A stretch of DNA of 62,634 nucleotides, filler included, from Nemertoderma westbladi (taxonomy: Eukaryota; Animalia; Xenacoelomorpha): NCBI GenBank assembly GCA_032718475.1. It is 4 parts of 4 records of this genome, joined end to end, with 100 filler letters (N's around TTAATTAATTAA, not from the genome) between each part and the next. Parts side by side here need not be neighbours in the genome. Positions count along the whole stretch, not along the records: positions 21,019 to 51,403 come from JAUCBJ010001107.1; 3 more parts are not named here. One strand, 5' to 3'. A program made the translations under genes and the position numbers. Position 1 is the first letter of the stretch; each line of letters opens with the position of its first letter. This document shows positions 1 through 62,634 of this stretch, in pieces. The notes under the pieces are model-generated. The model was not told the DNA's origin and did not search any database. It saw only the letters and a program-made list of their open reading frames with translations.

Positions 1-105
1 AGCCATCGTCATGGTAGCGACGCTGTTTTCAAGAGTATCGAGCTTTTACGTCACGGAATTACGGATTATGTCCTCTAAAGTACAAATACAGAAGAAATAG
101 CTTTT

Positions 106-3100
106 ATGTCCGCTAAAACACCAGTACAGCAAGGACACGGCCTTTTTATGCCTGTTAAACCAACTACAGAGTATTTTACGGGAAAAATAAGGAAAAGTAA
201 CCAGACAATTCAGCAAAAGCTTTTACACTTGTCCACATGTTTCTTGTGTCTTAGACCAGGACATTTGCAACGCAAGTATAGACTAATAAACGAGAAAACG
301 TGTCCGGTGTATCAAAGCTTCCATCACCCCTTGCTACACCTAGAACAAGCCCCGAAAGGAGAAATAAACCAACGTGTACATTTCACCGATTGTGAGAGAG
401 ACTCGTCCGATGAAGGACCGGATGCATTCTATCCTGGAGAGTTTACAGATGACGATGAATGCTGTAACCATGTCAGTGTGTATGAAGCCTTTAGGGACCC
501 GCATCAGAAGATTGTCTCAAAATTGAGAACAATCCCAACACCCGGTCATTTCAGGATGCCGGAGTCAGAAAGTTTCCGGTGCTCCAAGTCCGGCTCCACG
601 CAGGAAGTAGTAGCGTTGTTGTAAATGCCTTAATGGACACAGGAAGTACGGGCACCTTCACAGATGCAGAGTTAGCAGAATCCTTGTTCGCCAGGGAACA
701 GGGCCATGACATGAAACTAACATTATCTGGGATAATGAAACGTTGGCAATCTACCATTGAGACAAGGTACTAGAAGGCATCCCTATCCACCCCGCAAGAT
801 ACCAGTGGTCTGGACAGGGTCTCTAACATCAAGATGGTCGTCATCCGGAATTTTGCCAAAAGTCAGGCCAAGGCCTACGACTGGGATGATGACACCCTTC
901 TATGTAATCATAACATTCCCCGTTTCACCCCAGACTACCCAGGCTACTACCCAGGCCAAAATGTACCCGAGGCCTTAGAAATTCTGGAGAAACGACTCAG
1001 ACATCCAGAACCAATGTCAGCCTAGGCCTGTCGGACGAGAGTGGGATGGTTCTGTACTGCGCCTTCCTGGAAAACTCTATTAGAACAAAAAGGACCGACA
1101 AATACAGACACTGACACTTGCAAATTAGTGACCTACCACTGCAATGAGATCATAGAGACCGAAGAGGACATATTGACTATCCCTGACCAAACTGACAGTG
1201 ATAGTGACGCATCCCTGTCCTCAGACCAAGACTGTTTCCTTACTAGGTACAGTGAACCCGACATCGTGTCCCCAATGACCGACCAAGAATTGCTTAACAC
1301 CCAGTTGCAGTTGTATAATTTACTGCACGCACCTCCCGACCTGCAGCAAGAACTGAGCAAGCTCGAGGAAGCCAGGCGTCTCTTATAACTAGAAGAGCAT
1401 ACCGTCACCTGGATGCAGCAGGAAATACTTGAGCAAAACTCCAATCACCAGGCATTGTCAGTAGAAGAGGAGTGAGCAAAACAGATTCAGCGAACCACAA
1501 CTAGGTTTTTACCGGAACAAGGCAAATACGAAGTGGGGCTTCTCTGGCGGTCCCCCCAACCCAAACTATTTAATAACGAGACGCTTGCGCATAAACGCAT
1601 TTTACAGCTTGAAAGACATCTCATCGCCAACTCGACAGCTCATGAGTTGTACAATGAGCAAATGGCTAAATTCATAAGCAGGGGATATGCGGAACTGTTC
1701 CCACCAGACACCCCCAAGACTGACCGGACATACTACCTTACTCACCATTACGTCGAACGGGAAGACAAACCAGGACGTATAGGGTAGTGTTCGATGGTTC
1801 GGCTAAGTACCAAGGACAATCCCTTAATTCGGAACTACCGAATTACGGAGCAGCCGTATATGCTACCATCATTGCTAAGAACGTGTTGGCACAGACAGAC
1901 TATACAGTAGTACGGACAGATTACTGGACAGACGCTGCGTTAGTTTTAGAATATCTGACCAACACGACATGCCAATTCAGCGTGTATGTGACAAACTGTG
2001 TAGCGCGGATCCTAAAGGACACTGATATCAAACAGTGGAGACACTGCCCTGGATTGTTAAATCCAGCCGACATTGCTTCTCGCTGAGCCACCCCTCAGGA
2101 ACTGATAGATACTAAGTGTTGGTTGCAAGGACCTGCCTTTTTGCAAGGCCCCGAAGATAGTTGGCCAATAAATTTAACACCTGCGGAGATAAGACAGCAA
2201 GCTAGCACCAAGACAGCAGCAAGTGCGGAAATCGCTAAGTCTAAGAACAAAGCGTCCAAATCGAAGCTATTCAAAAACATCGACATATCTTCACTGCATG
2301 TGAGCGAGACTGTGAATCCACAGAGCACCCCAGATAGTGAAGCCCTCATTACCCTCTCCTTTCCCGACTTGACTGACGGTCTTTCACCACTTATTAGCAG
2401 GGCCATGGATCACTATAGTTCCTGGCATAAACTTTGTTGTGCTGTTACCATACTGAAGCGTTACGTGTACTACCACTGTAATAAAAACAAAATCACACAA
2501 GATAGATTATTGGAGCATAAAGTCGACTATACCAATCAGCAGCTACTCTGACTATGCAAAATGCAAGAAAAGGCTCCGACGTACGAATATCACCTTAAGC
2601 ACCCCGCTACACAGTCGAACGATAAATTATCCAGTGTAATGTTCGAAGGCCTAATCAGAGTGGGAGGTAGACTCACAAACGCTCCCATTTCCCACGACAC
2701 GATATTTCCCATTATTATCTATGATCCCGCCATACAACGAAAGATAATACAGGATGTGCACAATCAGTTGTTGCATGCCGGGAGAGAACACATACTTAGT
2801 GAAGTAATGCACTAGGTATTACTTTGTAAAACCCAGGAAAGCCTTAAATAAAGTTCTGCGTAGCTGTTTACCCTGTAAGAAACTGTATTGCTAACCCATA
2901 ACTCAGTTAGAAGCTCCCTTACCTAAGGAATGCTTTAGCTGCTACGAGCCCCCCTTCACACACACGGGTGTAGACTTATTTGGACCAATAGAAGTCAAGA
3001 GGGCTCGAACCATGGTTAAAAGATGGTGCGTTATCTTCGTTTGCATGACATGCCGCGCCGTACAGCTGGACATGGTTAATGACATCTCTAGGAACAGCTT

Positions 3101-3961
3101 TATCCTGTGCTTACGTAGACAAATTACTGGATAGGGCACCAGCAATACAATGAAGTCAGATAAGGGGACTAACTTTATAGGGGCAAACAACGAGATAACA
3201 CGCTCTATAGAACAGTGGAACAAGGATCAAGTTGATGAACTGTTGAAGGTTTCTGCTTCCAGCTGGACCTTTAATGCCGCAAATGCACCCTGGTAGGGCG
3301 GGAGCTGGGAAAGATTGATTCGTAGCATAAAGGTAGCTTTCCACCATATACTACCCTGCAAGGCTTACCTTTATCAGATGAGATACTCCGTACTATCTTA
3401 GAGGAAGTCACTGCTTACCTGAATAGTCGACCCCTCATGCCCGTTTCAGCCAGCACCAAAGCGCTAGAGGCCCTCACACCAGCCCAATTTCTGATGAAAA
3501 AGAAAGTAGTGTTGTTACCAGTCTCAAAACCCGAGGACGGTGACGAGTTATTGCAACAGACCTGGAAGATTACTCAACTGCTGTCAAGCCGATTCGCAAA
3601 CCACTTTGAGCGATTTTATCTTCCCAGCATACAACTCAGGAACAAATGGTTTTCCGTGAAAGACAACGCCAGAGTAGGAGACATGGTATTAGTATTGGAT
3701 CCTGATCTCCCGCGGAAATATTGGCAGACAGCGCGCATAGTAGAAACACACGTCAGCGCGCATGGCCTGGTAAGATCAGTGGATCTAGTAGTGCTGAGGG
3801 AAAAGAGCAAGCTAAAGTTCGTCCCCCAGAGACTCAACCGTCCTATAGGCCGCCTCTGCCTGCTAGAAATGGCACGTGAAGAATCTGGCAACTATGGCAA
3901 GCAAGAAGTCAAGCCAACAGACTTGACATATTTTTTATTCCAAGTTCTTGAAACGACTTGA
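106..3961 (+). mobile_element. Decayed Bel/Pao LTR retrotransposon gag-pol (many stops/frameshifts, RT core deleted)
   Basis: Ordered motifs: Zn knuckle CFLCLRPGH, protease ALMDTGS, pre-RT YYLTHHYV..FDGSAK..SLNSEL, RNase H YWTDA..WRHCPGLLNPADIASR, integrase GVDLFGPI..RWCVIFVC..SDKGTNFIGA..GGSWERLI, C-terminal YLPSIQLRNKW..GDMVLV..RPIGRLCLLE typical of Bel/Pao. Confidence 0.93.
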
Positions 3962-5735
3962 AACTTGAAACTTGAAAGAACTTGAAACGTTCGAGTGCGC
4001 TGCATATCACAGTCATGCGTGGGAACGGGTTATGTTGCATCGTTAACCACTGACCCCATACGTTTTTAAAAATATGCCATATATTCAGTTTGACAGGCAA
4101 ACGTAATTTATTCTTACATTGCTTACGTCCCCAAATAACAATACTAGTTCTAGAACAATTGCGAATAAAATGACATAAACAATAGGACTGTGGGATGTTT
4201 CATGATAAACTGTTTTATACACAGTGCATGAAACTTGATCCTATGAAACATGATTCTAGAACATTCTAGAATACTATTAAGAAAAGTGGGAGGTTTCATG
4301 ATAAGTCGTTATACACACGATGCATGAAACCTGAGCAACATGTTGTGACGACGCATGTATGTCTTGACAACATGTTGTGAGAAGTCTTTAGTACATGACG
4401 CGCAGCCAACCAAATCCCGTAATAATTGTATGATGACGGTGATAATACAATTGAATGCGGAATCCATATCCTTTATTTCGGTTAATCCAAACTCTGGGTA
4501 AATTCTGGAGACGGCCCACCACTTCTTGTATAACCCGAGTACATAAGGGAGTAACAAATTAAATTAAAATAAACTACATTAGTGATGATAAGTCGGTCAT
4601 TATTAAACATGACGCATGACAATAACAAACCTTGGTTTTGCTGTATTATGACAGCCCAATAATACATGAATGCAGAGTCTTAAATACTACTCATGCTTCT
4701 TGTCAATCGCCAGAGTACAGTAAGAGATGTCTATTATTAGTTGGCTTGAAACTTCAAGAACCAACATAGCTTGATATTGATTAATACAATATCATATTCA
4801 TATAAATCCATTCAAGTCACTGTAATAATAAGCCTTACGGGAACGGTCGCGGTCCACTTAGTGGCTCTCTCCCAAGTGATGAGTAAACCTAGTTTAAGTC
4901 ACTAGATCGCGTAAATCTATATTTATATTATCCATTAATGGTTTAATACCACCAACCCTTTAATCACGACATTAATACGACAATAGTATAAACACCGATA
5001 CTATACAGACAAACACCACAACCAAGTAAATAAATTAAATAATACAACCAACAAAGACGTAATAATATCACAGTAGACCCAGATCTGTGTGAATGAGCAA
5101 TACCCTATTCTACCGCTATATTTACCGAATATTGATCCTTGATAAATTAATAGCAAATTTAAAACATTGGGACGCTGGTGTGTCGCTCGCGCAACCTTTC
5201 TAGAGTTTTATCGTATATTTTTCCTAAAATTAATACCTTGAAATTTATTTACTAAGTATCCATATATTTAAAATCATTCATTTAAAATATCAACATTCAG
5301 GAAATAGTAGGTTGTTTTGTAACGGAATTTGTGCGTGTTATGGCATTGGGTGTGTTAGTTTGCATGATAGTACAAATAACAGCTATTCTCTGTGTGTTTA
5401 CTGTAGCGAACCGAAACCCTATTGCAGACTAATTTCAGTTGTACTACAACAGTCGATACAACCCCCGATTGACAGCCCTTGGAGTGTCCGGTCTCGAGCT
5501 TCCCCTGCGCGTTAGCCGCTTGTCTTCCACCCGTTCTTCCACATCTGTTGGCTAGGGAGTAGACATAATGGCGCTAACGTGGCCAGGGGCGGCTTGGGTC
5601 CATGTTGGGCTGGGGATACAGGGCGGCTCAGCATTGCAGGTCCTATACGAACTCAAGTTATTATAACAATTATATCGACTCATTGGTTTGCTTTTGTTGA
5701 ATTATTAATATATTTACACATTGTTGATAACAATT

Positions 5736-7685
5736 ATGGATACTTCTAATGACGACTCAATAGATAATCTCGATACACAGCGACAACGACTCTCGGAGGA
5801 ATATAACCGGAGTATGAGAAACATTTATGGATTTCCGTCGCCTCATCCACTGGAACTTGGATGTAGCCTACCTTGAAGATGATATGAGATATGTCGAACA
5901 AACACAAATATACGTGACACGCCTAGTTATGAATTTATAAGAATAGCTCGTGGAGAACCCGGTTCATTGGATACTTCATGGACACCAGTAGAACTGACCA
6001 CCGAAGTGGCTAATGCTGAATGGTTACATACAGTCAATGCTATCCACAGTTACGGCGTTATGATCTACGATAACGAAGGCTCAGCACCGGATCCAGAGCT
6101 CGGTTCAACTCGGTTGATTCATATCCGCGGCCTCACTGGAGCCACGCACGTTTTTACGCGTACTTATCGTGATACCAACAGTGTTTTCCCAGCCTTGACC
6201 ATGTATCAACGCCGCGCGAGACATCAACAGTTTGTTAAAGCAGAGGCTTGGACATTCTCTTAGACGAATCAATTTATAAACTCGGTTCAGCCATATATCG
6301 GGATTTGACAGACAATTTCCCGATCATCCACAACATACCCTATCCCTTTGTCGACACCCTTCCTTGGGTGCAATCCCGCGGCTTCTTCCGGGTCATGTAT
6401 CAATGTAACGCTAACGATACATATAGCAGAGTTGACTGTACTTCCTCTGGCCACATCGCATTTCAAGAGTATGGTTTAAACTTCAAAGAGACCAATCGCG
6501 AGACGTATTCCAAGGTCTATGGTGATTCATATTCGCCTTATTACTTTAAAGGACCACTTACCGCCCCTGGCGCTGTATATAGCTTCATGAGCGTCCCTTT
6601 GTGCCCCTTGTTAGCGATATACCTCATATTCGAAAACCAAGCGTTATCAGGATGGCTTGCGGATGTCTGTAGCCGTATGCTGAGAGCGCACCCGTTGTTG
6701 TTGGGAACACAACTTGCCAAACTCGATGAACTTGGTAAATTCCTGAACTGAATGCTTTCGGCGTTTCCTAACCCCATTTGCCAACATTCACTGTCAGTTT
6801 CGTGTGAAGTTACTGTCTCAGCAAGAGCTACGTCGCTCCGCAGTGGATGAGCTAGCCAGTGGCGGCTTTGCCATATTCAGAGACGTATGTATTTCCAATC
6901 TCCATCAATCGGTGATCGAGAGACCCATTATCAAACCTGGTTTCTCAGTTGGACAAATACAGACTGACGTTATGGACGTCCCCGACCAAGCGGAGGAACC
7001 AATCCACCTAGAAGCGACCTCAGTAGCCACCACTACTGTCGTGCTCACCCCGGACAACGAGTCCACCTGGATTGACTGGTATCGCGGGACCGAGCAGCTC
7101 ACAGTTCGAGGTTTCCGTTATGTGTATTTTCACAAACATGTCCGTTGTGCGCATTGTGGTCTTTGCATACACAAGGCTCCCACACAACCTGGAGTTCTTT
7201 GTGAGCGCCTCACTGATAGTCATATCAAACTTGATTGTCCGTACTGCCTTATTAACGACGATCACATCTTCTTCTCCTGTTTGGCTTTGCCACCAAGTAC
7301 GAGCGTTGCCAACTTATGAAACAAGTGTCACACAATGTATCCGATTGTGGGAAGGATGCGCAGATCTCAACGCGATTACCATATCCCGATACGCCGTAGC
7401 AAAAGCTCACCTCAGTGTATACGCAGTTGGCCCCTTCACCTGCGCAAAAGATGTTCGGCATGCTTGGCTACCGAGTTACAAGCTCCTCAACTGTGTAGCT
7501 TCTTGCTCGAACACCCGCTTCATCCGACGCTTCCTTCGCAAGATACATCCATAGTGCGCGATGTCTTCAGCGAACACACTCAACGTGAAAGGGCTGTGCC
7601 TCCGAGAATTTTCCTCGGCAAGCAACCCCCATTTGGTGTTGTTACCCAAACTCTCCCCTGCGGACCAGTGCAGGCTGCTGTGTGA
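5736..7685 (+). pseudogene. Frameshifted ORF: DEDDy (RNase D/WRN/EXD-like) 3'-5' exonuclease followed by Cys/His zinc-knuckle region
   Basis: Joined fragments give ExoI-like VMIYDNEG (~6057-6080), LIHI, ExoII-like LDILLDESIYKLGSAIYRDL (6248-6307), FVDT, and a degenerate ExoIII-like LTAPGAVYSFM. Downstream: CAHCGLCIH, CPYCLINDDHIFFSC. Confidence 0.6.
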
Positions 7686-9017
7686 AAGGGCTTAGCTGCT
7701 CATCCGGGATTAGAGATCCGTCGACCAGCTGTCGACTCGGGCGCAATGAGACTGGTTGAATTCCTGTCCTTGCCTGGTACCTCCACCGGGACATACACCG
7801 ACCATCCCACTTCACCTACACCAGACGCTAATACTAGCTACATACTAAATACTAGCTAAATACTAGCTAGTAAAAGAAAAACACTAGCTATATAGGCCTA
7901 CCATTGAAAATATATACTAAGGTTCTAGAATATTCACCAATATTAAAAAACACTAAAAAAAACAATATTATTTTTTTTTTCAAGAATAAGATATACTAGC
8001 TAGTAAAAAAACACTAGCTAACATAAAAAATATCGGCACTACTGAACTTTAGGGCCCAAAAATTGATTGGAACTAAACAAATATTATTGCAAAGGAGATT
8101 CAGTTGATGGTATATTTTTTAGCATCATACGTTTTTTAATACTCAACTGCATTTTATTAAATAATTGATTTCTAGAATATACTTTAATTAAATAACTTTT
8201 GAAGAATAATTGTAACAATATATATTCTAGAATGTCTATTTTAGTATAATTAAAACTAAACAAATTAGTACCGCTAGTAAGTTACTGCATGTACTGATCT
8301 GACAGTGATACAGAATGATTACTCAGCAGTTATTATTCCCCGGGAAAGAATAACTCAGCAATAGAACTCTATGTTAATTTAGTTATTCCCCATTACAAAC
8401 TGTTTAAAATAACAATACAATGGTGGGCTATGTAAAAAAATATCCGAATTCGCCCTAGGGAAAATAACCAGTTATTAATCCTATCCCGCTTTTGGTAGCT
8501 TAGTTACAGCCAATCAATTAGAATATAAAAATAAAATATAAATTATTCGCATATTAATAGGTTCCATCCACTAGCTACCATGGTTACAATTCACAACCAA
8601 TTTGTTTAGAACTTATTGCAGAGTTGTTGTCAGCAGATGATCCCGTAAGACAGCGACAGTAATGTACAGAGGCCTTGCATACGTGGATGGTATGTAGTAG
8701 GTATAGTAAATCTGGAACCGATTTTAAAGATTGAGACTGATAATATGAGGAGAGTTCTAGAAATTCACATTTGTTGCAATTCCTTCAATGATCAAATGTC
8801 CCTTTCATATTCAAGCAACTGAAATTTATGGTAGCTATATTTTAGATAAACATAGCTATTATTTTCGGCACTACTGGTTCCGTTCTCCTACTTTCCCCTA
8901 TAAATTTTTTATCGTAGCATTTGTTAATTTTTATATATAATTTCATTTTTTTATACTGTAGTTCCTTTTGAAAAAATATTATTCTAGAAGGAATACCGTT
9001 TTGACTAGAGTTCCTTA

Positions 9018-9585
9018 TAGCACTATATTTTTAAAACAAATATCATTGTTACTATGTCAACTTTAAAGAGTTGTAGAACAAATGAAACATATTATATACT
9101 ATTCTAGAACATAAATAAAAAAAATATATTACTTTCTAGAACATATAGCTAATTTTTATTAATTTAAAAATAGCTAGTAAATTAAATATAATTGTATTTA
9201 AATGAATTTCTGAATACATGTAAATGAATATTGAAAATTTGTATATTGGTAACATATACCAGTAGCTAGTTTTTTTTAATTAAAATACAGTAGCTACCGG
9301 TAGTAGATTAAAAAAATGTATTTTTAAGTAAATTTCAAAATACATTTAAATGAATATTGAAAATTTCCAAACTACAGTACCAAACATTAATAAAAAAAAG
9401 TTTTTTATATTTTTTTAAAATTTCTAGCTATTTTAAAATTGAAAAATAACTAGCTATATGTTCTAGAACGTTATATTTTTAATTTTATTTATGTTCTAGA
9501 ATAGTGTATAATATTTATATTGTGTTCTAGAACTCTACAATGTTGCCATGGTATCCATGATTTATGGAATAAAAATGTAGTGCTA
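9018..9585. mobile_element. Degenerate AT-rich inverted repeat (MITE-like)
   Basis: Arm ~9018-9180 (tagcactatattttt...ttctagaacatatagcta...aaaatagctag) is an imperfect reverse complement of ~9423-9585. Confidence 0.65.
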
Positions 9586-10579
9586 CACGGATACGGAATA
9601 GTTACCTTAGTTTTAATATTGTCTGCGTCAAAAGAGTCAGTCCCCCTATCTGCAAAACTGTAATAACAAAAGTACTACACCGCAGTCACAGTTATAGTTA
9701 TAGTATTTGATAACTTAATGTGCACTTAATTTCTAGGTATACTATCTAATTAAATAACGTTATCTGAGCACTCGAGAGCAGAAATTAAACAACGCGACTC
9801 CTTTCCATCAATTAGTATCAAATTTAAACATTCACGATTTTTTGCTTCAAAGGAAGTTCTACATACAGGCGTGCGACATGATGGTAGGCCAGTGGCGGCG
9901 GGTGTGTACTTTAACGACCACCCAACAACGGTTATTCAAGAAACATCGAACGTTGGCGAGATGGGGGGGGGGGGGGGGGGGTGAAATTTGACCCATCTCG
10001 GCGAATTCATATTTCGTCTTAATGTTAAATTAAAAATTAAGGGAAATGAGCGGGTTACAATTGCACATACTGTAATTCTAACCAAAACAATAAATTAAAG
10101 ACAATAGAAAAGGTTACAGTTGTATTTTTAGGAGTGATCGGCTGTTATCTGCGTCGATTTTACCCTGGAGCGGCATAAAACTAAAAAAAAGTAAAATTTT
10201 TATTCGGCCGTTACGCCAGGGATTACGTGCAAAGTTTGACAACTTATTTCCAGTGCGGTACCTCTCGAACTATACTCCCCAATGGAAAAGCCAGTACTCA
10301 TTTAGCTATCATTTAAGGATGCAAGCAAAAATGCGCCCTTGTTACACCCGCTTTTTATTCCGTCGAAAGTCCCCTTATCTGTAGCTGGGAAATATATCTG
10401 AGAAATAGAGCTATAAAATTTACGCTGTTACCTACTATATAAATACATAATTTCATAAATTTATTGCTCTACTGTAGAAAGGCCATATATGAAAGCATTT
10501 AAAATGACTGAAATAGTAGACATAAAATAAGATTACTGAAATAATGTCTACCATAAGTCATAGTTGACAGTCATAGTCA

Positions 10580-11704
10580 AGCGCATTTTCTGACCAAAAA
10601 GTCGAATTTTTGAAACATATCCTATCTGATGCAGAATTTCATGCTGAATCCAAATATGGAAACCGTTTTCCCATATCTTGCTTAGTTTTCGAGATATCTG
10701 TGATAGAAGATACTGGCTTCGATATATCGCGATATCGGTAAGGCGATAAAGTTTGGGGTTTACATTCAATTTCTGCAAATTTCTGTGCTCAGTGGTGCTA
10801 ATTGGATGTCTCCACGAGAAAGAGCACAAAATTTTAATTGAGAAGGTTTTTTTTTATGATTATTGGACCTACTGATCAGTTTATAAGACAACTTCATGTC
10901 TACGGAATGAAGACGGGACTCGAATAAGCGACTCTGCGGTCTTTGCGGGATTACACGGAATAGACTTATCGGTCATCGGAGATCTTCAAAATGTATAATC
11001 TCCAGTTCTAGTGGTCGTACGGAGTTCGTTTAGGGCTCATTCGCAAGCTCTTTTCTCAGAGACCAAAGTTACCATTTGGTTTGGCAAACTCTTGAAAGCT
11101 ACCTGAGCAATCATAACTTGAACAAAATTTGCAAGGCATATTTTACCAAAATTCATGTTATGTTGCTTTAGAACCATTTTGTCTTAAATCAAATGGTAAC
11201 TTTGTTCTCTAAGAAAAGAGCTTTCGAATGAGCCTAAAACCAACTTCGTACGACCACTAGAACTGGAGATTATACATTTTGAAGATCTCCAATGACCGAT
11301 AAGTCTATTCCGTGTAATCCCGCAAAGACCCCAGAGTCGCTTATTCGAGTCCCGTCTTCATTCCGGAGACTTGAAGTTGTCTTATAAACTGATCAGTAGG
11401 TCCAATAATCATAAAAAAACACATTCTCAATTAAAATTTTGTGCTCTTTCTCGTGGAGACATCCAATTGGCACCAATTGGCACAGAAATTTGCAGAAATT
11501 GAATGCAAACCCCAAACTTCATCGCCTTACCGATATCGCGATATATCGGAGCCAGTATCTTCTATGCCAGATATCTCGACAACTAAGCAAGATATGGGAA
11601 AACGGTTTCCATATTTGGATTCAGCATGAAATTCTGCATCAGATAGGATATGTTTCAAAAATTCGTCTTTTTGGTCAGAAAATGCGCTACCCCCCCCCCC
11701 CTTA
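10580..11704. mobile_element. Fold-back non-autonomous DNA transposon with ~500-bp inverted arms
   Basis: 10580-~11082 is the reverse complement of ~11186-11688 (the ORF track gives near-identical peptides on opposite strands). The right end reads CCCC..CCTTAA. Confidence 0.85.
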
Positions 11705-13360
11705 AATAACCGGGAAAATAACTCAATAATAGGGTAATAAATATAGTTATTTTTAATAACGAACCTGCCTATTAATAGGCCAGTGTTAGCTTATTCAATT
11801 CCGCTAATCACCCCATAAAGTGAGCCATTAAGCAATATTGGGGAACACGAGGGTGATTAATCAACCTCGTGTCACCCCAACAAAGTGGGAAGAACACACA
11901 CACAATAGGGGTCAGGGGTTACACCCCTGAGAGAGAGGAGAGTAACAGCAGCGGGGGGGGGGGGGGGGGGGGGGGGGAAACACCACCGCAGGGCAGAGGG
12001 TGTGAAATAGGTTATTAGCCAATGGGGGGAAGGCATCGGCTGAGTAGTATAGTGCGGCCAACCGTGCAATATATATTACCAGTTGATTGTGTCATTTAAT
12101 CAGTTTTAGTTAGTCAGATCAGTTAGGGTGGAACGGCAACATCTATTACCGTCCACTACCGTCACCATATCATTTAATCAGTATTTACCGGTATATCATT
12201 TTAACCCTATTGACCGTGCTCGCACTACTCGTTTATTATATTTTATACATATGAACTTCAGGACTCTCAACTTAACTGACCCTTTTCATACACACGGCGG
12301 GGACGCGTAAATAGATAAACCCAAACGGATAAATCGGGATCCGTAGATCCCGTCACAGTAATAGATGCCAACAGCCCGAACTGACTGCTAGCCACCAAGC
12401 CATAGATGAGTCGAACAGGAGAGACGACACCGCCGCAGACCCCGGACGGCGATCTAACGATCCGCGAGGCCGCGACAAGACGGTATGGACCCACGACGCT
12501 GGACCCATCGGTAACGGGCGATCCGGCGATCCAAGATGAGGGGGGCCGTCTACAACCGGAGAGCGAGTCGAGAGAAGGAGGAGACAAGACGGGAGAGGAG
12601 AAAGACGAGTCGACACGGAGCGAGGGTCGACGTACCGATGTCGCCGGCCAGCCACAGGCCGAGGGCGACGGACGGCCCACCGGAACGGCGACGGTGGGGC
12701 CGACGGTACGACGCCGGACCCGGAGAGATAGAGGATATGTCGGCGATGAGGACGTCGCGGTCAGCGATCGACTTCGACGGGCCTACAATGCGACCCAGAA
12801 GCTACTTAAAGAGGCCAAAGGAGGGGCGAAGATAGATGAGGTAAAGTTGAAGAAAAGACTAGGTGAGTCGAACGAACACTTTAACTACCTACTGCGCTTT
12901 GGGCAGAGAGAACTAGCCGAGGAGAGAGCGAGAGGGGTTGCCAGCGAACTGTGTGATCTATGGGAGTGTAGGGGTATGCAGCCTAGTGTAGTGTACATAG
13001 GGCCATACTTAGTCGATGCCCGGGGACAAAAATTAGTGGGTTGGAGGAGACTGCAGGAGGGCGGACCCAAGGTTAACCCCGAGGATTCGGTCTCGTCGGT
13101 CGGAGGAAGTTCCGGGAGGCGGGGGAAAGTTAGTAGGATGGGAAGATGGAGGGAATCCGTCACAACTGATAAGTCTGCTACATCCTCCGCAAAAGGAAGA
13201 TGGGTGGCGGAAATAAATCTGGCGTGCGAACTCGATCTGGCAGCGCAAAGTCAGAGAGAATTCGAGAGACGGTTAGAGGAAGAGAGCGCGCTATTAGAGA
13301 AGGAGAAAGAACTAGTTAGAGAAAATAGAGAGAAAGCTGAGAAGGTCGCGAGAAGCTTTA

Positions 13361-13478
13361 GGGAGCGTGAGGCGAGGGAGCATAGTGAGCGAAAGGAGCG
13401 TGAGGCAAGGGAGCATAGTGAGCGAAATGAGCGTGAGGCGAGAGAGCAAAGTGAGTGCAAGGAGCGTGAGGCGAGAGA
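13361..13478 (+). repeat. 33-bp coding tandem repeat (REAREHSERKE) x~3.5 in the Gag N-terminal extension
   Basis: gagcgtgaggcgagggagcatagtgagcgaaag repeated. Confidence 0.85.
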
Positions 13479-14087
13479 AACAGAGTTAGTGAAACAGAAT
13501 TTGCAAGAGGATACAGAGAGAGAGAGAAGGGGAAAGCGTGTGCGGGATGGTATACAGGCCCACATAAGCGAACTTATCAAACCAGAAAGAAGCGCATAAT
13601 GGAACTGGCGCAGATGGGGTTGTCAGAGAGTGACGCTGGCTCGAGTGCTTTCGAGGAGCCAAGGGTCGTGGAAACATTTATTAATACCCCACTTACAGGG
13701 ACCGCACGACAGACCCGAGACTGGTGTGACCGTACGGGCGGGGGGGGGGGGGGGGGGGGGTAATAATAATAATACAACAGACGACGTTAATATTAATAGT
13801 ACCGTATTGGGTAATTCTAACCAAACCTTTATTGCAGGAAATACTTTACCTAGTAGTAGTAATTTAAATTTAAGTACAAATAATCCAAATAATTTAAATA
13901 ATAATCCGAATTCGAATTTACAAAATAATTCAAATAACGTAATTACGCAAAATAATTCAAATAATGTGGTCACGCAAAATAATTCAAATAATCTTACTTC
14001 GAACGGACAAAATAATTCCGTCTCTAGTAATCTAGCCAATGGCAATACCAGTGGTGCTATTAATGTGAACGCGTCGGACGTGTATGG

Positions 14088-14360
14088 CCCGACAGATGAG
14101 GGCCTGGTAGGCCACGTAGTTAGTAGGCAGGAGGTGGCGGGGTTGAGTCAACCCGACGACGGCCTGGTAGGCCACGTAGTTAGTAGGCAGGAGGTGGCGG
14201 GGTTGAGTCAACCCGACGACAGCCTGGTAGGCCACGTAGTTAGTAGGCAGGAGGTGGCAGGGTTGAGTCAACCCGACGACGGCCTGGTAGGCCACGTAGT
14301 TAGTAGGCAGGTGGTGACGGGGTTGGGTCAACCCGAAAGGGGCCTGGTAGGCCAGGTGGT
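14088..14360 (+). repeat. 60-bp coding tandem repeat (GLVGHVVSRQEVAGLSQPDD) x~4.5
   Basis: Consecutive 60-nt lines starting 14101, 14161, 14221 and 14281 are nearly identical. Confidence 0.95.
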
Positions 14361-17300
14361 AGTAGAGATAGAGGCGGGGGTGAATAGACCCAGCCGCAGT
14401 AGAAACATTGTGTCGACTGGAGAGGGGTGTAGAAGTGAAGTAAGATGTAGCGGCGTGATATGTGGCGAGTGGGGGGGGGGGGGGGGGGGAGAGTGCCCCA
14501 CAAGCGTCGACGGATAATGCGCGGGCCGAGCTAGGTAAACCGCAACACCCGGCGACGGAGGGTAATAGGGGGATTGCGAGTATCCCCAGCGGCATGCGAT
14601 CGAGCAGAGAGAGACAGGTTGACGTCGCGAGAGGGCGAACGAAGTGCCGAGCCCGATCAGAAGAGGGAAGAAGAACAGTGGAGTTTAACCCGGGGGTCGA
14701 CGAGAGATCTCACAAGCGGAAATACTGCACTGTAGAGAGAAGAAGAGAAGAAAGTAGAAGAAGTGTCGTCGCGAACGACAGGAGAGCGAGGACGGATAGC
14801 GAGCCGTCGGTAGTCGAGATGGAAACACAGAGTCAGTGTGGTCGAATTTCGGGAGATTGCCGTCGTCCCGGAGAAACGCAACCTGGCGAGGCGCACTACG
14901 CGCCGATAGAGGGGTACGCGATGTACCGGCACGAGGACGAGAGCAGTAGAGGGGGTCGAAGAGAAACTTCCCGGCGGGATCTAGCTACCGATCAAGAACG
15001 CGGTAGCTGCGGGGAGGATTATTCGAGAAGATTAAACTTCGATCCCGAGCGACACGTACAGACTGTAGGACATACTGTAGGCCTTACTGCACATACCATA
15101 GGCCATGCTGGCAGGAATAATGTAGGCGATAGGATAGCGTGGACGACGGGATTAAACCCGGAAGTTGCGGAGTACATACCGGCAGGTAGGCCTGAAGCTG
15201 ATAGGCCTATACCGGTACCAGTACAGCAGTATGACTACAGCATGCAAGGACATAACATATACCCAGGGGAGGGAGGAATTATTGCGGATAGGTGCATGGG
15301 CCCCAATATATTAACATCAACCCCAGTACCAAACATACCGGTGGGGGGGGGGGGGGGGCAGGGTGACATTCCCCCATCACAATATCAACAATATACCCCG
15401 ATAGGAGCAAGAACAACGAGACCCTTGGTTGAAAATAGATCATGCGACACAGAAATATGGAGGGGGCCGCTACCCCCAATGATATACCCAAGCAAGAGGA
15501 AGGCAGAAAATAGGATGGACGGACCGCACCAAACAGGAGAAACTATACAACATCCATCGAACCCATTGGAAGCGCAGGCGATGGGGATGGCCACGTTAAT
15601 CGATGCGTTAAAATCTAGGATCGAGTTACCACCCGTGGAACCGTTTAAATTCGATGGGAGTAGGCCGGAAGAATATCTACAGTTTCGGCGCATGTATAGT
15701 AACGAAATACTAACAAAGAACTTGACGCAGGCGGAGTGCCTAAAATATCTGCAAGTATATACAGGAGGCCCAGCATACGACATCGTGAGGCAATACCAGG
15801 GCATCGAGGGCGGCTTCACGATGGCATGGCGGGCACTGGACAGGGAATACGGGCACCCGGCCAAGATCATCCGGCAAACCCTGAGAGGCATAACATCGGG
15901 TGGCCTACAGGATAATCCCGTTAGCATTAAGACATTCGCGAACAAGGTCGAGAAGGCGCTAATCGTGCTAAAGACGCTAGACGCCCATTCGAACTCAACG
16001 CGTCCAACAACATCACTACGATAGCCCAGGCACTACCGATGTGGCTGCGCAATAAGTGGAGGAAAATCGCTTTCTCCACTCGAGAAAGGAAGGGTGCGGA
16101 ACCGGGTTTAGAAGAGATGTCAAGCTTCTTAAATTACGAAGCCGAATTAATAACAGACCCAGTCTATAGCGAGGATAGCCTGGGAAAGGGACCAAAGACC
16201 GAGTACAGTAGACCGAAACCAGAACACAACGCATCGAACGCATTGCCGAAGCTCAGACAATCACTGCCATACGCAGCGACGCAGGGGACTGCTAGTCCAC
16301 AGGTAGCCGTGGGTAAGACCACATCATGGAGCGGACAGGGGAAAAATAACAACACAAATAAACATAATCCCAGTACGCCCAGTAGGCCGAACCCAAACAA
16401 TAAGAATAGTAGGGACTTTGGTACGAACGCAAGTGCGATACGTAGCGCACTGTATAAGGACGGCTACAACCCAGAGAGCAAATGCCAATTGCACACAAAT
16501 GCACTACATCAGACCATGAACTGCAGGTACTGGCAAGCGCTACCCAGGGAAGATCAGGTAGAATACGCGAGAAGAAATGTAATCTGTTCTCAGTGTGTCA
16601 TGGGTGGACATAGGGCCGTTCAATGCGAGGAGACGCCGATTAAGTTCGGTCAAAGCAAAGGCCAAATGATGGCAACGAGCACCGTAGGGGCGAAGAAGGG
16701 AGGAACGGTACTACTTGGGGTAGTACCAGTGCGAGTGATCGGGGAAGGCAACCGATCAGTGACCACACTTATGCTGGTCGACAGTGGAGCTGCCTTCACA
16801 TTAGTCGAGAATTGGGTGGCCGAGGAGATAGGATTGAGAACGAGGCCAAGTAGAATGGCGGTAACAACAATCTCCAGCAAAGATGAGATACTCGAGATGA
16901 GAACCGGACGGTGCGCGATAGCAGCAATAGCGCCGGGATGCGACTACGGGGCGAGCATCGACCCCATCCAAGTGATAGAGTCAATAAATATCAATGCCAG
17001 GCAGCCAACCAACATCGAGGTCGAATAATATAAATTCCTGGATGATATCGACTTCTCAATCCCAGAGGTGGACGTCAGGAAGGTATCCATCATAGTAGGA
17101 ATGGACTGTCCGACGGCCCACGAAAGAATGCAAACGGTCTTCGGCGAAGACAGGCAGTGTGACCCGGTGGCGATATTGACACCATTCGGGTGGACGTTGA
17201 GTGGCCCAATTAAGAGTAAGATACCATTTAGGATGTCGGAGACATCAGGATGCATGTTCGCGGGAACTATGCAAGAAATTGGTGATGAAAGAGCGGAGGA

Positions 17301-20300
17301 ACAGCTCAAGAGACTGCTCAGGCAGGATTTTGAGGGACTGAAGGAAACCGGGGTCGGGACCTCGGTAGAAGACAAGCAGGCTCAGCAGAGCGTAAAGGAA
17401 TCTATGAGATGCGACGAGGGGCGGTATACTATAGGAATGGTATGGAAGCTACCGAAGCTACCTCTGCCCGATAATAAAGGAATGGTACTCACGAGGCTTC
17501 GTAAGTTGAAACAGACGTTAAAACGGAGCCCCGAAAAGAATGAGTACATTCATAAGACAATCAGAAAGTACGTCGAGAAGGGATGGGCCGTGGAGTTACC
17601 GGTCGACGAACCAAACACGGACAGGACATATTACCTGCCACTCCACGTGGCTTTAGATCTGAAGAAAGGTAAACTGCGGATGGTAGTGGACGCATCGGTA
17701 AAGACCAACGGGAAATGCCTAAACGACTATCTGCTAGAGGGTCCCAACATATACAACTCAAGGATAGAGGTCCTACTCAGATTCAGGAATGGGAAACACG
17801 CCTTCACCTGTGACATAGAAGGCATGTTCAACCAAGTCCGTATGACGGAATAGGATAGCGACAGTCAACGCTTCTTATGGTACAACGGCGACGTGGAACC
17901 GTCGACAATACCGATGTACAAGATGATAGTACAGAATATGGGAGCCAAGTCGTCTTCATTCACGACGACAATGGCCGTAAGAGACACAGTAAAGGGAAAG
18001 GAAGATAAATATAGTACTAGGGCCATCGATATGATTCGACGCGGCTTCTACGTAGACGACGGGATGGACTCTGGAAATACGGTTAAGGAGCTACTGGACA
18101 CAGGGCGCGAGGTTCGCGACATCCTTAAAGGATCCGGCTTTAACCTAACCAAATTCCAATCCAGTTCGAAGGAATTTATTGAGGCGATAAAAGATGAGAG
18201 ACCAGGATCGACCATGGATAATCCCACAACAGCCAAGGGGCAGGACATGGTGAACAAGAGGATAGAGTCTCAACAGAAGGCACTGGGAATCGTGTGGAAC
18301 AGAGAGACAGATGAACTGAAGTACCAGTTGAGTCAGGAGGGCGCAGACATCCACACAAAGAGGGGCTATATGTCATACATAGCAAGGATATACGATCCCC
18401 TAGGCCTAGCATCCCCACTACTAGTCACGGGGAAACAGATACTCAAGAGAGTATACAAGCTAAAGGACGAGTGGGACGCAGAGGTCCCGGAAGAGATTAG
18501 AAAGCAGTGGTATAAGTGGACAGAGAGTCTGGAGCAGATGGGAACATACAGCATGCCACGAGTGTATTTCCCGGATGGGGACATGACGAGTCTGGACCTA
18601 CACATGTTCTCCGATGCGTCGTTAGAGGCATACAGAGCAGCACTCTATTTAGTACAACGAGAGGGGGCTCACAAGCCCAGACTCGCCTTCAGCAAGGCGA
18701 AGTCAACACCACCAGATTCAGCATCGGCTCCTAAGCTAGAATTGACAGCTGCGAGACTAGGAGTTAGGGCCATGGCTTACATAATGGATGCTATTCCCAA
18801 CATAGTGGAGACCCACTACTGGACGGATTCCATGGTAGTACTTGGTTGGCTACATAACGAAAGGACGAGATACCCTATATTCGTCGCAAATAGAGTGGAC
18901 GAAATAAGGGCGACCACAGAACTGGAAAGGTGGCACTACTGCCCAACGGACGAGAACCCTGCGGACTTGTTATCGAGGGGCGTGGTACGCCACACTTTCT
19001 TGAAGAAGGAAGTATTGTGGCAACACGGGCCACAGTTTCTGAGCGATAAGGAGGCCTGGCCGCCGATGAGAAAGGTGGACCCGGGCTCAGGAGAAGTAGT
19101 GTCAGAAGGAGAAGAGGGAGATTCAGAGGGAGAAGAGATATACTCCCAGATGGTGAGGGAGATTAGGGACGTGCAACCAAAACCAGGAGAACTGTGCGAT
19201 AACCCGACGGATAAACTCCTTAGCTACAGTTCTAGTTGGTACAAGACCAAGAAATTGGTGGCGTACTGGAGAGCCTTCGGGAATTTCCTCAGGGGAGTTG
19301 GCAAAGACGTGAAGATCAGAACGACAATAGATCTGGAAGGAGCAGCCAAAGCAGTCATCCGCTATGAGCAGAGGAAGAACTACGGCGACGAGGTGGAACG
19401 CGTCGGCAAACAACAGCATCTCCGACGGGACAGCGAGCTGATCACGCTGTCACCACAACTTAATGACGACGGGATTCTAGTAATGAACTCTAGGGTGGGA
19501 TACAACAACAGTATCGTCGTACCACCGAAGCCCATCATCATCCCCACAGGATCGCCGATAGTCCACCAGATTATCTGGGACTCCCATAAGTCGATATTGC
19601 ACGGGGGCACCAACCGAACCCTCACGGAGATAAGGAGGTCCTTTTGGGTCAAACAGTTGAGGAAGAAGGTAAAGGCGGTAGTGTGGCAGTGCCAAACCTG
19701 CCGACGAGCAAAGAAGGAGCGAGCCATACAGGAGATGGCACCACTACCGGCGAGTAGGGTAAGATAGCACGACCCGCCATTTACGTATTGCGGTGTGGAC
19801 ATGTTCGGGCCGATAAAGATCAAGGTGATGCGGCACACAGAGAAACGCTACGGTATTATCTTCGTATGTAATAACACGCAGGCGGTAGGGATAGAACTCG
19901 CCCAAGATGCAACTGCATCGGCATTCATTAATGCCTTAGAAAGGTTTAGAGACCGCAAAGGTGGGACGATCGCAGTGATATACTCCGACAACGGGACCAA
20001 CTTTGTGGGGGCGGAGAACGAGATGGCAGAGGCCTTGGATATCCTGGAAGGAGAGGAAGTCAGGGCAGCCATGAGGCGACAACAAGTAAAGTGGGAGAGG
20101 AGGACGCCGTATGCACCGCATACCCTAGGATGCGTCGAGAGACTCGTGGGTAGTTCGAAGCGTCTGATGACGAAGTTGATGAACACCCACATGGTTACGG
20201 AGGACGTGCTAAGAACAGTACTTGCGAAGTGTGAGGGTATCATTAATAGCAGACCACTATATCCAGAGAATGATGACCCTGAGTCACTAGACGTGCTGAC

Positions 20301-20918
20301 ACCCAGCCATTTTCTAATGGAGAGGCCAGCGACCATCGATATGCGGGGTGTAGACCCAGATGACATACACTCCCGCCAGAGTTGGAAAGTCGCTAAGGCG
20401 ATAAGCGCAGAGTATTGGAGGAGGTGGGTTGAGGAATATCTACCCACGCTTCACAGAAGAAGCAAGTGGAGGAACACCAACAAAGAGTTAAAGGAGGGTG
20501 ATCTGGTGATCGTCACCGATGATACCATCATCAACAACCAGTGGCGGTTGGCGAGAGTTGTGGGCACTTACTCCGATGAGGACGGAAGAGTCCGATTGGT
20601 AGAAGTGCGGATAGGTGGCAAGATAAGTGCGAAAGACAGGAAGACCTACAGAAGGGCTGTAGGGAAGTGCTGTCTACTAGAAGGAGCACCATAGAGTGGA
20701 GTAAGAGTGGTGTTTAGTCGTCCAAAGTTTTGGACTGAGGGGGGTGGGATTGAGGGCTAGACGCCCTTCCCACACATAAAATAAAAAAATAAAAAATAAA
20801 GAGAAAGTGATTATAGTACATAATAGGTACGCAGTAAGCAGATAGAAGTTAGATAGTAGGAAATTAGTAGTAAGAGGGTACGTAGTACCACTAGTTAGAT
20901 AGTTAAGTCAGAAGTCAG

Positions 20919-21018
20919 NNNNNNNNNNNNNNNNNNNNNNNNNNNNNNNNNNNNNNNNNNNNTTAATTAATTAANNNNNNNNNNNNNNNNNNNNNNNNNN
21001 NNNNNNNNNNNNNNNNNN
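20919..21018. other. Artificial contig linker (N-run with six-frame stop TTAATTAATTAA)
   Basis: The same 100-bp N/TTAATTAATTAA/N block occurs three times. Confidence 0.97.
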
Positions 21019-23862
21019 AAGCTCTCTTCAGTTAAAACCGAACCTACCGACCAATATAGGACACACCGGATGTACGCTTGTCGCTGTAGACGTCATCGAC
21101 ATGTTTACGGCTATCCCCCACGAAATTGGGATACAAGCAACTATGGAGGCACTCACAGAGGATCCATCACTACCTTACCGATCCATATACACACCCCATC
21201 AACTATGCCTCATACTCCGCTTTTTACTGTATCATAACTACTTCCAATTTGACCAAAAATTCTATTTACAGATTGCCGGGGCACCCATGGGCGGCTCCCA
21301 CAGTGGAGACTATGCCGTATTAACCACATCCAAAATCATCCATAGGGCTCTGAACGTTACACTATTCTCACACACATTCTTCCGTACTCTAGTCGACGAC
21401 AGTTTACTCATTTACGACCAACACCTTACCCCCCAGCAGATCGACACCCTCACTCACAACCTTAACACAGCATGCGAACAATTATACCACACCAACGATG
21501 TACAATTTACGACTGAATTCTCCTACACCCAAATGAACTACCTAGACGTCACAATATACCGCCACCACAACTCTCTCCTAACTAAACTTTATAAAAAACC
21601 GACATCCAATAAACTCCCAATCCTGTACTCTAGTTACCACCATAAACCATCACTCTTAGCTGTTGTTAAATCCGAAATACTTAGATACCGACGCCTCACT
21701 GATAATGACCACCAGTTCAATCTAGCCCGACACTCCTATCTGGAACTATGCAAACTCAGAGGTTATCCACTCAACTTCCTCCTGCAACTCTACGCCTGGA
21801 ATCCTGAACCCCGGCTACCATGCAACCCCCCCACCGTCATCCCCCAAACACTCCCCCCAATCTACCTTGCGACCACGCCCCATTTCTTGAACATCCTTAC
21901 TAATACCATTAAGCGACACAAAAAATTTCTAAACGACAACCAGATTTGCATTATACCAGTTCCCCGCAATCTGCCCAACCTTGGTCAGATGCTCATCCGC
22001 AAAACAGTACCCCACCGCACCACCGGCAATGAACCCTGCCGCAAACCCCGATGCCTTTGCTGCAAAGCAATTGCCAACCCCTCCACCACCCCATGGGGCC
22101 AACGGATCACAGGCCCTTTCGACTGTAAAACACACAACGTACTTTACATGATCACATGTAAATCCCACCCCAAACAATGGTACCTGGGACAGACTGAACA
22201 ATACATACACAAACGGCTGAACACGCACCGATCCGCCATAAGAGACGCACGAAAAGGGCTCGACACCTCTGACCCAGAAGTTCTCCTACTGCAACACTTC
22301 GTAGACTGCCCCCTCGATGACCTTAACATCACCTGCATTAAACAGTTCCGCAACCATTACCGACGTATCAACACCGAGTCCGTCCTCATCAATCTCCACC
22401 ACCCTCCCCTCAACAAAATCACACCGGCCATGTGACTCGATCCTAGTTTGAACATTTGTTTTTACGGTGTTATGTTTTATAATTAATTAAATTTTGCTGC
22501 AATATTAAGGAACCCCTGAAATTCCTACCAGAGACCCTCAACCATTTTGGTGCATCAACCATTTGGTGTATTTGGTATATACAGTACATAGTTTAATTAT
22601 CTCACAAAATCATTTACAGTTTTACGGTGCTATTTTTAATATTTAATGAAATTTTGCTGCAATAATTAATTCATATCCCCGCAAGAACCCCTGAAATTCC
22701 TACCAGTGACCCTAAACCATTTTGGTGCATCTGCCGTATATACAGTACATAGTTTAATTATCCCACAAAATCATTTACAGTTTTACGGTGCTATTTTTAA
22801 TATTTTATGAAATTTTGCTGCAATAATTAATTCATATCCCCGCAAGTTCCTACCAGAGACCCCTAACCACTTTGGTGCATCTGCCGTATACATGGTACAT
22901 AGTTTAATTATCTCTCAAAATCATTTACAATTTCACGAGACCCTAAACCATTTTGGCGCATCTTTCATACAGTACATAGGCCTACTTTAATTATCTCACA
23001 AAATCATTTACAGTTTTATTGTACTTTTTAATACTTTTACCACAGACCCCAAACCACTTTGGTCCATATGACGTATATGCGGTACACAGTTTTATTACCT
23101 CACAGTTTTATGGTGCTATTTTATTTTAATTTTTGCTGCAATAATTATTTATACCTACCATTCTAAAAACATCTAACAAAGAAACCCACCACCCCCCCCC
23201 CCCCCCCCCAAACCCCCCTCTCAAACCTGCTGAAATATTCCTCCTTATTTTCTCGAGACTCAAACCTTGTCCTAAAAATACTTTCCGCCAACTACGCCCA
23301 TTCTCGGACTGCCCACAACAAAGCCCAACGTAGCCATTTTTATTCATACTGTATCTACGTGCCCCTTGATACTAAATTATACAGTAACACAGCCCTAAGT
23401 AACCCCTAGCCTGAAACCGGTAGCTCCCCACAACCAGTTAACAGCCTGCCTGCCGCAGACTCATACCCCCTACAACCCTAGGTAGTTACCGTCAGCTACA
23501 GTACTTGCATACTTTGGCAACCTACCTACCTAACATACCTAAACGACACATGTCCCCCCTCCCCGCCAGACCCACTTTAATTTTAATTGTACCACCCTTA
23601 CTTAATTAAATAGACATACAGTAGGACCGCATGTCACTGTGTTTCCTTATAGTTATTATGATAATGTACGCGTTCTACCTAGCCAGTCATTCTGTTTTTA
23701 TATAAATTGTTTTTAATGTTCATTTTATCATAAATAAATACCGCTGAGGACACCCGCAACGGGCGAAATGCGCATACGGTAAATTAACTTTTTTATTATT
23801 TATAACCGTGGTTAGACCCTCAACAACCCTACTATCTCTCCGCCTGGAGACATTTTCGATTA
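21019..23862 (+). mobile_element. Penelope-like element copy 1 (5' part lost in gap): RT C-half, GIY-YIG, 3' pseudo-LTR
   Basis: Apparently identical to 25662-28508 except poly-C length. The ORF ends at 22435, 4643 bp before copy 2's stop. Confidence 0.95.
23739..23781 (+). ncRNA. Minimal type I hammerhead ribozyme of the PLE pseudo-LTR
   Basis: TACCG CTGAGGA C ACCCGCAACGGGC GAAA TGCGCA TA CGGTA: stem I TACCG/CGGTA, core CUGANGA..GAAA, palindromic stem III ATGCGCAT. Predicted cut after 23776. Confidence 0.85.
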
Positions 23863-23865
23863 ATT

Positions 23866-26800
23866 ATGCTCACGCCACGCTCGACGTCGGTTAGAAACAT
23901 TAAATATATGGATTTAACACCGAGGGCCTCCTACGACGTCAACAAATGCTTAAAATTAAACCTCTTAAGAACGCGCACACTATACCAAATCGAATACTAC
24001 AAGTCTATTAAAGAATCCAACTTTCCTCCACAACATATCGTCCCCCGAGTTAGCCAAATTCTAAAATTTTACCCTAAACTATATAACGGACTTTTAAAGC
24101 GTATATTTACCACTGAAATCCAGAATAGATACACCAGACTACGTAATCTCCAACGCTTCTACAACGAGTCTTACGCTAGACTTCTAAATTACGCAAACAC
24201 CCGATCCGACACTCGGCCCCTTGATTACTTGGATTTTTGGATCCCAGTCAACATGGACAGAGAACGAACTGTTACACGCGCCCGGCTCGAATACAGGCAT
24301 AGTTTCGATTCCGGTTTCGAGACTATGAATGATTATCTCGACGGTCAACAACCTAACAGGGAACCCGCCAAATTCCGCACCAAACATCTCGACCCATCCC
24401 ACACCCAATCCACGAACCCTTTCCCGCAGGCTCAAGCTCCCGTTACCAATCTATCTAACGTTACCCTCAACCAAGAACAACTGGACCTTCTAGGCTTGGG
24501 ATTCAATTTCATACCATACCGAGGCTTAACCGACTCAGACTGTTTCGAAGCCAGTGTCGACATTTCCATGGCGGCCTCCAAACTCCGCTACAGGAATCGC
24601 CATATTAACCATATCGAACAGAACCGCACCCACAATCCCAGCACCCCACAGAACCCACGCTGCCCGCCTCCCCCCCCTCCCCAGCCGCCAACGAAACCCA
24701 AACCTTCCAGACCAGACCGGCCACCCAGGCGAGTACTTTTCATAGATCCACCAGACCCCCATAACCAACCTGTCCCTATACCAGACTCCCCACATACACC
24801 ACCTCTACATCCCTTACCCCCTCGTAGCAAGCGATGCGACCCATGCTTTCCTCACCCACCCACCCATCAACACGCAACCCCTATCACTGGTACCCCCTCT
24901 ACCCGCACCCGCTCCAAGACCAAAGCTATCGCATCCATTCACCCCCCGAACCTAGCCAGCGAATGGGCACCTGATTCTACCCCCGATACCCACAACCCAC
25001 ACCCGCCCACTCCCGCCACCCCGAATGACCCCACAGCCCAAACACTCCCCCCACCCCACCCACCAGACCCCCCCTTCCAACGCCGCGCAAGATACATCGC
25101 TGCCCGAACTGACAACCCTTCCATCGAAGTAATAATCCACGAGATGCACCGCAACATCAATACTACTAACCTCAAACGATTCAACCAACTAAACCCACCC
25201 AACCTCGACCGGCTACAACTACAAGCCTTGGATACATTGCGCAAACTCAAAGGTGTCACCTACGTAAAAGGTGATAAAACGGCTAACATCATTGTGTTAG
25301 ATTCTCCGGACAGGGACTATGAAATACGGCGCCTCATCAACGATCCCACCACGTACGAATGCTTAAACAAGGACCCCACTGCCCGATTCAGGGTCAAATG
25401 CCGCGCGCTTCTCGACAAACTTGCTCTCACTAACTCAGACCTCAGAACGCACCTATTCCCCAACACGTTTACTGTCGGACATATCTTTATTACATTAAAA
25501 GACCACAAACCGAAAGAAAACTGGGTCACCCATCCGAACGGAAAACTAATCCCCAAAGGCCGCCCTATTATCGCCAACACAGATGCTTTCTTCACCCCAC
25601 TCTCTAAACTCATGCACCACTACCTCAGCCCACTCGTTACTAACGCCGCCAACCACCTACAAAGCTCTCTTCAGTTAAAACCGAACCTACCGACCAATAT
25701 AGGACACACCGGATGTACGCTTGTCGCTGTAGACGTCATCGACATGTTTACGGCTATCCCCCACGAAATTGGGATACAAGCAACTATGGAGGCACTCACA
25801 GAGGATCCATCACTACCTTACCGATCCATATACACACCCCATCAACTATGCCTCATACTCCGCTTTTTACTGTATCATAACTACTTCCAATTTGACCAAA
25901 AATTCTATTTACAGATTGCCGGGGCACCCATGGGCGGCTCCCACAGTGGAGACTATGCCGTATTAACCACATCCAAAATCATCCATAGGGCTCTGAACGT
26001 TACACTATTCTCACACACATTCTTCCGTACTCTAGTCGACGACAGTTTACTCATTTACGACCAACACCTTACCCCCCAGCAGATCGACACCCTCACTCAC
26101 AACCTTAACACAGCATGCGAACAATTATACCACACCAACGATGTACAATTTACGACTGAATTCTCCTACACCCAAATGAACTACCTAGACGTCACAATAT
26201 ACCGCCACCACAACTCTCTCCTAACTAAACTTTATAAAAAACCGACATCCAATAAACTCCCAATCCTGTACTCTAGTTACCACCATAAACCATCACTCTT
26301 AGCTGTTGTTAAATCCGAAATACTTAGATACCGACGCCTCACTGATAATGACCACCAGTTCAATCTAGCCCGACACTCCTATCTGGAACTATGCAAACTC
26401 AGAGGTTATCCACTCAACTTCCTCCTGCAACTCTACGCCTGGAATCCTGAACCCCGGCTACCATGCAACCCCCCCACCGTCATCCCCCAAACACTCCCCC
26501 CAATCTACCTTGCGACCACGCCCCATTTCTTGAACATCCTTACTAATACCATTAAGCGACACAAAAAATTTCTAAACGACAACCAGATTTGCATTATACC
26601 AGTTCCCCGCAATCTGCCCAACCTTGGTCAGATGCTCATCCGCAAAACAGTACCCCACCGCACCACCGGCAATGAACCCTGCCGCAAACCCCGATGCCTT
26701 TGCTGCAAAGCAATTGCCAACCCCTCCACCACCCCATGGGGCCAACGGATCACAGGCCCTTTCGACTGTAAAACACACAACGTACTTTACATGATCACAT

Positions 26801-27078
26801 GTAAATCCCACCCCAAACAATGGTACCTGGGACAGACTGAACAATACATACACAAACGGCTGAACACGCACCGATCCGCCATAAGAGACGCACGAAAAGG
26901 GCTCGACACCTCTGACCCAGAAGTTCTCCTACTGCAACACTTCGTAGACTGCCCCCTCGATGACCTTAACATCACCTGCATTAAACAGTTCCGCAACCAT
27001 TACCGACGTATCAACACCGAGTCCGTCCTCATCAATCTCCACCACCCTCCCCTCAACAAAATCACACCGGCCATGTGA
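23866..27078 (+). CDS. Penelope-like element (Neptune-type) polyprotein: RT + Cys linker + GIY-YIG endonuclease, 1070 aa, intact
   Basis: NLSNVTL..LLGLGFNFIP, KGDKT..IIVLD, KDHK..GRPIIA, VDVIDMFTAIP, GAPMG, LVDD, YLDVTI..LYKKPT, SYHH, CRKPRCLCC, NVLYMITC..YLGQT..KRLNTHR..H..E..LN. Confidence 0.96.
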   Translation: MLTPRSTSVRNIKYMDLTPRASYDVNKCLKLNLLRTRTLYQIEYYKSIKESNFPPQHIVPRVSQILKFYPKLYNGLLKRIFTTEIQNRYTRLRNLQRFYNESYARLLNYANTRSDTRPLDYLDFWIPVNMDRERTVTRARLEYRHSFDSGFETMNDYLDGQQPNREPAKFRTKHLDPSHTQSTNPFPQAQAPVTNLSNVTLNQEQLDLLGLGFNFIPYRGLTDSDCFEASVDISMAASKLRYRNRHINHIEQNRTHNPSTPQNPRCPPPPPPQPPTKPKPSRPDRPPRRVLFIDPPDPHNQPVPIPDSPHTPPLHPLPPRSKRCDPCFPHPPTHQHATPITGTPSTRTRSKTKAIASIHPPNLASEWAPDSTPDTHNPHPPTPATPNDPTAQTLPPPHPPDPPFQRRARYIAARTDNPSIEVIIHEMHRNINTTNLKRFNQLNPPNLDRLQLQALDTLRKLKGVTYVKGDKTANIIVLDSPDRDYEIRRLINDPTTYECLNKDPTARFRVKCRALLDKLALTNSDLRTHLFPNTFTVGHIFITLKDHKPKENWVTHPNGKLIPKGRPIIANTDAFFTPLSKLMHHYLSPLVTNAANHLQSSLQLKPNLPTNIGHTGCTLVAVDVIDMFTAIPHEIGIQATMEALTEDPSLPYRSIYTPHQLCLILRFLLYHNYFQFDQKFYLQIAGAPMGGSHSGDYAVLTTSKIIHRALNVTLFSHTFFRTLVDDSLLIYDQHLTPQQIDTLTHNLNTACEQLYHTNDVQFTTEFSYTQMNYLDVTIYRHHNSLLTKLYKKPTSNKLPILYSSYHHKPSLLAVVKSEILRYRRLTDNDHQFNLARHSYLELCKLRGYPLNFLLQLYAWNPEPRLPCNPPTVIPQTLPPIYLATTPHFLNILTNTIKRHKKFLNDNQICIIPVPRNLPNLGQMLIRKTVPHRTTGNEPCRKPRCLCCKAIANPSTTPWGQRITGPFDCKTHNVLYMITCKSHPKQWYLGQTEQYIHKRLNTHRSAIRDARKGLDTSDPEVLLLQHFVDCPLDDLNITCIKQFRNHYRRINTESVLINLHHPPLNKITPAM

Positions 27079-28509
27079 CTCGATCCTAGTTTGAACATTT
27101 GTTTTTACGGTGTTATGTTTTATAATTAATTAAATTTTGCTGCAATATTAAGGAACCCCTGAAATTCCTACCAGAGACCCTCAACCATTTTGGTGCATCA
27201 ACCATTTGGTGTATTTGGTATATACAGTACATAGTTTAATTATCTCACAAAATCATTTACAGTTTTACGGTGCTATTTTTAATATTTAATGAAATTTTGC
27301 TGCAATAATTAATTCATATCCCCGCAAGAACCCCTGAAATTCCTACCAGTGACCCTAAACCATTTTGGTGCATCTGCCGTATATACAGTACATAGTTTAA
27401 TTATCCCACAAAATCATTTACAGTTTTACGGTGCTATTTTTAATATTTTATGAAATTTTGCTGCAATAATTAATTCATATCCCCGCAAGTTCCTACCAGA
27501 GACCCCTAACCACTTTGGTGCATCTGCCGTATACATGGTACATAGTTTAATTATCTCTCAAAATCATTTACAATTTCACGAGACCCTAAACCATTTTGGC
27601 GCATCTTTCATACAGTACATAGGCCTACTTTAATTATCTCACAAAATCATTTACAGTTTTATTGTACTTTTTAATACTTTTACCACAGACCCCAAACCAC
27701 TTTGGTCCATATGACGTATATGCGGTACACAGTTTTATTACCTCACAGTTTTATGGTGCTATTTTATTTTAATTTTTGCTGCAATAATTATTTATACCTA
27801 CCATTCTAAAAACATCTAACAAAGAAACCCACCACCCCCCCCCCCCCCCCCCCCCAAACCCCCCTCTCAAACCTGCTGAAATATTCCTCCTTATTTTCTC
27901 GAGACTCAAACCTTGTCCTAAAAATACTTTCCGCCAACTACGCCCATTCTCGGACTGCCCACAACAAAGCCCAACGTAGCCATTTTTATTCATACTGTAT
28001 CTACGTGCCCCTTGATACTAAATTATACAGTAACACAGCCCTAAGTAACCCCTAGCCTGAAACCGGTAGCTCCCCACAACCAGTTAACAGCCTGCCTGCC
28101 GCAGACTCATACCCCCTACAACCCTAGGTAGTTACCGTCAGCTACAGTACTTGCATACTTTGGCAACCTACCTACCTAACATACCTAAACGACACATGTC
28201 CCCCCTCCCCGCCAGACCCACTTTAATTTTAATTGTACCACCCTTACTTAATTAAATAGACATACAGTAGGACCGCATGTCACTGTGTTTCCTTATAGTT
28301 ATTATGATAATGTACGCGTTCTACCTAGCCAGTCATTCTGTTTTTATATAAATTGTTTTTAATGTTCATTTTATCATAAATAAATACCGCTGAGGACACC
28401 CGCAACGGGCGAAATGCGCATACGGTAAATTAACTTTTTTATTATTTATAACCGTGGTTAGACCCTCAACAACCCTACTATCTCTCCGCCTGGAGACATT
28501 TTCGATTAA
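27079..28509 (+). repeat. PLE 3' pseudo-LTR, copy 2 (direct repeat of 22436-23863) with internal ~120-150-bp subrepeats
   Basis: Repeats the sequence after copy 1's ORF and ends at ...ttcgattaa, where copy 1 continues into the next ATG. Confidence 0.92.
28385..28427 (+). ncRNA. Minimal type I hammerhead ribozyme, second PLE copy
   Basis: Identical to 23739-23781. Predicted cut after 28422. Confidence 0.85.
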
Positions 28510-31500
28510 CCAAAACTTTCAACATTTTCTATCACTTGACGTCCACTCTCTTTACATATATGTGACTTTTTCATAGATAACCACTCTTTAGGTAATCTTG
28601 TAAGTACATCAGCCTTATTCGTCTTTGAAGTAACCCACTGAATATTGACATTTAACTTGTATACTCTTGTCAGTTCTAGAATAAGCTCCACTCGTCGTTT
28701 AACTAAATTTACATACATACCATCTATGTGTACACGTTGTATATTCTTTAAGGTAGACTGCACCCAACGACACACTCTCTTTACATATATGTGACTTTTT
28801 CATAGATAACCACTCTTTAGGTAATCTTGTAAGTACATCAGCCTTATTCGTCTTTGAAGTAACCCACTGAATATTGACATTTAACTTGTATACTCTTGTC
28901 AGTTCTAGAATAAGCTCCACTCGTCGTTTAACTAAATTTACATACATACCATCTATGTGTACACGTTGTATATTCTTTAAGGTAGACTGCACCCAACGAC
29001 ACACTCTCTTTACATATATGTGACTTTTTCATAGATAACCACTCTTTAGGTAATCTTGTAAGTACATCAGCCTTATTCGTCTTTGAAGTAACCCACTGAA
29101 TATTGACATTTAACTTGTATACTCTTGTCAGTTCTAGAATAAGCTCCAGTCGTCGTTTAACTAAATTTACATACATACCATCTATGTGTACACGTTGTAT
29201 ATTCTTTAAGGTAGACTGCACCCAACGACAAACTGTTATAGAATCTGTACAGATGGTGATATCCTTTATCTCCCAACTAATGGCTAAATTAACAGCTTCT
29301 AAAACGGCATCTAATTCTACAACATTGATGTGAAGTTTTGATTCGCGCTTCTTTCTCAACCAGGCACAATCCTCTACTGCTTCTCCATCAATTTCTAGCA
29401 CAACTGCCTTTGCAACATCACTTGCATCGCACCACAACAATAATAATTATAATAATTTAACACCCAAGAAGGTATTGGGTCATCCCAATCACAATGTCCT
29501 TCAACTTCACTACATTGACGCTTCATCCAACTACATGCTACACGAAGCCATCCACAAACTGGGTATAATACCTATTAATTTACCACACCAAGAATGGAGC
29601 TCCCTTCGAGACATTTGGGAAACATTTGGTTTTAAATCCCCCTTTTCCCGCCTTGTCCATTTCAAAACTCCGTTTGAATTTACAATCTGTAAACCCAACA
29701 CACAACTATCTTCTATTGGGACTGGTTCCTTTGTAGGCAATCCATACGTGTTTAAAGCAAGTGACACTTCATTGCAAGAAACAATATCTTGATCGACATC
29801 GATGTCGTCAACATAACTGTCAACACAATTGCGTGAAAAGCTGTATGCATGAAACAATATAAACTCAACAATAGTTTCTAAAACCTTTCGTGCTATTTCT
29901 AACCCAAATCCCATTCTAGACATTACATACAGTTTATCTTGATACGCTACTACCTGATAACACAGCAGATGTGGAGCTACACGAATTTGCAGGTACGCTT
30001 TCTTGATGTCAAGTAGTGAACAATTATCAGACCATTGCCTCCACTTTCGTATTTTCTCACTACAGACTGACATTTGCTGTCCTGGATAACTTTCAATTAA
30101 ATCATTTAGACGTTTGTAATCTAATACTGGCCTCACTGGTGTACTAAGTTTATGTTCCTGTACCACAGGCATTACAGGTAGAACACATTTGACATTGCCA
30201 TGTACATTTTCTTTATACTCAACCAAAAATTTATTATCTATCCAAAACTGCATTTCCTTTGAAAACATGGACATGTGATCATTGGACAATTTCATACCAT
30301 AATGTGAAATACCACTGCCAACAGTACCAACTGGTATATTTCCACTTTTCCATAACCACTCAACTTCCCAAAACCCTTTTGCACTTGAATACTTTACAAC
30401 AAAATCGCTTTCAGATATAGTCACATCGCCATTGTCATAACACTGAACAGTAGCAGTATTAGATGTTAATATATTCGATTTACATTTACCTACTGATTCA
30501 TAGCCTTTGTCCTTGTCATCACTATCATTTACTTTGTTAACAGCTCCACACACTTCATTGTCAAGTACATTATTCGGAAATCTAACGGCAGTAATACAAT
30601 TTCTAACAGGATTTGTAACAACATTCAAACCACCTAGTTTTAAAATAACATCCATTCCAAGCAGTATATCAACATCAAAAATGTTACATCCATGTACCAC
30701 CCACGCTTCAATGAGCACACAATTGTCAACACCAGGTAAATCATATACATGTAATTGCACTTTACCGATAACTCTTACTTTACTACCATTTAACATTTGT
30801 AATGACTGACTGAACTGATTTGAGTAATTTGCACTAGGTTTATTACATAAATAACCAGCAGAAACAATAGTATGGGAACAATAAGTATCTATACCCACCA
30901 TGCACTGGTAACGTTGCTCATAGTTGTTAATAGATAATGTAACCGCACATCTAGGGGACTTTAACTGGGAGGTTGGTTGTGCGGCAACTCCTACAACCCC
31001 CCTTTCACGTTTCCCGACCTTTTAGAAGGGAAATCTCTAGCGATGTGCCCTCCTCCACCGCACCTAAAGCATCTAATCGATTTCTTCTCCGGACAACTCG
31101 AGGAATAATGACCAGTTTTCTGACAGTTATAACAAACAAAAGTTGTCGTTGGTTTGTTATTTGACCCGCTAGATGGCGATGGTCTACTATCGTTTTACCT
31201 CCTACCGCTCCCACGGCATACAAGGAGTCATCTGGTTTCTTATCAACTATAATATTTCTAGCACGGGCCATGAGATCTTCCAACGATAGCGTATAATCGT
31301 CAACCTCACTACCTCACTTGGTAGACCGTAAATAAACTGATATTTCAACACGGGATGAAACCTATCGATGTCAGTAGGTTTCAGACCAGACAACACAAGT
31401 AAACGTTTCAGGTCCGATAAATAAACTTCAACCGCCTCCCCAACGCCCCATTTCCGACTTACAAACTGCGTATACGCTAGATAGGGTGTAACAGAAAACG

Positions 31501-32041
31501 CCTTAGTTAAAGTCGCTTCAATAACTTCGTAGTTTTCTTTGTTGACATCGTCTAACTAGTCATAAACGGTAAAAGCGTGATCTTCCAGAAACATCGGCAA
31601 GTAAAGATGCTTCTCTTCCCATTTCTGAGATCTTGCTACAAGGTCGAATTTCTTTTTCCACTCTTGAAAATCACCTTTGCCATTAAATGATCGGATTACT
31701 TGTTGCAACTTTAATGACATAATATTGGTTGTGGTGATAGCTTGTAATTGTAAACACAAGCAATTTATATGAATATACAATTTAATATTTAAGCAATATA
31801 TAAGGATAATATTAATGAAATTAATTACACTAAATAAATAAACAAGAAACAATCTGAAACAATCTCGACTTTCAATTCATCACACAATAACTATGCCAAC
31901 TTTTGCCATCCTTTCTGCCTCTCCTCTATTCTCTCTCCCTCACTACTCACTTTCTCTCACACAGCTCCCCATAGTTTGACACCATTTCTTACTGCTGGCC
32001 TCTCCCTATCTGTAAATTTTCCCAATTATTTAGCTACAACA
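28510..32041 (-). mobile_element. Decayed Ty3/Gypsy-type LTR retrotransposon (putative 5' LTR ~31726-32041, gag, PR, RT, RNase H), cut off by the PLE
   Basis: Gag FNGKGDFQEWKKKF from ATG 31720, knuckle CYNCQKTGHYSSSC, VGIDTYCS, VRPVLDY..LDIKKAYLQ..RMGFGL..YVDD, LWCDASD..HINVVELDA..TDS..NKADVLTR. The LTR starts TGTTGTAG and ends ..CCACAAC. Confidence 0.88.
28544..29230. repeat. 229-bp tandem triplication of the Gypsy RNase H segment
   Basis: cactctctttacatata starts at 28544, 28773 and 29002. Confidence 0.93.
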
Positions 32042-32112
32042 TGCCGTCAAAATTCGTCTATTTAGCAATATTTAGCTAACTCCGTCGGCTTTATTTTTCG
32101 TCTTTGGAATGA

Positions 32113-32470
32113 TTGATTGATTGATTGATTGATTCGTTTTAATTCCTACAAAACATGTAAAAAGGAATATACATACTGATACTATAAACAATAAACCATA
32201 CATGATAAGCATACAACATTCTGTACCGGTACTACAATTAAGCATTCAATTTAAATCTGAAATTAAACCGTAAAAAATAATTAATTATAGCAACTTTCAA
32301 TAAACGGTATGCAGTTCATATGTTAAAACGGGATTAAGTTATAGATCAAAATATAAATAATCATAATTAATTAATTGTAGGTTGATTCTCTTTTATGGTT
32401 CATAAATATTTGGTTCATAAAATAATTTAGTAAAATATAATAAAAATAATTTAAGAATGAAATTTAGAAT
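32113..32470 (-). mobile_element. Retroposed 3' fragment with (AATC)n tail
   Basis: (GATT)n at the left end, flanked by gaatga on both sides. The uninterrupted flank occurs at ~49575-49690. Confidence 0.55.
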
Positions 32471-32856
32471 GAAATCTACATTTCATTAGAACCGCCTTCA
32501 TCTGCAGATTCACAATCAGAAAACCGTTTTTAATTTCTCAAATAACTTTAATTTCACCTGGAGATTCAATTCAACATTTTCAAATTCAAAAGCCAAAACA
32601 TTTTGGGATGTAAATAATTAATTGATATTTAATGTTTCCTGGCTTTATTCTCAGATTATAAATTAATACTGTACATTTTATATTCTAGAAATTTTCATTT
32701 TATTTTAACAATTTGTTTGTTACACTATGCTATTAAAACTGTATGATTACATTAAATTCAAATTTAAAATCAACATTTCAACAATCATATTTCATACAAT
32801 AATTATTAAATGAATACGAGTCCATAACGAATACAAGTAAATGTTTTCTGATACAT

Positions 32857-33092
<236 letters not shown>

Positions 33093-33754
33093 TTATGCTA
33101 AATTAATTAATTTCTTTTTTTTTTGTATAATAATGTAATGAACTGTTATTAAATATTAACGTTGCTTTTAAATCATTACAATCAGAGATTAAATATAATA
33201 TAATACAATTAATACAATTAGAATGTAATCAGTAGTAACCCAAATCAACGCCACGCAAACCCGCGCCGTCGCCAAATCCCAAGCCACGGACGCCGACTTC
33301 AACGGAGGCAGAGGTAGCTAGACCGGAGGAGCGCGAACTGCAGCCGCCGGCGAACACCCCCCAGCACGCACGCGAGGCCCCTCTCACGCATACCATCCAC
33401 CCGAGCCACAAGTGACTCCGCTAGATGGCGAATTAGTATTTGAGCCTCGGTGCACCATCGGTGGTGCCAACCATAGGACCCCCATGGAAACGAGGTATAA
33501 CCTCATGGGGCTATCCTAGGTGCACCATATTATTTTTCAATAGTGTTACTGTGTTAACAGGTTAACGTTATTTTTAATTTTGTTGTAAATGTTGTCAGAA
33601 TGCTGGAATGTTATGCAGGGCCAATCATTAAGTATGTCTATGTATGCTGTCAATTTTAATATGTTTCGTGATTTTAATATGCTTTGTGTTCGTTTTACAG
33701 TAGGCACTATTACTATAATTTGGCGTCCAATAAAAAAACTTCAACTTCAACTTC

Positions 33755-34140
33755 AAGGCCAACCTCCGGTCGTTGCAGACGGTCTGGTAGTGTCGCTTCT
33801 TCAGCCGACACCTCTCCTCCAGGAGAGACGCAGTTGAACGGTTGGTCTGGACATACGAGGTGGCGTCGGCGTTGATTAACGCAATGTCGAACGACGCCAC
33901 CCGTTGATTGGCCCAGACCCCCCGAGCAACCAGGTCTGCCCGTACGCCCCCCACCTCACGGCCCTCCCGATCCAAGTACCCCCTGGAAAGAGTCACTTCC
34001 CGCTCAACGCTGGAAGGACCAACCACAGAGGCTATCAGCTCCCCGAATACCTCCCGGGCATCATCATGGCGCTTTATCACCAGCCCACCGGACTTGCAGC
34101 TCAAAGCATGGGATGTGGAGAATGGGCCCCCACACCCCTC
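33755..34140 (-). mobile_element. CRE-clade non-LTR retrotransposon fragment (restriction-like endonuclease)
   Basis: SCKSGGLVIKRHDDARE..RADLVARGVW..FDIALINADATSY..KKRHY matches the RH..D..D..K endonuclease pattern of CRE elements. Confidence 0.8.
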
Positions 34141-34329
34141 ACACTTTTTTTATAATAATAAATGGTAATTTCTTATTAAGATAATACAGTAATAATATTG
34201 CATAGAGAAATATTACAAGTAAACATATGAGAAAGATAAATAATAATAATTTCAATATGGACCAAAAAATAACAACAAAATTGGACAGACTATAGAACCG
34301 ATAAAACAACATATTTATTTATTTATTTC

Positions 34330-37300
34330 TTATTTCGCTGGTGACAATGAATATATTTATTTACCTGGTGACAATAAATATATTTATTTAGCTGGGGTGA
34401 CAATAAATACATTTATTTTACGAATAAATATGTTTATTTACCTGGTGACAATAAATATATTTATTTAGCTGGGGTGACAATAAATACATTTATTTTACGA
34501 ATAAATATGTTTATTTACCTGGTGACAATAAATATATTTATTTACCAGGTGACAATAAACATATTTATTTACCTAGTGACAATAAATATATTTATTTACC
34601 TGGTGACAATGAGTATATTTATATACCTGGTGACAATACATATATTTGTTTACCTGGTGACAATAAATATATTTATTTACCTGGTCACAATAAATATATT
34701 TATTTACCAGGTGACAATAAATATATTTATTTAGCTGGGGTGACAATAAATACATTTATTTTACTGGTGACAATAAATATATTTATTTACCTGGTGACAA
34801 TGAGTATATTTATTTACCTGGTGACAATAAATATATTTGTTTACCTGGTGACAATAAATATATTTATTTAGCTGGTGACAATGAGTATATTTATTTTCCT
34901 GGTGACAATAAATATATTTATTTACCTGGTGACAATGAGTATATTTATTTACCTGGTGACAATAATTATATTTATTTACCTGGTGACAATGAGTATATTT
35001 ATTTACCTGGTGACAATAAATATATTTATTTACCTGGTGACAATGAGTATATTTATTTACCTGTTGACAATAAATATATTTATTTACCTGGTGACAATAA
35101 ATATATATATTTAGCTTGAGACAATGAGTATATTTATTTACCTGTTGACAATAAATATATTTATTTACCTAGTGACAATAAATATATTTATTTACCTGGT
35201 GACAATAAATATATATATTTAGCTTGAGACAATGAGTATATTTATTTTCCTGGTGACAATAAATATATTTATTTACCTGGTGACAATAAATATATTTATT
35301 TACCTGGTGACAATAAATATATATATTTAGCTTGAGACAATGAGTATATTTATTTACCTGGTGACAATAAATATATTTATTTACCTGGTGACAATGAGTA
35401 TATTTATTTACCTGGTGACAATAAATATATTTATTTACCTGGTGACAATGAGTATATTTATTTACCTGGTAACAATAAATATATTTATTTACCTGGTGAC
35501 AATGAGTATATTTATTTTCCTGGTGACAATAAATATATTTATTTACATGGTGACAATGAGTATATTTATTTTCCTGGTGACAATAAATGTATTTATTTAC
35601 CTGGTGACAATGAGTATATTTATTTACCTGGTGACAATAAATATATTTATTTACCTGGTGACAATGAGTATATTTATTTACCTGGTGACAATAAATATAT
35701 TTATTTACCTGGTGACAATGAGTATATTTATTTTCCTGGTGACAATAAATGTATTTATTTACCTGGTGACAATGAGTATATTTATTTACCTGGTGACAAT
35801 AAATATATTTATTTACCAGGTGACAATAAACATATTTATTTACCTAGTGACAATAAATATATTTATTTAGCTGGGGTGACAATAAATATATTTATTTACC
35901 TGGTGACAATTAGTATATTTATTTACCTGATAACAATAAATATATTTATTTACCTGGTGACAATAAATATATATATTTAGCTTGAGACAATGAGTATATT
36001 TATTTACCTGGTGACAATAAATATATTTATTTACCAGGTGACAATAAACATATTTATTTACCTAGTGACAATAAATATATTTATTTAGCTGGGGTGACAA
36101 TAAACATATTTATTTAACTAGTGACAATAAACATATTTATTTAAAGGGTGACAATAAATATATTTATTTACCAGGTGACAATAAACATATTTATTTACCT
36201 AGTGACAATAAATATATTTATTTACCTGGTGACAATAAATATATTTATTTACCTGGTGACAATAAATATATATATTTAGCTTGAGACAATGAGTATGTTT
36301 ATTTACCTGTTGACAATGAATATATTTATTTAGCTGGTGACAATAAATATATTTATTTAGCTAGTGACAATAAATACATTTATTTTACGGATAAATATAT
36401 ATATTTACCTGGTGACAATAAATATATTTATTTACCAGGTGACAATAAACAGATTTATTTACCTAGTGACAATAAATATATTTATTTACCAGGTGACAAT
36501 AAACATATTTATTTAACTAGTGACAATAAATATATTTATTTAGCCTGGGTGACAATAAATATATTTATTTACCTGGTGACAATAAATACATATATTTAGA
36601 TTGAGACAATGAGTATATTTATTTACCAGGTGACAATAAACAGATTTATTTACCTAGTGACAATAAATATATTTATTTACCAGGTGACAATAAACATATT
36701 TATTTAACTAGTGACAATAAATATATTTATTTAGCCTGGGTGACAATAAATATATTTATTTACCTGGTGACAATAAATACATATATTTAGCTTGAGACAA
36801 TGAGTATATTTATTTACCAGGTGACAATAAACAGATTTATTTACCTAGTGACAATAAATATATTTATTTACCTGGTGACAATAAATACATATATTTAGCT
36901 TGAGACAATGAGTATATTTATTTACCAGGTGACAATAAACAGATTTATTTACCTAGTGACAATAAATATATTTATTTACCAGGTGACAATAAACATATTT
37001 ATTTAACTAGTGACAATAAATATATTTATTTAGCCTGGGTGACAATAAATATATTTATTTACCTGGTGACAATAAATACATATATTTAGCTTGAGACAAT
37101 GAGTATATTTATTTACCAGGTGACAATAAACAGATTTATTTACCTAGTGACAATAAATATATTTATTTACCAGGTGACAATAAACATATTTATTTAACTA
37201 GTGACAATAAATATATTTATATAGCCTGGGTGACAAAAAATATATTTATTTACCTGGTGACAATAAATATATATATTTAGCTTGAGACAATGAGTATATT

Positions 37301-40300
37301 TATTTACCTGTTGACAATAAATATATTTATTTACCTAGTGACAATAAATATATTTATTTAACTAGTGATAATAAATATATTTATTTAGCCTGGGTGACAA
37401 AAAATATATTTATTTACCTGGTGACAATAAATATATATATTTAGCTTGAGACAATGAGTATATTTATTTACCTGTTGACAATAAACAGATTTATTTACCT
37501 AGTGACAATAAATATATTTATTTACCAGGTGACAATAAACATATTTATTTAACTAGTGACAATAAATATATTTATTTAGCCTGGGTGACAATAAATATAT
37601 TTATTTACCTGGTGACAATAAATACATATATTTAGCTTGAGACAATGAGTATATTTATTTACAACTGTATGGAACGCATTGCCTCCGGCCATACGCGAAT
37701 CATCGAATGTGGGCATTTTTAAGAAACGTCTAAAAACTCACCTGTACAATCTGGAATACCACGTAAACTAGTGTCCTATATTACGCTGTGCATATGAAGT
37801 TAAATCTAAACTAAACATTATTTATTTGTTTTTATGGACGACTGACATTTTTTAATTAATTACTTTCAATTTTAAATTTAATTTTAACTTAAGTACTGGA
37901 TGTATACACGATTGTTTTTAACATCAATATATTTTAAATCTTAAAAAGTCCACCATAACAGTTGTTTTTATTGTTTGTTTTTACTATTAATTTTAATTCA
38001 TTATCACTGCCATTATATTCTATTCTGCCATTAATTACATTTTAATTTAACCCGCACTGGAATGCTTGCGTTGATCGTTTTTTTTTATTGTTTGTTTTTT
38101 ACTATATGCTACAATATTTACGATGATCGTTTTTATTGTTTGTTTTTACTATATTTTATGATGTTTTTATTGTTGGTTTTTAATTACTACATTATTTTAG
38201 TTGATTTTTTATTTCATAACTATTGCTATTGCAGTCACGAACTATTAATTACTGTGTACTATGTGTTGTCAGCGCCTTAGAGTACGTATATTATGTAAAT
38301 TTGGCGCTATATAAATAAATATATATTATTATTATTATTATTATTATTACAAGGTGACAATAAACAGATTTATTTACCTAGTGACAATAAATATATTTAT
38401 TTACCAGGTGACAATAAACATATTTATTTAACTAGTGACAATAAATATATTTATTTAGCCTGGGTGACAAAAAATATATTTATTTACCTGGTGACAATAA
38501 ATATATATATTTAGCTTGAGACAATGAGTATATTTATTTACCTGTTGACAATAAATATATTTATTTACCTAGTGACAATAAACAGATTTATTTACCTAGT
38601 GACAATAAATATATTTATTTAGCTGGGGTGACAATAAATACATTTATTTTACGAATAAATATGTTTATTTACCTGGTGACAATAAATATATTTATTTAGC
38701 TGGGGTGACAATAAATACATTTATTTTACGAATAAATATGTTTATTTACCTGGTGACAATAAATATATTTATTTACCAGGTGACAATAAACATATTTATT
38801 TACCTAGTGACAATAAATATATTTATTTACCTGGTGACAATGAGTATATTTATATACCTGGTGACAATACATATATTTGTTTACCTGGTGACAATAAATA
38901 TATTTATTTACCTGGTCACAATAAATATATTTATTTACCAGGTGACAATAAATATATTTATTTAGCTGGGGTGACAATAAATACATTTATTTTACTGGTG
39001 ACAATAAATATATTTATTTACCTGGTGACAATGAGTATATTTATTTACCTGGTGACAATAAATATATTTGTTTACCTGGTGACAATAAATATATTTATTT
39101 AGCTGGTGACAATGAGTATATTTATTTTCCTGGTGACAATAAATATATTTATTTACCTGGTGACAATGAGTATATTTATTTACCTGGTGACAATAATTAT
39201 ATTTATTTACCTGGTGACAATGAGTATATTTATTTACCTGGTGACAATAAATATATTTATTTACCTGGTGACAATGAGTATATTTATTTACCTGTTGACA
39301 ATAAATATATTTATTTACCTGGTGACAATAAATATATATATTTAGCTTGAGACAATGAGTATATTTATTTACCTGTTGACAATAAATATATTTATTTACC
39401 TAGTGACAATAAATATATTTATTTACCTGGTGACAATGAGTATATTTATTTACCTGGTGACAATAATTATATTTATTTACCTGGTGACAATGAGTATATT
39501 TATTTACCTGGTGACAATAAATATATTTATTTACCTGGTGACAATGAGTATATTTATTTACCTGTTGACAATAAATATATTTATTTACCTGGTGACAATA
39601 AATATATATATTTAGCTTGAGACAATGAGTATATTTATTTACCTGTTGACAATAAATATATTTATTTACCTAGTGACAATAAATATATTTATTTACCTGG
39701 TGACAATAAATATATATATTTAGCTTGAGACAATGAGTATATTTATTTTCCTGGTGACAATAAATATATTTATTTACCTGGTGACAATAAATATATTTAT
39801 TTACCTGGTGACAATAAATATATATATTTAGCTTGAGACAATGAGTATATTTATTTACCTGGTGACAATAAATATATTTATTTACCTGGTGACAATGAGT
39901 ATATTTATTTACCTGGTGACAATAAATATATTTATTTACCTGGTGACAATAAATATATATATTTAGCTTGAGACAATGAGTATATTTATCTACCTGTTGA
40001 CAATAAATATTTATTTACCTGGTGACAATAAATATATTTATTTACCTGTTGACAATAAATATTTATTTACCTGGTGTCAATAAATATATATATTTAGCTT
40101 GAGACAATGAGTATATTTATTTACCTGTTGACAATAAATATTTATTTACCTGGTGACAATAAATATATTTATTTACCTGTTGACAATAAATATTTATTTA
40201 CCTGGTGACAATAAATATATTTATTTAGCTTGAGACAATGAGTATATTTATTTACCTGTTGACAATAAATATTTATTTACCTGGTGACAATAAATATATT

Positions 40301-40645
40301 TATTTACCTGTTGACAATAAATATTTATTTACCTGGTGTCAATAAATATATATATTTAGCTTGAGACAATGAGTATATTTATTTACCTGTTGACAATAAA
40401 TATTTATTTACCTGGTGACAATAAATATATTTATTTACCTGTTGACAATAAATATTTATTTACCTGGTGACAATAAATATATTTATTTAGCTTGAGACAA
40501 TGAGTATATTTATTTACCTGTTGACAATAAATATTTATTTACCTGGTGACAATAAATATATATATTTAGCTTGAGACAATGAGTATATTTATTTACCTGT
40601 TGACAATAAATATTTATTTAGCTGGTGACAATGAATATTTATTTA
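34330..40645. repeat. ~27-bp AT-rich satellite (GGTGACAATAAATATATTTATTTACCT) with higher-order duplication
   Basis: Continuous tandem units. A variant block at ~34370-35100 recurs 4231 bp downstream. Interrupted at 37663-38348. Confidence 0.97.
37663..38348 (+). mobile_element. 5'-truncated L2/CR1-type LINE inserted in the satellite
   Basis: ORF2 end VWNALPPAIRESSNVGIFKKRLKTHLY*, 3' end AGCGCCTTAGAG..GGCGCTATATAAAT, (ATT)n tail, ttacaa at both junctions. Confidence 0.85.
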
Positions 40646-40670
40646 TAATAAAATGAATTAATATTTTCAG

Positions 40671-40802
40671 TCGCTGGACAATAATAATTTCGATCACTAC
40701 GCGGCGATATATCTGCTGTTGGTAGACCGTCTAAAGGAGCACAGGGACAAGGTTGCCATGGCGAGGAAACTAGGGGAACCAATAGGATCGCTATCCACCC
40801 AG
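40671..40802 (+). CDS. Internal exon of a salt-inducible kinase (SIK/AMPK-related) gene, UBA domain C-terminal half
   Basis: ttttcAG|132 nt|GTagg, phase 0. SLDNNNFDHYAAIYLLLVDRLKEHR resembles SIK1/2 [25 protein letters not shown] (recalled, not searched). Confidence 0.8.
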
Positions 40803-40845
40803 GTAGGAGAACCAAGGGGATTATTGTTGCTTTATCGAAAGCTAT

Positions 40846-42373
40846 CCAATAATATGTTAATAATAGTTAAGTTAAACTCTCCAATAATATGTTAATAATA
40901 GTTAAGTTAAACTCTCCAATAATACGTTAATAATAGTTAAGTTAAACTCTCCAATAATACGTAAATAATAGTTAAGTTAAACTCTCCAATAATACGTTAA
41001 TAATAGTTAAGTTAAACTCTCCAATAATACGTAAATAATAGTTAAGTTAAACTCTCCAATAATACGTAAATAATAGTTAAGTTAAACTCTCCAATAATAC
41101 GTTAATAATAGTTAAGTTAAACTCTCCAATAATACGTAAATAATAGTTAAGTTAAACTCTCCAATAATACGTTAATAATAGTTAAGTTAAACTCTCCAAT
41201 AATACGTAAATAATAGTTAAGTTAAACTCTCCAATAATACGTTAATAATAGTTAAGTTAAACTCTCCAATAATACGTAAATAATAGTTAAGTTAAACTCT
41301 CCAATAATACGTTAATAATAGTTAAGTTAAACTCTCCAATAATACGTAAATAATAGTTAAGTTAAACTCTCCAATAATACGTAAATAATAGTTAAGTTAA
41401 ACTCTCCAATAATACGTTAATAATAGTTAAGTTAAACTCTCCAATAATACGTTAATAATAGTTAAGTTAAACTCTCCAATAATACGTTAATAATAGTTAA
41501 GTTAAACTCTCCAATAATACGTTAATAATAGTTAATAATAGTTAAGTTAAACTCTCCAATAATACGTTAATAATAGTTAAGTTAAACTCTCCAATAATAC
41601 CTTAATAATAGTTAAGTTAAACTCTCCAATAATACGTTAATAATAGTTAAGTTAAACTCTCCAATAATACGTAAATAATAGTTAAGTTAAACTCTCCAAT
41701 AATACGTTAATAATAGTTAATAATAGTTAAGTTAAACTCTCCAATAATACGTTAATAATAGTTAATAATAGTTAAGTTAAACTCTCCAATAATACGTTAA
41801 TAATAGTTAATAATAGTTAAGTTAAACTCTCCAATAATACGTTAATAATAGTTAAGTTAAACTCTCCAATAATACGTAAATAATAGTTAAGTTAAACTCT
41901 CCAATAATACGTTAATAATAGTTAAGTTAAACTCTCCAATAATACGTAAATAATAGTTAAGTTAAACTCTCCAATAATACGTAAATAATAGTTAAGTTAA
42001 ACTCTCCAATAATACGTTAATAATAGTTAAGTTAAACTCTCCAATAATACGTAAATAATAGTTAAGTTAAACTCTCCAATAATACGTTAAATAATAGTTA
42101 AGTTAAACTCTCCAATAATACGTTAAATAATAGTTAAGTTAAACTCTCCAATAATACGTTAATAATAGTTAAGTTAAACTCTCCAATAATACGTTAATAA
42201 TAGTTAAGTTAAACTCTCCAATAATACGTTAATAATAGTTAATAATAGTTAAGTTAAACTCTCCAATAATACGTTAATAATAGTTAATAATAGTTAAGTT
42301 AAACTCTCCAATAATACGTTAATAATAGTTAAGTTAAACTCTCCAATAATACCTTAATAATAGTTAAGTTAAA
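40846..42373. repeat. 35-bp satellite (CCAATAATACGTTAATAATAGTTAAGTTAAACTCT), ~40+ copies
   Basis: Direct tandem units with occasional 10-bp slippage. Confidence 0.97.
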
Positions 42374-43035
42374 CTTAAGTTAAGTTTTAAATAATTCACT
42401 TAAAATTATTTAGATATTTGTCATCATTACTCTTTGCCGCACTTCCGCTTCGAACACAGTAAAAGTAATTTGTTATTTGATCTTATATCTATCTATAGTC
42501 ACGACGTTACACCATGACCTGGAATATAGTGTTGTTATTCGGTGAAATGGCCCGTCTCCGTCGATATGGCACCACCCGTACTGCAGTTATTCTTCAACCT
42601 TATAGTCCCAAGTACCCCGGTACTGGTAAACTGGACTGTTAATTATATAGCGTAATAATCCAACTATGAAATACTTCTCAGTATGATAGAGAAAATTTGA
42701 AAATTTAAAAAAATGTACAACATTTTTGCCAACTTCTCAAAAATCGCCAAGTTTGCGGAATTTCGCCCAATATTTGTTTGTAATTGGCGCCTTAACGTTG
42801 AAACGCTGCAAAGTAAATCAATTACATTAGCTGTTCAATTAAGCGTTCAGACCTCCGTTTAAGTTGATATAATAATACAATAGTATGAAAAGGGCACTAA
42901 TCAGCGTTAAAGACCATTGTGTATGTATACCTCACTCGCTTGGCTCTCTATACATAAATACACCCGCCCGTGATATAGATGAGAAGTTCTACTTTTCACA
43001 CAATGATGTAAATATTTCTCTGTTTATTCCCCCAG

Positions 43036-43233
43036 AGTGGATGCGCTTCGATCGGTCCCCAACACAGCTTCCCGGACTCCTCGATCGAGTCCACCACCTC
43101 ATCCGGCTACTCCTCGGGCTATTCATCCTCCTACGAACATCGATCCTCTTTGGTGGGCCCCCCTACTGGCAGACGGAGTCTACTGCTCTCTGGGGACAGT
43201 GGAGCGGAGGGGGCAGTAACCGACCATAGTGAG
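43036..43233 (+). CDS. Putative next exon of the SIK-like gene (Ser-rich)
   Basis: ccccAG|198 nt|GTgagg, phase 0, open: SGCASIGPQHSFPDSSIESTTSSGYSSGYSSSYEHR..AVTDHSE. GC-richer island. Confidence 0.65.
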
Positions 43234-43659
43234 GTGAGGTACAGCTGCAGTAGGCCTATCTACCACCATACTAGGCTGGCTAATAATTAATTATTGGACT
43301 GGCTTTTAGTTACGACGATTTTTAATGACGCCTAAACACAAAATTGCCACTCTCAGTGCTTTTATTGGGGCCAAAATTCCAACATTCAAGTACAATCCGG
43401 CTCCAGGTAGAGTTCCTGTTTGCCAAGGGACAAATGCCTGAATGGCGCCGGTCAGCCTAGCACGAGCCTGAAAAGGATTCGAGTTAGGGTGACACTAGGC
43501 AAAGCGCGGGAGAAAGGGACACCCGACCCCGAGCTAAGCCGCTTGACTTGCCTTAGGCAGCCTTATGCAGCATCACTGCTGCATTCTCTCGCAGACCGAC
43601 AGACACCAATTGACAGCCGAGCTGAGCCGGTCAGCGTATCACGAGCCTGAAAAGGATTC

Positions 43660-44042
43660 GGGGTACGGTGACTCTAGGCAAAGCAAGGGATAGACAATTT
43701 AGCAACGGACCACCGACGGATTGGGGGTACGGTGACTCTAGGCAAAGCAAGGGATAGACAATTTAGCAACGGACCACCGACGGATTCGGGGTACGGTGAC
43801 TCTAGGCAAAGCAAGGGATAGACAATTTAGCAACGGACCACCGACGGATTGGGGGTACGGTGACTCTAGGCAAAGCAAGGGATAGACAATTTAGCAACGG
43901 ACCACCGACGGATTGGGGGTACGGTGACTCTAGGCAAAGCAAGGGATAGACAATTTAGCAACGGACCACCGACGGATTGGGGGTACGGTGACTCTAGGCA
44001 AAGCAAGGGATAGACAATTTAGCAACGGACCACCGACGGATT
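43660..44042. repeat. 64-bp tandem repeat x6
   Basis: ggggtacggtgactctaggcaaagcaagggatagacaatttagcaacggaccaccgacggatt repeated. A diverged related unit sits at ~43447-43505. Confidence 0.95.
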
Positions 44043-44549
44043 TTCGACGGCCTAATGACAGACTTATCGACTTATGACAATGACAGACACAGACAGACCA
44101 GACAGACTGGTATCAAACGTAGTTCTGGGGAGTTAAAATTTAAATAAATAATTCTGACTGACCAAATAATTCGTAAATGTAGGCTTATATTACAGTATAA
44201 AAAACTCATTTGATTATTATTATTATATATATTTCATTTATATTGGCGTATTGGGGAGTCCCATATATTTGGAATCAGTGTGTATCAGCGCAAAGAGAAC
44301 TTGATCAGTTAGAATAAAAATGGATGATTCAACCCAACTTGTTCTTTTTCCTTTTCGACTGCATTACCAATCACTCCCTGATCCATATCCGGTGACTAGT
44401 ATTGTTGAGATCCACAACCCTCTCAAACTTACATCGGCGTTATTGAAATAACGGTTATAATAACGGATATCTTATAATAACGGAAATAACGGATGTTGTA
44501 TGTTATTTTACAGTATGTTGATGCCCCTGTTACAATTTGTATCTATTAA

Positions 44550-45982
44550 CCCTATTACCACTGGGGTGTTTTGACCATTAGCACCACTGGGGGGGGGGGG
44601 GGGGGGGCGATTCGGCCCACCCACTTTATTTTTGTAGTCGTCCAATGAAATTCTACAAAATTTGGGCTGTTGGTGAAACAACTATAGATGAACCCTACCA
44701 AACCTTAAAAAGTTAAAATTTCATAAGCAGGGACTCATAATTTTGATGAAAAATAAAAGTAGTCCCAGGACAAAATTTCAAAATTTTTCGTTTTCTAAAA
44801 ACTAATAGTGTGGCAGTGTTGGCTAGATTTAGTAGGTTTTTCAAGACGCTGAATCGAATGTGATTATATTCCACTTCCAAAAATTGAAGTGTATGCTATT
44901 TTTCTTGCACCTAAGTAGTGGGCGTGGCACTTCAAATTTTGAAAAATTAGATATTCAGAAAATGCCCCTAATTTTTTTATTTCAACGCATCTTTATGGGT
45001 TTTCTGGGCCACTGAATCGATTGAAAGTAATATAGAAGCCTGAAGACTGAGTGGTTCGCCATTTTTGGTGCACCAAAATTAGGGCGTGGCACTTCAAATT
45101 TTGAAAAATACGAGATTCGGAAAATAAACCAAAATTGAAATTTTAACGAATTTATATAGGTTTTCCAAACCGCTGAATCGATTGAAAGTAATATAGAAGC
45201 CTGAAGACTTAGAAGTTAGCCATTTTTTGAAATCAAAACTTTAGTGTTTTTTTCGAACAAAGTATTTTTGAAAATTTGAAGTGCCACGCCCTAATTTTGG
45301 TGCACCGAAAATTTCGTACACAAAGGATTTGAGGCTTCTATATTACTTTTAATCGATTCAGCGCTCCAGAAAACCTATAAAATTAATTTGAAATCAAAAC
45401 TTTAGTGAATTTTCCGAATCTCGTATTTTTTAAAATTTGAAGTGCCACGCCCTAATTTTGGTGCACCAAAAATGGCGAACCACTAAGTCTTCAGGCTTCT
45501 ATATTACTTTCAATCGATTCAGCGTTCCAGAAAACCTATAAAAATGCTTTGCAAATCAAAACTGTAGTGTATTTTCAGAATCTCGTATTTTTCAAAATTT
45601 AAAGTGCCACGCCCTAATTTTGGTGCTCCAAAAATGACGTACCACTACACTTACATACTTGTATAGAGCATTAGAGTGATCCAAACCAATAAAAATAAAT
45701 AATAATAGCCCAAACATAAATAATTACTAAATCACGAATGACTTTGTAAAATTAGAAAATTTCAAAAAATTTGGTGCTGGAGACCAAATTTTGAGGTGGC
45801 ACCCACATCGAAAAGTAGAAATCCAATTGCAACGGCGTTTTTTGCAAAAGATGCGGCATTAAATTTGGCTAATTCTCACAAAAAATTGGGCCGGTACGTA
45901 ATGTGGTTGCATAGTTACAGCAACTAAAAACTAGGAAGGGGCCGATTCGCCCCCCCCCCCCCCCCCCCCAGTGGTAATAGGG
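44550..45982. mobile_element. piggyBac-like non-autonomous element (MITE)
   Basis: TTAA|CCCTATTACCACTGGGG ... CCCCAGTGGTAATAGGG|TTAA. Internal ~165-bp subrepeats in opposing orientation. Confidence 0.88.
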
Positions 45983-46010
45983 TTAAGATATTATTGTTAA
46001 ATTATGCCAA

Positions 46011-47400
46011 GCAGCAGCTGGGTCTAGTGGTGACATTCCTGGGCTTCCAATTAGGGAGCCCTGGTTCGATCCCAAGATGGGGCAGCACTATTTGGGCACA
46101 GTGCTTTAAATGCTGCAGCCCAGCCCAGCCCAACCCCGGCTTTCATCCTTCAGTGGTCGATAAATGGGAACCAAGGCAACTTGGACAGAGTGGAAGGGTT
46201 TACTGTGGAAGATCACCCATGGTGGTGAACAGTAGGAAACAGAGTGGAAGGGTTTGCTGTGGAAGATCACCCATGGTGGTGAACAGGCATTCTTTTGGGA
46301 AACAGAGTGGAAGGGTTTACTGTGGAAGATCACCCATGGTGGTGGACAGGCATTCCTTTAGGAAACAGAGTGGAATGGTTTACTGTGGAAGATCACCCAT
46401 GGAGGTGAACAGGCATTCCTTTAGGAAACAGAGTGGAAGGGTTTACTGTGGAAGATCACCCATGGTGGTGAACAGGTATTCCTTTAGGAAACAGAGTGGA
46501 AGGGTTTACTGTGGAAGATCATCCATGGTGGTTAACAGGCATTCCTTTAGGAAACAGAGTGGAAGGGTTTACTGTGGAAGATCACCCATGGTGGTGAACA
46601 GGTATTCCTTAAGGAAACAGAGTGGAAAGGTTTACTGTGGAAGATTACCCATGATGGTGAACAGGTATTCCTTTAAGAAACAGAGTGGAAGGGTTTACTG
46701 TGGAAGATCACCCATGGTGGTGAACAGGCATTTCTGTTGGGAAACAGAGTGGAAGGGTTTGCTGTGGAAGATCACCCATGGTGGTGAACAGGTATTCCTT
46801 AAGGAAACAGAGTGGAAGGGTTTACTGTGGAAGATTACCCATGATGGTGAACAGGCATTCCTTTAGGAAACAGAGTGGAAGGGTTTACTGTGGAAGATCA
46901 CCCATGGTGGTGAACAGGTATTCCTTAAGGAAACAGAGTGGAAAGGTTTACTGTGGAAGATTACCCATGATGGTGAACAGGTATTCCTTTAAGAAACAGA
47001 GTGGAAGGGTTTACTGTGGAAGATCACCCATGGTGGTGAACAGGCATTCCTTTGGGAAACAGAGTGGAAGGGTTTGCTGTGGAAGATCACCCATGGTGGT
47101 GAACAGGTATTCCTTAAGGAAACAGAGTGGAAGGGTTTACTGTGGAAGATTACCCATGATGGTGAACAGGCATTCCTTTAGGAAACAGAGTGGAAGGGTT
47201 TGCTGTGGAAGATCACCCATGGTGGTGAACAGGTATTCCTTTAGGAAATAGAGTGGAAAGGTTTACTGTGGAAGATTACCCATGATGGTGAACAGGCATT
47301 CCTTTGGGAAACAGAGTGGAAGGGTTTGCTGTGGAAGATCACCCATGGTGGTGAACAGGTATTCCTTGGCTTAACGAGCCTAAATGATTCTCCCATTCAG
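46011..47400 (+). mobile_element. tRNA(Gly)-derived SINE with an internally amplified 63-bp array
   Basis: A box TGGGTCTAGTGG, CTTCCAA loop, B box GGTTCGATCCC, then CTTTCATCCTTCAGTGGTCGATAAATGGGAACCA (RTE-5'/Ceph-like SINE body, recalled). Confidence 0.75.
46184..47367. repeat. 63-bp tandem repeat, ~19 copies
   Basis: ggaaacagagtggaagggtttactgtggaagatcacccatggtggtgaacaggcattccttta units. Confidence 0.97.
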
Positions 47401-48959
47401 ATGCGTATCAAGCCTTTGCCTTCAATGGTGCCCTAGGCGCTATAGCCCTCAATGACTTATTTAGTTGACTCCAACCCACTCTTGATCAACTAAATAATGA
47501 ATAGGCTATGCTTATCGGGCCTGCCCTACTGGGCTGACAGCTACAGGTAGTACCACATTACTGCCGTAGTGGTAGCAGGATCTGGGGACTGATCTGACTA
47601 TATTTTCCTTTCCCCGTATGCCCTTTTCTTATTTTTATTGTATTGTTCTAAAAAACCTCACTGCCATAATATATTACCTCTTTCTATGTATCTGTTTGTA
47701 AATAATTTAAATTTTTTAATGGTTTTTTTACAATATGACATTATTCGGTAAATATTTTTATTTTTATTTAAATAAGCCACTGCCATTTCAATATTTTTAT
47801 TTCCCTCTAAATGCTTGGTTCCTACTGTTTGATACTAGTGTAAATAATTATTATATTTGTATTGTATGTATTATATTCAGCAGGTATGTATTATTATTGT
47901 ATGTATGTATTATATTTGTATTTGTGTGATATTCCTCTTTAATTTATCATCTACTCCCGATATGATATCTACTGTATTTATTATTTATTTTTATCTGAAA
48001 AATCCGATTTTTATTACTAATATATTTTTAAAAAAATTTCAATTATCAGACAAAAACGGACAGACATACTAATACTAAATACTTATATTAATTTAATTTT
48101 TATTTTACTCATAGGCTTATTACAACAATAAGATTTTAATCACATAGCGAAGACCCCCGCGGAAACGAGACGCAGTCTCATGGGGCTATCCTCGACCGAC
48201 AAATCATTTTTATTCAATGTTTTAGAGACCCCGTGCAACTATACGTATATTCTATGCCCATCGTATTTTCAGTTCAGAAACATATTAAAATATATTTCCT
48301 TTTGTATAAACATACAGTACAGTCATTTCTATCCTATTTTAAATTGGGCCATTTCATTTTCAGTCACATATTTCAATATTTTATATAAATATACAATACA
48401 GTACAGTAGGGCCTGGCCTACAGATGCTTAATGAACAATTAATATATATCAGTATATCTGATTGAAGGTCTTTGCATTGGCTTGTCGGTACTTTTGTTGT
48501 TCTGTTAACTATTTTATTATGTTATCCTGTTAACTATTTTATTATGTTATCGTCAATGTTCATATTTTAATTGCGTAAACTTTAGCTGATTTGTCGTCTA
48601 ATAAAAAATTCCGATTCCAATTCCAATTCCATTGTAAATATTTGGTCGTGATGGTAGTTTGTCTACAAGGTTATTGGTAAAGTTCATATCATTGGCAATT
48701 ACTTCATGGTCTGTTGCCAAAGAACCATCTTCAGTTTTGATGGCTGCTATTTTGGTGGTTTTCGCTGCTATTGGTCAGATTTAACAGAGTATTTAACACC
48801 CCTTAGAATAACAATCTTAGACCTTGATTATTAGGGGCCAAGGCCAAGACGGGGTCTAGTATTTAATGCGCAGCATCTGAAAGGTACCCTACATTTTTAA
48901 ATTGTGAATTATGTTTTAATTTTAACTAAATTATATTTTAATACTGTTTTATTTGATTA

Positions 48960-49001
48960 TACCGCTGAAGACGCCCGCGAGGGTGAAATTGCCATACGGT
49001 A
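48960..49001 (+). ncRNA. Minimal hammerhead ribozyme in a solo/remnant PLE pseudo-LTR (related subfamily)
   Basis: TACCG CTGAAGA C GCCC GCGA GGGT GAAA TTGCCA TA CGGTA. Same stem I and architecture as the PLE copies, GNRA loop II. Confidence 0.78.
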
Positions 49002-49141
49002 AATAATTAATTTTCGTTTTCTTATATCAACGTCGAGCCTTGCCTTCATTAACCCTGTAAGACGATTTGATTTAGGTCATCAGCATGATACAATAAATTA
49101 TTTATCCTATTTAATATTTAGCCAATTGTTTCTACTTTTAG

Positions 49142-49435
49142 GACACCGACTCCGCATTTGATTCCCAACCTACGGCAACTCCGACCGGAGTGCGACCCCG
49201 TCCGCGGTGCCACGGCGTCTCGGCGTACCGGTCCACAGACACCTCTGGTACATCGATGGATTCCTCGATGAGCGAGTTGGAGGCTCGCTCGGAGGGTGGT
49301 GGGGAACCCGCTCCGGTCGCCATCGGAGTCGCTCCCGGGGCCATACGTGGTCTCAGTGTTCGCCCCTTCGATGTGGAACTCGGTCTACAACGGATTCTAC
49401 AGCTGAGCGGATCGTCAGACTGCCCTATGAGTCCG
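49142..49435 (+). CDS. Putative third exon of the SIK-like gene
   Basis: ttttAG|294 nt|GTatgt, phase 0, open: DTDSAFDSQPTATPTG..LQLSGSSDCPMSP. Splices in frame to the 43036 exon. Confidence 0.6.
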
Positions 49436-49734
49436 GTATGTATCCATAACACCAATTGGGGTACTTCTATTACATCATATGCCATCATAGGTGACAATTT
49501 TTTCTCACTGATGGCAGAGCCGGGTTTTTTAATTTCTGAGCCTATTTCTATACAACAAGCCGTTAAATATCGTCGTCTATTTAGCAATGTTTAACCAGTT
49601 TTTCGTCTTTGGAATGAAATCTACATTTCATTAGAACCGCCTTCATCTTCAGATTCAGAATCAGAAAACCGATTTAAATTTCACCAATAATTTAAATCGT
49701 TGCAACCAAGGTCATTCGAGGTCATATCTTATAT

Positions 49735-49900
49735 TATTATCATGATGAGAAATCTCATTTGGGTTGCGAGAAGGTATCAGACGACATTTTGTCACGTTTT
49801 TTTTGGATAGGTTTAAGAGACGACGTTAAAAAGTACATCAAAGTTTGTGATAGTTGTCAACGTCGAAAGGGATCACCCTCCTGGCAGCCATTGTCACCTT
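49735..49900 (+). mobile_element. LTR-retrotransposon integrase HHCC fragment
   Basis: HDEKSHLGCEKV..RFFWIGLRDDVKKYIKVCDSCQRRK..PLSPL. Confidence 0.75.
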
Positions 49901-51403
49901 TAAATAAATTGGAGATGAGCTGTTGCAACTGTAATTAAAGGTGTAATATTATGGGTTTGTTCAGAAGTGGAAAAAATGGGAGCGCGTCACCGGGGGTTGA
50001 ACCAGCGCTATACGCACGTTTCGGCCTAACAGGCCTCATCAGTAGCGCTAACCAGCTCAGCCACTAGCCCCTGACACTCGCAGTCCCACCTAATCCACTT
50101 CTATTGAACGGGCAGTCTTAAGTTGCAAGTATTCTATCTCTAACAGCGGACCTAACGGCCTCAAGTATGCTAGAGTGAAACAGGAGGGAAGTACAAATAA
50201 ATAAATATTCAGCTCGGTATTGCTGCCAGGTGATATTAATTAAATAAATTGGAGATGAGCTGTTGCAACTGTAATTAAAGGTGTAATATTATGGGTTTGT
50301 TCAGAAGTGGAAAAAATGGGAGCGCGTCACCGGGGGTTGAACCAGCGCTATACGCACGTTTCGGCCTAACAGGCCTCATCAGTAGCGCTAACCAGCTCAG
50401 CCACTAGCCCCTGACACTCGCAGTCCCACCTAATCCACTTCTATTGAACGGGCAGTCTTAAGTTGCAAGTATTCTATCTCTAACAGCGGACCTAACGGCC
50501 TCAAGTATGCTAGAGTGAAACAGGAGGGAAGTACAAATAAATAAATATTCAGCTCGGTATTGCTGCCAGGTGATATTAATTAAATAAATTGGAGATGAGC
50601 TGTTGCAACTGTAATTAAAGGTGTAATATTATGGGTTTGTTCAGAAGTGGAAAAAATGGGAGCGCGTCACCGGGGGTTGAACCAGCGCTATACGCACGTT
50701 TCGGCCTAACAGGCCTCATCAGTAGCGCTAACCAGCTCAGCCACTAGCCCCTGACACTCGCAGTCCCACCTAATCCACTTCTATTGAACGGGCAGTCTTA
50801 AGTTGCAAGTATTCTATCTCTAACAGCGGACCTAACGGCCTCAAGTATGCTAGAGTGAAACAGGAGGGAAGTACAAATAAATAAATATTCAGCTCGGTAT
50901 TGCTGCCAGGTGATATTAATTAAATAAATTGGAGATGAGCTGTTGCAACTGTAATTAAAGGTGTAATATTATGGGTTTGTTCAGAAGTGGAAAAAATGGG
51001 AGCGCGTCACCGGGGGTTGAACCAGCGCTATACGCACGTTTCGGCCTAACAGGCCTCATCAGTAGCGCTAACCAGCTCAGCCACTAGCCCCTGACACTCG
51101 CAGTCCCACCTAATCCACTTCTATTGAACGGGCAGTCTTAAGTTGCAAGTATTCTATCTCTAACAGCGGACCTAACGGCCTCAAGTATGCTAGAGTGAAA
51201 CAGGAGGGAAGTACAAATAAATAAATATTCAGCTCGGTATTGCTGCCAGGTGATATTAATTAAATAAATTGGAGATGAGCTGTTGCAACTGTAATTAAAG
51301 GTGTAATATTATGGGTTTGTTCAGAAGTGGAAAAAATGGGAGCGCGTCACCGGGGGTTGAACCAGCGCTATACGCACGTTTCGGCCTAACAGGCCTCATC
51401 AGT
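49901..51403 (-). mobile_element. Tandem 340-bp hammerhead-containing repeat (non-LTR retrozyme), >=4.4 copies, running into the gap
   Basis: Apparently identical units start at 49901, 50241, 50581, 50921 and 51261. Each carries a canonical hammerhead on the minus strand. Confidence 0.92.
50004..50049 (-). ncRNA. Type I hammerhead ribozyme (also at +340, +680, +1020, partial +1360)
   Basis: Minus strand AGCGCTA CTGATGA GGCC TGTTA GGCC GAAA CGTGCG TA TAGCGCT: perfect core, stems I-III, GUA cleavage between 50011 and 50010. Confidence 0.93.
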
Positions 51404-51503
51404 NNNNNNNNNNNNNNNNNNNNNNNNNNNNNNNNNNNNNNNNNNNNTTAATTAATTAANNNNNNNNNNNNNNNNNNNNNNNNNNNNNNNNNNNNNNNNN
51501 NNN
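51404..51503. other. Artificial contig linker
   Basis: N/TTAATTAATTAA/N block. Confidence 0.97.
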
Positions 51504-52043
51504 ATGAAAAGATTCCAAATATAAGAAAATCTGAATTTCGTTGCGAAATTATTAATATTCCATAATATATATTGTATTTATGGAATATCATATATTTATT
51601 AATAAAAAAATAAGTAGTTGTGCGCTAAACCGCGCGGTTTACCGCAGCCCATTTAAACAATGTTAAAACAATTAATGTAATTTCCTGTTGAATTCACAGT
51701 CGACAGACAGACAATTAGTTACCGCAACGGTACCGTTGGGTGTAAACGGGCTCCGGGTAGTGTACCGCTGGCTTACCGCTTCAATACCGCCAGACTACTT
51801 TACCGCTCACGCACCGTTGGATTTGAACGGGGCTTTAGGATGATCCAACTCTATAGAGACTGTATTCATGTTTAAATTACTTAATTATTTTTATTTTATT
51901 TTTATATTATATCGATATTAGTAGTTGAACCGGCCTACAGTAAGTAAGACCAAAGCGAAATTCCTATATTATAGTCTAGCGAGGAAGTTCAATCTTTACA
52001 TCCCAAGTTGATTATAGCCTCATATGAATAGAATTATGAAAAC

Positions 52044-53226
52044 ATGTTTGCAACAAAGTTTCACATTCAATGGTTATTGTATTTTTGTTGTATTTTCATC
52101 TTCGTTTCCGATGCTAATGATCGCAATCCGATAGTTATTGGAAACACAACCGAATCAAATGTGTACCACAATATTATCGAGAAATTACACAATCTGATTA
52201 TGATGAGATGAAAAAGGGATAATGAGATTTATCGCAATATTTCGAAAATTATTTCGGGCTATATTCTCACGCCCTATATCAACATATAATATATTTGGTC
52301 TGAATGGAAATATATTAATAATTGTAACAATTGCGATTGAGAAATCATTCAATACTCTATTTTATAGAATGTTGGTGTTAAAGTCAGTTTTCGATATTCT
52401 GGTCTCATTTGGTCATCTACTAACAGAAGGTCAGAATTCCAAGTGGTTCTATTTTGAAATTGAATCACTAACAGTAAACAACTATACAATTTGGCAGTTT
52501 CATTGTTATAACGTTGTTTATTGGTTATGCCAGTGTTATTGGCCGGTATTTGCTTGGTGTGTACAGTACATGGAGATTCAACACTCACATTAATAATGGG
52601 TGCAGAACGTATTGCAGCACTTTATTTTCCAGTTTGGTATAAGGATACAAAATTAAAGAATAACAACATGATATATGGGATTATTGTAGTTATTTTTGTA
52701 TACACAGCATTTCTGTAACGTAGTTAGGTTTAAGGGAGAAATTCGACACGTAATGGCGAAAAGCAATATTGGGCTTTACTTATGTATTGGCGTTCACATA
52801 ATGACCACTTCAGTAGGGCGTACTTGTTTCTTGAGTATTTCCTCCCTATAAGAAACGCCATTCAAATTGTAGGAGTGCTATCAACAGTCTTATTATTTAT
52901 AAGTTTAGAAAGCTACTGAAGGCTAACCCAAACTCACCAACAAATAAAAAAATATCCGCAGCTGTAAAGATGATGCTAATTACTGGAGTATTAATACAGT
53001 ATATACAAAAGATTGCGTCCGTGCTATACATAAAATTATAAGAGCACACTTAGACAATGTGTCAGGAAATACAAATACTTTATCTACATTAGATGAAGTT
53101 TCTGTTTATGAAAAAATGTTAATAATCAATAATATTGCAGCACAGGTAGGTAGTCTTTCTATTGTTGTCTTCAGTCTAAATTTTTACCTCATATATATTT
53201 GTTGGAAGTTTCCGAAGGGCTACTAA
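52044..53226 (+). pseudogene. Intronless rhodopsin-class (chemoreceptor-like) GPCR, frameshifted
   Basis: TM1 IFGLNGNILIIV, TM2 LKSVFDIL, TM3 end AERIAALYFP, TM7-like SLNFYLIY. Split over several frames with stops. Confidence 0.7.
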
Positions 53227-56003
53227 TGTCCACATATTTAAAATAAAATAATATATACTGTAGATAACCTATTTTACTATTATTATGTTAAATTTCCTCC
53301 TGATCGTTATTTCATTATTTTCCATGAGTTTCTCCTTTGGTAAACTTTTTGTGTTTTCCTAGTTTATAGCCTACTGTACTTTCAGTCGGGCTGTAGGACA
53401 ATTGTTAATTAATGAATTAATTGGCTAAATGTTAATTGTGTTACCGGTATCATTTATGGCAATAAATATTTAAAAGTAAAAACTTTATTTCTCATTTCTA
53501 AAGTTCGATTTGAGGTAATTTGAGGATATTGACATTTACATAATTCCTACTCATCGTTGAATATTAATTAATAAAAACAAATATAAAATAATTTATTTCA
53601 TTATTAGAATGGATATCAAATAAACTAGGCCTACTACTTATTGTATTATTATTAATTAAAATAACAAATTGTATTGTTGTTATTAATTAAATAATTATTT
53701 ATTAGGTTGGAACAGAAACCATGACTGGTGTTTTAACTTCAACTCGCTGTTTATTAACAGGGATGGGACTCCCAACACGGAATCTCCCAATTAATTGTTT
53801 CAGACTAACCAGTAGTGGCGGACATTGGCCGTCCAATTCTGCAATAAATAATATTATTATAGCCGCTGGGGGCGTTAGCCCAGATGTTCAATCAATCAAT
53901 CAATAGATGTGAATGCAGCTCGTTTTGGCGTCCCCTTTATTCTTTTTTTGCTCCCCTTCTGTTCGCCATATTCGCATTAGGCCCCTACAGTAACTGCATA
54001 CTGTACTGCATAATAGGGAAGGGCCCTAGATCAACTAATCCATCGTACCATTGCGTTATTTTCGGCTCCTCTTAAGACATATTATTTAGTAGTACAGAAA
54101 CTATGTATCATATTTTATGATGAGACTGAGACTTCAACAGTATATCGCTGTTTGTGGCTGCCACAACTCTCTCACGGAATATCTATACATAAATACGAAA
54201 TATCATTTTAATTAAATACAATTATTTTTAATTTCCATATAAATTATTGTCCAATTATTATATATTATTGACAATAAATGTTTTTAAATTTGGGTATAAT
54301 TTTATAGCCGTTAATCTTCCAGCTGCACAGTTTCAATCTAATCGTACAGTAGCCTTTCTCTTATTCGGGATGTACTGACGATATCGTCTCGACATCATAC
54401 CGCACCATGAAGTCCGTTAGAGAATCCATCGGCAATCTTTCAACTAATTCGGTAATGAAAAATCAAAGTGTTGTTGAAGTCGATTCTGCGTCGGGTCTGG
54501 TTCGAAATCTGAAATCGCCAGCAGGTGTACGATGCACAATTCAAGCTAATGTTATGTCTGCCAATTCTAGCTTGTCAGTCAGTACTGTACCTTGGAGTGA
54601 ATTCGATCTGGGGATTTCAATCCCAGAAATCAGTTAATTCTGAAAACACGGGGTAAACGGTACTTTGTTGCCCCAGGAAATAACACAGCTTCATTTACCA
54701 TTGCGAATATACATGTCCATAGGCTATCAAGAAGCTGTGTTATAAAGCCAAATCTATCGATATACATGTCAAGCGGTTCTAAAAACAAAATGCACTAACG
54801 CAGAATTAAAGGAATTAGATAATTTGCGCATTCGGGCCGTGTGAGACCTTGTATACAAGGACTCAAAACAAGGATTGCAGATTTATTGTGATGGGACTAA
54901 TTATTAATCATTATGTAATTGAGTTTCTTAATTTGTTAATTTTGCAATTATAATTTGTCAATAAATAATAAGTCAATAAATCAGGTTACACTGTTATTTA
55001 TGGGAGTAATCAGGCGTTATTTGCGTCGAAAGTCCACGCCCCCTCTCCCCCCCCCCCCCCCCACCACCAACCCCCCCCCCCCACACCCCCCACCCACTTC
55101 ACGCTGTTCTAGCAGGGAATTCAAACGAAAAAAAAGCTATACATTAAGAAATAATTTACTTGGCAAGTAAAGTAAAGTTATCAGTGTAAGTGTAGTACAT
55201 TGTAATCCAGTAGAGGATATTACTTCAAAATAATACACCTCGTTCATCGTGAAATATTTCGAATAAAGCTACACTCTACGGCGTAGGTCGTTATTAGCCC
55301 GGTATATGTCGTTATAGCTCTATGACATCACTATAGTTTGGTATAGGACGGTTTTAGCTCTGCATTGGATTGAATTGAATTGAACTCTCTTTTTATTAAA
55401 ATTATAAAATAAAACAAATAACTAACGAAATCAACAATTTACATTTAAATACACTGAATTAGAAACGGCAATAATTACAAATAACCACGCCATCAATAAC
55501 TGTTCACTCTTCTATAACAACATTTTATGTTTTATAAGAATAAAAGTTTATGCATACTGAGTAGAAACTAAACATAAATGAATGATCATGCGTTCTAATT
55601 AATCGAATCTATTGAAATGTTCCATACTGCCATATTGGTACTAGGATTGTTATACTGTAGGTCGCATCCCTTTTAGAACGTACAGTACCACTTTGCTTTA
55701 TTTATTACTCTGTTGCGCCATCGGCGCTACAGAAATGGAATGCCATAGAACGCAACAGAATGTACAAGCCAATGGAATTTGAGTGGAATGAATAAACCAA
55801 TCCTGGGTTGTTATTGCGCTGGTGCGCCAATGCTGCCCATTGGTTGTAAATAAGCTGTTGCGCCGTTGCGCTGTTGCGTTTTTCCAGGAAGCCGATATAG
55901 TGAGGTAAATACGAATTAATGACCACAATTTGCTAACTTTCTGAACTTCGGTTCGGATTCAGTTCGGTTCGGCCCCATAGCAGCATTAAGTGCCTTCTGT
56001 TGA

Positions 56004-56873
<870 letters not shown>

Positions 56874-57518
56874 ATGGATTTTATTAGAATGACATAAAAC
56901 TTAATGTTTATTTGCCCGGGGGTTTAGCTTGTCCAGTTGTTATTAATAATTTGTTCGTGAGGTTCTTCTGACTGAAATGCTAAAATTAATTGAATGAAGT
57001 TATAAGATTCAATGTGTTTAATAAACTTACTATTTTCTCCAACATTGGGACATAGACTGCATGTTACGAAGTGGAAGTAGGGATGTGAGTCCGGAAAAAT
57101 TTGCCTCTGTGATAAGGCTTTTGCGACTAACAACTTACATTTTATTAGCAATGCGCCGTCTTACTCCAAAATCATAGAACTAATAAGATTTATCAAATCT
57201 CTAAAGATCTCTAAAAGCCACACGCCCTGCCGTGCCGTGTTCATTTTTGGTATCCACTCTGTTATTGTTTGATTTAAATCATTTGATTTAAATCACATAA
57301 AAATCATAAATCATGAATTTTATCAACCATGCTTTAAGGCCAGGAGAAACATTGCATTATTGATTATTAATAAATGATTCAAATTCAAAAAATTGTAGTC
57401 CTATTCATTGTGTTGTTTATTTGGTCTATATTCGAGTATTTAAGAAGGTACATTGTAGTGTTTAAACGGGATCAGGCTTTTCGGGATTTCCGGGATCTGG
57501 ACCGGGATTAGCACTATT

Positions 57519-58166
57519 TATTTATTTATTAATTAATCTGGACACCCCCCAGTCGGGGTAAATGGTAAAAACCTAAGTACTGTAATTATATATTAAATTG
57601 CACGGAATCTAAAATTTATAAATTATTAAAATATTAATATATGGTCTAAAATAATTAGTTATTGAGAGGATAAGGTGGATATTGTTGGGCATTTGTCGCA
57701 GACTAGGGCATGGTATCGGTTCTTTGCGGGTTGCAGACAGAAACGACATATACAGTCAATACATGGATCGTGGTAGGAATTATTTTCACACAGCTTGAAA
57801 TGAAACCCGTGTGATGTGGTTCTTGTTGCTAGGTGACGGTGTCGTTGGCCGCTGCGTTTCCAGCTAGATGATTGGAACGCAGGGCCCAGCCGGTATTGTT
57901 CTGCATTGAAATTTGCATTGCGATCGTTTCTGAAAGTGTTGTACTGTTCTAGAATTGCTGAGTTAAATATGCCTGGGAATTTAAGAACAATGTCATTAGT
58001 TAAGGTTTCTTCGTTGATTAATTTCAAAGCGAGCGTGGAGGATGAGGAGATGTGTAGGCCGAGTAACCGTTTTATAAATGTAGATTTTATTTTGTCGATT
58101 TCCTTTAGTTGGGGCAGTGTAAGCAGGGGACCAAACTCGGATATTGCGTACGTTGTCACTAGTACT
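57519..58166 (-). mobile_element. 5'-truncated LINE (possibly RTEX/Proto2-like) with (TAAA)n tail and 12-bp TSD
   Basis: YAISEF..IDKIKSTFIKRLLGL..CICRFC..YH..C. TSD attagcactatt at 57507-57518 and 58167-58178. Inserted in a CGGGAT-rich repeat. Confidence 0.75.
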
Positions 58167-58811
58167 ATTAGCACTATTAGGATCCCGTTTTTTGGGATCG
58201 GGATTGCAATTTTTCGGGATCCGGATTGCAATTTTGGATTAAATTCCTTTAAAGTTCATAGTAATGTAGGCTGGAATCTAAACAACCCGTAAATAATACC
58301 AATTAATTTTGAACACGGCGTTCTAGAACGCCTTGATTTTGAGAGAATAACTGAAAGTACAAATCTACAAGTTTGAATTAATTGTAATCGAATAATTGCG
58401 GATAATTGCGGCTTTGTAGGCAGCTCTACAAAAATACGCTCCCTCGTGGCTCTGATTTAGATGCAATATAATTATCCCCATCCGCCTCCCTCATTTCAAA
58501 ACCCCTTCCATTGCCATGCCATCCAATAATACAACGGCCTTGTCCTTCACGGTCACCTCCAATCACTAATAAACCCGCCAGTAAGCAACAATGTAACACG
58601 TTCGTGGGGTCTTCGCGCAGGACGGGGCTCAGTTATCAGATACAGATTAAAATTGAGCAATTCTATCCCAAAATCTGTACTAAGAAATATAAATAAATAA
58701 ATAAGAAATTTAACCAAAACCAATAAGAATAAATCAAAGAAGAGAGGAAAGTTCCCTCCATGGCTTCAACCACCCTCTTAATCTGCACCACCCCAAGCAA
58801 GGCAGCCTTTA

Positions 58812-59188
58812 AGGCCTGTTTACACGTGGCATCTTTTAGAGCAATTTTCTCGGCAACTTGTGCAACCTGAGCAACCCAGGTTGCTGATCAAGTTGCTCCG
58901 TGTAAACACGTAAAAAAGTTGCCGTAAAAGTTGCTCAACTTTTACGGCAACTTGAAGGAATTTGCGTTGGCGAATTAAAGCGGGATAATCAAATTAAATT
59001 ATCAAAAACTAGCTAGTAGATAAAATCACCCACAATTTTACAGTCAAACTAGCCAAGTTGCTGGTGAAGTCGTGAAGTTGCTGGTAAAGTTGCCACGTGT
59101 AAACAGCGATTAAATTAAGTTGCTCCAAAAAAAAGTTCCTAGTCGCCCGAGAAAGTTGCTCTAAAAGTTGCCACGTGTAAACAGGCCT
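58812..59188. mobile_element. PIF/Harbinger-like MITE
   Basis: TTA|AGGCCTGTTTACACGTGGCA ... TGCCACGTGTAAACAGGCCT|TTA. Confidence 0.88.
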
Positions 59189-59804
59189 TTAATACAGGCA
59201 ATGCAGCCGAGATTTAAGCTAAATTAGCGTAGGCTGAAACTTTTATAATAGGTTATATAGGTAATTCAATGCTTAATATGGGTAGTCAGATAATGTTTGT
59301 ATCTTATTAGTTGAAATATACCTCAGTAAACTATATTTTGTAATTGACTATGTTTGTACTGTTATTTAGACATTTGAAATGGCTCGGAATGAAATAAATA
59401 CTTAATAAAACTATGTTTAATTACTATAATTAACCATTAATACTACAAGGCGCGGCATTGGTGTATATGGTGACGAAATCGGATGACATTTCGGTGGATC
59501 TGGGATTTGGCGACATGGTACTGTGTGTATAGTGGTGGCGTTATATTATATGATTACTTCATATTATTATTACCTGTGCGGTAGGTACTTTTACTTTTAA
59601 CTTTATCTTATCTATCAGGAACTTTATGAATGTGTGTTGAGAAATGTGTCGCAGATTGGAGAACTACAACGAAACAGACACCATCATAAAATAAAACACC
59701 GCCCCATAGGAGATAACAAACTGTCAAGTTTCAACTTTAGCTTCAGCTTATTGTAAATTACCTAATTTTGAGAAAATGATCACTTTCGGACATTTTACCC
59801 TCTG

Positions 59805-59934
59805 CCTGCAGACTGCGACTGGTGAAATGCAGATGGCGCTGCAGTTCTGTAAAGATGGAGTTTATGGTAACCTGCAGACTGCGACTGGTGAAATGCAGAT
59901 GGCGCTGCAGTTCTGTAAATATTGAGTTTATGGT
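59805..59934. repeat. 66-bp tandem duplication
   Basis: cctgcagactgcgactggtgaaatgcagatggcgctgcagttctgtaaa occurs twice. Confidence 0.85.
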
Positions 59935-60041
59935 GAAGTGAAGTAAGATGCCTGCTTGTCCAGTTCCAGCTTAAACAGATGTAAACAACAAAATTTCGAG
60001 AAAATGTTCACTTTCAGACATTTCGCCCTCTAACTGAAGAC

Positions 60042-60141
60042 NNNNNNNNNNNNNNNNNNNNNNNNNNNNNNNNNNNNNNNNNNNNTTAATTAATTAANNN
60101 NNNNNNNNNNNNNNNNNNNNNNNNNNNNNNNNNNNNNNNNN
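60042..60141. other. Artificial contig linker
   Basis: N/TTAATTAATTAA/N block. Confidence 0.97.
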
Positions 60142-60144
60142 CTA

Positions 60145-61073
60145 CCCAGTGAAAAATGCGCATGCGTATCGCAAGTGATTTTAAAGCGTCATGCGTTTTT
60201 ATTGCGGCTCAATAAATAGCGATAAAACTCGTGTGATTCGCATGTGAATCACATGTAAAATAGGGAAGCGATTCCACGCATGCGATTCACAACTTAATTT
60301 TACGCATGTGATTGCGTGCATGAAAATCGCATGCGAATCACACCCCATTTAACGCTTATTTTACACATGTTTTACATCATGAGAATCTCGTGCGGTAATT
60401 CCCATGTGAATCGCATGTTTTTAATTACACTCAAGATTATTAATTAAAATAAAGTTGCCTTCAAGAAATAAATAGTTTTAAAACATAAAATTGATGAATA
60501 TGAATTATCTAATATTGCTGTCGAATACAGAGATTATATTAATATATTTTATAGAATAGAAAATTATAGGGAATAGTTAAAATCATAAAAGTTATTCTAA
60601 TCTATTTGTATTATCCTTTATATAACCAACCATTTCTAGTATGGATTCATACACAGCATGTCTAATGTTCTAAGTCTAGAGAGTGAAATGTAAAGTAATG
60701 TAAGGTAAGTACAGTAGGCAGATGATATGGAAGCCAATAGTATCAAACAGTAGTGGAATAATCAACTACTGTATCATATTTTCTTTCACAAAGGTCTCAA
60801 TGTATTACACAAAAATCACAACCAGTAGATTTTTGCGATATTTATGCGTCATGACGCTTGAAAGTCGCAAGTGAATCGCATGCGAGTTTCATGCGACTGA
60901 ACGCAAGTTGTTGTGATTTTTATGCGACTTAAACGCAAGTTGTTGCGATGCGATATTTATGCGACATAACTCAAGTAGATCGCTTGCGTAAAGGTCGGGC
61001 CATAACTCTTGGGAATCACATGAGATACGCCTGCGTTGCACGCTTGCGATACGCTTGCGCACTTTTCACTGGG
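60145..61073. mobile_element. EnSpm/CACTA-like non-autonomous DNA transposon inserted in a Bel/Pao integrase
   Basis: TIRs CCCAGTGAAAA..GCGCA.GCGTATCGCAAG / CTTGCGATACGC.TGCGC..TTTTCACTGGG, subterminal CGCATGCGA motifs. Empty site ctatgttg seen at ~62151. Confidence 0.75.
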
Positions 61074-61393
61074 AATGTTGCCAGACGGTGTTGCATTAAC
61101 GCCGAATCATTTGCTAATGCAGAGTCCAGCATTTCTTGTGCCGGCATCAGAACCCGTTAGTGCCGACCTATATAGTCGTAAAAGCTGGAAGGTAACACAA
61201 TTTGTGGCGTACACATTCTGGGAATATTGGCGAGAATACTATCTTCCCACCATATCTACCAGAACAAAGTGGTACAAAACGGTTCGGAGTCTCCAAAGGG
61301 GAGATTACGTATTGATAACCGAGCCGATTGTCAAGAGAATGTATTGGGAGACTGGAGTGATCTTGCACACACACCCAGACGTGCAAAACATAG
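61074..61393 (+). mobile_element. Bel/Pao integrase C-terminal fragment, copy A
   Basis: LTPNHLL..FWEYWREYYLPTISTRTKW. Duplicate of ~62153-62472. Confidence 0.88.
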
Positions 61394-62066
61394 TATAATA
61401 AATAAATAAAGTGGGGGACAAGACAGAGCCTTGTGGGACGCCGCAATTTATGGGTTGAAGGGTTGAGTGGATGCTGTCAATCGAAACAAATTGGTTACGA
61501 TTAGCAAGAAAGTCAGAGAAGAGATGTAATGGGGGGCCCCTGACACCGTAGGCTTCAAGCTTCCGTATAAGAATCTTGTGGTCCACGGTGTCAAAGGCTT
61601 TTTTAAGATCAATATATACGGCACAAATTGATTGGTGGGAATCAAGCATGGCATATATTTTTTCAGTGATGGAGAGTAAGGCGTGCGAAGTAGAAGTCTT
61701 ATTGCGGAAACCATATTGAGATAAGGAAATAATGTTGTATTTTATAAGGTATGTTTGCAATTGGTCGTTAAGAATTTGTTCTAGAATTTTGCTGATAATG
61801 GGTAAGAGAGATATGGGGCGGTAATTGTTGGGATCAGTTATATCATCGGATTTGTAAATTGGAATCACTTTGGCAGTTTTTAAGGAATCCGGAAAGAAAC
61901 CGCGGACAATAGAAAGATTAAAAAGATTGTATAAATGGTAAGAAAGAGGTTCAGCGGCCAGTCGTATGAGTTTTGGTGGAAAAGGGTCATTGGAGCTACA
62001 ATTTAATTTGAGGTTGAGAATTTTGTATTGGATCTCAATTGGAGAGGTTTCAGAGAGGCAAGACAT
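61394..62066 (-). mobile_element. CR1/L2-group LINE RT fragment, truncated at both ends
   Basis: KTAKVIPIYK..NYRPISLL..QYGFR..DLKKAFDTVDH..GVPQGSVLSP. Confidence 0.92.
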
Positions 62067-62610
62067 TGCCTGTAAACAAACAACTTACCGACGACGAACT
62101 GGTCACAGCTTTCATTGAAATCGAGCATACCCTAAACTCGAGGCCGATAGCTATGTTGCCAGACGGTGTTGCATTAACGCCGAATCATTTGCTAATGCAG
62201 AGTCCAGCATTTCTTGTGCCGGCATCAGAACCCGTTAGTGCCGACCTATATAGTCGTAAAAGCTGGAAGGTAACACAATTTGTGGCGTACACATTCTGGG
62301 AATATTGGCGAGAATACTATCTTCCCACCATATCTACCAGAACAAAGTGGTACAAAACGGTTCGGAGTCTCCAAAGGGGAGATTACGTATTGATAACCGA
62401 GCCGATTGTCAAAGAAAGTATTGGGAGACTGGAGTGATCTTGCACACACACCCAGACGTGCAAAACATAGTGCACACAGTCACTGTGAAAATTAGGTGCA
62501 AGTGTCCGCACCCAAAAAAGTGTAAAACTAATGGTTTGCACACCTTGGACCGACCGGTCCAAGATATTGTGTTATTAGAGGAGACACGTATCGAGACGGG
62601 AGATTATAAT
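62067..62610 (+). mobile_element. Bel/Pao integrase C-terminal fragment, copy B
   Basis: EIEHTLNSRPI..LTPNHLL..YLPTISTRTKW..RPVQDIVLLE. Confidence 0.88.
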
Positions 62611-62634
62611 TTGTCTCCTGCCTCAAAACAGAAT

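What the first reader, a model, noticed from the sequence alone, without database searches (positions are those of the whole stretch)
49965..50090. Hammerhead ribozyme built into a tRNA(Asn)-like Pol III unit
Seen on the minus strand of each 340-bp unit, in order: A-box TGGCTGAGCTGG (50063-50052), TTAGCGC, the hammerhead, B-box GGTTCAACCCC (50003-49993), ..TCCCA, then TTTTTT (49976-49971). The ribozyme occupies the position of a tRNA anticodon/variable arm. Its stem II GGC-CTGTTAG-GCC-GAAA resembles the eukaryotic tRNA-Asn segment GGTTAGCGCG-TTCGG-CTGTTAA-CCGAAAG..GGTTCG (recalled consensus), including the GUU anticodon in loop II. Known: the schistosome Sm-alpha hammerhead repeats carry tRNA-related Pol III boxes. 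Inference: this may be a tRNA-hammerhead chimera, a self-transcribing and self-cleaving RNA in which the anticodon loop serves as HHR loop II and the A and B boxes pair (TGAGCT/GGTTCA) to extend stem I, with possible alternative tRNA-like versus ribozyme folds.
Basis: partly seen in the sequence, partly recalled or inferred. Interest (0 to 1): 0.85.

Follow-up and report, generated by a model that had tools for sequence, protein, structure and literature searches.

The report
Hammerhead ribozyme inside tRNA promoter boxes
A short, many-copy repeat in what is likely an animal genome carries a predicted self-cutting hammerhead RNA whose outer stem is made from matches to the two tRNA-type promoter boxes, so this known kind of jumping element likely carries its own promoter; it cannot form a tRNA cloverleaf, and our tests did not support the proposed asparagine-tRNA origin.

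Summary
All listed motifs are present at the stated coordinates, in a 340-bp tandem array (4.4 identical copies). The element is a non-LTR retrozyme: a canonical type I hammerhead (RF00163, E 0.0034, below the gathering score) in a high-copy family. An A box followed by a B box appears in only 98 of 100,000 shuffles. The boxes flank the cleavage site and pair as distal stem I, and a common family variant keeps both roles. Diverged copies share just this ~100-nt core. The tRNA-Asn chimera is not supported. No cloverleaf forms. Asn ranks 13th-19th of 420 viral tRNAs. Random stems II match Asn as well in 5-9% of trials. The 'anticodon' reads GAU in 41-80% of family depth. Best model: a Pol III promoter overlapping the ribozyme; the cut separates the boxes, which are rejoined only in circles or tandem copies. 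Against it: T6 should stop Pol III 35 nt after the cut, and transcription is untested. I found no paper describing this nested layout; Sm-alpha has the promoter upstream. This scan noted the layout before in the same genome (two unreviewed notes).

The parts
49900..51403 (-). Tandem array of 4.4 identical 340-bp units (non-LTR retrozyme-type); the upstream end runs into an N gap at 51404
49981..50078 (-). Core shared by diverged family copies (about 15 nt before the A box to just past the B-box arm)
   Evidence: table 8: several long contigs with up to 17 differences align only from 49978-49991 to 50075-50081
50052..50063 (-). Pol III A-box match; 50059-50055 is also the 5' strand of distal stem I
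   Evidence: tRNA D-arm likeness
50043..50050 (-). Hammerhead stem I, 5' strand (contains an 8-nt palindrome); 4-nt bulge 50054-50051 above it
50036..50042 (-). Catalytic core strand CUGAUGA
50023..50035 (-). Stem II (4 bp) with 5-nt loop II (50031-50027) ending in A; middle base 50029 is U or A in the family
50012..50022 (-). GAAA core strand and 2-bp stem III with a self-complementary 4-nt loop (perfect palindrome in 84-97% of family depth)
50010..50011 (-). Predicted cleavage site after GUA, between the A box and the B box
   Evidence: alignment; established hammerhead consensus
50003..50010 (-). Stem I, 3' strand; U at 50004 is the seventh base after the cut, where Sm-alpha and RECK hammerheads also have U
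49993..50003 (-). Pol III B-box match; 50002-49998 is also the 3' strand of distal stem I
   Evidence: no variant at 3% or more listed here
49971..49976 (-). T6 run, candidate Pol III terminator; the only run of 4 or more T on this strand of the unit
   Evidence: T5-T8 in diverged copies
50068..50109 (-). 5' arm of a long predicted rod that closes the ribozyme domain; includes a second A-box-like match at 50097-50086
49959..49995 (-). 3' arm of that rod; it runs through and past the T6 tract
50147..50172 (-). Decayed look-alike of the ribozyme's 5' half within the spacer
   Evidence: local alignment score 29; significance not tested
50345..50403 (-). Second copy of A box and hammerhead (further copies with A boxes at 50743 and 51083; a cut copy ends at 51403)

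Best explanation
This is a non-LTR retrozyme unit in which a type I hammerhead motif sits between matches to the Pol III A and B boxes, and it likely uses those boxes as its own promoter while the same bases are predicted to pair as the ribozyme's outer stem I. Inferred cycle: (1) TFIIIC binds A and B boxes 61 nt apart, and Pol III starts about 15 nt upstream of the A box, near 50078. (2) Most transcripts would stop at T6 as RNAs of about 105 nt. (3) Transcripts that read through T6, or host Pol II transcripts across the array, reach the next unit. (4) Hammerheads cut after GUA, likely helped by dimerising through the palindromic stem III, and release 340-nt monomers. (5) A host RtcB-type ligase circularises them, and a Penelope-type or other reverse transcriptase pastes them back as tandem copies. 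Because the cut falls between the boxes, a linear monomer has B before A; the promoter is whole again only in a circle or a tandem copy, which would favour arrays. Shown: sequence, pairing, repeat structure, high copy number, conserved core. Inferred: every transcription, cleavage, ligation and mobilisation step.
For: Hammerhead consensus complete, with the animal-type geometry of about 6-bp helix I, 4-bp helix II and 1-2-bp palindromic helix III (PMC4209133 passages). Unit length and tandem, ORF-free layout fit non-LTR retrozymes of 170-400 nt (PMC7229834). Boxes exceed chance: 98 of 100,000, and 12 of 100,000 with T4. The 19-nt A-box/D-arm motif lies in an ARAGORN tRNA in 107 of 118 viral loci. 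Change 50056 (39%, 44%, 90% of depth) keeps the A-box purine and turns G-U into A-U; no variant at 3% or more is listed in the B box or stem I. Diverged copies align only over the box-to-box core and keep T5-T8 after it. Summed contig depth is about 1e5 on the array against 40 on the flank. Precedent for Pol III plus hammerhead: Sm-alpha (PMC6765202 passages).
Against: T6 lies 35 nt after the cut and should end Pol III transcription before a unit-length RNA is made. The predicted rod runs through T6, so the T run could be kept for pairing instead. The family is young and the core is not clearly less variable than the rest by site count (X2: 7 sites at 3% in 151 nt; 51 sites at 5% over the 1,001-nt stretch). 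The human RECK hammerhead has the same TGAGC at the same register and a similar partner strand without being a promoter (compared by eye, chosen after the fact), so part of the box likeness may be inherited ribozyme stem. In this copy the hammerhead fold is 3.2 kcal/mol above the minimum-energy fold, with stem I probability 0.22. The Rfam score is below the gathering threshold.
Confidence: 0.55

Rival explanations
1. It is an ordinary non-LTR retrozyme transcribed by host Pol II read-through; the box matches are a vestige of tRNA ancestry, or partly a by-product of an old hammerhead distal stem I, and no longer drive transcription.
For: T6 blocks unit-length Pol III RNA while the rod spans it. 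RECK hammerhead shares the distal stem I motif. Newt satellite hammerhead repeats appear to be Pol II transcripts (PMC6765202 passage).
Against: Joint box match is rare. A-box bases outside the pairing (50063-50060, 50053-50052) and B-box bases outside it (49994-49993) fit the consensus, with no variant at 3% or more listed. The shared core of diverged copies starts about where a Pol III start would lie.
Confidence: 0.27
2. First reader's origin model (compatible with the best explanation on function): the ribozyme was built out of a tRNA-Asn gene, whose anticodon arm and following GAAA became stem II and the second core strand, with two short insertions supplying CUGAUGA and stem III/stem I.
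For: Colinear alignment with eukaryote-type tRNA-Asn over D arm, anticodon arm and T loop needs only two larger gaps. Against Asn alone, random stems II do as well in only 92-135 of 2,000 trials. Four giant-virus-type Asn genes plus one other Asn are second-best for stem II plus GAAA alone.
Against: Best isotype is Ile under all 4 scoring schemes, with Asn ranked 13-19 of 420. Allowing any tRNA, random stems II do as well in 101 of 600 (all arms) or 157 of 2,000 (59 D-arm-matched arms). The anticodon-equivalent reads GAU in 41-80% of depth. GAAA and the 3' A of loop II are required by the ribozyme anyway (PMC2632901 passages). No cloverleaf.
Confidence: 0.18
3. The working unit is the short Pol III RNA (about 105 nt, 50078 to T6), which cuts itself, or a partner in trans, into 68- and about 39-nt pieces that stay paired; the 340-bp array is satellite DNA amplified at the DNA level, not through RNA circles.
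For: The conserved core matches that transcript length and T5-T8 is kept. The transcript closes on itself with an outer stem (probability about 0.65).
Against: Unit size, type I hammerhead and self-paired rod match retrozymes shown to make circles in coral, mussel and axolotl (PMC7229834). Family copies sit in many different flanks (loose ends), which suits dispersal by retrotransposition.
Confidence: 0.12

Closest known systems
Metazoan non-LTR retrozymes (Cervera and de la Pena 2020, PMC7229834; Li et al. 2026, bioRxiv 10.64898/2026.07.22.740005)
   Same: Tandem 170-400-nt non-coding repeats under 50% GC with one canonical type I hammerhead each, a self-paired predicted circle, and Penelope-like elements in the same genome.
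   Different: Neither main text mentions Pol III or an element promoter (term searches; supplements not seen). Here A and B boxes overlap the ribozyme's stem I and a T6 follows.
Schistosoma Sm-alpha / Sj-alpha SINE-like hammerhead repeats (via PMC6765202 and PMC2770079 passages; Ferbeyre 1998 not held)
   Same: tRNA-type Pol III promoter plus type I hammerhead in a repeat, often tandem; single cut copies lose the ability to propagate.
   Different: Sm-alpha is described as a promoter followed by the ribozyme, with a tRNA-Gln(TTG)-like head that tRNAscan-SE detects. Here the ribozyme and its cut lie between the boxes, no tRNA is detected, and box bases double as ribozyme stem.
Human RECK intronic hammerhead (sequence seen in the PMC10761166 supplement)
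   Same: Type I topology, 4-bp stem II, loop II ending in A, U at position 7 after the cut, and a similar distal stem I at the same register.
   Different: Single intronic copy; its distal stem I strands do not fit A or B box consensus (by eye); longer stem III.
Helenus non-autonomous LTR retrotransposons (Kojima 2024, PMC10886601 passages)
   Same: Mobile element that keeps tRNA-derived A and B boxes while losing tRNA function.
   Different: Helenus has LTRs, PBS and PPT and no ribozyme described; this unit is a tandem non-LTR repeat.

Membership tests
Type I hammerhead ribozyme | Core C3-A9, G12-A15, U16, H17 with stems I-III closing on the core | tested here: met
   Rfam score 23.4 is below the gathering score of 34
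Type I hammerhead ribozyme | Loop I/loop II tertiary contact (3' A of loop II, U in stem I internal loop) | tested here: inconclusive
   Both bases are present in the Sm-alpha register, but the internal loop is a one-sided 4-nt bulge; contact not modelled
Type I hammerhead ribozyme | Site-specific self-cleavage | not testable with these tools
   Only contigs were available, which cannot show RNA ends
Non-LTR retrozyme | Tandem non-coding units of 150-450 bp, each with a type I hammerhead | tested here: met
Non-LTR retrozyme | Multi-copy family with sequence variants across the genome | tested here: met
   793 and 589 contigs laid on the 151-nt stretch in runs X2 and X4; depth contrast
Non-LTR retrozyme | Highly self-paired unit-length RNA | tested here: inconclusive
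   A long rod is predicted, but z = -1.28 and 12 of 100 shuffles fold as well
Non-LTR retrozyme | Expressed as linear and circular unit-length RNA | not testable with these tools
   No raw-read RNA run was available
Non-LTR retrozyme | Target-site duplication around the array | not testable with these tools
   One end of the array lies in an N gap
Type 2 Pol III transcription unit (tRNA-type) | A box, B box at suitable spacing, oligo-T terminator | tested here: met
   (12 of 100,000 shuffles); box patterns are recalled consensus, in line with PMC10886601
Type 2 Pol III transcription unit (tRNA-type) | Pol III-dependent transcript | not testable with these tools
   needs ChIP, inhibitor or in vitro transcription data
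tRNA gene or tRNA-shaped RNA | Cloverleaf (acceptor, D, anticodon and T stems) | tested here: not met
tRNA-Asn derivative | Best match to tRNA-Asn, beyond controls | tested here: not met
   reference set is viral and preselected by the D-arm motif, host tRNAs not available
Sm-alpha-type SINE | Whole tRNA-like head upstream of the ribozyme | tested here: not met
   B box lies downstream of the cut; no second B box in the unit

The most novel reading that the evidence does not exclude
A self-promoting retrozyme born from a tRNA gene: the same ten or so bases act as TFIIIC boxes in DNA and as the hammerhead's outer stem in RNA, self-cleavage splits the promoter so that only circles and tandem copies regain it, and the ribozyme's stem II is a converted anticodon arm. 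A second, independent tRNA-arm/hammerhead fusion (type III, D arm as stem I) in loci L055-L058 would make tRNA genes a recurring scaffold for hammerhead birth.
Probability: 0.2. Interest if true: 0.8.

Novelty: new variant of a known kind. Interest (0 to 1): 0.5.

Why it matters
Animal retrozyme RNAs are abundant in all tissues tested, yet the two retrozyme papers I searched do not name a promoter for them. A promoter that overlaps the ribozyme would explain constitutive expression and why such elements persist as tandem arrays, since the cut separates the boxes. The overlap makes a clean test possible: box function and stem pairing can be mutated separately. If Pol III is not involved, this is an ordinary retrozyme.

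Tried and rejected
No whole genome is held, so host tRNAs and full family sequences could not be read. No RNA holder listed. Run X1 is only guessed to be RNA and gave a single 371-nt contig that wraps one 341-nt period of this variant; it is not used as evidence of expression. Searches for relatives with the nested layout: viral contigs 0, 0, 0, and 16 loci of which 0 have a B box within 60 nt. Metagenome: 8 loci, 4 being one unrelated repeat and 4 apparently chance. Prokaryote genomes: 22 loci, none judged a ribozyme by eye. One search recovered 18 tRNA-Asn genes among 52 loci, but its pattern contained the anticodon, so it was not counted as support and those loci were left out of the ranking. 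The shuffle test (45.5 against a maximum of 43.5 in 200) is inflated because the tRNA set was chosen with the window's own D-arm motif. A loop II motif that I recalled (URNYA-type) was not found in print; those null runs (142-187 of 2,000; 161 of 600; 402 of 2,000) are secondary. Folding z-scores were unremarkable (-0.39; -1.28). Trying to view Rfam's other hammerhead models on a cut range gave only a weak type III hit. Summed contig depth across the core was not used as a conservation measure, because edge effects and overlapping unitigs distort it. The 1090-aa ORF gave no Pfam, PDB or pairwise hit, so calling it Penelope-like rests on motifs and layout. Unreadable sources that may bear on novelty: Ferbeyre 1998, the PMC7229834 supplement, the alignment pages of PMC3088659 Dataset S1 (only 300 of 1018 pages read) and bioRxiv supplements.

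Full report
Observation. It is the last complete ribozyme region of a perfect tandem array, 49900-51403, period 340, 4.4 copies at 100% identity. The other end runs into an N gap, so target-site duplications cannot be checked. Perfect identity may reflect a recent insertion or the assembly. The window looks like repeat-rich animal DNA: a Pao/BEL element, a reverse-transcriptase fragment and an NAC-domain gene by Pfam. The host being an animal is an inference.

The ribozyme. Rfam's type I hammerhead model matches 50048-50005 at 23.4 bits, E 0.0034, under the gathering score of 34 (nothing at gathering level in the window). The full core is present. Direct pairing gives stem I 8 of 8, stem II 4 of 4 and stem III 2 of 2, with cleavage predicted after GUA at 50011/50010. 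This is the geometry described for canonical animal hammerheads, including a short helix III with a palindromic loop that favours dimers (PMC4209133 passages). In 94%, 97% and 84% of family depth the loop is a perfect palindrome; this copy has a G there that still pairs by wobble. In folding, the ribozyme conformation is 3.2 kcal/mol above the minimum for this copy and 2.4 with the common family letters, and stem I probability rises from 0.22 to 0.82. The competing fold is a hairpin that sequesters the A box and the start of the core, not a tRNA shape.

The element. Contigs of three DNA-type runs hold hundreds of variants (793, 589 and 46 contigs on 151 nt), with summed depth near 1e5 on the array against 40 on the flank in X2 (not a copy number). 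Unit length, tandem layout, lack of an ORF and a long predicted rod match the non-LTR retrozymes of PMC7229834 (abstract, parts 2-4 of 6 with results and discussion read). Those were shown to self-cleave and accumulate as circles, likely ligated by RtcB and mobilised by Penelope-like elements. A 2026 preprint argues the same origin (abstract only). The window has a Penelope-like ORF with minimal-hammerhead-like motifs, identified by motif only.

Are the Pol III boxes real? An A box followed 20-80 nt later by a B box occurs in 98 of 100,000 dinucleotide shuffles of the unit, and with a T4 after it in 12; the only 4 matches in the window are array copies. The 19-nt A-box/D-arm motif lies inside an ARAGORN tRNA in 107 of 118 viral loci (the scan covered 27 of 64 parts). 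The boxes are 61 nt apart (T8 to G53 equivalents). Five A-box bases pair with five B-box bases above a 4-nt bulge. The two unconstrained A-box positions are those that complement the B box, at the cost of the D stem. The common change at 50056 (39%, 44%, 90% of depth) keeps the A-box purine and converts G-U to A-U; no variant at 3% or more is listed in the B box or proximal stem I. Several long diverged contigs align only between about 49981 and 50078, and loose-end consensus sequences keep T5-T8 just downstream in all but one type. That downstream stretch is still homologous in these copies, so the kept T run is weak evidence alone. T6 is the only T4+ run on this strand of the unit.

Evidence against a working promoter. 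T6 lies 35 nt after the cut, so Pol III should stop long before a 340-nt monomer is made, and the predicted rod pairs through the T run. By site count the core is not clearly less variable than the rest. The human RECK hammerhead has TGAGC at the same position, 17-13 bases before the core, and a similar partner strand, yet no box consensus (PMC10761166 supplement read whole; compared by eye, chosen after the fact). Part of the likeness may therefore be an inherited ribozyme stem. No RNA data could test transcription.

tRNA-Asn? But the D-arm motif alone retrieves Ile 60, Asp 19, Met 11, Asn 7 and 10 others of 107. Over 420 unique tRNAs (433 less those over 100 nt or of uncertain isotype) the best isotype is Ile in all four scoring schemes and Asn ranks 13-19. 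Replacing stem II by random 4-bp stems matches Asn as well in 92-135 of 2,000 trials, and matches some tRNA arm as well in 101 of 600 (all arms) or 157 of 2,000 (D-arm-matched arms). The loop's middle base is A, giving GAU, in 41%, 50% and 80% of depth. GAAA is core, and the 3' A of loop II is a known tertiary-contact base (PMC2632901 passages). In tRNA register only 2 of 4 D-stem, 3 of 5 T-stem and 3 of 7 acceptor pairs form. The reference tRNAs are viral, preselected, and include Ile(GAU) genes that animals mostly lack (recalled), so an Asn origin stays possible, at about 0.18.

Mechanism. Most likely a retrozyme that carries an internal Pol III promoter overlapping its ribozyme. Short terminated RNAs would dominate; read-through or host Pol II transcripts would give multimers that are cut to monomers, circularised and reinserted. 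Since the cut falls between the boxes, a linear monomer is promoter-permuted and only circles or tandem copies restore A-before-B. All steps beyond sequence and repeat structure are inferred.

Comparison and novelty. Sm-alpha is the nearest Pol III precedent, but it is described as a promoter followed by the ribozyme, with a tRNA-Gln-like head (PMC6765202 and PMC2770079 passages; the primary paper was not held). Six full-text searches (listings seen) and term searches in PMC7229834, PMC6155905, PMC3088659 and the 2026 preprint found no description of a hammerhead nested between the boxes; unseen supplements and subscription papers could hold one. No sequence relatives were found in viral, metagenome or prokaryote collections. 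One unrelated repeat in a metagenome has a type III hammerhead with an A-box-like loop I and a following B box; the B box was part of the search pattern, the A box was not. Earlier unreviewed notes of this scan report the nested layout in other arrays of the same genome; they are leads, not support.

Verdict. Real feature; a new variant of a known kind. The nested-promoter reading has about even odds; the tRNA-Asn anticodon and dual-fold claims are not supported. Interest 0.5.

Noticed in passing
L055-L058, positions 1-127: Four contigs of one metagenome share a 126-bp repeat end with a type III hammerhead match (RF00008, 27.6 bits, E 0.0057). Its stem-loop I reads like a tRNA D arm with an A-box match, and a B-box match follows the core. 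Flanks look fungal by eye. A different tRNA-box/hammerhead fusion.
   Followed up: partly
L182, L183, L197, L198, L200, around 470-565: Archaeal intron-containing tRNA genes (Phe-like; ARAGORN calls three Ser) whose anticodon loop plus intron read CUGANGA, a short stem, then GAAA, the order of a hammerhead core, but with no stem I or cleavage site.
   Followed up: partly
window 23744, 28390 and 48965 (+ strand): Minimal-hammerhead-like motifs (CUGAGGA or CUGAAGA core, bulged base before stem II, no stem III), two in the 1.56-kb repeats of a tandem Penelope-like element (ORFs 20975-22435 and 23806-27078) and one orphan about 900 bp from the array.
   Followed up: partly
window 50172-50147 (-), each unit: Decayed look-alike of the ribozyme's 5' half in the spacer, inside its own predicted hairpin.
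   Followed up: partly
window 50097-50086 (-): A second A-box-like match 34 nt upstream of the first, within the rod arm.
   Followed up: no
window 50023 and 50040: Family variants that touch the ribozyme: C11.1 to U in 14-34% of depth, and a 4-nt insertion at the core start in one contig at a third of X5 depth.
   Followed up: no
window 56004-56873 (+): Intronless NAC-alpha-like gene (NAC and UBA domains); possibly a retrocopy.
   Followed up: no
window 5883-7685 (+): Several overlapping long frames between LTR-element fragments, not identified.
   Followed up: no
window 34330-47367: Cluster of satellites with periods 27, 35, 64, 161 and 63.
   Followed up: no
window 20963-20974, 51448-51459, 60086-60097: Each assembly gap is two 44-N runs around a 12-base spacer; the one read (51448-51459) is a linker-like AT palindrome, an assembly artefact.
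   Followed up: no
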